Below, piece by piece: positions 1 to 64,000 of a DNA stretch of 64,000 nucleotides. The DNA comes from Pseudomonadota bacterium. GTDB taxonomy: Bacteria; Bdellovibrionota_C; UBA2361; SZUA-149; DAOLCO01. The translations under genes were made by a program, and so were the position numbers. Numbering within the stretch: the stretch's first letter is position 1; every line of letters begins with the position of its first letter. The stretch covers positions 108,028 to 172,027 of the forward strand of contig JAIYCX010000028.1 of assembly GCA_027487795.1 (NCBI GenBank). Direction: 5' to 3'. A model generated the notes under the pieces. The model had not been told where the DNA came from and did not search any database. It worked only from the letters and a program-made list of their open reading frames with translations.

Positions 1-9561: not shown

Positions 9562-9572
9562 GGTATCTGAAA

Positions 9573-9700
9573 TAGGCACAAAATAGGTACATGCCTCTTT
9601 TTAAAATAACATTCTACCTTCACGACATTCTCTAACCTACTAAAATTATTAGAATATAATTTGTATAGAAAAGAGGGTGGTACCGAGAGAGAATAATCTA
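9573..9700 (+). repeat. Direct repeat copy B, partner of 7361-7517
   Basis: See copy A. Same orientation, ~93% identity, lacking the internal tandem duplication. Confidence 0.8.
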
Positions 9701-9715
9701 TCGCAGAATCTGCCC

Positions 9716-9792
9716 CATTTGCTACCCCATTTGGATCTGTTCCTTCATGTGAAGACCTTTTTAGCAGAGAGCCTTTTTTGAATTTAAGTACA
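9716..9792 (+). pseudogene. Truncated remnant of a paralogue of the 6483-7070 lipoprotein gene (C-terminal 24 codons only)
   Basis: Translates to ATPFGSVPSCEDLFSREPFLNLST*. The intact gene ends at 7070 with TIPFGSVPTCSELLGREHFLNLSTSS*. ~75% nucleotide identity. No upstream ORF body. Confidence 0.45.
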
Positions 9793-9795
9793 TAA

Positions 9796-10311
9796 CTACT
9801 CTAACACCTTAGCCAACTCATTCAACGAACTCACAGAATAACCCTCGTGATACTTCCAAACTACATTACCGTTTATATCTAATAAAACTAAATATGCACT
9901 ATTAGGTTTTTCATTTCCTAGAAATTTTACTATTTTTTCTGCTCCGTCATAGACCGTTGCGACACTTGCCCAGTCAGCAGTTGGTATTCCTTTTCTCATG
10001 CCTTCATCGATTTGAGAAGAAACCATGGCTGGTATCATTCCAGATATAGTTGGCAGTTCAGTTATCGGAACTTTTAATCCTAGTTGATTGATACCAACTA
10101 GCCATCTATCAATATCAAACTGTGCATTTTGTTTGTAGCCGATCATAAGTAAATGACGCTCACCTAAAAAGGCATCAGGTACTACAATAATTTCTCCGGT
10201 CAATTTCTTTGCTGAAACTGTTGGGAATTTATCACCAATAGTAGAATTACTAAGATATGTTTGAGAACATGATGTTAGTATTAAAAATAGACAAAGTTTT
10301 AAATATTTCAT
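9796..10311 (-). CDS. Hypothetical lipoprotein
   Basis: MKYLKLCLFLILTSCSQ signal peptide with an LTSC lipobox. 171 aa. Co-directional and 20 bp downstream of lnt. Confidence 0.55.
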   Translation of the reverse strand: MKYLKLCLFLILTSCSQTYLSNSTIGDKFPTVSAKKLTGEIIVVPDAFLGERHLLMIGYKQNAQFDIDRWLVGINQLGLKVPITELPTISGMIPAMVSSQIDEGMRKGIPTADWASVATVYDGAEKIVKFLGNEKPNSAYLVLLDINGNVVWKYHEGYSVSSLNELAKVLE

Positions 10312-10330
10312 AATTGTAGAGACGATTGAA

Positions 10331-11863
10331 TTAAATAGTCTTACGACTAACTATCAGATTTCCAATTAAGTAAACAAAAAGTATTACATAATATGGAATA
10401 TTACCCCAAGTTGTGTAGAATGTTTGCTGATTCAGTAACTTAAACTTAAAGACTTCCGAGGTGGCACTAAAGAGCGGTAAGCTACTTTCAATATTGCCGT
10501 AAGGATCTGTTAAGGTAGTATATCCTGTATTTGTACTTCTAATTAAGTATCTTCGGTTTTCAATTGCCCGGTATCTAGCCAATAAATCATGTTGATAGGG
10601 TGCTACTGTATCACCATACCAAGCATCGTTTGTTAGATTAATTAGTAACTGAGCACCCCGCTTAGTTACTTCCCTAGATAGACTATCCACCAAATCTTCA
10701 TAACATATTAAGATACCAGCTTTTAACTCTCCTACTTTAGTCTTTATTAAAAAAGGCTCGTCCCAAATGCCAGATGAAAATGCCTGCATTGGTACTATAT
10801 CTAATAAAAAAGGAAATATAGAAGAAAAAGGGACATACTCTCCAAAAGGCATTAGTACCTTTTTACCGTATACTCCTTCAATACTACCTTCACTAGATCT
10901 AAGTATCGCGGCATTGTAAATATTCGGCGCTTTCGGTTTTTCAATACTTCTAGTAAATCCAAGGCCACCATATACAAGCGGCAGTTCTATCCCCGATATA
11001 GGATCTTGTCCTTCTAGATAATTAGTTTGATTATTGAAATCAACCCAATCACCAACTACAGTTTCTGGCCAAATTATAAAATCACTTTCGTTCTGATTCT
11101 TTGATAAATCAAAGTACTTTTGAAGATTAATGGTCTTTAATTCTGCTGTGAATTTTTCTTTTAGGCCAATATTACCTTGAACAACCAAGGCAGAAGAGGA
11201 TTTTGCTGTTACTAGATTAGTATCAACTCTCTTGTTTAATGAATTACCAATAAAGAAAATACTAGCAACTGTACAAACTAATACAACTAAGGTTGAGACA
11301 GTTTTTTTTCTATAAACTAATTCTTCTAGAAAGTTATAAACAAGAACTACTAAAACTAAAATGATAAACGACAAACCACTAGCCCCTACAAGTTCTGCAA
11401 AAGCAGAAAAACTTTTTACGCTTATAAAAAAGTTTCCAAATCCCCAAGGAAATAGTCTTGGGAATACTAGTTCTAAAAATAACCAAGAGATTACAAATGC
11501 GGGATTAATATTTAGTCTTTTGCGTAATATTTTAAATAATAAGAAGGAAAGTAAAAACTGTAAACTTCCTGTAATGACATAAAGACAAAAAATAGCTAGT
11601 GATACTGAACTTGAAAACTCTCCAAAAGTTTCTATTGTTTGCCATAGCCAAAACATTGAGACGGAATGAAACACGATTCCTGATAAATACAAATCAAAAG
11701 CTTTTGCTTTTTTGTCATTAACTAAAGTAATTATTAAAATTATTCCGATAAATGCGAACAAGGCGCCGAGTATTAAGGACTCCGAATTCATACAGGAGAT
11801 ACTTAATAATAAACCGCTTAAACTAGCTAAAATTCTATTTTTCGTTAAGAACAACTTTTTCAA
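10331..11863 (-). CDS. lnt: Apolipoprotein N-acyltransferase
   Basis: ~7 N-terminal TM helices plus a C-terminal CN-hydrolase domain with the catalytic Cys in 'ILICYEDLV' and a Glu/Lys context. 510 aa, typical of Lnt. Confidence 0.85.
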   Translation of the reverse strand: MKKLFLTKNRILASLSGLLLSISCMNSESLILGALFAFIGIILIITLVNDKKAKAFDLYLSGIVFHSVSMFWLWQTIETFGEFSSSVSLAIFCLYVITGSLQFLLSFLLFKILRKRLNINPAFVISWLFLELVFPRLFPWGFGNFFISVKSFSAFAELVGASGLSFIILVLVVLVYNFLEELVYRKKTVSTLVVLVCTVASIFFIGNSLNKRVDTNLVTAKSSSALVVQGNIGLKEKFTAELKTINLQKYFDLSKNQNESDFIIWPETVVGDWVDFNNQTNYLEGQDPISGIELPLVYGGLGFTRSIEKPKAPNIYNAAILRSSEGSIEGVYGKKVLMPFGEYVPFSSIFPFLLDIVPMQAFSSGIWDEPFLIKTKVGELKAGILICYEDLVDSLSREVTKRGAQLLINLTNDAWYGDTVAPYQHDLLARYRAIENRRYLIRSTNTGYTTLTDPYGNIESSLPLFSATSEVFKFKLLNQQTFYTTWGNIPYYVILFVYLIGNLIVSRKTI

Positions 11864-12956
11864 ATTTATCCGCTACATTTGACCACATGAAGTTATTAAG
11901 AACCCTAGATCTTAGCATTTCGGCTTTAGATTTAGCGCTTTTCAAATCTTTATGTAACTCCGTTATTTTATTTATACAAAATGTTTCAAATTCTCCTGCT
12001 GTAGAACTTGCATTAAATACTAGCTCACTATCTCCTACAACCTCAGGTAAACCACCAATACTTGGTACAAGTGGGATAACTGATTGAGACATGGCTTCAG
12101 CTGTAGCCATAGAAAAAGTCTCTGGCACATTTGCTGGATATATAAAAAAAGATTTGTCTTGCAGTATCTCGCCAATTTTTTCTTGGGGTACAGTTGGATT
12201 AAACTGAACCCAAGCTGAATCTTTATACTTTTCCCTAATTCTACTAATTAACTCAGAATGCCGCCCTTCGTAAGGACTATCCCCTCTTCTATAAAGCTCC
12301 ATATCTGAGTATACAAATAATTTAAATTTAGGATTTATTTGTAAAAGCTTAGGAAACATTTCTAATAATCTTACTAAGCCTCTGTAAGGGGCTACATGAT
12401 ATACGAAATTCAGCATATCTCCCTTGCCTGTTTTAGAATTAAAAGCAGTATCGCTTAAAATGTTCGAAGAAACTCCATTTCCAATTACAAAAGCTTTCTC
12501 CTCTGGGAAGCCGCTGCTAGAACATAGTGAAAATTTATGAAATTCACTAGCACATAACAAAGCATCTACTCCGTCAATAAATCTACCATCTCCTATACCT
12601 AGATTAGATACTTGCTCTGCTCCATCTCCCGTCCAGAAATACACAGGAAGCTCTTTGGGATAAGGAAAGATATTTTTCCAACCTTGAACTACTATTATAA
12701 CGTCAGAAATAGTTAGTTGTAGCTGCTGATTAATAGAGATAAATTGTACATCAAAATGCGCTAATTCTTTAGGAACCTCTGGTATCACGCCTAAGGAAGA
12801 TTTTACTATTACTTTATAGCCTCTTTTAGAAAGTTCTTTTGCGAGCTCTATTACTCCGACTTCCGTTCCTCCAAGTGGTCTAAGTAAATTACTACCAATA
12901 TGAATAGGAACTAAACTCGTCGCATCAAAAATAATTCTCTTTCTACTTATCGCCAC
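11835..12956 (-). CDS. Glycosyltransferase, family 1 (GT4-like)
   Basis: C-terminal GT-B nucleotide-binding motif 'EAMSQSVIPLVPSIGGLPEVVGD' (E-x7-E type). Overlaps the lnt start by 29 bp, so they share an operon. Confidence 0.7.
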   Translation of the reverse strand: MAISRKRIIFDATSLVPIHIGSNLLRPLGGTEVGVIELAKELSKRGYKVIVKSSLGVIPEVPKELAHFDVQFISINQQLQLTISDVIIVVQGWKNIFPYPKELPVYFWTGDGAEQVSNLGIGDGRFIDGVDALLCASEFHKFSLCSSSGFPEEKAFVIGNGVSSNILSDTAFNSKTGKGDMLNFVYHVAPYRGLVRLLEMFPKLLQINPKFKLFVYSDMELYRRGDSPYEGRHSELISRIREKYKDSAWVQFNPTVPQEKIGEILQDKSFFIYPANVPETFSMATAEAMSQSVIPLVPSIGGLPEVVGDSELVFNASSTAGEFETFCINKITELHKDLKSAKSKAEMLRSRVLNNFMWSNVADKFEKVVLNEK

Positions 12957-12998
12957 TAGATTTATAATTTGTTAATTAAAATTTTTTAAATATTTCTT

Positions 12999-14180
12999 TT
13001 GTTAATCAGAACTCAAACTAATACAAAGAAGAAAATACTTTATATTCTTCAAGACTACTATAATAGAGGTGGGGTAGAAGAGCACGTAAAAACTCTAACT
13101 GAAAGCTTAAAAGATGATTTTGAAGTAGCCGTAGCCTTCCCTGAGTTATTAGGAGGAGCACATAATAATTATATTTTATTAATTAACGGTGTTCCAGAGC
13201 TAGTCTTCCCTGGACCTAAAATAAAATGGCCAGTCAGCGAGTTTGAAGAAACTTCAGCAAACTTTGCATTAAAAAACCTACTATCTCACTTTGCACCTGA
13301 TTTAATTCATATTCACCATCTTTATAATTGGCCTCTTAATACTTTAAATATCATTCTAAATACGGAAGTACCATGTATTAAGTCCTATCATGATTATTTT
13401 ATGGCGACTCCGTTATTTACTATGGAATTCTCCAATCACCCCAAGGAACTACTAGAAGCAGAATATTCTAAAAAAGTTTTTGGTGTTGATATTTCATCCT
13501 ACCTTAAAAAAAGACGAGTTCACTTAGTTTCTGGACTAGCTAAACTCAAATGTCGAGTTGTACCTTCAGAATTTACTAAACTTGAACTTTCAAAAATATT
13601 CCCCGCTGAGTATCAGGTTATAGAACATGGCATAGAACTGTTCACTAAACTACCAAAAGTATCTTCAAATAAAATAAGATTTGGCTATATCGGAAGCTTT
13701 ATAAGACAAAAAGGATTTGAAACTTTAATTAAAGCTTTTACTCAGCTTACTAAAGAATTTAAAAATAAAGAACATAATATCGAACTTCATCTCTTTGGCG
13801 GTGGACAAGAGTATCAACAAGAAGAGATGAAAGGTTTGTTTTATCATGGAAGTTACACATCGAAAGACTTAGCTAATATAACATCCATGTTTGATATCGG
13901 GATTATTCCATCGATTTTTAAAGAAACATTTTGTTATACTTTTTCAGAATTACTTCATGCAAACATTCCAATAATTGCTTCAAAAATTGGAACTCTAGAG
14001 TCTAGAATGAAAGAAGCAAATCTTGAAGAATACCTATTTGAAGCCGGTAACGTCGATCAATTGGTAGCAAAAATGAAGTTGGCAATTAAACAAGACTTGA
14101 AGTCTAGAAAAATACAAACTAAAGTTAAATCAAAAGAAGAGATGATTGAAGATTATAAAAACTTATATCTAAAATATTAA
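12999..14180 (+). CDS. Glycosyltransferase, family 1 (GT4-like)
   Basis: GT-B fold signatures ('FGYIGSFIRQKGFETLIKAF', 'GGGQEY...', C-terminal 'ASKIGTLESRM'). Divergent from the upstream GT4. Confidence 0.65.
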   Translation: MLIRTQTNTKKKILYILQDYYNRGGVEEHVKTLTESLKDDFEVAVAFPELLGGAHNNYILLINGVPELVFPGPKIKWPVSEFEETSANFALKNLLSHFAPDLIHIHHLYNWPLNTLNIILNTEVPCIKSYHDYFMATPLFTMEFSNHPKELLEAEYSKKVFGVDISSYLKKRRVHLVSGLAKLKCRVVPSEFTKLELSKIFPAEYQVIEHGIELFTKLPKVSSNKIRFGYIGSFIRQKGFETLIKAFTQLTKEFKNKEHNIELHLFGGGQEYQQEEMKGLFYHGSYTSKDLANITSMFDIGIIPSIFKETFCYTFSELLHANIPIIASKIGTLESRMKEANLEEYLFEAGNVDQLVAKMKLAIKQDLKSRKIQTKVKSKEEMIEDYKNLYLKY

Positions 14181-14190
14181 GAGTAAAACC

Positions 14191-15894
14191 ATGTCAGACA
14201 AGAAGCACACACCAACCATAGTACAACTAGTCTACATGGACGAAACTGGCGATAGCTACTACCGTATGAGGTGGCCAGGTTATGTTCTTTCTCTACAAAA
14301 ACCTGAATGGAGAGTTATTAACTTAGATGCACGGTCAAAAGATAAAATTAAATATGCGCTAGAAGCGGACTTGTTAGTTTTATTTCAGTCAAATGACTTA
14401 GATATGCATTCTATTATCAGACAAAGAAGAGAGAACGGTCTCAAGACACTAGTTGAATATAATGATGATTTTTATTCTCCAAGTGCGGCTTCTCCAATTA
14501 GAGACGAATGGTCTTCTCCGCTTTTGTGGCAGACTTATGAAAGTATTATGAATCAGGCAGATAATATTATAGTTACTGGCTATGGTCTAGAAAGATTGTT
14601 TTCTAAAAGATCAAAAGTTCCAATTACTATACTTAAAAATCAAGTCTTAAAAAAATATCAAGAAAAAGCAGCTGAGAGAAAAGATAAACAATTTAGAATT
14701 GGCTGGGCGGGGTCGCTAGGGCATATGGGTGACCTGCTAGCAATGCTGCCTCACTTAGCTGAGTTCTGCATGAGACATGATAACTGTATTCTACATTTGA
14801 TGGGGAATGAAAGTATTCCAAATTATGTAAACCTTCCACCAAATAAATTAGTATTTAAGCCTTGGGGAACTATGAATGATTATTATAGTTTCTTGTCACA
14901 ACTAGATATTGGAATCGCACCTCTGAGTAGTATTCCTTATAATTTTTCAAGATCTGATATAAAAGCAGTTGAATATGCTTCTCGTGGAGTGGTTCCACTA
15001 GTGCAGCAAATACTACCTTATGAAGAAATAATTAGTACAGGTGCCGCATTAGGTTTTTCTTCGTTTTCAGAATTATTAACAAAACTAGAAGAACTTCATA
15101 AATCTAAAGAATTATTAAATCAGTCAAAAGAAAAAGCTTTTAACTATGCTAGCAATCTTAGAAATGCAGAACAAATAACTGAGCGGTTAGAGCTATACGA
15201 AAAGTACCTTCCTAAATCCCCTCGTGGGTACTTAGATGATTCTTTTAAACCTGGCTATCATGAAGTGATAGGCGAGCTAGATAGTACTATGAAGTCTACT
15301 GAGATATTAAATTCTCTGAATAAGCTACTAGAAACGGACTTAGATGCTGCGCTAAAATTAATCGAGCAAAACCAAGATCGCTTAACTTTTGATAATAACT
15401 TTGCTTTAATCTGCATTAAAACTCTACTTAAAGCAAAAAAATCTCATGCAGATAGTGTAATGAAAGAATGTATTAAGACATTCCCGCTTGATCTTAGATT
15501 TTATCTTTACTTTGCACAAACTAGAGTTAGTAGAGGTGACAAACTAGCTGCCTGGAGTCAAATTTTAGAAACGCTAAATAGATCTTCTGATTCATTTAAG
15601 AAGTTTTTTGAAATTAATGTTTGTAACTTACTAACTAAAGACATTGAAAATTTCCCAGATCTACTTTTAATAGCATTTGAAATTGGGAAGATGTTTGAAA
15701 ATAATAAGTTATTATTCACGATTGGAAGTATAGGGCTTGCAAATGGAGATTTTCATTTAGCTTATGAATCTTTAACTAGGTTATCTAGATCTGTTAAGGT
15801 TACTTCGAGGAAGAATATAGACTTTGTTGATATTCCGCAAAATACCTTGGATACATTTATAGAGGCGGCGGATTTTGGAAGGAGGATGTTGTAA
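14191..15894 (+). CDS. Hypothetical protein in the glycosyltransferase cluster, with a helical/TPR-like C-terminal half
   Basis: Starts 11 bp after the GT4 stop, with good coding periodicity. 'IGWAGSLGHMGDL' is a weak GT-B-like patch. No firm family assignment. Confidence 0.5.
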   Translation: MSDKKHTPTIVQLVYMDETGDSYYRMRWPGYVLSLQKPEWRVINLDARSKDKIKYALEADLLVLFQSNDLDMHSIIRQRRENGLKTLVEYNDDFYSPSAASPIRDEWSSPLLWQTYESIMNQADNIIVTGYGLERLFSKRSKVPITILKNQVLKKYQEKAAERKDKQFRIGWAGSLGHMGDLLAMLPHLAEFCMRHDNCILHLMGNESIPNYVNLPPNKLVFKPWGTMNDYYSFLSQLDIGIAPLSSIPYNFSRSDIKAVEYASRGVVPLVQQILPYEEIISTGAALGFSSFSELLTKLEELHKSKELLNQSKEKAFNYASNLRNAEQITERLELYEKYLPKSPRGYLDDSFKPGYHEVIGELDSTMKSTEILNSLNKLLETDLDAALKLIEQNQDRLTFDNNFALICIKTLLKAKKSHADSVMKECIKTFPLDLRFYLYFAQTRVSRGDKLAAWSQILETLNRSSDSFKKFFEINVCNLLTKDIENFPDLLLIAFEIGKMFENNKLLFTIGSIGLANGDFHLAYESLTRLSRSVKVTSRKNIDFVDIPQNTLDTFIEAADFGRRML

Positions 15895-15917
15895 ATCCCT
15901 TCCATTCTTCCCATCTT

Positions 15918-15951
15918 CCTGCCTACGCAGAATAGATTCTGCATAGGCAGG
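15918..15951 (+). terminator. Putative rho-independent terminator after the 14191-15894 gene
   Basis: cctgcctacgcagaat..attctgcataggcagg. 15-bp stem with one mismatch, followed by a G/T-rich tract. Confidence 0.4.
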
Positions 15952-16011
15952 TGGAGGGGTTTTCGTTTGTTGGGACGCAGCAGAACATACCACCACCATT
16001 CGTTTAAAAAA

Positions 16012-16175
16012 ACAGGAAGGGTAGGAGGATAAGAGGGGTTTAATAATTTAGGTCGTGATAGAGGAAAAAGAGAGTTGAGGTAATTTCGAAAACTGTGGAG
16101 CTTTGCAAAAAGTTTGTGTGATACAAACCTAAAACTCTCCCCTTCTATTCTCCTATCCTTCCTGTTTTTTCTCCC
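16012..16175. repeat. MITE-like element with ~28-bp imperfect CT/AG-rich terminal inverted repeats
   Basis: Left arm acaggaagggtaggaggataagagggg. Right arm ctccccttctattctcctatccttcctgt, ~85% reverse-complementary. A related CT-rich stretch lies at 15896-15925 and a solo copy of the arm at 42003-42045. Confidence 0.35.
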
Positions 16176-16550
16176 CAAAGAAAGACAACACAAAACCAAC
16201 TGACAAAAAATTTGCCAAAATAAAAACCTAACACTTCAGTACTTCTTACAACCAACAACTACAATCGATTTAGGTTCAAAAAATCAAAACCTAAAATCGA
16301 AACTCCTTTTATACAAACGTCCTATTACGTACTTTAAGTATCGAGATTTATTAGATTTTACTTTAATAGGAAAAATATCATTTAATATAGAATGTATTAC
16401 TGCTTCAATAACTTCCTCTCTAATCCTTTAAACATCTGAAATCACTATAAAATAATCTTGCTGATATTATTGGATTTTAAGTAATCGAATCCCACTCCTA
16501 CTCTCAAATGGCGTAATAGCAAATAGATAAACTAATAGTTGACATAATAA

Positions 16551-16572
16551 ATTGTATTGACGTTGATCAATA
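16551..16572. promoter_or_regulatory. Candidate VapB operator: inverted repeat overlapping -35-like TTGACA boxes upstream of vapBC
   Basis: tgtattga cgttga tcaataca (8-bp perfect arms). TTGACA occurs twice just upstream. Sits ~45 bp before the vapB ATG. Confidence 0.35.
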
Positions 16573-16613
16573 CAAATGTCATGATTATATTATAACTAGC
16601 TTAGATTACTTAC

Positions 16614-16823
16614 ATGAACAAAATAAAAAGAATCACTGCAAATCTACCAGAAGAATTACTTACAAGTGCGATCAGTGTTACTAATAAAAGCATTACTGAA
16701 ACCATAGTAGAAGGACTTGAGAGAATAAAAAGGTCAAGTGCCTACTCAAAAGCACAATCTCTAAAAGGTAAACTAGATTTAAAAATCGATATAAGGAAAA
16801 GTCGTGAGCGGGATCGTAGTTGA
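16614..16823 (+). CDS. vapB: VapB-type antitoxin (RHH/CopG-like N-terminus)
   Basis: 69 aa. N-terminal 'KRITANLPEELL' ribbon-helix-helix-like. Overlaps the downstream PIN-domain gene by 20 bp. Confidence 0.55.
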   Translation: MNKIKRITANLPEELLTSAISVTNKSITETIVEGLERIKRSSAYSKAQSLKGKLDLKIDIRKSRERDRS

Positions 16824-17184
16824 TACTTCTATTTGGATAGATTATTTTAAAGGAATTAGCTTTCCAATAGTAGATGATAGCCTTAAAGAAGGTTCCTTAA
16901 GTTTATCTCCTATAATTGTTTCTGAATTATTAAGTGCTAAGTTAAATCCAAACTCAAAAAAGCAACTTATAGATTTCTTACTTGATCTTAAATTTATTAA
17001 TTGCGATTTTTCGCATTGGATAAGAGTAGGAGAATTAAGATCTTTTTTTGCAAGAAAAGGCATTACCATTTCAACGCCAGATGCACATATTGCTCAAGTT
17101 TGTATAGATGAAGACTGTCACTTAATAACTGGGGATAAAATATTTACACAAATAGCTAAGGTAATTAAGTTAAAGTTAATTTGA
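16804..17184 (+). CDS. vapC: PIN-domain ribonuclease toxin VapC
   Basis: N-terminal 'IVVDTSIWIDYF' (first acidic residue), 126 aa, with conserved acidic positions (D..E..D) of the PIN fold. Confidence 0.8.
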   Translation: MSGIVVDTSIWIDYFKGISFPIVDDSLKEGSLSLSPIIVSELLSAKLNPNSKKQLIDFLLDLKFINCDFSHWIRVGELRSFFARKGITISTPDAHIAQVCIDEDCHLITGDKIFTQIAKVIKLKLI

Positions 17185-17235
17185 GCAAATAAAGCCTAGA
17201 GATCGCAAAGTACCCCCGCTTTTGTAATTCTGCTA

Positions 17236-17964
17236 TTATCGAGTACAATATATAAAATACTCCTGATTCTGACTCTTCCTTCCCTTTAAAACACTGGCTC
17301 TTGTTCCTTGAATAGTAAAGCCAAAGGTAGAAATAAATTCTGAAATATTTACCAAGCTTTCACTTGCCGCAGCTAAGTCTTTTACTTTTCCGCCCTTACC
17401 AATTTGCTCAGGTTGTAGTTCAAACTGTGGTTTGAAAAGTGCTAGTATATTTGCACTTGGTGCTAAAACTTTACTAACATGTTCTATAACTTTTCTAAGA
17501 CTAATAAAACTAACATCTATTACGCAAAAATTGGAGGGAGGATCAAAAGTAATATTTGAAATATCTTTTACATGAGTGTTTTCAAAAACTGAGACTAATG
17601 GATTAGTTCTTATTTTTAATGATAGTTGATTTGTTCCAACATCAATACAATAAACTTTGGAAACACCATTTTGAATTAAACAATCACTAAATCCACCCGT
17701 AGATGAACCAACATCAAGGGCTACTTTATCTTTTACTTGAATATTAAAATCGAGAAGAGCACCTTCTAACTTATCACCACCGCGGCTTACGTACTTTGAA
17801 ATTTCATTTCTTAAACGAATATGAGAAGTTTCTTTTATTGCAGCTCCTGCTTTAGTCACAGGAGTATCATCCACTAATACTTCACCTGCCATAATTAGAG
17901 CTTGGGCTTTGGAACGAGTTTCTACTAAACCAAGCTCTAAGAGCCTAATATCTAGGCGTGTCAT
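17236..17964 (-). CDS. tlyA: TlyA family rRNA 2'-O-methyltransferase / haemolysin A (S4 + FtsJ-like MTase)
   Basis: N-terminal S4 RNA-binding motif 'RLDIRLLELGLVETRSKAQALIMAGEVLVDD'. SAM-binding 'ALDVGSSTGGFSDCL'. ~240 aa. Confidence 0.8.
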   Translation of the reverse strand: MTRLDIRLLELGLVETRSKAQALIMAGEVLVDDTPVTKAGAAIKETSHIRLRNEISKYVSRGGDKLEGALLDFNIQVKDKVALDVGSSTGGFSDCLIQNGVSKVYCIDVGTNQLSLKIRTNPLVSVFENTHVKDISNITFDPPSNFCVIDVSFISLRKVIEHVSKVLAPSANILALFKPQFELQPEQIGKGGKVKDLAAASESLVNISEFISTFGFTIQGTRASVLKGRKSQNQEYFIYCTR

Positions 17965-17967
17965 ATT

Positions 17968-19428
17968 TTATTTTATAACTTTTGGTGCCTGCTCACCATT
18001 AACTTGAAATCTATTCCAAGTTTTCATTAACTTTAGAGCTTCATCTAGTTGAGAATCTATCTCTAATAAATGTTTAAGATCCATATCAATAATAGCTCTT
18101 AAAGTAAGTGGAGCATCATCACCGGCATCCTCAATACCCTTTTCTCCAGTACTTTTATCTTCTGAATTATTATCTTCTGATTTAGCATCCTTAGTAGTAT
18201 CTTTTATTTCCTTAGTCTGCTTTTCTGCTTCTTTCTTATTCGTAGGATTTTTGATTGCACCTGGTAAATCTTTTTCCTTAACTCGCTCTCCCTTTAAGAC
18301 CGCATTAATATCTTCTTTAGTCTTTAGTTTAAATTCAACTTCGATATCAGGCTTAATTCCTTCTGCCTGAATAGATCTTCCATTTTTAGTATAATAAAGA
18401 GCTGTAGTTAATCGAAGAGCATCCCCTGTTTCCATCGGTAAAACTGTTTGAACACTACCCTTACCAAATGTCTGAGCACCGACTACCAATGCACGACCAT
18501 GATCTTGAAGTGCCCCAGCTATAATTTCAGAAGCAGAAGCAGAACCTTCATTAACCAAAAGTACTATTGGATAAGTTGGTTCATTACCATCATTGTGCGC
18601 ATAATACTTTTGTTTTTGACTTTCAAGTCTACCTTCAGTGTAAACGACTACTCCCTCTTTCAAGAATAAATCAGCTATACGAATAGCCTGATTTAATAAT
18701 CCACCTGGATTATTTCTAACATCTAAGATAAGGCCTTTTAATTTAGATCCATCTTCTCCACCTAAAGCAACTAGTGCATCTTTGAATTCTTCAGAAGAAC
18801 CTTCTTGAAACTGTACTAATTTAATATAGCCATAACCAGCATCTAAGCTTCTATATCTGACGCTTTTAACTTTGATAATATCTCTTACAATACTAATTGG
18901 TAGAAGACCTTTAGTATTTTTTCTCAGTACTGAGATCTTTACACTAGTCCCTTTAGGACCTTTCATTCTTTTAACAGCTTCTTCAAGTGTTAAATTTTTT
19001 GTAAACTCTTCTTCTATTTTTATAATATGATCTCCAGGTTTTACTCCTGCTCTAAATGCTGGAGAATCTTCTATAGGTGAGATAACAGTCAGCACACCTT
19101 CTTTCATATTAATTTCGATACCAAGACCACCAAACTCTCCTGATGTTTCTTCTTTCAAAGAACCATAAGTATCCCCATTCATGTAACTAGTATGCGGATC
19201 AAGAGTCATCAACATTCCCTTAATCGCACCTTCAACCATTTGATTTATGTTAATCGCTTCAACATAATTTTTTTCAACTAATGTAATTACATTCGCAAAA
19301 GTCTTAAGTATTTTATACTCATCAAATTTTTCTGTTTGCACTGCTTGGGCTACATCTACAACTCTTGGAGTTAATGCACCAACAGCGATAAAAAAAATGG
19401 CAAAAGGTAGTCTTTTTAAGAGTTTCAT
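17968..19428 (-). CDS. ctpA: Carboxyl-terminal processing protease (S41, tail-specific protease family) with a PDZ domain
   Basis: Signal peptide. PDZ 'GDHIIKIEEE'. S41 catalytic Ser context 'NEGSASASEI' and Lys context. Acidic C-terminal tail. Confidence 0.85.
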   Translation of the reverse strand: MKLLKRLPFAIFFIAVGALTPRVVDVAQAVQTEKFDEYKILKTFANVITLVEKNYVEAININQMVEGAIKGMLMTLDPHTSYMNGDTYGSLKEETSGEFGGLGIEINMKEGVLTVISPIEDSPAFRAGVKPGDHIIKIEEEFTKNLTLEEAVKRMKGPKGTSVKISVLRKNTKGLLPISIVRDIIKVKSVRYRSLDAGYGYIKLVQFQEGSSEEFKDALVALGGEDGSKLKGLILDVRNNPGGLLNQAIRIADLFLKEGVVVYTEGRLESQKQKYYAHNDGNEPTYPIVLLVNEGSASASEIIAGALQDHGRALVVGAQTFGKGSVQTVLPMETGDALRLTTALYYTKNGRSIQAEGIKPDIEVEFKLKTKEDINAVLKGERVKEKDLPGAIKNPTNKKEAEKQTKEIKDTTKDAKSEDNNSEDKSTGEKGIEDAGDDAPLTLRAIIDMDLKHLLEIDSQLDEALKLMKTWNRFQVNGEQAPKVIK

Positions 19429-19504
19429 ATTTTAGGGTAGATTTTTAAATTCTTTTACGTAATTAAACTATCGATTTACGATTCTTACAATTACTATATG
19501 GTTA

Positions 19505-20773
19505 CTATTTCTTTGCAAAATATTTTTCTGGATCCAAAGGACTACCGCTTTTTCTTAGTTCAAAATAGAAATTTCTTCCTTTTTCATCTGGTGCAGAAGA
19601 TTTACCTAGGGTATTTCCTGCTGTTACCTCCTGACCTATTGAAACAGAGCTGATAATCCTACCATACAATGAAAATAAACGATTATCATGCTCAAGAATA
19701 ACAACATTCCCGTAGCTTGCTAACTCTGAGTTAAATACTACTTTTCCAGGCAAAACTGCCTTAATGTCTGAACTAATAGGACAAGTAAATTCAACACCCT
19801 TAGTTTGAACCATTTCTTTAAAATCTTCATGCTTATGTTTACCAAAATGTTGAATAATACTACCCGATACAGGCAGTAATAGTCCTCCTACTTTCAAAGC
19901 AGAATTTTCAGGGTTTGTTATTCCCGATTCAATAACACTAGGAATTGGAATATTAATATTTGAAGACTCTTCTATATTACCACCTGTAAGTTCTCTAATA
20001 GTATTTTCGAAATCTTCTTCCTGCTTTTTTAAAGAAGTTAGAGTAACTTCTCTTTTTTCAAGTAAAACTTTTAAATCCCGTACTCGTTTTGCCTCTTCAA
20101 TTTTCTTTTTAGTCAGTTCTTCTTTTTTAGTTTGTAACAGTACTTTAGACCCTTCCTCTTCATGCCTCAATCTAGACATTTCAGATATCCCGCTTTTGAG
20201 AGTTTCGATCAAATTTTCAAACTCTACTAATTGGTTACCATCCTTTTCTAATAGTCTCTGTATATAAGAAGCTCTTCTATAAATAGAATGAACATTTTCT
20301 GAAGCCATTATAAAACTTAAAGCAGGTAAACCTCTTCTCGTTTTATACATACCGATAATTCTTTGCCTCAGAGCCAATTTCTTATCATGAATCTGGGCTT
20401 TGACATCATCCATTTGAAAGGAAAGATTTGAAATTCTTTTCTCTATTTTACTAAGCTCTAAATTTTCACTAACTATACTTTTATCTAATGTTTTAATCTC
20501 AGTATCTAATGCTATTAAGGCCTTATTCCCCTCATTAAATGCATCATTTGAGATCTTAGCCTCATTCTCAGCATTAACTAACTTTGCTCTTAAAATTCTT
20601 AAACTTCGTCCAATATCTTTAATTTTTTTTGCATTATCTACTTCACTAGCGCCGACATTATCAGCGTCTATATTTGCTACTTCTCGGGTCTTTTCAGCAT
20701 CTTTCCCTAGCTCCTCTTGAGAAAGGACATTAGTAGAAAATAGAAGTATTGATAAAAAAACTACTTTAGCCAT
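19505..20773 (-). CDS. EnvC-like murein hydrolase activator: coiled-coil N-terminal region plus C-terminal M23 (LytM) peptidase domain
   Basis: Signal peptide. Long heptad-like coiled-coil region. C-terminal 'GKVVFNSELASYGNVVILEHDNRLFSLYGRI', an M23 signature. Overlaps the ftsX end. Part of the ftsE-ftsX-envC operon. Confidence 0.75.
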   Translation of the reverse strand: MAKVVFLSILLFSTNVLSQEELGKDAEKTREVANIDADNVGASEVDNAKKIKDIGRSLRILRAKLVNAENEAKISNDAFNEGNKALIALDTEIKTLDKSIVSENLELSKIEKRISNLSFQMDDVKAQIHDKKLALRQRIIGMYKTRRGLPALSFIMASENVHSIYRRASYIQRLLEKDGNQLVEFENLIETLKSGISEMSRLRHEEEGSKVLLQTKKEELTKKKIEEAKRVRDLKVLLEKREVTLTSLKKQEEDFENTIRELTGGNIEESSNINIPIPSVIESGITNPENSALKVGGLLLPVSGSIIQHFGKHKHEDFKEMVQTKGVEFTCPISSDIKAVLPGKVVFNSELASYGNVVILEHDNRLFSLYGRIISSVSIGQEVTAGNTLGKSSAPDEKGRNFYFELRKSGSPLDPEKYFAKK

Positions 20774-21795
20774 TTTTTCAAAGCTAAGGCACTACCGCCC
20801 AATCCTAATAAACCACCACTAATTATGACTAGTAGTAGTCCCCATATTCCTAAAAATTTGATTGCGTCATACGCTACTCCAAAAACAAGATAAGAATTAA
20901 GTGGCGCAACAAAAGTAATATATAAAAAATATCCAACAAAAAGTGCCGCAAAACCACCAAAAATACCAAGAACGAGACCTGATAATAAATACGGCTTAAT
21001 AACCATAGAAGCAGGTGCACCTACAAGTTGCATTATCTCTATTTCTTCTTTTTTCGAGAAAAGCATCAATTTAATAACGTTTGCAACTAAGAAAATAACC
21101 ACTAAAGTGACAATGACCATTACAGTTAAAGACATTTGAAATACTCCCGTCCTGAATGTTTCCGCTACAGAAGTCCAAGGAGCGCCAAATACTACTTCAT
21201 CAACCCCTTCAACGGTTTGAAACTTAGCTAATATTTTCTCTTTACTTAATTGAAAACTATTTGTTGTATCAGTTGACTCCACTTCACTTCGTATTGCAAA
21301 CTCGATAGAACTAGGAAGTGGATTCTCCTCGAGACCTTTTACTAAATCAATTCTAGTTCCTAAGTCCTCTTTAAATAGTTCAAGGGCTTCTTGCTTATTA
21401 ATATACCTACCAGGTGTAGCTCCAAGTTCTAAAAGTTGATTTTTAATAACTTCGACTTGCTTTGTACTTACTCCTTCTTTTAAATAAACAACAGCTTCAT
21501 TGCTTTTTCCAACTTGATTCAAAAGTCGCTTTAAATTCTCATCGAAGATCAAAAATAAAGTCATTATTAACAAAGCTGATGTGATAGAAATTAAAGAGGC
21601 TATAGCAGTGCCCGGAACGGAGCGGAGAGTTGAGATACTACTTCTTATAACAGACTTAATTTTTTCTTCTTTAGTTTCTTGTTCTAATAGTTCTTCAGAC
21701 TTCCAATATTTACTAAGAAAAGTTGAACCAAATTCAAACTTAGTATCACTTACAATTGATCCAGCATTAGTTACTGTTTCTTTTCTGCCTTCCAT
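20761..21795 (-). CDS. ftsX: Cell-division ABC transporter permease FtsX
   Basis: One N-terminal TM, a large periplasmic loop, and three C-terminal TMs. Immediately downstream of ftsE. Overlaps the envC-like gene. Confidence 0.75.
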   Translation of the reverse strand: MEGRKETVTNAGSIVSDTKFEFGSTFLSKYWKSEELLEQETKEEKIKSVIRSSISTLRSVPGTAIASLISITSALLIMTLFLIFDENLKRLLNQVGKSNEAVVYLKEGVSTKQVEVIKNQLLELGATPGRYINKQEALELFKEDLGTRIDLVKGLEENPLPSSIEFAIRSEVESTDTTNSFQLSKEKILAKFQTVEGVDEVVFGAPWTSVAETFRTGVFQMSLTVMVIVTLVVIFLVANVIKLMLFSKKEEIEIMQLVGAPASMVIKPYLLSGLVLGIFGGFAALFVGYFLYITFVAPLNSYLVFGVAYDAIKFLGIWGLLLVIISGGLLGLGGSALALKKWLK

Positions 21796-21797
21796 GA

Positions 21798-22577
21798 TTA
21801 CTGCCTAACCTTTGAAAAATCCCCAATTAACTTCCCCTTATCTAGAACTAATGTTCTTCTATTTAATTCTTCAATGAGTGGAATATTGTGAGAAGCAACG
21901 ATAACAGTAGAACCGCAATTATTCGCTTCTAATAAAAGGTTAAAAACTGTATAAGTCATATCTGGGTCAAGATTCCCAGTGGGCTCATCTGCTAAAATTA
22001 ACTTAGGTTTTGTTATTAGTGCTCTAGCCACAGCCACTCTCTGTTGTTCTCCGCCAGAAAGACTTCGCGGAAACTGATGTACTTTATCTCGCAAACCAAG
22101 AGAAGCAAGTATTTGATATGAAACTTTCTCTCTTGCAGCTTTTGCAATAGATCGTAACTCAAGTACATAAGCTACATTTTCTAATATAGTCTTTGATTGA
22201 ATTAATTTATAATCTTGAAATATAACCCCTATATCTTGTCGTAACTGAGTACGTGCAAACGAATTTAAATTTCTCAAATTCCTGCCAAGCACAACTCCTT
22301 CTCCTAGAGTCGGTCTTTCTTCACCAAGTAAAATCCTTAAAAAAGTCGACTTTCCCGCCCCACTTGATCCAGCGACAAACGCAAACTCACCTTCATTAAC
22401 ACTTACATTTAATCCACTAAGCGCTGCCTGGTCTTTATTATATACTTTTGTAATATTACTTAATGAAAAGGCTAAATCGACTTGCCCCTTTTGTCTGATC
22501 CTTTCTAGATCATCTTCTTGAGTCTGCTTTTGTTCCAGCTTTCTGTCTTTATTTGCTTTTACTGCCAAGTTAGTCAA
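21798..22577 (-). CDS. ftsE: Cell-division ABC transporter ATP-binding protein FtsE
   Basis: Walker A 'GSSGAGKST'. ABC signature '[15 protein letters not shown]'. Walker B '[11 protein letters not shown]'. H-loop. Confidence 0.85.
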
Positions 22578-22595
22578 ATTTTTACCTTAAAAAAG

Positions 22596-23072
22596 CTATT
22601 TTTTAATTAAACTTCCCTTAGCACTAAGTATCTCTATTTGATAATTTGCCGATGGAGAGCAAGAAAACGCAATAGTATTAGACTCACCAGGCTTTAATCT
22701 CATGGAATTAGTTGATTTTGTAACAGGTTTACCCCCAGCTTTTCCTTCGTTTATAGCTATAGAAGTTGTATATTGGATGCACTTACTAGTATTTGATACT
22801 ACCGTTTCACATTTTGAATTATCTAGCTTTTTTATTGAAGCTGTAATTTTTGAAGGTACGCCACCAGGAGTGGCATCCGAAACATCACCATCTATTACAA
22901 ATCCTCCAGTAGAATAATTCCCAACACTTGCTATAACTCCAAAATTTGTATCCGCTATTGATTCAGTACATTCCTTACTAGAATCTTTTTTAACTTCTGC
23001 TATAGCTAAAGAGCTAAAGTTTACTAAGGCGAAATTTAGTACTGCAAATGAGAATATAATTATGGCTTTCAT
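22596..23072 (-). CDS. Small secreted hypothetical protein
   Basis: Signal peptide MKAIIIFSFAVLNFALVNFSSLAIA. 158 aa, Cys-containing, no recognisable family. Confidence 0.45.
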   Translation of the reverse strand: MKAIIIFSFAVLNFALVNFSSLAIAEVKKDSSKECTESIADTNFGVIASVGNYSTGGFVIDGDVSDATPGGVPSKITASIKKLDNSKCETVVSNTSKCIQYTTSIAINEGKAGGKPVTKSTNSMRLKPGESNTIAFSCSPSANYQIEILSAKGSLIKK

Positions 23073-23158
23073 TTAGTTTTACAAATATTAGATTATAAAA
23101 CTATTCTACTCTGATCATCCTCGTTAAAACAAGATAAAACTTTTAAAATGTAGCTTAT

Positions 23159-24178
23159 TTAAAAGCCTTGATGTTGATAACCGATATCTGCGTAAGAACA
23201 ATTATTCTTCTTCAAAAAATCAGATAAAGGGACTAATTTCTCATCCAAATAGAAAAATAATTGCTCTTCTTTCTGCAGTACAATCTCACCGATAACTTGT
23301 ACCTTTGGAAATTTCTTTAGCAATTCACTAAGTACAGTAGTATCTTCTTTATTATTTCTTACTGAAAATAATAATGCATATTCTTCGCCTGAAGATAACT
23401 TAGCAAGAACTGATAGGTTTTTTAAATAACTTGAAAAATAATCAAGTCTTATGTTCATACTTACAGAACTTCTATTGCAAATATGAATAGCATCTTGAAT
23501 TAAGCCATCACTGATATCTATCATAGAGGTAGCAAGTCCTAGCTCACCTAAATACTTTCCTAATATTACCTCTGCTTTTGGTCTTTTATGTATATTTATA
23601 GCTTTCTGAACTTCTATATTTTCAAATTCTTCTTTTTGAGTACCACTAAGATAACTTAAGCCAAGAGCAGAATAACCTACAGCACCAGATAAAAATAATA
23701 GATCACCAGGCTGCGCACCTGATCTAAATATAGGACCTTTAAAATTAGCACTATTACCAATTACCGTAATACTGACAAAAAAAGTATCGCTAAATACTGT
23801 ATCTCCCCCTAAAAGCTTAGTTACAATACCAAATTCACTTTCTTTATATAAAAAATACTCTAAAAATCCCTGATATAATTCTTTTACAATTTCAGAATAC
23901 CCTTTCGGAACACCTATAGAAAAAAGATACCCTATGGTAGACCCTCCCATCGCAGCAATGTCACTATCGTTTGCCGCCAAAGCTTTCCAGGCAATATCTC
24001 TAGGATTAGACCATGATAATTTAAAATGTACATTTTCTACTAGTGAATCTGTAGAAATTACTGAAGAGTTCCTAGCAGTAATAACCGCACAATCATCCCC
24101 GGGACCTTCAGGTAGACTTTTAAATCTTTCAGGAAAGATTTTTAAGCACTCATCTAAAAGATCAAATTCACGCATCAT
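23159..24178 (-). CDS. thiL: Thiamine-monophosphate kinase (AIR-synthase-related fold)
   Basis: 'GPGDDCAVI' N-terminal motif and PurM-like architecture. ~339 aa. Overlaps the glgB stop by 11 bp. Confidence 0.7.
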   Translation of the reverse strand: MMREFDLLDECLKIFPERFKSLPEGPGDDCAVITARNSSVISTDSLVENVHFKLSWSNPRDIAWKALAANDSDIAAMGGSTIGYLFSIGVPKGYSEIVKELYQGFLEYFLYKESEFGIVTKLLGGDTVFSDTFFVSITVIGNSANFKGPIFRSGAQPGDLLFLSGAVGYSALGLSYLSGTQKEEFENIEVQKAINIHKRPKAEVILGKYLGELGLATSMIDISDGLIQDAIHICNRSSVSMNIRLDYFSSYLKNLSVLAKLSSGEEYALLFSVRNNKEDTTVLSELLKKFPKVQVIGEIVLQKEEQLFFYLDEKLVPLSDFLKKNNCSYADIGYQHQGF

Positions 24179-26090
24179 TTGAAGTCTTAGTTAATAAGAA
24201 TGCTCCTAAAGGAGCTAGTTTAATACAAATTGAATTTGGGAATCCATGACATGGAATAGGGTCTGAAATAACCTTGCCTAGATTTCCAAGATTACTACCA
24301 CCATAAATATTCGAATCAGAATTAAATATCTCCTCCCATTCCCCAGCTGTCGGAACTCCTATTCTATATTCTTCTCGCACTATTGGTGTAAAATTAAATA
24401 CTGCGATTATTGGAGATTTTCTTTCCTTATCAAAACGTAAAAAACTAATAGAGCTATTTGAATAGTCATCTACCGATAACCACTGAAAACCTTCATGAGA
24501 AAAATCTAGTTCATGTAATGCTGGACTTGATACTAATATTTTATTTAAATCTTTTACTAGGCTACTCACACCACTATGATTTGGATATTGAAGTAATCCC
24601 CAAGGCAAATCTCTTTCATGAGACCATTCTTCCCACATTGCGAGTTCGGAGCCCATAAATAAAAGCTTCTTCCCGGGATGAGCATACATATAGCTTAGCA
24701 ATAATCTTAAATGCGCGAACTTTTGCCATTCGTCACCTGGCATTTTATTAATCAGAGATTTTTTCTCGTGCACTACTTCATCATGCGACAGAGGCAGAAT
24801 AAAGTTCTCGTTATGGGAGTAAACCATACTAAAAGTTATAGTACTATGCTCAAACGATCTATATATAGGATCTTTTTCAAAGTACCTAAGAGTATCGTTC
24901 ATCCATCCCATATTCCACTTAAAACCAAAGCCTAGTCCTTCTTCTGAAGTAGGTTTAGTAACTTTAGGCCAAGCAGTTGATTCTTCAGCAATCATTAAAG
25001 TATTTGGAAATTCCCTATAAACTTCTGCATTTAAAGACTGTAAAAAAGTCATTGCTTCAAGATTTTCTCTACCGCCATATTTATTTGGTATCCAACTATC
25101 GGCTTTTCTAGAATAATCTAGATATAGCATTGAAGCTACAGCATCTATTCTAAGCCCATCGATATGAAACATTTCTAACCAAAACATTGCATTAGAAATC
25201 AAATAAGAGCTAACTTCCTTTCTACCAAAGTTAAATATATAAGTTCCCCAATCTGGATGATACCCCTGTCTAGGATCTTCATGCTCATATAGATATGTGC
25301 CATCAAATCTAGCTAAAGAATGCTCATCAGTGGCAAAGTGCGCAGGGACCCAATCTAAAATAACTCCAATCCCGGCTTGATGAAGTTTATCCACCAAATA
25401 CATAAATTCTTTTGGAGTACCAAATCTACTATTAACAGAAAAATAACCTGTAGTTTGATAGCCCCAAGAACCGTCATATGGATGCTCACTAACCGGTAAA
25501 AATTCAACATGCGTGAAGCCAAGATCATTTAAATACTGCGGCAGAGTCTCTGCTAGTCTATGATAAGTAACCCCTCTGAATTCTGGATTTTGATCATGTT
25601 CAAAATACCTCCAAGAGCCAAGATGAAGCTCGTATATTGAAACAGGAGAAGAATAAATATCTTTTGTATTTTTAGATTCTATCCATTGTTTATCCTGCCA
25701 ATCATAACCATCTAAAGAATAAATTTTAGAAGCCGTCCTTGGTCTGACTTCAGAGAAAAAAGCATAAGGATCAGCTTTTTCTAAAACTTCACCTGTATTT
25801 GATTTTATAAAATATTTATAACAGTCTCCCTCGTGCGCCTCTGCTATATGGCCAGACCAAAGACCAGAACTTTCTAAACGCTGAAGACTTGATGCTGCAC
25901 TATTCCAACCGTTAAAATCACCAATGACAGAAACGTATTCTGCATTTGGAGCCCAAACAGTAAAATTTGCACCTATTTTTTTTTGTTCTTTATTGAAGGA
26001 TCCTAAAAGATGACATCCAAGGGACTTATAACCTTTGAATAATGAACCTTGATTAAATAAAAATAAATCCTCTTTACTAACTTTACTCAT
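24168..26090 (-). CDS. glgB: 1,4-alpha-glucan branching enzyme (GH13)
   Basis: GH13 catalytic regions 'GLRIDAVASMLY' (Asp nucleophile), 'MIAEESTAW' (Glu acid/base) and 'LPLSHDEVVH'. N-terminal CBM48-like region. 640 aa. Confidence 0.9.
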   Translation of the reverse strand: MSKVSKEDLFLFNQGSLFKGYKSLGCHLLGSFNKEQKKIGANFTVWAPNAEYVSVIGDFNGWNSAASSLQRLESSGLWSGHIAEAHEGDCYKYFIKSNTGEVLEKADPYAFFSEVRPRTASKIYSLDGYDWQDKQWIESKNTKDIYSSPVSIYELHLGSWRYFEHDQNPEFRGVTYHRLAETLPQYLNDLGFTHVEFLPVSEHPYDGSWGYQTTGYFSVNSRFGTPKEFMYLVDKLHQAGIGVILDWVPAHFATDEHSLARFDGTYLYEHEDPRQGYHPDWGTYIFNFGRKEVSSYLISNAMFWLEMFHIDGLRIDAVASMLYLDYSRKADSWIPNKYGGRENLEAMTFLQSLNAEVYREFPNTLMIAEESTAWPKVTKPTSEEGLGFGFKWNMGWMNDTLRYFEKDPIYRSFEHSTITFSMVYSHNENFILPLSHDEVVHEKKSLINKMPGDEWQKFAHLRLLLSYMYAHPGKKLLFMGSELAMWEEWSHERDLPWGLLQYPNHSGVSSLVKDLNKILVSSPALHELDFSHEGFQWLSVDDYSNSSISFLRFDKERKSPIIAVFNFTPIVREEYRIGVPTAGEWEEIFNSDSNIYGGSNLGNLGKVISDPIPCHGFPNSICIKLAPLGAFLLTKTSNDA

Positions 26091-27731
26091 TTACGTAGCT
26101 AATGCTATCTCATTAGTTTTCAAATTATAATCATCTGTTCTTGGGCTATCATTTGAAGCTGTATGCTTCCACGCATGATAACTACTTCTAACCAAGGGCC
26201 CAGACTCGACATGGGAAAATCCCAAACTGTTTCCTACTTCTTCATAAAACTTAAATTCTTCTGGCGTAACAAATCTAAGTACTGGTAGTTGCTTCCCTGT
26301 TGGTTGCAAATACTGCCCAATAGTCAAAATATCTACTGAAGAAGCTCGGAGTCTTTTCATCACTTCTATAACTTCTTCTTTTTCCTCACCGAGTCCAACC
26401 ATTAGACCAGATTTAGTTTTAACGCTAGGTAAAATCTCTTTTGCCCAAGCTAATATATCAAGTGATCTTTGAAATATCGCCCCAGGTCTTACAGTTTTAT
26501 AAAGCCTAGGAACTGTTTCAACATTATGATTTAAAACTTTTAGCATTTTACTAGCTAAAATTGTTTCAACTAATTCCTTTCTTCCTCTCATGTCAGGAAT
26601 TAAAAACTCTACATCACAGTCAGGTGATAGTTTTTTAATAGCTCTAATAGTTTTATCAAAGTGACTCGCACCCATATCAGCGATATCATCTCTATTAACA
26701 GAGGTAATAACTATATGTCTTAGACCTAAACTTTTAACTGCTTGCGAAACTCTTACAGGCTCTAAAGGATCCAGCGGTGACAAATTTTCAAGAGAACCAT
26801 CTTTCACTGAACAGAAAGAACATCTTCTTGTACAAAGATCTCCCATTATCATAAATGTTGCAGTCCCATGAGACCAACATTCACCCATGTTTGGGCACTT
26901 TGCTTCTTCACAAACTGTGACTAATTTTAAGTCATCTACTATTTGTTTTGTCTCTAAAAATTCAGGCGAGCCCGGAGCCTTAACTCTTAACCAACTTGGA
27001 CGAGCTCTTTTTCTAACAGAAATTTCACCTTGAGTAGGTTTTTGATCTAAGTTTATTTGAAGTTTAAAAACGGCTGTAAAACTATCAATCAAAGCCGACC
27101 TTACACTATTTATATCAGGGCATTTATCTCCTAATATATCCAACATCGAAGTCATAACGGTACCATCTTGACCACAAGGTTGTATCGCATAGAAATAATC
27201 TAAGTCCGGACAAACATTTAAAGCTAGACCATGATAACTAGTCCACTTTCTTACTCCAATTCCGATCGATGAAATTTTCCTGTAAGTTTGTTCGCCAGAA
27301 TTATTATGAGCTCTCTTAACCCAAACTCCAGTAAGGCCTTCAATCCTTTCTCCAAGAATCCCGAAACAAGATAGAGTTCGGATTACTACATCTTCTAATC
27401 TTCTTAAAAATTTATGAACATCCTTTTCGAAATCAGCCAGACTAAAAATCGGATACGCGACTAATTGCCCAGGCCCATGATAAGTAGCCTGACCACCTCT
27501 ACCTATTTCTACCCAGCGCACATCCTTACATTTCGAAATTGTCGGAACTAAGAATGGAGAACTTCTACCACTAGTATAAACATGGTCATGTTCAACAACT
27601 ACTAGAGTATTAGGAATTGTCTCATCTTTTAAACGCGCATCAAGTATATTAGTCTGGATACTGAGCGTAGAAGAATAATCTTCAGGCCCCGGCCGATCAA
27701 CAACTACTAGTGGTAATACTTTTCCGCGCAT
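26091..27731 (-). CDS. Fused octanoyltransferase (LipB-like) and lipoyl synthase (LipA) bifunctional protein
   Basis: N-terminal half: LipB motifs 'GRGGQATYHGPGQLVAYP', catalytic Lys 'RKISSIGIGV', 'PCG'. C-terminal half: radical-SAM lipoyl synthase cysteines 'CEEAKCPNMGECW' and 'CTRRCSFC'. One continuous 546-aa ORF. Confidence 0.8.
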   Translation of the reverse strand: MRGKVLPLVVVDRPGPEDYSSTLSIQTNILDARLKDETIPNTLVVVEHDHVYTSGRSSPFLVPTISKCKDVRWVEIGRGGQATYHGPGQLVAYPIFSLADFEKDVHKFLRRLEDVVIRTLSCFGILGERIEGLTGVWVKRAHNNSGEQTYRKISSIGIGVRKWTSYHGLALNVCPDLDYFYAIQPCGQDGTVMTSMLDILGDKCPDINSVRSALIDSFTAVFKLQINLDQKPTQGEISVRKRARPSWLRVKAPGSPEFLETKQIVDDLKLVTVCEEAKCPNMGECWSHGTATFMIMGDLCTRRCSFCSVKDGSLENLSPLDPLEPVRVSQAVKSLGLRHIVITSVNRDDIADMGASHFDKTIRAIKKLSPDCDVEFLIPDMRGRKELVETILASKMLKVLNHNVETVPRLYKTVRPGAIFQRSLDILAWAKEILPSVKTKSGLMVGLGEEKEEVIEVMKRLRASSVDILTIGQYLQPTGKQLPVLRFVTPEEFKFYEEVGNSLGFSHVESGPLVRSSYHAWKHTASNDSPRTDDYNLKTNEIALAT

Positions 27732-27765
27732 AGAAGCATCTTTATATAAATTTACTTAATTTAAA

Positions 27766-29076
27766 TTAAGCAAATAATAATACTGGTTCCTCAAGCAAAC
27801 TCTTTAAATAAGTTAAAAACTCCCCAGCCATTACACCATCAATTATTCTGTGATCTACAGAAAGAGTAACTCTCATCACCTTTCCAGCTACTACTTGAGC
27901 ATTCTTAACAATTGCCTCATCTTGAATACTACTTACCGCAAGAATCGCACCTTGACCTGGATTAATAATCGCGGTGAAGTGCTCAACTTCAGCTTTTCCA
28001 ATATTAGAAATAGAGAAAGTTCCACCTTGTAAGTCATCAGCTTTAGGCTTACCTGCTCTAGCCCTTTGGATCATAGTTCTTGTTTCAGAAACTATATCAC
28101 TAAGACTTAAGATATCCGCACCCTTTACTACTGGTATAAGTAAGCCATCAGGAAGAGCAGTGATGATTCCAATATTAACATCCTGAGGTTCAACAATTTG
28201 TCTATTGTCATACTTTGAATTAATTCTTGGAAATTTTCTAAGAGATAATCCAACAGCCTTGGTAATCATGTGAGTGACAGTGATACCTTCATACTTATTA
28301 GTATCAGCTTTTAAAACTTCTCTGATCTTAAGCAAACTATCTACTTCTATTTTAGCTGTTGCATAAAAATGCGGCGAAGTAGTAACACTTTCTACCATTC
28401 TGCTTGCAATAGTCTCTCTCATCTTACTTAACTGCTCAGTTTTAAAACCACCAGTTAAAGTTATACTAGCTACCTCTGCAGATTTCTGAGCTACGGTATT
28501 AACAGGAGCAATATAACTTGATGGAGTCGTACTTGAAGATCCATTTGAAATTAATTTCTCAACATCTTTTCTTACTATTCTTCCGCCCTCTCCAGACCCA
28601 GATACTGAAGAAACATCTACTCCGTGATCTTTAGCAATATTCTTTGCTAATGGAGAAATTTTAATTCTCTCCGATGATGTTTTATTAGTCGGAGCACTTG
28701 ACCCATTTAAATAAGTAGGACTAGCAACTTGAGGTGCTGCCATTGTAGGAGCAGCTGCAGGAACAGCAACTGGTGCTGTAGTTGTAACAGGAGTAGCAGT
28801 TACAGGTGCTGAAACACTAGGCGCACTGACAACTTCTCCAGCTTGACCAATCACTGCGATAACTTCACCAACTTTTACACTAGTTCCTTCCGCTGAGTTA
28901 ATCTTTAATAAAGTTCCTTCGAAAAAAGATTCAACTTCTAAGTCTGCTTTATCAGTAGCAACTTCTGCTAACGCATCTCCTCTGGAAATTTTATCTCCTT
29001 CTTTTTTAAACCATCTTAAAATTGTCCCCTGATCCATGGTATCACTAAGTTGGGGCATTTTAATTTCTGTAGGCAT
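27766..29076 (-). CDS. Dihydrolipoamide acyltransferase (E2 component of a 2-oxo acid dehydrogenase complex)
   Basis: N-terminal lipoyl domain 'EVATDKADLEVES' (lipoyl-Lys). Ala/Pro-rich linkers. Peripheral subunit-binding domain. C-terminal catalytic 'DHRIIDG'. Confidence 0.85.
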   Translation of the reverse strand: MPTEIKMPQLSDTMDQGTILRWFKKEGDKISRGDALAEVATDKADLEVESFFEGTLLKINSAEGTSVKVGEVIAVIGQAGEVVSAPSVSAPVTATPVTTTAPVAVPAAAPTMAAPQVASPTYLNGSSAPTNKTSSERIKISPLAKNIAKDHGVDVSSVSGSGEGGRIVRKDVEKLISNGSSSTTPSSYIAPVNTVAQKSAEVASITLTGGFKTEQLSKMRETIASRMVESVTTSPHFYATAKIEVDSLLKIREVLKADTNKYEGITVTHMITKAVGLSLRKFPRINSKYDNRQIVEPQDVNIGIITALPDGLLIPVVKGADILSLSDIVSETRTMIQRARAGKPKADDLQGGTFSISNIGKAEVEHFTAIINPGQGAILAVSSIQDEAIVKNAQVVAGKVMRVTLSVDHRIIDGVMAGEFLTYLKSLLEEPVLLFA

Positions 29077-29244
29077 GTTATATTCCTTGCTATATCTTAC
29101 AAATTACAAAAAAGCCTAGATGTTAGACTTTTGGAAAATATTAAACTTTATGTATTTTGGATTATACTGAAGTATACAGAACAGTGCAAAGTTTAGCGGG
29201 AAGAAATCGTTAGGAACTAGATGTTTAAGGTTATCTTAGCAGAT

Positions 29245-30072
29245 TTATACTAAGTTATTTTTCTTTCTTCTTAAAATCATTCCAATTGCCGCGCTTCCAA
29301 GTAAAAACATGGTAGATGGCTCAGGTACAGCAGAAGCTCTGACTACTACAACCATATCATTATAGTCAAAATCACCAGCAAAAGGTATTAAGCCTGAAGC
29401 AATATTACCTGACGTCAACATATCTTCTAAAAATAATACCGTATCACCAACGAATAGTTGAAAAGATAGTGGCTTACCATTATTTCTCAAACTTAAAGAA
29501 GATGGCAAATTAAGTAGACCGTCTTTAGTAATTTTAACTGCGATCATGTGCGCAGCTCCATTATCTATAGTGTTCTTACTATCTTTAGAATAAAACAAAC
29601 CTTCAGGACTTTTTAGAGCAAAATCAAACTTGCTACCCGCACCAGCGGTAAAACTTCCTGATGCTATAGGATCTATCTTATCTGTATTTATAATACTACT
29701 GAACTTACCACTTGAATCAACTGTACCAAACTGATTAGCAAATCCTGGAATATCATTTCCATCATAACAAGCTAATTCAGAAATTAAGAAAGCACTATAG
29801 TTTGTTCCTTTAGCTGATTCCGTAATCGAATCCATCTGATAAAGATTACCATCACTAAAAGTACTTATAAATGAAAGGGTACTACTCGCCGGTCCATCAT
29901 AACTATTACTAGAATTTACTGTGAACGAGCCTCTATTTGATAAAGAATCTAACAAAGGGGAAGCTGAAACTTCTGCCGAAAGCAAAGCAGAACATACCCC
30001 AACACAAATCAATGAACTTGGCTTTAATAAACTAAGAACTTTCCCTACAACGTTTTCAAAATTCTTAATCAT
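29245..30072 (-). CDS. PEP-CTERM sorting-domain secreted protein
   Basis: C-terminus 'SAVPEPSTMFLLGSAAIGMILRRKKNNLV'. N-terminal signal peptide. Second PEP-CTERM protein in the window. Confidence 0.6.
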   Translation of the reverse strand: MIKNFENVVGKVLSLLKPSSLICVGVCSALLSAEVSASPLLDSLSNRGSFTVNSSNSYDGPASSTLSFISTFSDGNLYQMDSITESAKGTNYSAFLISELACYDGNDIPGFANQFGTVDSSGKFSSIINTDKIDPIASGSFTAGAGSKFDFALKSPEGLFYSKDSKNTIDNGAAHMIAVKITKDGLLNLPSSLSLRNNGKPLSFQLFVGDTVLFLEDMLTSGNIASGLIPFAGDFDYNDMVVVVRASAVPEPSTMFLLGSAAIGMILRRKKNNLV

Positions 30073-30222
30073 GAGCTTTATCTAAATTAGTTCGATCTTT
30101 TAAAATCTATTTATAGTAATTATTTATGCTATTTTTATAGCACGGTGATACATCACAGCAAAAAACACTTGTCTAGTAATTTACTGCAATATTACGGCCA
30201 AAATTTTAAAAATCATGTTTTT

Positions 30223-30648
30223 TTACTCTTCTTCCTCAAAATTAGCTTCCTCGGAATCATAAACTGCTGTAATAACTGTCGTAATTCCACCTCTAACTTT
30301 AAAATCTCCAACTACAGTCATATACAAAGGTTTAGCAGCTTCTACTAAAGTGTCTAAAATTTGATTTGTAATAGCCTCGTGGAAATGACCCTCATCACGA
30401 AACGACCAAAGATATAACTTCAATGATTTCAGTTCTATACATGTTTGATCAGGAAAGTAGGTAATCTTAAAAGTAGCAAAATCAGGCTGACCTGTTTTTG
30501 GACACAAACAAGTAAATTCTGGGCATTCAAATGCAATTTCATAAGGCCTTCCAGGTCTTGGATTTGGAAAAGTCTCTAGTTTCTTGGAAGGATTATTAAT
30601 AGTGGCACCAAGTGTTTGATTATTTTGGGCCTGATTAGTAGTAGACAT
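30223..30648 (-). CDS. queF: NADPH-dependent 7-cyano-7-deazaguanine (preQ0) reductase, type I
   Basis: Catalytic Cys motif '[18 protein letters not shown]' and 'E(S/A)K' region. 141 aa, typical of unimodular QueF. Confidence 0.85.
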
Positions 30649-30729
30649 TTATATTTCTCCAGTTTAGATGTCGTGCCAACTAACGGCAAAATAAAAATAT
30701 GTCAAAGGCTAAAATAGTAAAATTACTTA

Positions 30730-31485
30730 ATGAATAGAATAAGCTTAATCATACCAGTATATAACGAAGCAGATCATTTATTAGAATTCTTAAAACAAGT
30801 AGATGACCTTGAATTAAGCCTACCTAAAGAATTAATTATAGTTAACGACTGCTCAACAGATAACTCTGAGCAAATTTTAAATAATTTCCCCTTCAAGAGT
30901 ACTTATCAGCTTATTAATAAATCTGTTAACGAAGGGAAAGGTGCGGCACTACAAACAGGAATTTTAAAAGCAACAGGTTCAATCATAGGCATACAGGATG
31001 CTGACTTTGAATACGACATGAAAGACCTTCCAGATGTAATAACACCACTTATAGATAATGCCGCAGATGTTGTTTACGGCTCGAGATACAAAAATAGCTT
31101 TCTAGTACATAGAACATTTCATTATTTAATAAATCGCTTTTTAACTACAGTAAGTAACTTAGCTAGTGGTCTGTACCTCAGCGATATGGAAACTTGTTAT
31201 AAATTTTTCAAAGCAGAAGTTATAAAAAACATAATTCTAGAATCAAATAGATTCGGTTTCGAGCCAGAAATAACAGCAAAACTTGGTAAATTAAAAATCA
31301 GAATTGCAGAAGTACCAATTAGCTACTTTCCTAGAAATTATATTGAAGGCAAAAAAATCACCTGGAAAGATGGAGTTGCAGCTCTGGGACACATAATTAG
31401 ATTTAACTTTCTAACTAATGCTAATAACTGCTTCAAAAAAGAGCTTCCAGAACAATATATTCCGAAGGGACAGAACTGGCTTTAA
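30730..31485 (+). CDS. Family 2 glycosyltransferase (polyprenol-phosphate sugar transferase-like)
   Basis: 'ISLIIPVYNE' N-terminus. DxD region 'IQDADFEYD'. GT-A fold, ~250 aa. Confidence 0.75.
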   Translation: MNRISLIIPVYNEADHLLEFLKQVDDLELSLPKELIIVNDCSTDNSEQILNNFPFKSTYQLINKSVNEGKGAALQTGILKATGSIIGIQDADFEYDMKDLPDVITPLIDNAADVVYGSRYKNSFLVHRTFHYLINRFLTTVSNLASGLYLSDMETCYKFFKAEVIKNIILESNRFGFEPEITAKLGKLKIRIAEVPISYFPRNYIEGKKITWKDGVAALGHIIRFNFLTNANNCFKKELPEQYIPKGQNWL

Positions 31486-32408
31486 TTAACGATCCCCCTT
31501 CCCTTTGCAATAACATCTAACTCAGCAATTATATCTTTTAACTGTGGCTTAGAAAATGCACCTGCTGCTCCGACAGACATGCACTTAGTTTCCATTTGAG
31601 CATCAATTGTAGAAGAGAAAAATAAGAAAGGAAGATTTTTAAGATTATTATCTTCTTTTACCTTCTTACAAAATGCTAAACCATCCATTTGTGGCATTTC
31701 GATATCACTTATTATAATATCAACAGTTCTTCCACCTGTCTGATTTAAATAATCAAGTGCCTGAGTAGCAGATGGGAAAGTGTGTAACTTAACAAATCCT
31801 GCTGTTTCTAAACTTTTTACTAAAACTTTTTGAACCACTGCCGAATCATCACAGTGAAGTATTGATATTTTATTTCTATCTTCTATCGCAAAAGGAGTAT
31901 CCCCTGCTTGATAATTTAAATTCATTGAAGGATCAATAATTCCCATTATTGTCTCTAAATCTAAAATCAAAATAAGAGAATCCTTAAATCTTACCGAACC
32001 TACGACTTTAGAGTCATCTGCATTGCAAGCAGAGTTTCCAATTGGCTCAAACAACTCCCATGAACATCTTTCTATTCTATCCACTCCATCAACAATAAAA
32101 CCTATTGTTCTATTATTAAATTCTGTGACAATTAATAGTTCAGGTGCATCAGTTGAAACTATTTTTTCCTTACCAAGATGAATTGCTAAATCAACAACTG
32201 AAATAGTTTTTTCTCTAAAAGGCATTAAGCCTGCAAGCTCTCCCCTTTGATTTGGCACAGGAGATAAACTTGATTTATCTAAAACCATTATCTGTCTGAT
32301 TTTAGTCACATTCATTCCATAACGCTGACCACCAAGGTGAAATACTAAGAATTCTACTTCATTAGATCCAGCCTTAATTAATTCTTGTCTTTTCTCGTCT
32401 GCGCTCAT
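31482..32408 (-). CDS. cheV: Chemotaxis protein CheV (CheW-like domain fused to a response-regulator receiver)
   Basis: N-terminal CheW-like region, then a receiver domain with the acidic pocket 'ILHCDDS', phospho-acceptor 'IIISDIEMPQMDG', and conserved Lys 'FSKP'. Confidence 0.65.
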   Translation of the reverse strand: MSADEKRQELIKAGSNEVEFLVFHLGGQRYGMNVTKIRQIMVLDKSSLSPVPNQRGELAGLMPFREKTISVVDLAIHLGKEKIVSTDAPELLIVTEFNNRTIGFIVDGVDRIERCSWELFEPIGNSACNADDSKVVGSVRFKDSLILILDLETIMGIIDPSMNLNYQAGDTPFAIEDRNKISILHCDDSAVVQKVLVKSLETAGFVKLHTFPSATQALDYLNQTGGRTVDIIISDIEMPQMDGLAFCKKVKEDNNLKNLPFLFFSSTIDAQMETKCMSVGAAGAFSKPQLKDIIAELDVIAKGRGIVN

Positions 32409-32577
32409 TTTGCCTCAATCGATATTGTATAGATATGCGTAGTGATAAACCGAAATTAATTAATCGGCTGTTTTACGGAATAGCTAAAGAGAGAAGTGAA
32501 GGGAGTGTTTAATATTGATTTTATTAAATGATTTTAAATAGTTATTACAAAATTAGCTTATAACAATGATAACTTTT

Positions 32578-32877
32578 TTAATACTTAGCTTCTCTCAAAA
32601 CCAACGTATCAGACATGAAACAAATTATTGAATATTTATCAAAAAATTCTTTAGAAATAGCATCTAGTATCACTTCAGCTACTTCTTGTTTTACTATAGT
32701 TTCAATTCTGATATTACTGCCAGGGATCTCTCCTGCATTCCTTCCTAGAGAACCATGTCCACGTGATTCAATTACAGTATAACCAGTAGCACCTAATTCA
32801 AGAATTCTTTCACATATCAAATTTTCAAGAACTGATTCTGCTACAATTGTTACTATCTTACGTTTTGCTAATTCCAT
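32578..32877 (-). CDS. sbtB: PII-like signalling protein (SbtB-like) partnered with the upstream transporter
   Basis: 99 aa. GlnB-like fold pattern 'KIVTIVAESVLENLICERILELGATGYTVIESRGHG' with a T-loop-like segment. Immediately downstream of the DUF897 transporter. Confidence 0.55.
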   Translation of the reverse strand: MELAKRKIVTIVAESVLENLICERILELGATGYTVIESRGHGSLGRNAGEIPGSNIRIETIVKQEVAEVILDAISKEFFDKYSIICFMSDTLVLREAKY

Positions 32878-32886
32878 AATTTCTCC

Positions 32887-33903
32887 CTAAGAAGAGAATT
32901 CATAATATTTTTTTGCCATTTCCATATAAAAGGGAATTCCAATTATAATGTTAAAAGGAAATGTAATTGCAAGTGCTAGAGTTAGATAATAAGAAGGATT
33001 TGCTTCCGGCAAAGTCATTCGAACCGCAGGAGGTGCTGCTATATAAGAAGCACTTGCAGCCATTGAAGCAAGTACTACACATCCACCTAAACTCAGCCCT
33101 GAATAATGGCCTATAATTATAGCTATACCTGCGTTTATTATCGGTATTGTTAATCCAAACATAACTAAAAATATCCCAACTTTTTTAAAATCTTTTATTC
33201 TTGTTGCAGTAACAATTCCCATTTCAAGGAGAAAAATACAAAGTAGTCCTTTAAAGATGCCCCCTTTAGGATCATAAAATGAAGAGACCATTTCCCAGTT
33301 TTTATGCCCTATTAAAGATCCAATTATAAGTCCCCCTACTAGTAACATCATGGTGCGACTAGTCAGCACTTCATGTAACAAAGCTGCACGTGATTTCTCA
33401 CCGTTAGATTTACTATTAAAGACACCGATAGCAAGAGCAATTGTAATACCTGGACTTTCTAGTAGAGCAAGTAATGTTGGCATATAACCTTCTAAATTTT
33501 TCATTCCTGGAGTTTGTGAAATAACTTCTGAAACAAAACTTTGTGCAGCTATAAAAGTGACTGCTGATACAGATCCATAATGAGCTGCGATACCAGCACT
33601 ATCAGCGACAGATAATCGACCAATATTTCTAAGTATAATGTAGGTCAAAATTGGAGTAATACATCCAAGAAGAATAGTTGCAAAAGCAGGAAACATTATT
33701 TGACTAAAATCTGCTTCTGCCAGCTCTACACCACCTTTTAACCCAAGTGAATAAAGTAAATATAAGGAAATCCCCATATAAACTTCTTTTGGCACTGATA
33801 ACTCACTCTTAATGGTCTTAGCAAATAATCCTAAACAAAAAGAAAGAGTTATTGGACTTACTAAGTTCGTTACTAACGCATTTGAAACTGCCATCAAAGG
33901 CAC
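32887..33903 (-). CDS. sbtA: SbtA-family (DUF897) putative sodium-dependent bicarbonate transporter
   Basis: ~10 TM segments with an internal two-fold repeat. Motifs 'AAHYGSVSAVTF' and 'ASASYIAAPPA' match what I recall of the SbtA family. Genetic linkage with the PII-like gene. Confidence 0.55.
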   Translation of the reverse strand: MPLMAVSNALVTNLVSPITLSFCLGLFAKTIKSELSVPKEVYMGISLYLLYSLGLKGGVELAEADFSQIMFPAFATILLGCITPILTYIILRNIGRLSVADSAGIAAHYGSVSAVTFIAAQSFVSEVISQTPGMKNLEGYMPTLLALLESPGITIALAIGVFNSKSNGEKSRAALLHEVLTSRTMMLLVGGLIIGSLIGHKNWEMVSSFYDPKGGIFKGLLCIFLLEMGIVTATRIKDFKKVGIFLVMFGLTIPIINAGIAIIIGHYSGLSLGGCVVLASMAASASYIAAPPAVRMTLPEANPSYYLTLALAITFPFNIIIGIPFYMEMAKKYYEFSS

Positions 33904-34492
33904 CCTTATTCATGAATTTTTATTACATGCTTTAGATATCCACAATCATATTGCTTGTAAAATGATTACATCAACAAATCTAAAGTAGGTAGAAGAAATC
34001 ACTACACCATCAATACAACCAGACCATTAAGACACCCGATAGAAGGACATCAAACTATCAAAACACTTTTAGCTATAGTTAAGTCGAAATAAATAGCTCA
34101 TCTTGTTTCAGTCCGGAAGCTATGATAACAGACAGATGTCATGAAAGATTAAAATAGTTGGTAAGACTTAGAAAATCTCTAACTCTTACCAACTAAATCA
34201 CCTGCTCTTTAAAATTTCAATTTGGTAGATCAAATTCGTTTTCCATCAATAGTACTTCTACGCCTATTTTTTTTAAGAAGCTCTACTGATGGATACGCTT
34301 TAGGTTTTTTTTAAATATCCTAAATACTATTCCAGTAACTTCTACTCCAAAGAGCAGTATCGATAATTATGATAGCAGTTTTATTAGCTCTCTTAATTAT
34401 CGGTGCTGCTCCTCTAAGAGTAGGTGGTCTACTTATTAGTTGAAGGCAGTCTTTACTTTTTTTTGGCAGATAGGCTCTGCTAGGAGAAAATC

Positions 34493-36097
34493 ATGTTTAG
34501 TATTTTTGTAGGTGAAAATTATTTTATCATTCCTGAACAAGATACTAAAATTCAGGATGGTGTTTTTTCGAGTGTTTTTGGCGAGTTTTTAGTTAAAGAA
34601 AACAAACTCACCTTTAGTTCGAAAGGAGGATTAGAACCTGTTACTATTACAAACGAAAAACAAGGATGGTTTATTTTTGAAAATGGGTCTTTTGTTTCCG
34701 ATTGGAAATCGAATACAATTACCGCATTCGGGAAGCCAAAAAATCTTCTTAGTCAAAATAAAACCCTACCGAATTATGTTCTTGATAATACGACGGAAGT
34801 TAAAGTAGATGGTAGTTGCAGGTACACTTATTCGCTGGCTGAGCCTGAGAAAATTAAATCTATTGACGTAGCAAACTCCTGCACTCCAGAAGAATTAGAA
34901 GTACTACTTGCTAGTTTTATTTTAAAAGGCAGTGATCTTTCGACTGGTATATTTAAAGGATTCGTAGATGCTTATTGGTCCTTTACTAAAGCAGTAAGTT
35001 ACATCAATCAACTTTTTGAACGTTATAAAGATGTGAAAGATTTTGGTTGGCCGAGACATGGAAATACTTGTCTTAGTTTTAAAGGTAAAAATTTATCTAC
35101 TATCGGAGAATATGACAGTGTATACATACCCGGATCATTCGAAGATTGTGGGATATCCATTATACTAAAGCATAAGGATGCTATTTATGGATGTGGTCCA
35201 GAACCTATCCATCCCTTTTCTTTAGTTCCTCATACTACAAGGAGTTGGCAGGACCCCCTTCTTAGACCATTATCCATGTTACTAGAGAGACATGGATGGA
35301 AAGTGTTTAAAACTCTTTTAACGTCTCGGCACTTTGAGACCATGGAAGTTTTCGATAACGGTTCAAGAGCTTTTGCAGAGCTAATGGTTGAAAGATACGG
35401 CATTGAGTATGTGCCATCTGGAGTTGAATCTTGTCATAAATTTTTCCTTAGAAAGTTTAATGGGAAAGATATCAATAAAGACTATAATAACTTCATGAAC
35501 GAGTGGAAGTTATTTCGACACCGAGCGGATCTTCGAACTGCTTACTGTCTCTGGGGTGATTCATTTCTGAGAGAAATAATTGCAGCAGCGTCAGTTACTG
35601 ATGTTAGCTGGATTGGAAAACAAAAAGTTCATTCTAGAATTTTTCAGTCCTCAGATGGAGTTCTAAAGTTTAAAGAAAAAACTGATGAATATCCTATTGC
35701 TAAGTCAACTAGATTGATGCGCTTACAAGCTGAGAATTTTCTAGTCTCAGATAATCTTGTTACGGGCAAAAACTCAGAAAATGTAGGTACTAACATGAAA
35801 CTAAAGGGATTTCTCTCACCCCCTATTTCTGCTCCTGCATTCTTTAACTCTGAAGTTGAATTATATGCTTTTGCCTTCCGTCCGAAGACTTCAAGTGTCG
35901 TAGTTGCTATACTCGAATGGGGTCTATTTGATTACGAAGTTCGTGCTATTAGGTTATTTGCTGATGGAAACATCAAGCCAATAAAGCTTAATGATACCAA
36001 ACTTCGATTTAGCTTCGCCGTGTCTGATGGTGCTTGTTTAATGTTTGAAGAAGAAGATTTGGTACAAACAGAAGAACAAGAAGTACTAACGACTTAA
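34493..36097 (+). CDS. Hypothetical protein (534 aa, Cys/Trp-containing, no recognisable domain)
   Basis: Long uninterrupted ORF with coding-like composition. No signal peptide. No motif I can place. Confidence 0.5.
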   Translation: MFSIFVGENYFIIPEQDTKIQDGVFSSVFGEFLVKENKLTFSSKGGLEPVTITNEKQGWFIFENGSFVSDWKSNTITAFGKPKNLLSQNKTLPNYVLDNTTEVKVDGSCRYTYSLAEPEKIKSIDVANSCTPEELEVLLASFILKGSDLSTGIFKGFVDAYWSFTKAVSYINQLFERYKDVKDFGWPRHGNTCLSFKGKNLSTIGEYDSVYIPGSFEDCGISIILKHKDAIYGCGPEPIHPFSLVPHTTRSWQDPLLRPLSMLLERHGWKVFKTLLTSRHFETMEVFDNGSRAFAELMVERYGIEYVPSGVESCHKFFLRKFNGKDINKDYNNFMNEWKLFRHRADLRTAYCLWGDSFLREIIAAASVTDVSWIGKQKVHSRIFQSSDGVLKFKEKTDEYPIAKSTRLMRLQAENFLVSDNLVTGKNSENVGTNMKLKGFLSPPISAPAFFNSEVELYAFAFRPKTSSVVVAILEWGLFDYEVRAIRLFADGNIKPIKLNDTKLRFSFAVSDGACLMFEEEDLVQTEEQEVLTT

Positions 36098-36350
36098 GCA
36101 GAAAAAGCTAAGTCTTAAGGTATTCTATATTAACACTTTTCCACCATGTAGTATTACTAATACTACATGGTGTTTAGAAAAATGTTTAATAGACTGATAT
36201 AATTCCCAGTTATTATTTAAGGTTTAAGCGTATTCCATTAAAATAATAAAACTATACTTCCCTACTTTACTCCCAAAGAGCTGCCTCTTTTTTAAATTAT
36301 ATTTTTGTAAAAAATGAAGTTAAAAAGAAAATTGTTGTGGAGCGGCGTGG

Positions 36351-36508
36351 GAGAAAGGCATCGGGATTTAGGATTATTCGCAGATGACGAGGGGGGAGGA
36401 TGCGCGGGTAAGATTTCGGAAATTATCTTGCGACTGCAAGAAAAGTTCCGAAACTTACGGTGGCTTCAGTTCGGCACAAGAATAATCCTAAATCCCGATG
36501 CCTTTCTC
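36351..36508. mobile_element. MITE-like / structured element with 29-bp perfect terminal inverted repeats and a GC-rich 100-bp core
   Basis: gagaaaggcatcgggatttaggattattc (36351-36379) is the exact reverse complement of 36480-36508. The core is much more GC-rich than the flanks. Flanked by A-runs. Confidence 0.5.
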
Positions 36509-36540
36509 AGATAAAAAAACCAAAATCTAAAACAAAAAAA

Positions 36541-36576
36541 GTGAAAAGAGAGGCTGCATCGCTTTTCTCTTTTCAC
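36541..36576 (-). terminator. Rho-independent terminator for the ECF sigma factor gene
   Basis: gtgaaaagaga / tctcttttcac 11-bp perfect stem with a 13-nt loop. A T-run follows on the - strand. Confidence 0.45.
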
Positions 36577-36614
36577 CCGGATAACCAAAAAAACCAAAAA
36601 TAATATCTGTTAGA

Positions 36615-37289
36615 TTAAGCTGCAGCCCTAAAGGATGCATTTGATTGAGCATTTTTTGTTTCCTCTACCGCGAAATCTTCATAAAACTTTTTTAACTTTC
36701 TTCTAAGCATTATTCTTGATCTATGTAATCTAGACTTAACAGCCGGAATACTTAGGTTTAAAATATCCCCTACTTCCTTATTAGAAAGTCCGTCCACATC
36801 TCTTAGAACAAATACCGCTCTATATTCATCTGGTAATCTACCGATAGCATTTTCTAGAGCTTCTCTAATTTGATTATTCATAGTTAATGAATCAGACTGA
36901 GAGCCGAAACCATATTCTTTATTAGAAGTTTGGTTCTCTATAGTAGGAAGCATATCCTCGATAGAAACTGTTCTATCTTGCTTCTTCTTTCTCAGCTTCA
37001 TGAAAGCTGCGTTTACAGTTATTCTGTATAACCAGCTAGAAAATTTTGCTTTACCTTCAAAGCTCGCGATCTTTCTATATACTGTTATAAAAACATCTTG
37101 TAGCACCTCTTCCGCATCCTCTTGGTTTCTTGTTAATCTCATTGAAAGATTATGAACCTTTGTTTCGTATCTTAAAATAATTTCAGCGAAACTCTCCTCA
37201 CATCCCTTCATAAATTTTTGAACTAGTAGCTCATCAGTTAGTTGATCTACATTCTTCTTTAGTTTTCTTATCTTTGTCTTTGCAGCCAT
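36615..37289 (-). CDS. ECF-type RNA polymerase sigma-70 family factor
   Basis: Region 2 'EVLQDVFITVYRKIASFEGKAKFSSWLYRITVNAAFMKLRKK'. Region 4 HTH 'LPDEYRAVFVLRDVDGLSNKEVGDILNLSIPAVKSRLHRSR'. Confidence 0.85.
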   Translation of the reverse strand: MAAKTKIRKLKKNVDQLTDELLVQKFMKGCEESFAEIILRYETKVHNLSMRLTRNQEDAEEVLQDVFITVYRKIASFEGKAKFSSWLYRITVNAAFMKLRKKKQDRTVSIEDMLPTIENQTSNKEYGFGSQSDSLTMNNQIREALENAIGRLPDEYRAVFVLRDVDGLSNKEVGDILNLSIPAVKSRLHRSRIMLRRKLKKFYEDFAVEETKNAQSNASFRAAA

Positions 37290-37590
37290 GGTATTAAACC
37301 CTCCAGGTTCTTGTTATCCGTTTTATTTTTTATTTTTGGTTATCCCAAGAGTTTTTTCCCTCTCGAGATGAATGGAGAGTAAGCGAAAACTGAATATCAG
37401 TTGTCACGCTTAAGTAAGAAGTTCGTACTAAGATTGTAATACGTTTGTAACAAATAAAAGATAATAAATTCAGCTAGTTAGCTTGAATTTTTATTTATTT
37501 ATAGCTTTTTTAGCTATTATTTAAATTATGATGGCACTTAATCGATGAAGGATTTCACTTTTATTGTCTAATCATCATATAGTTACGGCT

Positions 37591-38718
37591 ATGAAAAAAA
37601 AAATTGCATTAGTTTTTGGCACTAGACCAGAAGCCATAAAACTCTCCCCACTATACCTAGAACTTACCAAGCATGAAGAATTTGAGCCCTTAATATGGGT
37701 AACAGGCCAGCATCAAGAAATGCTTTACCAAACACTAGGCTCTTTTAAAGTTCCAGTGCATGAAGATTTTAAAATAATGCAACAAGGTCAAACCTTAACT
37801 CAAATAACTTCAAAAACATTAGAAAGCCTTGAGACAAAATTTAAAGAAGAAAGACCTGACTTATTAATAGTCCAAGGAGATACAACAACAGCATTTGCAG
37901 GAGCACTAGCTGCATTTTATGCAGGTATTCCAGTAGCTCATGTAGAAGCGGGACTGCGCACAGAAACGATAAAATCTCCCTTTCCAGAAGAACTAAATAG
38001 AAGACTAATTGGAAAAATTGCAGATTTTCACTTTGCTCCTACTTCAAGATCTAGAGACAATTTATTAAAAGACGGCGTTCCTGAAAATACTATTTGGACT
38101 ACAGGTAATACTGGAATTGATGCGCTTTCTTTAATGCATAAAGAAGTACTAAAATCCCCTCCTTCAAGTCTTAATAGTTTATTAGCTCAACTAAATAATT
38201 TTTCTAAAACTATTTTAATTACTGGACATAGAAGAGAAAGTTTCGGCACTGGATTTCAAAACATCTGCACAGCTATAAAAACACTAGCAGAAGAAAACAA
38301 AGATATTGGATTTTTATACCCTGTACATTTAAATCCAAATGTTAAAGATGTAGTTTTTGAAAAACTGGGAGACTTAAGTAATATTATTCTTACAGACCCG
38401 CTAGGTTACGAAGAGTTTATATATTTAATAGATAAATCTTATTTAATTCTTACAGATTCAGGCGGTATTCAAGAAGAAGCACCTCATTTAGGAAAACCAG
38501 TAGTAGTAATGAGAGAAAACACAGAAAGACCTGAGGCAATTGATGCTGGAACTTCAATTTTAGTAGGTACGGATCCAGATAAAATTATCTCTAATGTTAC
38601 CTCTCTAATTCAGGATCAAGTTAAATATAAAGCCATGAGTAATGCTATAAACCCTTTTGGGGATGGAAGAGCCTCAATTAAGATCACAGAGATCTTAAAA
38701 ACGGCCTTAAAAAACTAG
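37591..38718 (+). CDS. wecB: UDP-N-acetylglucosamine 2-epimerase (non-hydrolysing)
   Basis: 'KIALVFGTRPEAIKLSPL' N-terminus and 'HVEAGLRT' typical of the WecB/MnaA family. ATG at 37591 preferred over the TTG at 37564 used in the ORF track. Confidence 0.85.
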   Translation: MKKKIALVFGTRPEAIKLSPLYLELTKHEEFEPLIWVTGQHQEMLYQTLGSFKVPVHEDFKIMQQGQTLTQITSKTLESLETKFKEERPDLLIVQGDTTTAFAGALAAFYAGIPVAHVEAGLRTETIKSPFPEELNRRLIGKIADFHFAPTSRSRDNLLKDGVPENTIWTTGNTGIDALSLMHKEVLKSPPSSLNSLLAQLNNFSKTILITGHRRESFGTGFQNICTAIKTLAEENKDIGFLYPVHLNPNVKDVVFEKLGDLSNIILTDPLGYEEFIYLIDKSYLILTDSGGIQEEAPHLGKPVVVMRENTERPEAIDAGTSILVGTDPDKIISNVTSLIQDQVKYKAMSNAINPFGDGRASIKITEILKTALKN

Positions 38719-38848
38719 GAAAAGCTGCTCTAATATCCATCAAAATCCTAGATTACTATTTCATATCAGGCTGTTAGAAAGCTTATTTACAACTTAGTTA
38801 AAGTTGCGCTATGCTCTCTAAGTTAAAGAGTTTTCATAATTTTATACT

Positions 38849-39448
38849 ATGCAAGTTAAGTTAAACGAGAATATTTCAAATCCACAGGCTGAGAAATCAG
38901 AAGAGTTAGTTGCTACTGCTAATACTAGCACTTCAAAAGCTTCAAAAGATAAAAGCTTCAGCCAAGATAAAATAAAACCATTAGACCGTGAATACAGCGC
39001 GAAGCAAGTACAAGCTATTTTAAGAGCACTTACTGGAAATAATGAAAAAATCGGCCTTGCACTACTTAACTACTACTCAAGAACAGACCTAGTCTGTCCA
39101 AGCGGCGGGACGAGACAAAGAGGCAGATCAAAATATAGCTACGCAGACGTAGTATTACTAACTTGGCTTTTCAGACTTAAACAACAAGGCCTAGCAGTAA
39201 ATCGATTTAGAAGAGGGATTGCATACCTTAGAAAGCGACTACCGAAGTTGCACCAGAGCCCAAAAGATATGCTGCTTATTACAGACGGTGAGCAATTATT
39301 CTTAAAGCATAGAATAGAGGACAGAGAAGGCATATTAGAAGTTCTTACTGGTCACTGGGCTGGTCAATATAGATGGGCTTATCCGATTGGATCTTTAATA
39401 GAAGAAGTTGATCTAGCGATAGAAACAGTTTCTAAGAAAGCAGCTTAA
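38849..39448 (+). CDS. Putative MerR-family-like transcriptional regulator
   Basis: Layout 'YSAKQVQAIL....LALLNYY..TDLV.P.....G.SKYSYADVVLLTWLFRLKQQGLAVNRFRRGIAYL' fits a MerR HTH plus wing and coupling helix. Weak. Confidence 0.35.
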   Translation: MQVKLNENISNPQAEKSEELVATANTSTSKASKDKSFSQDKIKPLDREYSAKQVQAILRALTGNNEKIGLALLNYYSRTDLVCPSGGTRQRGRSKYSYADVVLLTWLFRLKQQGLAVNRFRRGIAYLRKRLPKLHQSPKDMLLITDGEQLFLKHRIEDREGILEVLTGHWAGQYRWAYPIGSLIEEVDLAIETVSKKAA

Positions 39449-39460
39449 TAGCTTTAAATA

Positions 39461-40060
39461 ATGTCTTCATCAAAAATAAATGAGACTGATTTAATATCTA
39501 TTCATGTTAAAGATAGCTTACAAGCTATCAATTGTATCGAAGCTTTAAAGAACGAGATAATAAAAGTAGTAGATATCTGCGAAGAAACTTCAAGAGCAGG
39601 TGGAACTATCTATGCTTTTGGAAATGGTGGTTCTGCTTGCGAGGCGATCCATTTAGTAGAAGAGCTAGTAGCAAGGTATCTAATGGAGCGCCCTGGAATT
39701 AAAGCTCAACACTTTTTAGATACCGCAGTTGTTACCTGCTGGGGTAATGACTATGACTACCAACAAGCTTTTTCCAGACAAGCCGAAACTCACGTAGAAG
39801 CAAGAGATGTAGTCTTTGCCTTTTCAACAAGTGGTAATTCTCTAAACGTACTAAATGGCATTGAAGCAGCTAATAAAAAAGGCGCTAAAACTATCTTAAT
39901 CGGTGGTAAAGACGGGGGAAAAGCGAAAGATCTAGTTACAATTCCCCTAATAGTAAACGCTCCAAGAACAATGAGAATTCAAGAAGCTCATTTACTTATA
40001 GTCCACCTAATTTGCCACTTACTAGAAAATCGTCTTTTTCCTGAAAAAGCAGTGGCTTAA
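39461..40060 (+). CDS. gmhA: SIS-domain phosphoheptose isomerase (D-sedoheptulose-7-phosphate isomerase)
   Basis: 'GNGGSACEAIHLVEEL' and 'FSTSGNS' SIS motifs. ~199 aa. Confidence 0.8.
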   Translation: MSSSKINETDLISIHVKDSLQAINCIEALKNEIIKVVDICEETSRAGGTIYAFGNGGSACEAIHLVEELVARYLMERPGIKAQHFLDTAVVTCWGNDYDYQQAFSRQAETHVEARDVVFAFSTSGNSLNVLNGIEAANKKGAKTILIGGKDGGKAKDLVTIPLIVNAPRTMRIQEAHLLIVHLICHLLENRLFPEKAVA

Positions 40061-40102
40061 GCTGAATCAGTTGAAAGATCAGCTTTCAAATTTTAGCTTC
40101 TT

Positions 40103-41599
40103 CTAGAAAAGATCCTCTACAAATAAAACCTTAATTCCAAATTCCTCTCCCATTTCCTCAACTGCCTTATTATACCTTAAGGAAGTACATAAAAACTTAC
40201 TGATTTTTCTATTATAACTTTTTGGTAACTTAATTTCCTTCTCTGAAAAGTTTTTAATTATTTCTCTAGTTAATTTATCTTTTCCAGAAATCCACTTAGC
40301 CTCAATGACTCGGAGCTCTCTTTCGTCCTTACTATCAATTATAATATCGAATTGACTTTCTGTATCCGAATAAGTTCCTAGCTTATACTCAGGTGAAACG
40401 ATATTTAATTTCTTAAATAGCTTCTGATTTAAATTAAATCTATTCTCTAATATTCTTTTGATTAAATCTTCAAAAGCTTTGCCTGTAAAATCTTCAATAT
40501 AATAGCCTGATTTTGATTTGATTAACTGATCGAATAGCAGCCCTGAGCGATTAAGTTTAATTCTTTCCGTGTAGCTTTGAAGAACTTGAAAATAAAAAAC
40601 TAAAAACGGATCTTTACAATAATATCGTACTCCGCGTTTATTTCCTCTTTTAATACTTATAATATCTTCTTGTTCAAAAATTATATTATAGTTTAACAAT
40701 TTATTTATTTGCTCACTGACAGAGCTTTGTGAAATTCCTGTCACTTTAACTATTTTCTCTTCCGTAGCACCAAATATTCCTATAGTTGATAGAATTAATT
40801 TTATATTTCTCATACTGGCATTCGAAAATTCTAAATTTAGTATTTCATCTACTTCATTTAAAAAAATAGTTTTTTGCTGAAAAATAGCCTCGTTAACTGC
40901 TAAGATAAATCCTTTATCATTAGTACTCTTATTACTGGTAATAGCCTCTAAGTAATAAGGCACCCCGCCCAACATCATATCGATTAAACATATTTCTTCC
41001 TTTGACCATTTTGGGAAATAATACTCTGATATTTCCTGAAGTGAAAAAGGCAACACCCAAATTTCAGAATAAGTGCTTAACCCCCTAAGTGGTGCTTCTG
41101 AATTATGGATATTTTTTGTAAAAAACTTATTTGACGACCCAGATATTATTAATTTTATCTTTCCAGATTTCCTCCAATCCAGCCATGCTTCTTTAAGATA
41201 ACCTAAAAACCCACTCTGAGATTTTGAGATCCATTGAATTTCATCTAATAAAATTATAATCGGATGCTTATTATTCTTAGCAACTTTTAAAATATGTAAA
41301 AAAATTAAAGGCCAAGTTAATCTATCTTCTTTTATATCTAATAAATAAGTATCATTTGAAAATTTAGAAAAACTATTAATAAACTCTTTTCTAGTTTTTA
41401 TATCATTTGCATCTGGCAGGCCTTGAAAATAAAAAGTATCTTTTCTTTCACTAGCAAGCTTTTTTAAAAGTGTAGACTTTCCAATTCTCCTTCTACCTCT
41501 TAAGTAAGTAAGTCCCGAACCCTCTTGTAACAGAAAATCATTTATTGTTGCTAACTCTCTTTGTCTCGGAAAAAATAAAGTATTTTTAGTAGTGCTCAT
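40103..41599 (-). CDS. P-loop ATPase of the 'archaeal ATPase' (PF01637-like) family with a DUF234-like C-terminal domain
   Basis: Walker A 'GRRRIGKSTLLKKL'. Walker B 'IIILLDEIQW'. C-terminal winged-helix/DUF234-like region. 498 aa. Confidence 0.7.
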   Translation of the reverse strand: MSTTKNTLFFPRQRELATINDFLLQEGSGLTYLRGRRRIGKSTLLKKLASERKDTFYFQGLPDANDIKTRKEFINSFSKFSNDTYLLDIKEDRLTWPLIFLHILKVAKNNKHPIIILLDEIQWISKSQSGFLGYLKEAWLDWRKSGKIKLIISGSSNKFFTKNIHNSEAPLRGLSTYSEIWVLPFSLQEISEYYFPKWSKEEICLIDMMLGGVPYYLEAITSNKSTNDKGFILAVNEAIFQQKTIFLNEVDEILNLEFSNASMRNIKLILSTIGIFGATEEKIVKVTGISQSSVSEQINKLLNYNIIFEQEDIISIKRGNKRGVRYYCKDPFLVFYFQVLQSYTERIKLNRSGLLFDQLIKSKSGYYIEDFTGKAFEDLIKRILENRFNLNQKLFKKLNIVSPEYKLGTYSDTESQFDIIIDSKDERELRVIEAKWISGKDKLTREIIKNFSEKEIKLPKSYNRKISKFLCTSLRYNKAVEEMGEEFGIKVLFVEDLF

Positions 41600-41641
41600 C
41601 TTATGTTTTATTCAATTTCTGTATTACTTAATTTCCAACAG

Positions 41642-41799
41642 AAACATCGGATACTTTTAAGCTATACTAAATCCGATGTTTATAACCTACTGCATATATT
41701 ATATATAATAATCATGTTTTTGAAGCTATTAATATTATGCTTTATTTATAATAGGTTAAAAACATCGAATTTAGTATAACTTATCTAAATCCGATGTTT
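41642..41799. promoter_or_regulatory. Pair of inverted ~40-bp hairpin motifs (aaacatcgRat...atccgatgttt) in the divergent promoter region
   Basis: 41642-41681 has 11-bp perfect arms. 41760-41799 is the same motif in inverted orientation with diverged loops. Between them is an AT-rich (TA)n tract. Confidence 0.4.
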
Positions 41800-41961
41800 G
41801 GAAAAATATCCATTAGTACAAAAGTGCATGATTAAAGTAAAAAACTTGGGGGTATCCATATCGAAGCCCGCGACCTTGCCCAATAATAGAAATTAAATTT
41901 AACTCTACAAGTTTTTTATTTCACGAGTAATTGTTATATTACTTAAGTCTAGCTCTCTTCA

Positions 41962-42002
41962 AATTTTGCAATGCAAATATGATGCATTTGCATTGCAAAA
42001 TT
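41962..42002. promoter_or_regulatory. Perfect 17-bp-arm palindrome ~145 bp upstream of the giant ORF
   Basis: aattttgcaatgcaaat atgatgc atttgcattgcaaaatt. The arms are exact reverse complements. Followed by a CT-rich tract related to the 16.1-kb repeat. Confidence 0.5.
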
Positions 42003-42144
42003 CTCTACCCTATTCTCCTAACCTCCTATCCTTCCTGTCCAATTTCCCCAATCTTTCATACTTTAATGAAGCAAAACGATAGTATTAACTGATAAGTTAC
42101 CATAATAAGTACATGATTTAAGTATTTAAAAACTTAGAGGTTTT

Positions 42145-45100
42145 TTGCCGAAAGTAGCTAACAATTCAAGCGGTTACGCTAAAGACTCTGCATTGCTATC
42201 AAATGCTGTCGAACTCGTTTTGCCCGAAAACCCGAGGCTTAGAGAAGAATTAAGTAAAGAAAACTCAAAAAATAAATCAGAAAAACTACCAGAAGGACTA
42301 TTAGATAAAAGCTTAGGAGAAAGTTTAAATAAGCTAGTAAGCGAACTAGGCGATGCCAGATTCGATCGTGGTTTTAACATGACCTATGGCCAAGCCACTC
42401 AAGATAACAATATTTACAAAACTCGACTACAAGTAGCTAGTCAGCAGATCGAGGATTCAAAACTAAAGATTAAAACCCATCTAATGCATAGTGGCGCTAC
42501 TCCTGAAGAACAAAAAGCGCAATATGATAAGATACGAGCATTTGCCGCTACTCGTGAACTTGAAGGACTGAATCAATTCCAAGCAGCAAAAACTGAGTAC
42601 CAAAGAAGATCTGTTGAAGAAGCAGAAAAGGCAAGAAGAGAAGGTGGAGCAAGTTACGCCCTAGGGGAAGTATTAACAAAAGCCACAAAATCAGCCTCTA
42701 CTCTTATTCCAACAACTAAAGAATCTGTGGATATATTAGGCAGTGCGATATTCTCAGGCGGTGAAGGAATAGAAAAAGTAAGACTTAAAAATCTCTCGGA
42801 AAGAGGAGAGTCCGTTCTTGGAACAACAGAAGAGTTTGCTAAAGGAAGTAATTCATCATTTAGCAATACAGTAGCCCTAATGGGAGTAGGTCTAGCTCCA
42901 CTAGAAAAGGTATCAGGGATGACCTTAAACCCAGCTCTAGAGAGCGTAGACATTGGTCTTAGAGCCTCAAGAGCTGCAAGTTATAATGCAGTTTCTGCTA
43001 ACGATGCTCAGATTAGTTACGGTGAGTATAAAGAGCTAGAAGATAGAGAAGGTCTACTAAAAGCAGCGAAGCTTAGTATGGACGGTGCAAAGATAGCACT
43101 AGGAGCAGCAGCTCTTGGACCTAGCTCTTTGTCTCAGTTAAGTCAGCCTATGCTAGTCTCAGGAGGTATGGGGTATGCTGGTGCTTTATCAGAAGAGCTA
43201 CTATCAAAAGAAGGTTTTAAATTAGGACGTTTTTTAGAGCATGGTTTTACTGGGACAGCAGATAGTTTTCTGTTCATGGGTGGCATTACAGGAATCGGTC
43301 ATATAGCAGAGAAGACTGGGGCACTACATAAGATGTCGTCAGTAAAGACATTATTAAGTCTTGAGAATGGAGTTCAGAAGGAGAAGAAACTAGAGGCTAT
43401 TTATAAAAGCTTTAAGGGACTAGAGATCACAAATGATGAGGCAAGGTTTGTAAGTAATCTAGTTGCTGAGATGAAAATGGGGCTAAGTGGGAAAATAGAC
43501 CTGATTGATTCTCTACCGGATGTTCAAAAGAGTCTAAATATATTTTTAGAGAAGGTCGGAGATTTAAGCGCACTAGAGATCTATGAGAAGCTTAAAAAGG
43601 ATCCAGAGTATCGCAGGATGCTAAGCGGGGCGGTTCTTAAAGTTGGAGTATCAGGGTTTGATGCTTTTGATGTTAAGAGCGGTACTAAGGGGATGGAGAG
43701 TCTAGAACAAACAGGAAGGATGGAAGATGGGAAGGGGGAATCCTCCACCGTCATCCCTGCACAGGTCGCTGGTCTTGTCACCGCTGCGGAGGCACAGGCA
43801 AGGATCCAGGAGAGTTTAGAAAAAACAGGAAGGATAGAAGGAGGGAAGGAATTTAAAAACTCAGAACTAGAAACTTTCGCAAAACGTCTTGAAAAATCAA
43901 AAGGTGTTAGTCTTGTTTATGACAAAGAAACTCTAATAAAAGAACAAGCAGGTGCTCTTTACAATCCTGATGAAAAAATCATTTATGCTCCAACAGATGC
44001 AGTAGAACAAAACAAAGTCACAAAACAATTAAAGCATGAAAAAATCCATGCGATGCTTGATAGAATAAAAGACGAGGGCGGAGATAGTTTTTCTTTTGGG
44101 AAAATGTCCTTAACTGGCAAAGATACAACCCTAGAAGAGTTCGTAACTTATCCAGAAATGCTAGCAGAATATGCAAAGGATATTAGAAAGAATCTTGGAA
44201 ATTTAGATTCAAACCTAAACTTTATAAAAGAACATGTACAAGTTCTTAGAGATTACAATGAACAACTCAATAAAACCTTAAATATCAAATTCAACTCAGA
44301 TCTAGAAATAAACACAAACTCTGGTATTTTAGATAAAGTCATACAAACTTTTCAAAATATATTTAACTTTGGAACTAAAACTAATCTAGAACTAGAAACA
44401 AAAAAACGTATTGATAAAGATGGTAACACTATCTACGTTAAAATTGGAACTATCAAAAAAGGTGATTTATCATTATCACTAGATCTATCCATAGCTTCAG
44501 ATAGAAATAATCTGAACTCAGACACTGATGCAAAAAAGCTATTTAGTGAAAAAATAGAAACTTTAAAATTCGTACAAAAAACTACAAGTGATGCATTAAA
44601 TAAAATTAGTAAAAGTATTTCTAGTAATAATCAAGAATCGCTAATCTCAAATATATTCGATCTCCGAAGTCAGTTATTTCCAATTTATGTAACTTCAGGA
44701 AGCGGTGTAACTGCAGCTAAAAATGTTCCTACTGGAACAAAAGTTGAATTAAATAAAACATTATCCAAAGAAGATTTAGTAGATAAGTATGATTATGTTC
44801 AGGCGGCGACGCATAGTTCTGTGGCACAAGCACTTGAGCTATTAAATAATTTTCCTAATTCAGAAAAAGAGCTTAAAGAATTTATAAAAAATACTAAGTT
44901 AAATAAATCTCAAATTAAAAAGATAGAAAAACATGCTGTTTCTATAGGTAGATCACTTGTAGAAAATGAAGAATTAAATAATTATAATAAGCTAACTCAT
45001 GTAAATAGTTTATATAGGTTATCTCACATATTTAAACAGCTAGGCCTAGATTTATTAAATAATAAAGAAATTATAGCCGCTATTAGTAATAGAAATAAAG

Positions 45101-48100
45101 CTATAACTGATAGTTCGGCAAAATACTCGGCTAAACTTCTGGTCGAGCGCAAAGTAAGAAATCAAAATTTTATTAGCAAGCATTACACAATCGTACGTCC
45201 ACAAAAAGAACAAACTGAAGAAATTAAACAAGAAGAGAATGAAACAAAAGAAATTAAACAAGAAGAGAATGTACATTTATTAAAAAGAAAAAGTACTAAT
45301 GATTTACCAGATGAAAAGAAAACACCAGTAGAATTACTTAAGCTTCAAATCAAAAACTTTCAGGGCATTACAGACAGAATACAAACAAATTTAAATAGCC
45401 TTCAATCAGACGACTATCAACGTGCTGAAGTCTATCAATTTGCTGAAAACAGATTAATTATTTTAATAGAGCAAGGAAATTTTAAAGTTTTTTCAAGTCT
45501 AATTGAGTTATTAAGACAAAATGAATTTGAATTAGCTGACTTTAAAAAAGTTCATGATTCTTTAAACCAATATTATTCAAATAAATCTGCAGATATATTA
45601 ATAAAAAGTTTAAATGAAGATCTTAATAATCTGCCGCTATCTATAAAACTTAATCTAATAAAATCTAGAATTACTAATACTATTCAGAGCGAAGGATTCT
45701 TAGCTTTCTTGAAAGTCTCAGCAAAACTCGATGAAGAAATTAGGAAAAATATCTTTGCAGATGAAACTATAAAAAAACTAGCTGCTGATGCAATAGTAAA
45801 TGAATTATTAGATCCTAACAATTCAAAGGTTCATCAAGTATTTAATGAAAACTATTTAAACTTTAGCAAAGATGAATTAAAAGATATAAGCAATCGTGTT
45901 GAAAAATTAAAAAGTATAGACTCTGAGAGAGCTGAAGAAAGTACGTTAACAGAAGCTAGTGAAACTGATGAAATACAATTAAGTCAGTTTGATTTAGATA
46001 ATCTAGAAGAAGGTCAAATAAAATCAGTATTTTATTATTCAAAACAATCTGCAAGTATATTTTTACTAGGCTTAGATGAAGGCCTTAAAACTCTCCCGCA
46101 GTCTGTAAAGCTTAATGTAATAAAATATAAAGCTGCTTTAATTTTTAAAGATAATGGATTTTTGTCTTTTATAAAATTCGCAAAAAAATTAGATACGGAA
46201 TTTAAGCAAAATATCTTAGCAGATGAAACTATTAAAAAATTAGCTGCCGATGCAATAGTAATTGAATTAGTAAATCCCGAGAACTCGAAGGTTAATAAAG
46301 CATTTCAAGATAATTATTTAAACTTTAGTAAAGATCAATTAGAAGAGATACGCAGTCGTGTTGAGAAATTAAAAAATTCAAATAATCATAGCGCTGAAGA
46401 ATCTAGAAGACTACATAAAGAATTATTCAAAGATGGAGATAAATCAGATAGAGAAATAATGCGAGCTATAAAAAAGCTAGGCTATCCTACTGGAATATCA
46501 AAAGATGAAGTGGTAGGTAGGTTCAGAGATTTTATTGTAGCCGGAGCTTTTGATTCAATAAAGTTAGATATAAATAGATTTAGAAATAAAATCACAAACG
46601 CAATGGTTATAGAGGCTATTGCAGACGTAGAGGAACTGCCAGGATCTGAAATAGAAAGAACTAAAAATAGCGCTGATAGACCTAGTATAGTTCGTTTTTA
46701 CCAAAGTCAATTTAACGAATTTGAAAATGAAGTTCTAGAAGATATAGAAAAAAATAAACTTATAGATCATGATTTATCAAACAAAATAAAACTATTAATT
46801 CGGGCTAAACATGTTGAATCAATATACGAAATGCGTGGCATTAGATTATCTAGCATTTTAGAAGATTTACCCGCTAGATTATGGGAAGAACAATTCATTA
46901 AATATCCCTCTGAATATCATTACTTCCTGAGTAGACTTTCTTCAGAAGAAGTTAAAAGTTTAAATGCTAATCACGCAAATACTTTCTTAAAAATAGCGGG
47001 CATTCAAGCTCAATCCGCTGATAAAGATAATAATCCTTGGGTTACTGAGTTTGAATCTTTAGTTAAGCATCTTATTGAAACTAAAAAGTTTAAATACGAA
47101 GAGCCAAAAACGGGCGATACTCTTATTGAATTCGTAAGCCAATTTGGAATGGTTAATACACCAGAATTAGCAAATGTATTTTTTGATTTATCTTCAATCA
47201 AAGACTACAAAGATCAAAATCAGGATACTAAAAATCTCATTAATAATTTATTTTTAGAAGCTAAGGCTATTAATGAAGCTAAATCTACTAATAAAATTTC
47301 TATACCAGAGATTACAGAGTTAACTAAATCACAAGATATTAAAAAGTTTTTGATTTCCTACAAACAAACTCTTCTTGTTAATTTAATTAATGAAGAAGAA
47401 TCAACTTTAGCAAACCTAGATAGTGAACTTTCAAAAAATATATTAGAGTCAATCTTAGAAACATCATTTGACAGAGACAGTATTGATATTCCTAGTGTTA
47501 TAAAAACCTTGAGAGATAATTTAAATTCTAATAAAAGAAGCTTCTCTTTAGAAGACTACCAAAAAGAAAAAACAATTGATGTTAAATTAGTTAGAAAGAA
47601 AATAGGCGTTGACGAAGCTGCCATAAACAAAGAAAAAGAACGTGCGCTAGCTAATCCAGATCTTATAAAAGTAAGTACTAACTTAACTCAAACGATATCC
47701 AAGGCTCTAGAAGCAATTGATTCCGGCAAAGAAAATGCTTTGATTGTCGAAGAAATACAAGAAGCACTAAAAAACTTAAACCAAAGATTATTAGAAATAC
47801 AGAATGGTTTAATTAAGCCTGATCTAACTGAAAATGCTAAAAAAGGTATTTCAATAAACCTTATTAAAACCGAAGCAGATATTAAATTATTAAATATTCT
47901 ATTAAATAATGATTCCTTTGATCAGATTATTGGTAAATTAGACTCTAACAATCAAAATCATCTAAGTATAATTCAAGCTATTTCAACTTTAGAAATAGTA
48001 AAATCTTTACCTGAAGAAACCCTTAATCAATTACAAAAAGTTTGTAATGATAATGTAAGTTCTGAAATTATAAAAGAATCTTCTTTAAGATTTTTAGCAA

Positions 48101-51100
48101 ATTTCATAAATAATAATATTACTTTATCTAAAGATTTAAAAATACAAGAAGCATGGAAAGTAAAAAACTTATCAAAGCATCCAATCTTCGTAACTATTGC
48201 AAAAATAAAAGAGCTTGATAATTCAACCAATGAAGTATTAAACGATACTGGCAAAATCTTAATGGTTCCCGTGAAAGGACTTCTTCATGTTATGTCTGGT
48301 TTCATATCTGACGCTTGTACCACAGGCATTGCAAATAACCTGGCGGCAGGAAAGGAACCAAGTGTCACAACATATTTATTTGTCACAGACAGGGGCACTT
48401 CTTCTGAGAAGGTTAGAGGTGCAGTATTAGGAATTGAAACTTTTACACCAGATGGCAAAAAAGTATTAGTTATTAGAGCTAATAATCCAAAACAAGGTAT
48501 AGGCACACGCTTCGATACAGATTCTTTATTAGAACAAACAGTAGAATACTTCAAGAATATGGCTGTCGAAGGGGGATTCGATTATTTAGTAGTACCTGTA
48601 GACGGAACTGGTGAGTCAGGTTCAAATCGAGATTTTGTTTCTGATTATTATCAGGAAAATTATTCTAAAAATGAAAAACTTCAACTCATTCAATCTAGTG
48701 AGACAGAACTTAATAGATACTCGAATTTTAATAGTAAAGGACCGAATGCTGTAAGAGTAGTTTGGAGTAGAGAAGCAGAAGAAAAAGTTTCTGATGATGT
48801 TTCACTTGACGTAAGAAGCAGCAGCAAGACTCATGAAGAGTCTGAAAATCTCAATTCTCGTACATCAAACTCAATATCAAAAACACTAAGTAATTCCATA
48901 AGCTGGATTTTTAGCTCAGGAAAAAAATCTAATGTGGATAACCTTAAAGAATTAATAACTCAATCTAGAAGCTTACTATCTCAATATAGGGTGTATTCCT
49001 TAGAACAAAGAACTCAATTACTAACGCCAAAGATTCAAGAAATAAATGGATTAGTAAAACAAAGATTAGATGAATTAAATCTTAAATATACAACAACAAC
49101 CAATTTCAAGCTCTTTCCAGAACTCAAAAAAGAATTTGCTGGTATAGAATGGTCCATTTTCATTATAGATCCGGAACAGAATAGCACAAATTCTATTGCA
49201 AAGTACGCAAAAAAAATCGATCTTATCAATGGTGGTCAGCTTGTAGTAGACGTACCTAGATTAATCATAAATCAATATGATGCAGTAGTTACTAATGATA
49301 TTCATACCCTATCCGTTAATGGATTAATTAAAGGCGAAATCGATAAGCTTAGTGACTTCCATGAATATGATCATTTAAAAGGTAGAAAACTAAATGCTGA
49401 TGGAAATTCAACTCCCTATTCCGGTTTCATAGAATCTTCTTTATTTAGTAAATATATCAAGTCAGAGCAAAGCTCTGATATCATGGTAAACCATGATGAA
49501 CTTTTAGCTTATACTAAAAATATTTTAGAATTAGTAAAGAGAGGAGACAAGCTTAAAAATATTCTTCATGAAGTAAATTCATATAAAAATAATTTTGTTG
49601 ATTTCTATAAAAAAGAATTAGCATTATTTTCAAGTCCAACTACAACATACTCTGCACAAGGAAGCACAGCTTACTTTACACATGTATTCCCCTTAGATAA
49701 AATAACTATTCATGACTTAGTCCTAGGAGAAGCTACACAAGGAAAAGAAAAAATAACATTTTTCTTAGGCAAAAAAGGAGATCTAATAGCGCTAGCTGAA
49801 AAAAATAATCTAGAATTAAAAGAGCTCGTTGAGCTACTAATAAAAGAGAGGATAAAAGAATTATTAGATATTACTACAAATGTATCAGCACAAGTTGAAA
49901 CATTTCTTAAATCAATAGAAGAAATTAACAAATCAAAACCTAAAAATTATAAAAAAATAATTGATGATAAATGCCTAGACTTTGCTACTAGCTTAAGATT
50001 TTACACACTATCAAGAGCAAAAAGTACTTCTAGTGACTTATTAGAAAACTACTTTAAGCAACTTAATAAAAATAATGATTCTGCTTTATCAGATTTGCTA
50101 GGCGATCTAGATTCAGAGCCCCTCTCCGCTCTCGACCTAAAAAACAAATACTTTAAAGACGAATCTCTAGAAGCTCCGCATATTACCACTAATGGTAAGA
50201 TTAGATATGTCGGATCTAGAGAGCAATTACAGGAAGAGTATAAAGCATTACTAGGAAGTGGTGCTGTATTAAATGAAAACACAGTTGCTTTTTATGATCC
50301 TAAATTTAAACAAACAGTAAGTATTATTCCTGAGACTTTAAGGAATAAAATAAATAATGTTAAAGAATCAGTACCAAGAGATCAGAGAGTTATTGAGGCT
50401 TCTTTTATAATTCATGAAAAGACACATGAGAAGCTTTCAGCAGGCAAAACTAATTTCTCTGATGCAGAAAGATTTAATCAAGAAGTAGTTTGTTACAGAG
50501 CTCAGGCTGAATATCTTTTCGATAGAGGCTTTATCATGAGCTTTAGCTCTGATGGTTATAGTATAGAAAAGAAATTACCCGGTGATAATATTTTATCACT
50601 AGATGAAAATCTAGATCTAAGTATTAAAAAATTTATAAACGCACATTATAATTTTCCTAATTATGTTACTAACCCTTATGAAGTAGAAAGACTTGCTAGT
50701 TTCTCTAAGGAACTTCTTAAACTACAACCTTATGAATCTAAAGTTTATGGTAGAGATTTTTTAGAGCAAAGCGATCTTCCAGAAAATGTAAAATTAAAAG
50801 ATTTAGCTTCCTCTCAAGCAAGATTAACTCGCATGCCAGACGTTGAAGGTAAGCCTAAATTTGTTATAACACCACTAGGTGGTGATGGTGTTTATAAAAA
50901 TGGTAAAAAAATAGACACAGAAACTGAAATTAATTTATTTGATAAAGTATGGCTTGGTTCTGTTGTAAAACTCCACACCTGGGAGAAGTTAAATACAGAT
51001 TCTATTTACAGAAGGGTAGATCGACCTAAATTTTTTAAAGATAAAGAAATATTGACTGTCCTAAGCTATATATTAGATGATGATATTCTTCACTCTCCAG

Positions 51101-52470
51101 AGTCACAAAAGATACTTACTGGTAAGCGACTACCAAAAGACAATATTAATGAAATCGCAGATATAGTAAATCAAGGCGGTCCGATAAGATTAACTTTAGT
51201 AGGACTAGCTAAAGAAGCAGATAGTCAAGCCATAGTTATAGAATCAATAGATCTCAGAGATCCTGCCGCACCTATAGCAACAATCAGAAATCCTGGCCAA
51301 GGTATGAAGATGATAGTACCTTGGTACAGTATTAAAGACAGACTTGCATATGTTCCTCAATACTATCAAGTAGAAAAAAATAATACGTCAGCACCTTTAA
51401 CAAACAGGCCTTTTGAGGCGATGGGAAATGAATCTGTATTAGATCTTATTAAAGAACTAAAAACCATAGATCTAAATAATAATGGCAAAGAAAAGATAGA
51501 AAATGTTTTAAATCGCATTAATGAGAATCTTGACAAGGCTACTATTCCTTTAATAGATCGTTCTGGGAAAATAATTCAAAAACTTTCTAAGGATGTAATA
51601 GAAGATAACAGTACTTTAGATATTAGTAACGTAGATTATAGTACAATAAAAGAACTCTTCGAAATCGAAGCTCAATTACAATCGTTTGAATCAGCTGGTA
51701 GTTCTATGAGTACTATACGATCATATTTAAATAATGCAAATACTGTTGATGTTTCAGGATCAATATTAGCTGAAGCGATTATACTGGAACACAGGCTTAC
51801 TGGGTTGCCTAAAGATTTTACAAAACAAGTAGAAGTCTATGTAAGATTTATAGGACTACTTAAGAAAGATATTGCTGAAGCTGGATTTAATCAAGATAAG
51901 AATTCAAATACTGATAAGTCAGTATCTAATCTTTATGATAGTTACATAGCTACAGATGGTAAATTATCAAAACTAGCAAAGTATCTTAAAAATAAAAATG
52001 GGATCTATGGATACGAAGAAATTTCTCAGGGGATAATTAATGCTGTAGTTGAAAATTTAAGAATTAACGAAGCTAGGAAATTAAAAACAGCTTTAGATCA
52101 AAACTTAGATAGCTTTGAACAAGTATTTAGCACAGAAGGTGGGGTGCATTATTATAAGTTAGCGGATAATAGTGCCATTGTTGTCAGAGATAATTTTGAG
52201 GATGATCAAGCGCTAGTTAGAAAGGCAGAGAATGTATTTTTTGTTGCTGAAGATCAGGTTAAGGGGATTAAGGAGCAGTTGAAAGCAATTGCAAAGGATG
52301 GGATTGGTATTTTTGATTTTCAATCGATGGCACTAGCGGCAGGTGTAATTCCTTTTGAGCTAATAGGCTTTCAAGTTGCTGTTGGAGTCGATGGAGTTGT
52401 TACTGCTGAAGTAGTTAATAAAAATTCCCAGACGCATTTGGGAGGTGAGATAGTTGAAACTAAAATCTAA
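42145..52470 (+). CDS. Giant hypothetical protein (3441 aa). Predominantly Lys/Glu/Leu/Asn-rich and helical-looking, with no signal peptide. It contains two HExxH motifs and a 154-aa internal tandem duplication.
   Basis: Uninterrupted 10.3-kb ORF with TTG start and an AGAGG RBS 4 nt upstream. The first in-frame ATG is at codon 79. HEKIH at 44037-44051 and HEKTH at 50413-50427 lie in similar local contexts. Duplicated blocks around 45630-46090 and 46092-46550 ('ADETIKKLAADAIV' occurs twice). A Cys-containing conserved-looking block 'GFISDACTTGIANNLAAGKEP' is near 48300. Confidence 0.75.
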   Translation: MPKVANNSSGYAKDSALLSNAVELVLPENPRLREELSKENSKNKSEKLPEGLLDKSLGESLNKLVSELGDARFDRGFNMTYGQATQDNNIYKTRLQVASQQIEDSKLKIKTHLMHSGATPEEQKAQYDKIRAFAATRELEGLNQFQAAKTEYQRRSVEEAEKARREGGASYALGEVLTKATKSASTLIPTTKESVDILGSAIFSGGEGIEKVRLKNLSERGESVLGTTEEFAKGSNSSFSNTVALMGVGLAPLEKVSGMTLNPALESVDIGLRASRAASYNAVSANDAQISYGEYKELEDREGLLKAAKLSMDGAKIALGAAALGPSSLSQLSQPMLVSGGMGYAGALSEELLSKEGFKLGRFLEHGFTGTADSFLFMGGITGIGHIAEKTGALHKMSSVKTLLSLENGVQKEKKLEAIYKSFKGLEITNDEARFVSNLVAEMKMGLSGKIDLIDSLPDVQKSLNIFLEKVGDLSALEIYEKLKKDPEYRRMLSGAVLKVGVSGFDAFDVKSGTKGMESLEQTGRMEDGKGESSTVIPAQVAGLVTAAEAQARIQESLEKTGRIEGGKEFKNSELETFAKRLEKSKGVSLVYDKETLIKEQAGALYNPDEKIIYAPTDAVEQNKVTKQLKHEKIHAMLDRIKDEGGDSFSFGKMSLTGKDTTLEEFVTYPEMLAEYAKDIRKNLGNLDSNLNFIKEHVQVLRDYNEQLNKTLNIKFNSDLEINTNSGILDKVIQTFQNIFNFGTKTNLELETKKRIDKDGNTIYVKIGTIKKGDLSLSLDLSIASDRNNLNSDTDAKKLFSEKIETLKFVQKTTSDALNKISKSISSNNQESLISNIFDLRSQLFPIYVTSGSGVTAAKNVPTGTKVELNKTLSKEDLVDKYDYVQAATHSSVAQALELLNNFPNSEKELKEFIKNTKLNKSQIKKIEKHAVSIGRSLVENEELNNYNKLTHVNSLYRLSHIFKQLGLDLLNNKEIIAAISNRNKAITDSSAKYSAKLLVERKVRNQNFISKHYTIVRPQKEQTEEIKQEENETKEIKQEENVHLLKRKSTNDLPDEKKTPVELLKLQIKNFQGITDRIQTNLNSLQSDDYQRAEVYQFAENRLIILIEQGNFKVFSSLIELLRQNEFELADFKKVHDSLNQYYSNKSADILIKSLNEDLNNLPLSIKLNLIKSRITNTIQSEGFLAFLKVSAKLDEEIRKNIFADETIKKLAADAIVNELLDPNNSKVHQVFNENYLNFSKDELKDISNRVEKLKSIDSERAEESTLTEASETDEIQLSQFDLDNLEEGQIKSVFYYSKQSASIFLLGLDEGLKTLPQSVKLNVIKYKAALIFKDNGFLSFIKFAKKLDTEFKQNILADETIKKLAADAIVIELVNPENSKVNKAFQDNYLNFSKDQLEEIRSRVEKLKNSNNHSAEESRRLHKELFKDGDKSDREIMRAIKKLGYPTGISKDEVVGRFRDFIVAGAFDSIKLDINRFRNKITNAMVIEAIADVEELPGSEIERTKNSADRPSIVRFYQSQFNEFENEVLEDIEKNKLIDHDLSNKIKLLIRAKHVESIYEMRGIRLSSILEDLPARLWEEQFIKYPSEYHYFLSRLSSEEVKSLNANHANTFLKIAGIQAQSADKDNNPWVTEFESLVKHLIETKKFKYEEPKTGDTLIEFVSQFGMVNTPELANVFFDLSSIKDYKDQNQDTKNLINNLFLEAKAINEAKSTNKISIPEITELTKSQDIKKFLISYKQTLLVNLINEEESTLANLDSELSKNILESILETSFDRDSIDIPSVIKTLRDNLNSNKRSFSLEDYQKEKTIDVKLVRKKIGVDEAAINKEKERALANPDLIKVSTNLTQTISKALEAIDSGKENALIVEEIQEALKNLNQRLLEIQNGLIKPDLTENAKKGISINLIKTEADIKLLNILLNNDSFDQIIGKLDSNNQNHLSIIQAISTLEIVKSLPEETLNQLQKVCNDNVSSEIIKESSLRFLANFINNNITLSKDLKIQEAWKVKNLSKHPIFVTIAKIKELDNSTNEVLNDTGKILMVPVKGLLHVMSGFISDACTTGIANNLAAGKEPSVTTYLFVTDRGTSSEKVRGAVLGIETFTPDGKKVLVIRANNPKQGIGTRFDTDSLLEQTVEYFKNMAVEGGFDYLVVPVDGTGESGSNRDFVSDYYQENYSKNEKLQLIQSSETELNRYSNFNSKGPNAVRVVWSREAEEKVSDDVSLDVRSSSKTHEESENLNSRTSNSISKTLSNSISWIFSSGKKSNVDNLKELITQSRSLLSQYRVYSLEQRTQLLTPKIQEINGLVKQRLDELNLKYTTTTNFKLFPELKKEFAGIEWSIFIIDPEQNSTNSIAKYAKKIDLINGGQLVVDVPRLIINQYDAVVTNDIHTLSVNGLIKGEIDKLSDFHEYDHLKGRKLNADGNSTPYSGFIESSLFSKYIKSEQSSDIMVNHDELLAYTKNILELVKRGDKLKNILHEVNSYKNNFVDFYKKELALFSSPTTTYSAQGSTAYFTHVFPLDKITIHDLVLGEATQGKEKITFFLGKKGDLIALAEKNNLELKELVELLIKERIKELLDITTNVSAQVETFLKSIEEINKSKPKNYKKIIDDKCLDFATSLRFYTLSRAKSTSSDLLENYFKQLNKNNDSALSDLLGDLDSEPLSALDLKNKYFKDESLEAPHITTNGKIRYVGSREQLQEEYKALLGSGAVLNENTVAFYDPKFKQTVSIIPETLRNKINNVKESVPRDQRVIEASFIIHEKTHEKLSAGKTNFSDAERFNQEVVCYRAQAEYLFDRGFIMSFSSDGYSIEKKLPGDNILSLDENLDLSIKKFINAHYNFPNYVTNPYEVERLASFSKELLKLQPYESKVYGRDFLEQSDLPENVKLKDLASSQARLTRMPDVEGKPKFVITPLGGDGVYKNGKKIDTETEINLFDKVWLGSVVKLHTWEKLNTDSIYRRVDRPKFFKDKEILTVLSYILDDDILHSPESQKILTGKRLPKDNINEIADIVNQGGPIRLTLVGLAKEADSQAIVIESIDLRDPAAPIATIRNPGQGMKMIVPWYSIKDRLAYVPQYYQVEKNNTSAPLTNRPFEAMGNESVLDLIKELKTIDLNNNGKEKIENVLNRINENLDKATIPLIDRSGKIIQKLSKDVIEDNSTLDISNVDYSTIKELFEIEAQLQSFESAGSSMSTIRSYLNNANTVDVSGSILAEAIILEHRLTGLPKDFTKQVEVYVRFIGLLKKDIAEAGFNQDKNSNTDKSVSNLYDSYIATDGKLSKLAKYLKNKNGIYGYEEISQGIINAVVENLRINEARKLKTALDQNLDSFEQVFSTEGGVHYYKLADNSAIVVRDNFEDDQALVRKAENVFFVAEDQVKGIKEQLKAIAKDGIGIFDFQSMALAAGVIPFELIGFQVAVGVDGVVTAEVVNKNSQTHLGGEIVETKI

Positions 52471-52700
52471 AACCTCTCCAACCCCGTACAAAAAGCTCTT
52501 ATTTCTTTTCCATTAAAGGGTGAGCTATAAGGTTTCTTAGCCGTACTTCTATAAGATATCTCAACTTGTCCCATTACCTTACCTAATTGTGAGAAACTAA
52601 ATGATAATCCAGTATTTCCCTTCAAAGCTGAAATACTTGCTCTAGATTGATTAGGGACAGTAGAGGAAATTTATTTTGGGTAGTACCGATCTTTTTTTCT
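52471..52700 (-). pseudogene. Degenerate remnant related to the C-terminal module of the 58860.. surface protein
   Basis: The reverse complement of 52471-52500 encodes '...KSFLYGVGEV', cf. 'NAFCAGLRGF'. Nucleotide similarity to 58860-58990 and 55327-55440. No intact ORF. Confidence 0.3.
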
Positions 52701-52701
52701 A

Positions 52702-55326
52702 CTATTTCAACTCATATAAGATAGTATCACGATAAGGACTCGGTGGATCTTTTTGTATCACTGCGGAGCCCCTAGTTTTATTTGATGATATTGAGGCCGC
52801 ACCACTAGACCTCGGAGTACCAAGCCCTTTCTGTCTTTCTAAAAACTCTTGTCCGAAAATTCTTGTTAGATATCCATTGTCAAATCTGGAGGAAGTAACT
52901 ACTCCCGCTTCCCAAAATGCCATAAAAATATCTAGCTCAGATGGATCTAGAGAGAGATCTCGAATAGCGCTAAGTAATTTAGGCGTCATTTCCGGAAGTG
53001 GAGATGCCACATCAATATATTGGCGCAAATCTACATTTCTAGCTTTCAAAATATTAAATATCTCTTCTCCAGACAAAGTTCGTATCCAGTTAAGACAGTT
53101 AAAAGTAGAGACTCTTTGTGTTAATGTTCCATATGCGGTGGTACCGCTTGGCGTGGTCTTGTAAAATCCCGTACCCGTTCCATCAATAATCTGAACACCA
53201 TTTTCTAACTGTACGGGACCAATTACTTCATCGGCATGATTGGCTGCATGCTGAAATTCTTCTGCCTTATATAGTAAATTAGCTTTCCTCAAACCCAAAC
53301 TAGCTTCTTCGTATAAAGCAAGAACTTCTTTGCCGCTCTGACCAGGACCTAATAGCTCATGAATTAATTCATCTGACTCATCTGCTAAATTTGAAATTTC
53401 TTTAACTACTTCACCATTTGGCCCACGATAAGGCAATACATCTCCAGGTTTTGGAATAAACTGACGCAATACCTCACCAAACATATCATCATTAAAAACA
53501 TAGTAGTGCGTAGGTGTTTTAAAATCAAAAATAGAGATTGTTTTTACCTTATAAGCATAGTTTCCGTGTGTTCCTAAATCGTTAATAGAGCGACCTGCTG
53601 TATCTAATAAGTGTTTCTCACTTAATGTTATTAACTCTTTTTCATAAATAGTTCTTACCATATCGGGTGAAACGTTACCTCCAAGCTGATCAATCTTTTG
53701 TTTTGTAAGATACTTAGCTTGTCTTGCTAATTCGATCATACTAGTTAAATCAAATTCTGCTGTAGCAGTTTTTAATTGTTTACCATTTAACAGTAAGGTA
53801 TTTAATAGCCTGTTTAGTGCTTGTTCTGCTTCATCAATACTGTTTTTTGCTAGATTAGATGAAAATTCATTGAAGGCATTTCTATAAAATGTAAATTGAT
53901 TTATTATTTTTGAAGTTAATGTGGCAGGAAGATCTTTTAGCTTAAATGCTTTAATAAGTTCAGCTAGTTGCTCTAGCTCGGATAAATTTTTTGGTATCTT
54001 AACCGCATCCACTAGGCCCCTTACTACACCTGCTACCGCTGCCTTAAAGCCTGGTGCTGTTGAGATTTCCTTTGCTACTGCTGTTAGCCCAACATTACCT
54101 CCCTGTATGCCACTAGTTAACTTCTGTGCATCTGCCACCCCATCAACCAATTTCATTCCCTTAAAATCACGAGAAAGTATCGCTAGAACAACTAATCTTG
54201 CATAGTCATCAATCTTCATTTGCCCCTGCGCGCCTATCTTAGTTCCGATTGCTAAAGACAAAGAACCGACGGATCCTGCTATAAACATAGCTTTTGAGAT
54301 CTTTCTAAATTTACTAGCTTGCGAAAGAACTGGTATTGAATCCAATAATAAATCCGCTGCAAATCCTGCCTGATCAGCCGCTGTAACTATTGGTTTGTGT
54401 TCCCACCAGCCAGTATCATGAGTTTGTGCATACGCTCTTGCGACTGCCACAAAAGGAACGATTTCTAATGCTAGTTGTGTTCCTTCTAATGTAGTAACTA
54501 CATTTTCCCAGTACTCTTGGTGTCTCTTAATAACAAATCCTTCTGCTATAGAATCTAAAGGATAAGCAGGTGGGAAAACATTTAGTAAATAATAAATACT
54601 GTCCTGATCAGGAGCAAAATATTCTTTAGTAGCTTCATTCCGATTCGGCTCTGAATTATCAGTGGACTTTATTTTAGCTTTTTGCACTACTCGATCGACA
54701 TCTACTTCTTTACCAATAAGTGTAGGCACTCGATAAGCATTACAATTGGGTTCATATTTGATATAAACAAAAGTTCCACAATTTGTAGGAAAGTAAAACA
54801 TGTTTGACCAATTAGGTACCTTTTCTAGCTTACCATTTCCCAGCTTATCATTCATTTTAACAAAAGGTTTGAATTGAAGAAGATAGCCATCTCTTCTCAA
54901 TTTAGTTAGAGTCTTTGAGGTTATAAATGATAATTTAGAATCCTTATCATCCTTACGCCAGTCAGAATACTGTTGACCATTTCTAGTGCCCTCAGTAAAA
55001 AAATAAGCTTTCTCTACTAACCACTCCCTTGATAAATCTTCAGACATTTCCATAAGATGATAAAGTTTTTTACTATCCCACTCCCGATCAAAATTATGGA
55101 CAACCACTACTGGTGCTCCCGCGCCTGCTCCCTTCCCCTTCCAATCAATAAATGAGCACTCTGAAAAATCCTTCATTAGTTCAGTGACTTTTAACTGTGC
55201 TGGATTCCACGGTGGACCCGAAGTATCAATTGCGGCTATCTGTTCTGGACCAGACTCTTGAGATAGAGTTAACTCTGCTGAGAAGTTTAACAGTAGAAAG
55301 AGTATAAAATATCTAATCACTCTCAT
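52702..55326 (-). CDS. Large secreted hypothetical protein (874 aa)
   Basis: Signal peptide MRVIRYFILFLLLNFSAELTLSQ. Long ORF with no domain I can place. Start codon overlaps (ATGA) the stop of the frameshifted remnant upstream. Confidence 0.6.
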   Translation of the reverse strand: MRVIRYFILFLLLNFSAELTLSQESGPEQIAAIDTSGPPWNPAQLKVTELMKDFSECSFIDWKGKGAGAGAPVVVVHNFDREWDSKKLYHLMEMSEDLSREWLVEKAYFFTEGTRNGQQYSDWRKDDKDSKLSFITSKTLTKLRRDGYLLQFKPFVKMNDKLGNGKLEKVPNWSNMFYFPTNCGTFVYIKYEPNCNAYRVPTLIGKEVDVDRVVQKAKIKSTDNSEPNRNEATKEYFAPDQDSIYYLLNVFPPAYPLDSIAEGFVIKRHQEYWENVVTTLEGTQLALEIVPFVAVARAYAQTHDTGWWEHKPIVTAADQAGFAADLLLDSIPVLSQASKFRKISKAMFIAGSVGSLSLAIGTKIGAQGQMKIDDYARLVVLAILSRDFKGMKLVDGVADAQKLTSGIQGGNVGLTAVAKEISTAPGFKAAVAGVVRGLVDAVKIPKNLSELEQLAELIKAFKLKDLPATLTSKIINQFTFYRNAFNEFSSNLAKNSIDEAEQALNRLLNTLLLNGKQLKTATAEFDLTSMIELARQAKYLTKQKIDQLGGNVSPDMVRTIYEKELITLSEKHLLDTAGRSINDLGTHGNYAYKVKTISIFDFKTPTHYYVFNDDMFGEVLRQFIPKPGDVLPYRGPNGEVVKEISNLADESDELIHELLGPGQSGKEVLALYEEASLGLRKANLLYKAEEFQHAANHADEVIGPVQLENGVQIIDGTGTGFYKTTPSGTTAYGTLTQRVSTFNCLNWIRTLSGEEIFNILKARNVDLRQYIDVASPLPEMTPKLLSAIRDLSLDPSELDIFMAFWEAGVVTSSRFDNGYLTRIFGQEFLERQKGLGTPRSSGAASISSNKTRGSAVIQKDPPSPYRDTILYELK

Positions 55327-55600
55327 TTAAAACCTCTCAGCCCTGCACAAAAAGCGTTCACTTCTTCTGGTTTGAAAACTTTGTCGTTTTGTTTTTTTAC
55401 TAGCATTAGAATAAGGTATAGTTGCGGTAGAGACTGCTTGGCCTATGAAAATAGAGGAACAAATAATGCTTAATTCAGTACTATTAATACTAGTCATAGC
55501 ACCTCTGAGCCCTAGGATCTACTTCTATATTTTGTGTTTTATTATATGTGTCTATCACTGGTTTTATGACAAGCGGAATAGCGGAGTGTAAAGATGGTAC
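55323..55600 (-). pseudogene. Frameshifted C-terminal fragment paralogous to the 3' end of the 58860.. gene
   Basis: - strand reads '...PYSNASKK' then, after one extra A in a 7-A homopolymer, 'QNDKVFKPEEVNAFCAGLRGFK*'. Intact gene: 'PYSNASKRQNNTAFTTREINAFCAGLRGFK*'. 55441-55600 is ~90% identical to 59930-60090, which lies inside the intact gene. Confidence 0.55.
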
Positions 55601-55653
55601 ATGAGCATTTTTATAGTCTGTTGCAATAAAACAAGATCGATCCATCAATTTAA

Positions 55654-64000: not shown

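Follow-up and report, generated by a model that had tools for sequence, protein, structure and literature searches.

MITEs are elements of <500 bp that contain no transposase gene and are bounded by terminal inverted repeats of ∼4–30 bp; they are further characterised as AT-rich, as being flanked by direct repeats in young copies, and as forming families mobilised by a cognate transposase (PMC10969869). The Correia elements of Neisseria, the ERIC/IRU elements of enterobacteria and the RUP elements of pneumococcus are non-coding, intergenic sequences of 100–160 bp with terminal inverted repeats of ∼25–30 bp, often located beside gene 3′ ends (PMC10969869, PMC3184786). They are AT-rich, are present in tens to hundreds of copies and carry duplications in young copies. 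Their transcripts form long stem-loops, with Correia being cut by RNase III and ERIC altering mRNA stability (PMC10969869, PMC3184786). Perfect arms beside imperfect symmetry are also produced by template switching at quasi-palindromes, a process which homogenises the arms and creates clustered substitutions (PMC7202029, PMC8604942) and in which short spacers are favoured (PMC8604942). Documented template-switch events mostly involve arms under ∼20 nt, and the resulting sequences are single-copy and non-mobile. Inverted-repeat conservation in Proteobacteria has been treated previously (PMC5941160). Two further systems share part of this architecture, invertons, which are invertible promoters in which a short segment lies between perfect inverted repeats (PMC11602134), and intrinsic terminators, including bidirectional terminators, which form hairpins between convergent genes.

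The locus investigated here is a 158-bp foldback element, designated E1, at positions 36351–36508 of a 64,000-nt stretch of DNA, referred to below as the window. The left, sigma-distal arm of E1 (36351–36379), GAGAAAGGCATCGGGATTTAGGATTATTC, is 100% complementary over 29 nt to the right, sigma-proximal arm (36480–36508), with 100 nt between them, in agreement with the 29-bp perfect terminal inverted repeats reported in an earlier note on this DNA. The GC-rich core described in the same note is also observed, as GC content is 51% in the 100-nt core, 41% in the arms and 47.5% over the whole of E1, compared with 29% in the flank at 36098–36350, 30% in the flank at 36509–36614 and 34% across the window. 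The GC-rich block overruns the left arm by 14 nt (36337–36350, GTGGAGCGGCGTGG, 79% GC as read off the sequence), whereas the inverted repeat itself does not extend outward at all. The block is therefore wider than the repeat, and the ends of the repeat are not clean composition boundaries. At ≤3 mismatches, the arm matches two sites only in the 64-kb window and none in any of 100 shuffled versions. In the window there are three inverted repeats with at least 20 of 22 positions matching and arms ∼40–300 nt apart, as against zero in each of 12 shuffles. Two other long foldbacks are present, E2 at 16007–16170 and E3 at 7097–7250. A single family comprising E1, E2 and E3 was considered and rejected, as local and global alignments gave no similarity in comparison with shuffles and no covariance-model match was obtained.

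All 158 nt of E1 are predicted to fold into one interrupted hairpin consisting of the outer 29-bp helix, a weakly paired middle and an inner hairpin. The 5′ middle segment (36380–36408, GCAGATGACGAGGGGGGAGGATGCGCGGG) is G-rich and poorly paired, corresponding to a C-rich tract on the − strand, and has the 3′ middle segment (36458–36479) as its partner in the weakly paired centre. The inner imperfect hairpin (36409–36457) is built of ∼22 bp, interrupted by a single bulge and two mismatches, and closed by the loop GACT at 36432–36435. Predicted folding energies are −85 kcal/mol for the + strand RNA, −77 for the − strand RNA and −52 for DNA, with z-scores of −10 to −12, and the predicted hairpin persists when ∼400 nt of context is folded. 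The extreme z-scores result from the inverted repeat and therefore do not constitute independent evidence. On the − strand, CUCCCCCC (36391–36398) is predicted to be unpaired. An independent Logan contig (L003, from SRR16126829) contains the identical 158-nt E1 together with both flanks, indicating that E1 is not an assembly artefact, while a second Logan contig (L002, from SRR16126830) ends within E1.

E1 is situated between the 3′ ends of a 534-aa ORF (34493–36097, + strand) and an ECF sigma factor gene (36615–37289, − strand). The sigma gene has its own canonical intrinsic terminator (36541–36576, − strand; 11–13-bp stem, U7 at 36534–36540, predicted −18 kcal/mol), which adjoins E1 but is separate from it; E1 starts 32 nt past this terminator, across a spacer at 36509–36540. 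The convergent-gene context and the nearby sigma terminator noted earlier were thus confirmed, with E1 placed in a 3′-to-3′ spacer. Downstream of the 534-aa gene there is a 15+1+15 perfect palindrome (36142–36172) with no more than three T's behind it, and then a hairpin of 6 bp that carries a T-run (36275–36293). Neither passed the terminator scan and neither has a good U-tract, such that read-through into E1 is plausible. The window is otherwise ordinary chromosomal DNA, whose genes include FtsEX, glycosyltransferases, a glycogen branching enzyme and lipoate and 2-oxoacid dehydrogenase enzymes, along with many orphan ORFs. A scan of 41 of its ORFs (40 of the 42 that reach 120 aa, and one below that length) detected no transposase, integrase, recombinase or reverse transcriptase. 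Annotation places the named homologues of the adjacent ECF sigma factor in Bdellovibrionota, Oligoflexia or Bdellovibrionales, and our literature search found nothing specific on elements of this kind in Bdellovibrionota. The 534-aa protein has no homologue and no match in Pfam, NCBIfam, PADLOC or PDB sequences, and its single-sequence AlphaFold model was unusable (pLDDT 34).

Three strains on record (L002, L003 and L004) are close enough for a comparison of E1. Two of these, L002 and L003, are identical to the window. The third, L004, is an ENA metagenome contig whose sigma protein is 98% identical to that of the window, with DNA identities of 96.1% in the sigma CDS, 97% in the 3′UTR and terminator and 93% in the 5′ upstream region. 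The terminator–E1 spacer is of equal length in the two sequences, 32 nt, yet is only 69% identical, with its 10 substitutions clustered in 17 nt. Within the window spacer is a 13-nt direct copy (36513–36525) of AAAAAAACCAAAA at 36587–36599, these being the sole two occurrences in 64 kb. Homology with L004 resumes ≤2 nt from the right end of E1 and continues through a common block (36390–36510) which is identical at 118 of 119 positions within E1 (36390–36508), with the flanking CT in addition, and includes a right arm that is 100% identical. It is lost at 36389|36390, 10 nt inside the inner edge of the left arm, so that the left arm is not common to L004. The L004 contig ends 21 nt past this breakpoint, at ...CCTCCCCCCTTCCCTCGATAAACTCGGGACA, and its non-homologous 21-nt tail was not found in the window. 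At the rate observed in the CDS, ∼4.6 differences would be expected in the common block whereas 1 is seen (P about 0.06). Conservation of the block above that of the CDS points to either constraint or recent exchange.

In more distant relatives, the sigma gene 3′UTR and terminator are kept in L005, L007, L006 and L016 (sigma proteins 90%, 77%, 75% and 68% identical, respectively), with nothing like E1 past the terminator in any of the four. E1 is likewise absent from L010, L012 and L015 (69–71% sigma identity), in which purC is the next gene after the sigma gene. Similarity between E1 and the post-terminator tails of L005, L006 and L007 is not significant, the best case being L007 against the E1 core with a score that was reached by 32 of 500 shuffles, and the covariance model did not match these tails. 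The flanks of the more distant relatives could not be aligned with the window. As judged from these sequences, E1 is restricted to one species-level lineage, and the closest relative has only the sigma-proximal 121 nt in common with it.

The explanation we favour, with a probability of about 0.42, is that E1 is a young, single-copy, lineage-restricted foldback in a 3′-to-3′ spacer, any effect of which would be exerted through a hairpin in read-through RNA. On this best reading E1 is neither a proliferating MITE nor a conserved RNA gene, and it would have originated either by local inverted copying or as a solo mobile relic. Intergenic DNA commonly contains single long inverted repeats, and E1 is a new instance of this known feature. 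As it stands E1 matters little, displaying no sign of mobility, no RNA family membership and no conservation beyond a species-level lineage. The E1 arms are still identical, suggesting that a recent copying event at the DNA level produced or homogenised them, with insertion of one foldback unit and template switching between quasi-palindrome arms both being candidates.

Several aspects of E1 resemble quasi-palindromes homogenised by template switching (PMC7202029, PMC8604942), as E1 combines perfect 29-nt arms with an imperfect interior, exhibits clustered multi-nucleotide differences from a close relative, and is single-copy and non-mobile. The window and L004 are separated by two such clusters, one containing the 13-nt direct copy in the spacer and the other, the distal arm region that is unalignable in L004, containing the 29-nt inverted arm copy. 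Both clusters therefore contain copies of neighbouring sequence, which fits templated mutation. The E1 arms are 100 nt apart, a distance across which the inner hairpin would bring them together. In contrast with documented events, E1 arms are long and widely spaced, and the L004 breakpoint does not coincide with an arm edge; because it lies 10 nt inside the inner edge, a simple copy of the other arm leaves part of the difference unexplained. The fit to template switching is thus imperfect with respect to the breakpoint, which is 10 nt off, the 100-nt spacer and the direction of the change, which is unpolarised by an outgroup. A neutral relic should also not exceed coding sequence in conservation, so the 118/119 identity of the common block counts against the young foldback.

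Lacking its own promoter and terminator, E1 could be active only through read-through transcripts of the convergent genes. Transcription that runs past the sigma terminator, or on from the 534-aa gene with its weak terminator candidates, would include E1, and the resulting RNA would form a ∼65-bp hairpin with a 29-bp perfect helix, an RNase III-type substrate. We infer that such a hairpin would act as a passive roadblock, a physical barrier, or as a processing site, and so restrict antisense transcription entering the opposing gene, much as intergenic Correia and ERIC hairpins affect host transcripts (PMC10969869). If E1 is transcribed and processed, it would represent either a newly born hairpin that insulates convergent genes or a young sRNA in a poorly known phylum of predatory bacteria. 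The action of E1 would be best compared with that of Correia, ERIC and RUP, and E1 nevertheless falls outside their class. It shares with them its size, its non-coding and intergenic character, its repeat length and its position beside gene 3′ ends, but differs in that no second copy, duplication or transposase was found and in being GC-rich relative to its host.

The earlier note had interpreted the perfect terminal repeats and GC-rich core as the hallmark of a MITE or of a highly structured ncRNA. According to the first of these alternatives, E1 would be a MITE or other non-autonomous transposon, solo or low-copy, with the rest of its family and its transposase either lost or situated beyond the window. 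E1 does satisfy the MITE size limit, at 158 bp and with no transposase gene, and its 29-nt terminal repeats are within the described range; the match extends to its non-coding, intergenic character and stable predicted stem-loop (PMC10969869). Further observations that fit a MITE are a composition foreign to the surroundings, the absence of E1 after the sigma gene in relatives at greater distance, the resumption of L004 homology ≤2 nt from the right end once the scrambled spacer is passed, which resembles the boundary of a discrete unit, and the 99% identity of the part common to L004, as after recent spread. A single copy per genome is also possible for MITEs, as MITEAba12 is present in 1 to 22 copies (PMC10969869). 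However, the perfect arms imply that E1 would count as a young MITE, and young MITEs retain flanking direct repeats (PMC10969869), whereas no direct repeat of 2–10 nt is present at the ends of E1 (flanks ...GGAGCGGCGTGG / AGATAAAAAAAC...). A target-site duplication is consequently absent, the bases adjoining E1 being ...GCGTGG and AGATAA.... In addition, E1 is GC-rich rather than AT-rich with a GC block reaching 14 nt past the left repeat end, the other L004 breakpoint lies inside E1 and away from its end, and the window is devoid of a transposase among the 41 ORFs scanned.

Copy number also runs counter to a MITE. Searching the window with an arm 16-mer gave no additional copy, and blastn-short of E1 against the window gave no partial copies. 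A covariance model built from E1 and run against the window plus 11 related loci matched E1 and the L004 fragment only. In the species-representative genomes of GTDB (185,579 species, 596 Gb), an arm 20-mer had one match, in a coding region of Peribacillus, which carries one arm only and is therefore regarded as a chance match. Neither the arm 20-mer nor a degenerate pattern of the core (inner hairpin) was found in JGI metagenomes or IMG/VR, and blastn of the whole of E1 against plasmids and phages was negative; no cognate insertion-sequence end was detected in any collection searched. Logan contigs are built from a de Bruijn graph with k = 31. The L003 contig traverses all of E1 with unique flanks on both sides, which, reasoning from assembler behaviour, argues against another near-identical copy in that sample and thus against a MITE. 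Diverged copies elsewhere are possible, as the portion of the host genome searched directly is 64 kb. The earlier note would have taken a single copy together with lack of a transcript as grounds for abandoning its interpretation, and so far as the collections are searchable E1 is single-copy. The MITE interpretation is not supported by the evidence of duplication, copy number, transposase or base composition, and we consider it unlikely; if E1 were multi-copy, it would define a MITE family in this same poorly known predatory phylum.

The second alternative, that E1 is or contains a functional structured RNA, is in our estimation similarly unlikely. The RNA could be a lineage-specific sRNA, an extension of the sigma mRNA 3′UTR on the − strand or a + strand RNA. 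In the 3′UTR version, the C-rich CUCCCCCC, unpaired in the predicted fold, could pair with Shine-Dalgarno sequences, while the + strand version could be driven from a promoter-like site at 36175–36203. A GC-rich sequence that is predicted to fold strongly within AT-rich intergenic DNA is consistent with a structured RNA, as are the near identity with L004 over 36390–36508 in contrast to 69% in the adjacent spacer, the predicted exposure of an anti-Shine-Dalgarno-like C-rich segment on the − strand within the block common to L004, and a 10-of-12 extended −10 promoter match on the + strand ∼150 nt upstream. Opposed to this, no sigma-70-like promoter or intrinsic terminator was found inside or abutting E1 on either strand. 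There is neither a promoter nor room for one between the sigma terminator and E1, a U-tract is absent after the hairpin on both strands, and the four promoter-like sites in the region equal the shuffle expectation of 4.5.

The Rfam 15 families, which include 6S RNA, tmRNA and riboswitches, had no match in the window at gathering score. With E raised to 10 over 36100–36700, only chance-level matches were returned (E ≥1.3), none corresponding to E1, all far below gathering scores and mostly to eukaryotic miRNA and snoRNA models. ARAGORN detected no tRNA or tmRNA. The closing 29-bp helix is not conserved in L004, a 96% relative, and E1 is missing from all more distant relatives. Material for covariation consists of two distinct E1 sequences differing at one position, a single substitution that is uninformative on pairing. 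Stable sRNAs do not typically contain a perfect 29-bp helix, which is a substrate of the RNase III type. The highly structured ncRNA of the earlier note is a weakly supported possibility. In its most specific form, E1 would be the first representative seen of a functional RNA, specific to its lineage, in uncultured low-GC Bdellovibrionota. It would extend the sigma 3′ region with a hairpin cap, its exposed CUCCCCCC pairing with ribosome-binding sites, and near-perfect conservation of 36390–36508 would then reflect selection rather than recency; this proposal we regard as doubtful. Perfect terminal repeats and a GC-rich core are therefore insufficient for calling either a MITE or an ncRNA.

Three described RNA structures were also considered as candidates for E1 and rejected. 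A retron ncRNA, prompted by the a1/a2 inverted repeats of retrons, was set aside as no reverse transcriptase is encoded among the 41 window ORFs scanned. A 6S RNA, with its closing stem, central bulge and terminal stem, was set aside in the absence of an Rfam match and in view of the perfect 29-bp helix. Although E1 resembles an intrinsic terminator in forming a hairpin between convergent genes, its stem is ∼five times longer than a terminator stem, the sequence after it (AGAUAAAAAAA on the + strand, CCACGCCGCUCC on the − strand) is not a U-tract in either direction, and the sigma gene has its own terminator 32 nt away.

It is very unlikely that the arms serve as binding sites for a dimeric or looping regulator, a role predicted from motif resemblance. 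The CTAAATCCCGATG sequence in each arm is similar to the CTAAATCCGATGTTT motif, of which three copies and a partial fourth form an array at 41640–41800 in a divergent promoter region, and each arm has in common with this array the 8-mer CTAAATCC followed by GATG, offset by one extra C. However, the resemblance was spotted after the fact and requires a 1-nt indel, ∼3 chance occurrences of the 8-mer are expected in the window against 7 seen, and there is no promoter at E1 to regulate.

Even less credible is that E1 is an inverton whose 100-bp core is flipped between the 29-bp repeats by a recombinase acting in trans. Like invertons, E1 has perfect inverted repeats of typical inverton length around a short segment (PMC11602134), but its core contains no promoter-like site, its location between two gene 3′ ends leaves no downstream gene to switch, and no recombinase is encoded among the 41 ORFs scanned in the 64 kb. 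The core is, moreover, very short for synapsis, and all four assemblies that reach it (window, L002, L003 and L004) have the same orientation.

That the 66-aa ORF across E1 (36314–36514, + strand) encodes a real small protein can practically be discounted despite its ATG start and open frame spanning E1, and we agree with the earlier note in judging it spurious, since it has no upstream Shine-Dalgarno sequence, no Pfam match, no gene call on the Logan contig spanning E1, no identical recorded product in an exact look-up and 0 homologues in 1.84 billion representative proteins (full HMMER search), its sequence is broken in L004 at 36389|36390, and its frame crosses the palindrome such that the peptide ERHRDLGLF recurs in a reverse-strand frame.

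The 3' untranslated region of the ECF sigma factor gene (window 36541-36620, minus strand) is kept in the low-GC relatives L004-L007 and L016, in which the same order of elements is observed: TAATCTAA at the stop codon, followed by a U-rich motif with GG and then the terminator. In the closest four relatives the U-rich motif reads TTTTTGGnTT...GGTT. The terminator stem varies by lineage, being GTGAAAAGAGA in the window and GACTTGGTTGGGG, ACCAGGTAAGG or AACAGCCTGGGG in the others, and despite these stem differences each of the six sequences has GCAGC within the loop or at its edge. Because GCAGC remains constant while the stem differs between lineages, the comparison suggests that the terminator loop does more than serve termination and is also recognised by some factor.

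The 32-nt spacer between this terminator and E1, the 158-bp foldback next to it, differs from that of L004, the closest relative that is not identical. Window 36509-36540 and its counterpart (L004 885-916) are of equal length in a relative that is 96% identical, and the 10 positions at which they differ are confined to 17 nt. The window spacer carries a duplicate of a 13-nt motif located 74 nt away, and the pattern of substitution looks like a templated multi-nucleotide mutation.

Each arm of E1 contains CTAAATCCCGATG, which is similar to a 15-nt motif, CTAAATCCGATGTTT, repeated at 41640-41800, where three copies are present (two exact and one with a single mismatch) together with a partial fourth at ~41643. 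The copies occur in both orientations within the divergent intergenic region separating an AAA-ATPase/DUF234 gene (40103-41599), which matches the PADLOC candidate PDC-S27 (E = 1e-45), from a 3441-aa ORF (42145-52470). The array resembles an operator array. The 3441-aa ORF is one of four very large ORFs, the others being of 874, 1047 and 1518 aa (52702-55326, 55654-58797 and 58860-63416, respectively), and no Pfam domains were found in any of the four.

The other neighbour of E1, the 534-aa ORF at 34493-36097, is a complete orphan, with no homologues among 5.8 billion proteins and no matches in Pfam, NCBIfam, PADLOC or PDB-sequence; its AlphaFold model has a pLDDT of 34. Beyond the stop codon of this ORF, after 45 nt, comes a palindrome that is perfect over 15+1+15 nt (CACCATGTAGTATTA C TAATACTACATGGTG, 36142-36172) and has only three T's after it; it may act as a weak terminator or as a site where a protein binds. 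Next to it, at 36175-36203, follows a promoter-like sequence whose -10 is of the extended type.

Two further long foldbacks are present in the window. In the second, E2 (16007-16170), the 32-nt arms are 88% complementary, all four mismatches between them are transitions, and the inter-arm distance is exactly 100 nt, the same as in E1; similarity between E2 and E1 was absent both by sequence and by covariance model, and E2 had no match in Rfam. An identical E2 is carried by the Logan contig L008. E2 is positioned 3' of an orphan 567-aa ORF, and ~440 nt downstream of it a small ORF is paired with a PIN-domain gene (16614-17184) in what looks like a VapBC toxin-antitoxin pair.

The third foldback, E3 (7097-7250; 154 nt with 22-nt arms, likewise without a match in Rfam), is flanked by convergent orphan genes. 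Its arm mismatches are again transitions in four of four cases, giving G-U pairs on the minus strand. Within E3, a hairpin at 7174-7203 is bordered by a run of T's and, on its opposite side, by a run of A's, and has the appearance of a bidirectional terminator. Elsewhere in the window (9513-9558), an inverted repeat of 21 nt, perfect and closed by a 4-nt loop (GTAGGCTAAGCTAAGAATATT / AATATTCTTAGCTTAGCCTAC), is located between two minus-strand genes.

Follow-up and report, generated by a model that had tools for sequence, protein, structure and literature searches.

The question raised by this locus is what kind of protein could be encoded by a single open reading frame of 3441 codons, and whether so long a frame corresponds to one gene product at all. 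It lies in a 64,000-nucleotide stretch of DNA, referred to here as the window, and its general features are as follows.

42145..52470, + strand: complete ORF of 3441 aa, with a TTG start, an uninterrupted frame and a Shine-Dalgarno sequence GAGG at 42137-42140, 4 bases upstream
41962..42002, no strand assigned: perfect palindrome with 17-nt arms and a 7-nt spacer, ~145 nt upstream of the start codon
45493..46404, + strand: two tandem copies of a helical unit of ~154 aa (aa 1117-1266; aa 1271-1420), found by fragment-versus-fragment blastp
52333..52389, + strand: LAAGVIPFELIGFQVAVGV (aa 3397-3415), the sole strongly hydrophobic, transmembrane-like 19-mer (Kyte-Doolittle 1.82), 26 residues from the C-terminus

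The ORF is a real single gene. As the original prediction had it, the giant ORF is intact, with coding periodicity (GC1>GC2>GC3) in every 250-codon block, the last 1225 codons included, and an identical protein is present in a public collection (P0004, on a 247-kb NCBI contig). The GC content of the gene body is below that of its flanks, and GC3 amounts to 0.25-0.32 in the N-domain described below versus 0.15-0.20 mid-gene. From its sequence, the upstream palindrome may represent an operator site. The protein was announced as charged and devoid of a secretion signal, and both statements hold: K, R, D and E make up 28% of its residues (with 4 Cys in all), and a search by hydropathy for an N-terminal hydrophobic segment or signal peptide revealed none. 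The lack of a Sec or Tat signal suggests that the protein is cytoplasmic, or exported by a non-classical route; no clear membrane segment was found either, the C-terminal 19-mer being the highest in hydropathy. No Pfam family was detected with the whole protein (E<=1) or with ten fragments of it (E<=10), and NCBIfam, PHROGs and PDB provided no sequence match. The absence of Ig-like and RTX-type repeats claimed previously is consistent with the Pfam result, with the reservation that one internal repeat exists, the two-copy 154-aa unit, whose core shows 66.7% identity over 66 aa (blastp, E=2e-19). No paralogous copy of any module of the protein occurs elsewhere in the window.

The only widely conserved part of the protein lies at about two thirds of its length and comprises the following features.

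46873..48792, + strand: conserved family module (aa 1577-2216), in which a DPW region of helical character (aa ~1611-1700) and a helical linker precede a predicted GNAT-fold domain
48121..48792, + strand: this predicted GNAT-fold domain, hereafter the Cys domain (aa 1993-2216), with Cys2058 (nt 48316-48318), R-A-N-N-P at 2111-2115 (nt 48475-48489), N-R at 2161-2162 and Tyr2169

This module relates the giant protein to a family defined in the present analysis, the terminal Cys-GNAT family, which gathers 794 clusters and whose named members are Patescibacteria. The match to the family profile (2.2e-104) is aligned over aa 1577-1966 and 1994-2216, the former segment being aligned by 138 of the 150 family members, and blastp coverage per 50-aa bin rises from 4-22 members over aa 1451-1600 to 52-147 members from aa 1601 onwards. 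Among 150 sequences, Cys2058, Gly2092, Arg2111 and Pro2115 are conserved in 100%, Asn2113, Asn2114 and Arg2162 in 99% and Tyr2169 in 95%, the R-A-N-N-P motif itself being 96-100% conserved. No position with a conservation of at least 99% among the members is altered in the giant protein, which deviates from the consensus of the family at 5 of the 29 whose conservation is at least 85%. A Cys-containing block at aa ~2050-2170 had been pointed out as a candidate active site; it is real, with Cys2058 inside this domain, and the near-invariance of polar residues (Cys, Arg, Asn-Asn-Pro, Asn-Arg and Tyr) across 150 diverged sequences makes the domain a likely active site.

Structure prediction, which had been proposed as a check on this block, points to a GNAT fold. 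The AF2 model of the Cys domain (pLDDT 89.9, pTM 0.78) displays the topology b1-a1-a2-b2-b3-b4-a3-b5-a4-b6, superimposable on solved GNATs, and its best Foldseek matches are FeeM and GNAT toxins. No curated GNAT family was detected with a 226-aa fragment in Pfam (E<=10), in NCBIfam or with the whole protein, and a 63-sequence family profile found no chain in PDB. As modelled, the Cys domain constitutes a new branch of the GNAT acyltransferase fold that is uncovered by Pfam and NCBIfam. Two other candidates were rejected: a Fido domain, weakly matched in PDB (7xux, E=0.04), for which the sequence holds no Fic motif, and a macrodomain, hinted at by a 3-sequence profile (E~0.8) and gone with a deeper profile and the GNAT fold result. 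An N-terminal hydrophobic segment is absent from all long family members (137/137). The members examined sit amid housekeeping genes, and the gene neighbourhoods of eight family loci display no conserved partner gene. A metagenome scan with a 3-sequence family alignment retrieved 7 loci. One source labels a family member as “ZapA”, probably because of coiled-coil similarity.

The N-terminal part of the protein has a different set of relatives.

42502..43734, + strand: N-domain (aa ~120-530), a Gly/Ala/Ser-rich shared module with the motifs RFL(E/D), GTADSxLFM and GDAFDxK

The N-domain is 84% identical over 507 aa, and 92% over its core, to that of P0003, a protein of 1509 aa. This similarity breaks sharply at aa 530-532 and the two proteins are wholly different past this point, P0003 terminating in an acyltransferase-like domain. 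The N-domain core is also 31% identical to that of P0091 (phmmer 8.5e-13). No match to the N-domain was obtained in Pfam, PDB, PHROGs or NCBIfam, nor in a metagenome scan with an N-domain alignment. P0091 consists of an N-domain, an HExxH motif at matching spacing, a DPW region and a terminal domain, so that both proteins share the same order: N-domain, HExxH module ~100 aa further on, long helical region, DPW helical region and terminal GNAT-fold domain. On sequence grounds, residues 1-2216 of the giant protein have the same architecture as this distant homologue. The near-identity of the N-domain (84-92%) with that of the otherwise unrelated P0003, together with the unique 1225-aa extension described below, suggests active domain shuffling, a pattern usually tied to effectors and conflict systems.

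The HExxH motifs, which had first drawn attention to this protein, are located as follows.

43957..44184, + strand: HExxH module #1 (aa ~605-680), LYNPDEKIIYAP, then HEKIH (aa 631-635, nt 44035-44049), then MLAEY; putative zincin-like
49360..49374, + strand: HExxH #2, HEYDH (aa 2406-2410), motif alone, in coil with pLDDT ~22-25 in a low-confidence model
50290..50574, + strand: HExxH module #3 (aa ~2716-2810), FYDPKFKQTVSIIP, then HEKTH (aa 2757-2761, nt 50413-50427), then YRAQAEYLFDRG

Two such motifs had been reported, HEKIH at aa 631 and HEKTH at aa 2757, and both are there; the count is nevertheless three, HEYDH at aa 2406 having been overlooked, versus 0.047 expected from composition (Poisson P ~1.6e-5). 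Module #3 is best documented by its similarity to the HExxH module of P0091, with a Smith-Waterman score of 64 (z=9.3, 0/1000 shuffles) that is maintained when HExxH is held fixed (z=8.1, 0/3000 shuffles), and both modules conserve QAE[YF]L downstream of the motif. From these alignments, module #3 is considered homologous to the P0091 module. Module #1 occupies a corresponding position, 101 aa past the N-domain and in register with HEYAH of P0091, located 107 aa past its own N-domain; its sequence similarity to the P0091 module is not significant by shuffled Smith-Waterman. P0003 displays a degenerate HENEN at the equivalent site, where the second His is lost, which indicates that the motif can decay. 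By the same method, HExxH #2 presents no supporting similarity to the other HExxH modules. The matching contexts attributed to #1 and #3 did not survive comparison, with a Smith-Waterman z of 1.8, falling to 0.36 with HExxH fixed in the shuffles; a short motif is common to the sequences preceding HEKIH and HEKTH, its pattern having been defined after seeing both. The suggestion of duplicated zincin-like modules is consequently retained in part: #3 is homologous to the P0091 module, #1 is linked to it only by position and by a short motif defined afterwards, #2 is unsupported, and no zincin family is matched, since neither Pfam nor a profile search of PDB gave any profile or structure match of the HExxH modules to known zincins.

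Candidate A-E-[YF] motifs, read from the sequence and whose Glu could supply the third metal ligand expected of a zincin on the next helix, follow HExxH by 39 residues in #1, 27 in #3 and 14 in P0091. An AF2 model of aa 1993-3192, built on a 3-sequence alignment, has a mean pLDDT of 40.7 and gives secondary-structure hints only; in it (pLDDT ~35 in this region), two short strands are followed by one helix with HEKTH and the next with QAEY. Of the two motifs that this model covers, HExxH is predicted in a helix for #3 and in coil for #2. Searches for homologues with aa 551-850 gave no match, and those with aa 1-550 joined to 851-1900 retrieved only P0003.

Beyond the Cys domain, the giant protein departs from the rest of its family.

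48793..52467, + strand: lineage-specific C-terminal extension (aa 2217-3441, 1225 aa), with a Ser/Asn-rich linker (aa 2217-2270) at its start

The tail that follows the Cys domain has a median length of 5 aa in 150 family members and the next longest reaches 85 aa, so that the Cys domain, unlike in the rest of the family, is not at the extreme C-terminus here. A homologue search with aa 1901-3441 retrieved P0001 and P0002 alone, both by virtue of the Cys domain, and nothing for the extension, which has no match in IMG/VR either. Sequence comparison indicates that this extension, which brings in the P0091-type HExxH module for a second time, was added past the usual end of the family. The genome of the giant protein is also present in Logan assemblies made independently from two runs; their contigs do not cross the junction between domain and extension, one of them reaching only the last 116 codons of the gene.

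In the surroundings of the gene, no secretion-system gene was found among the window ORFs scanned and the window holds no tRNA. No mobile-element family was recognisable among the scanned ORFs, many of which are without match, three ORFs of at least 150 aa being left out. The annotated neighbours in the window are housekeeping or orphan genes, including GlgB, and the giant gene is followed downstream by large orphan ORFs encoded on the other strand. PHROGs gave no match for the giant protein or its three large neighbours, tblastn none against 72,556 plasmids and 50,697 phage records, and the scan of GTDB species representatives none. For the giant toxin, effector or scaffold proposed at first, these surroundings offer no sign of a target or a delivery route, and no link with a phage or plasmid came to light.

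The reading that we favour, with about even confidence, is that of a soluble mosaic multi-domain protein arising from domain shuffling and combining an acyltransferase with zincin-like peptidases. The GNAT-fold domain would transfer an acyl group, probably from acyl-CoA or an acyl carrier, to an amine group on a protein, on an aminoacyl-tRNA or on a small molecule. Cys2058, predicted to lie next to the acceptor cleft where alpha-2 begins, could form a covalent acyl-thioester intermediate or be indispensable to catalysis or binding, Tyr2169 on alpha-4 could be the usual general acid, and R-A-N-N-P at the end of beta-4 could stand in for the canonical pyrophosphate-binding loop. HExxH #1 and #3 would represent minimal gluzincin-type peptidases, with two His and a downstream Glu in the next helix, and might cut the giant polypeptide into working parts, or cut a target.

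Several other explanations were weighed against this one. The 3441-aa frame could be a fusion artefact or reflect a very recent loss of a stop codon, the real products being a family member of ~2216 aa and a protein of ~1170 aa directly downstream. The exceptional length of the tail relative to 150 members, the Ser/Asn-rich, low-complexity nature of the junction (aa 2217-2270), an in-frame GTG with a Shine-Dalgarno-like sequence at codon 2264 and the lack of the fused form in any second genome (scan of GTDB representatives, homologue search) would fit such an origin. The frame nevertheless continues without shift and with unbroken coding periodicity, and the extension bears a P0091-type HExxH module, as expected from shuffling inside the same protein group; we regard this origin as unlikely. 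A comparably low likelihood is given to a non-catalytic structural or scaffolding protein, whose GNAT fold would serve for binding rather than catalysis and whose HExxH motifs would be fortuitous or degenerate. The K/E/N/L-rich composition of most of its length, without a detected homologue outside the family module, the loss of the second His in P0003, the absent canonical CoA loop and the “ZapA” label could be taken in this sense, whereas the near-invariance of the Cys-domain residues is typical of an active site, an excess of HExxH motifs of this size is hardly accidental, and module #3 is kept in P0091 with both HExxH and QAE[YF]L.

Still less probable is a polyvalent protein that a phage or a conjugative element would deliver together with DNA, and whose peptidases would free the acyltransferase and other effectors in the recipient. 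This scheme would account for several interspersed HExxH modules next to a GNAT domain, as in PMC5512222, for the resemblance of A-x-Y-N-P-x(4)-I-x-x-P ... HExxH ... AE to the ArdC peptidase domain (PDB 6i89) and for a gene-body GC below that of the flanks. It is at odds with the lack of any match in PHROGs, plasmids, phage records or IMG/VR, of a tRNA and of a mobile-element family among the ORFs scanned, with the housekeeping surroundings of family members and with an hhalign probability of 4% against ArdC. Size alone would suggest a giant surface adhesin or RTX-type secreted repeat protein, which we hold to be extremely improbable, considering the absence of a signal peptide, of Ig, cadherin or RTX repeats and of a Pfam match of any kind, with a single two-copy internal repeat. 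A known surface repeat protein, the identification that was to overturn the original prediction, was ruled out from the lack of a repeat-family profile match and of an export signal.

The favoured reading, a shuffled mosaic of acyltransferase and peptidase modules, can be extended into a more ambitious proposal, which we judge improbable as a whole: the Cys-GNAT proteins, widespread, large, soluble and prominent in Patescibacteria, would form a new mechanistic class of GNATs with an acyl-cysteine intermediate and an R-A-N-N-P donor loop, and the giant protein would be a chromosomal self-processing effector whose ArdC-like zincins free the acyltransferase and an orphan C-terminal cargo. A Cys-dependent GNAT mechanism, if true, would be unusual. 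Should the HExxH modules prove inactive, what is left is a new divergent GNAT family and an unusual fusion, of value for annotation and without surprise. The analysis also uncovers a blind spot of annotation: at least 794 clusters of proteins, mostly of 1000-1900 aa, terminate in a GNAT-fold domain missed by both Pfam and NCBIfam.

Compared with the GNAT superfamily, which includes N-terminal acetyltransferases of the RimI/NatD type, the N-acyl amino acid synthase FeeM and the toxins AtaT, TacT, KacT and GmvT, the Cys domain shares a conserved Tyr on alpha-4, a position that is the general acid site in many GNATs, as well as a basic residue that is likewise conserved where beta-4 ends, at a sequence identity of 6-14%. 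The canonical Q/R-x-x-G-x-G/A pyrophosphate-binding loop (b4-a3) is replaced by R2111-A-N-N-P-K, in which only the Arg fits, and the acyl donor is uncertain because this canonical CoA loop is absent. The invariant Cys at the start of alpha-2 is a feature of the Cys domain that is not general among GNATs and, unlike GNATs, the domain constitutes the last ~225 aa of helical proteins of 1000-1900 aa, with a conserved DPW region before it.

The HExxH modules recall the ArdC-type MPTase (PDB 6i89) by the order of short motifs, namely a strand motif, HExxH and a helix with Glu, worded (A/G)-x-Y-(N/D)-P-x(3-6)-I-x(1-2)-P in the giant protein and RAYYNPTGDYIHMPP...HEATH...YAFEELIAE in ArdC. The resemblance appears to be at motif level only, Smith-Waterman z values being 2.9 (#1) and 0.65 (#3) and hhalign, as stated above, giving no credit to it; tblastn against plasmids at E<=10 found no ArdC. 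Polyvalent proteins, in which one to five zincin peptidase domains are associated with GNAT and other enzyme domains in large proteins, and for which an autoproteolytic release of domains has been proposed (Iyer et al. 2017, PMC5512222), similarly carry several zincin-like modules plus a GNAT domain along one very long multi-enzyme polypeptide; their other typical partner domains, such as ArdC-N, primase and methylase, are absent from the giant protein. Polymorphic toxins resemble the pair formed by the giant protein and P0003 in keeping an N-terminal module while the C-terminal part is swapped. They possess trafficking domains (PAAR, LXG, VENN, RHS and similar), whereas the giant protein has no known one, no toxin or trafficking domain of Pfam and no recognised small immunity gene adjacent to it. 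The wider Cys-GNAT family, finally, conserves its C-terminal module and varies its N-terminal part, which is the reverse of the pattern of these toxins.

The gene of the 3441-aa protein (hereafter the giant) and its nearest neighbours are as follows.

42145-52470, + strand: giant ORF, 3441 codons, unbroken, TTG start
Upstream of the giant gene, opposite strand: ATPase_2/DUF234 gene
52702-55326, - strand: orphan ORF of 874 aa, downstream of the giant gene
55654-58797, - strand: orphan ORF of 1047 aa, downstream of the giant gene
58860-63416, - strand: orphan ORF of 1518 aa, downstream of the giant gene

The giant gene is real and mosaic. GAGG occurs 4 bases 5' of its start codon (42137-42140), and the alignment with P0003, a 1509-aa protein, starts at giant residue 24, so the translation start must be upstream of this residue. 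The GC1>GC2>GC3 periodicity extends over all 250-codon blocks, the last 1225 codons included, and the chance origin of such a long ORF in DNA of ~30% GC is not credible. An identical protein (P0004) is found in the public collection, on an NCBI contig of 247 kb. Pfam gave no match for the whole protein (E<=1) or for ten fragments of it (E<=10), nor was any significant match obtained in NCBIfam, PHROGs or a PDB sequence search.

With giant aa 1901-3441 as query, a search retrieved two proteins, namely P0001 (of 1094 aa) and P0002 (of 1539 aa), the C-termini of which align to giant aa ~2000-2212 only. Searched with the three-sequence profile of this Cys domain (giant aa 1993-2216), the full set of 1.84 billion representative proteins yielded 794 clusters with E<=1e-3, of which 579 remained with E<=1e-10 and 162 with E<=1e-30. 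In nearly all matches the domain constitutes the last ~225 residues of a protein of 1000-1900 aa, followed by a median of 5 residues and at most 85, against 1225 in the giant. The homology reaches upstream across a helical region with a conserved “DPW” segment, defining a family module (giant aa 1577-2216) that 138 of 150 members share. Pfam and NCBIfam domains are absent from the family members, and none of the 137 long ones displays an N-terminal hydrophobic segment. A source name is attached to three members, each of them from Patescibacteria: “Patescibacteria group bacterium” for two and Candidatus Yanofskybacteria for the third. Eight family loci are surrounded by unrelated housekeeping genes and share no conserved neighbour gene. 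In two of the eight, a Peptidase_S51 gene is no more than 1 kb away from the family gene (upstream in the P0002 locus, downstream in L091), a number too small to speak of conservation. In the metagenome locus L087, the family member (9341-10660) has just 439 aa; after it (10816-16512) comes an alpha-2-macroglobulin-like protein of 1898 aa, into the middle of which a Hint / pretoxin-HINT module is inserted.

A 63-sequence profile of the Cys domain found no match among PDB chains. The confident AlphaFold2 model built from the same 63-sequence alignment (pLDDT 89.9, pTM 0.78) has the element order b1-a1-a2-b2-b3-b4-a3-b5-a4-b6, and Foldseek ranked FeeM first (E=4e-4), followed by the tRNA-acetylating toxins GmvT, AtaT, KacT and TacT. 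The model and this ranking identify the Cys block as a very divergent GNAT-fold domain. Cys2058, Gly2092, Arg2111 and Pro2115 are invariant in a 150-sequence alignment, Asn2113, Asn2114 and Arg2162 are 99% conserved, and Asn2161 and Tyr2169 95-97%. When placed on the predicted secondary structure, Cys2058 falls in the first turn of alpha-2, the start region of which lines the acceptor site in GNATs. At the end of beta-4, R-A-N-N-P takes the place of the Q/R-x-x-G-x-G/A pyrophosphate loop that GNATs have there, so that the canonical loop is missing. N-R is at the start of alpha-4, and Tyr2169 lies on this helix at the position of the general acid in many GNATs. Judged by conservation, these residues form an active-site-like invariant set, and the original prediction of a candidate active site in the Cys block stands.

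The N-domain (giant aa ~120-530) was searched with aa 1-550 joined to 851-1900 as query and matched one protein, P0003, which shares 84% identity with giant aa 24-530 (92% in the core) and is unrelated beyond the N-domain, the break occurring at “...MEDGK”. Among 150 family members, the N-domain was found in P0091 only (1838 aa, from a GC-rich organism; 31% identity, phmmer 8.5e-13). No match was found in Pfam, PDB, PHROGs, NCBIfam, plasmids, IMG/VR or JGI metagenomes. P0091 displays, in order, the N-domain, HEYAH 107 aa later, the DPW region and the terminal Cys-GNAT domain, and giant aa 1-2216 match this full architecture. GC3 is 0.25-0.32 in the N-domain, above the 0.15-0.20 of the remaining gene. 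Over the first ~750 codons (42145-44400) GC is 40% and GC3, at 0.25-0.32, is the top value in the window; over 44400-52470 GC is 28-32%, and GC3 in the remainder is 0.15-0.24, mostly within the lower range. This composition step is consistent with a separate history of the N-terminal module, e.g. recombination or gene conversion with a P0003-like paralogue. A short duplicated motif, SLEQTGRMEDGK / SLEKTGRIEGGK, occurs at 43699-43734 and 43813-43848 (aa 519-530 and 557-568), its first copy exactly at the end of the P0003 similarity; it may be a linker, a cleavage site or a recombination boundary. The last ~130 residues of P0003 resemble a classical GNAT (…GITLLEEVI…IVQYEKLGFVIE…), which Pfam at E<=0.1 did not detect; an acyltransferase-like end would thus be common to two N-domain proteins that are unrelated in other respects.

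Three HExxH motifs are present in the giant, HEKIH (aa 631), HEYDH (aa 2406) and HEKTH (aa 2757), against 0.047 expected from its composition (Poisson P ~1.6e-5). In the MAFFT alignment the first (AGALYNPDEKIIYAPT...LKHEKIH) is in register with P0091 (VLGFYNAENGTIVAPA...LVHEYAH), and it lies 101 aa from the N-domain. P0003 has HENEN at the equivalent site, the second His being lost, and its segment compares with that of P0091 at z=5.0. Strong similarity among the HExxH modules was restricted to the third (aa ~2745-2807) and the P0091 module (Smith-Waterman score 64, z=9.3, 0/1000 shuffles as high; with HExxH fixed, z=8.1, 0/3000), an alignment that takes in the downstream QAE[YF]L...G. With HExxH fixed, neither first versus third (z=0.36) nor first versus P0091 (z=1.6) was significant, nor was any comparison with the second. 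The pre-motif [FLY]Y[ND][PA]-x(3-8)-[IV][IVY]-x(0-2)-P occurs in 192,441 residues only before the first and third motifs and in P0091, each time with HExxH within 60 aa (shuffled mean 0.125 occurrences), a pattern composed after seeing the three sequences and thus not an independent test. A low-confidence model (mean pLDDT 40.7) places HEKTH and QAEY in consecutive helices preceded by two short strands, and shows no structure at the second motif. The observation of two HExxH motifs in matching contexts is thus partly confirmed, both motifs being present, since HEYDH had been missed and the two contexts, compared with each other, do not reach significance. The duplication of zincin-like modules has indirect support only, from the similarity of the third to the P0091 module; the first and third do not significantly resemble each other. 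The extension (aa 2217-3441) is unique to the giant and holds, by sequence comparison, a second P0091-type HExxH module.

The motif order of these modules resembles that of the ArdC peptidase domain (PDB 6i89, RAYYNPTGDYIHMPP...HEATH...YAFEELIAE). Smith-Waterman comparison with ArdC gave z=2.9 for the first and 0.65 for the third, hhalign a probability of 4%, a PDB profile search no hit and tblastn in plasmids no ArdC match, making this resemblance a lead rather than membership.

The giant gene is separated from the divergent ATPase gene by 545 nt. A perfect palindrome at 41962-42002, ~145 nt 5' of the giant start (17-nt arms, 7-nt spacer: AATTTTGCAATGCAAAT / ATTTGCATTGCAAAATT), resembles the operator of a dimeric regulator. 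A 40-nt element occurs twice in this intergenic region (41642-41681 and 41760-41799, 73% identical, 118 nt apart); each copy forms a hairpin (AAACATCGGAT ... ATCCGATGTTT) and both together a 57-nt inverted repeat. The three consecutive orphan ORFs converge on the giant gene; none of them resembles the giant or gave a match in Pfam or PHROGs, and GC2 is an unusual 0.57 in the one of 1518 aa. Other genes of the window code for a PknB-like kinase, Lnt, an S41 protease, GlgB, FtsEX, an M23 peptidase, a PEP-CTERM protein, CheV, an SbtA-like transporter and an ECF sigma factor; there is no tRNA. Also present are a 713-aa protein (2652-4793, +), in which a complete trypsin domain of eukaryote type (PF00089, E=7e-61) is accompanied by ~450 residues that match nothing, and a single-ORF fusion (26091-27731, -) of an N-terminal lipoyl(octanoyl) transferase LipB and a C-terminal lipoyl synthase LipA, adjoining PDH E2. 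The genome is also carried by the Logan assemblies of SRR16126829 and SRR16126830, which are independent.

The GNAT-fold domain is a predicted acyltransferase that may use Cys2058 covalently. The first and third HExxH modules are putative minimal gluzincin peptidases that could process the giant polypeptide or a target, and the giant would act in the cytoplasm or leave by a non-classical route. An artefactual fusion or the recent loss of a stop codon, by which the long tail after an otherwise terminal domain might be read, is unlikely. A non-catalytic scaffold, to which the missing pyrophosphate loop might point and the invariant residues do not, is likewise improbable. An adhesin, suggested by size, is scarcely conceivable: the giant has no hydrophobic segment at its N-terminus, its one TM-like 19-mer is at aa 3397-3415, and apart from a tandem duplication of 154 aa (aa 1117-1266 versus 1271-1420) it contains no internal repeat. 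Together with the negative Pfam result and a share of charged residues of 28%, this bears out the description of a charged protein without secretion signal or Ig-like or RTX repeats; the numbers of Cys and His are 4 and 43. The original interpretation of the giant is, overall, partly supported.

The putative multi-enzyme layout, with zincin-like modules and a GNAT-fold domain, is closest in spirit to polyvalent proteins, in which one to five zincin domains accompany GNATs and further enzymes and for which self-processing was proposed (Iyer et al. 2017; PMC5512222). That the giant is itself such a protein of a mobile element is very unlikely, as the defining mobile-element context was tested and not found: no mobile-element gene was recognisable among the window ORFs scanned, and no giant module in phage records, plasmids or IMG/VR. 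The kinds of modules are themselves known, and the novelty is an architecture, new in itself, that joins a divergent unannotated GNAT family to zincin-like modules and carries the unique extension.
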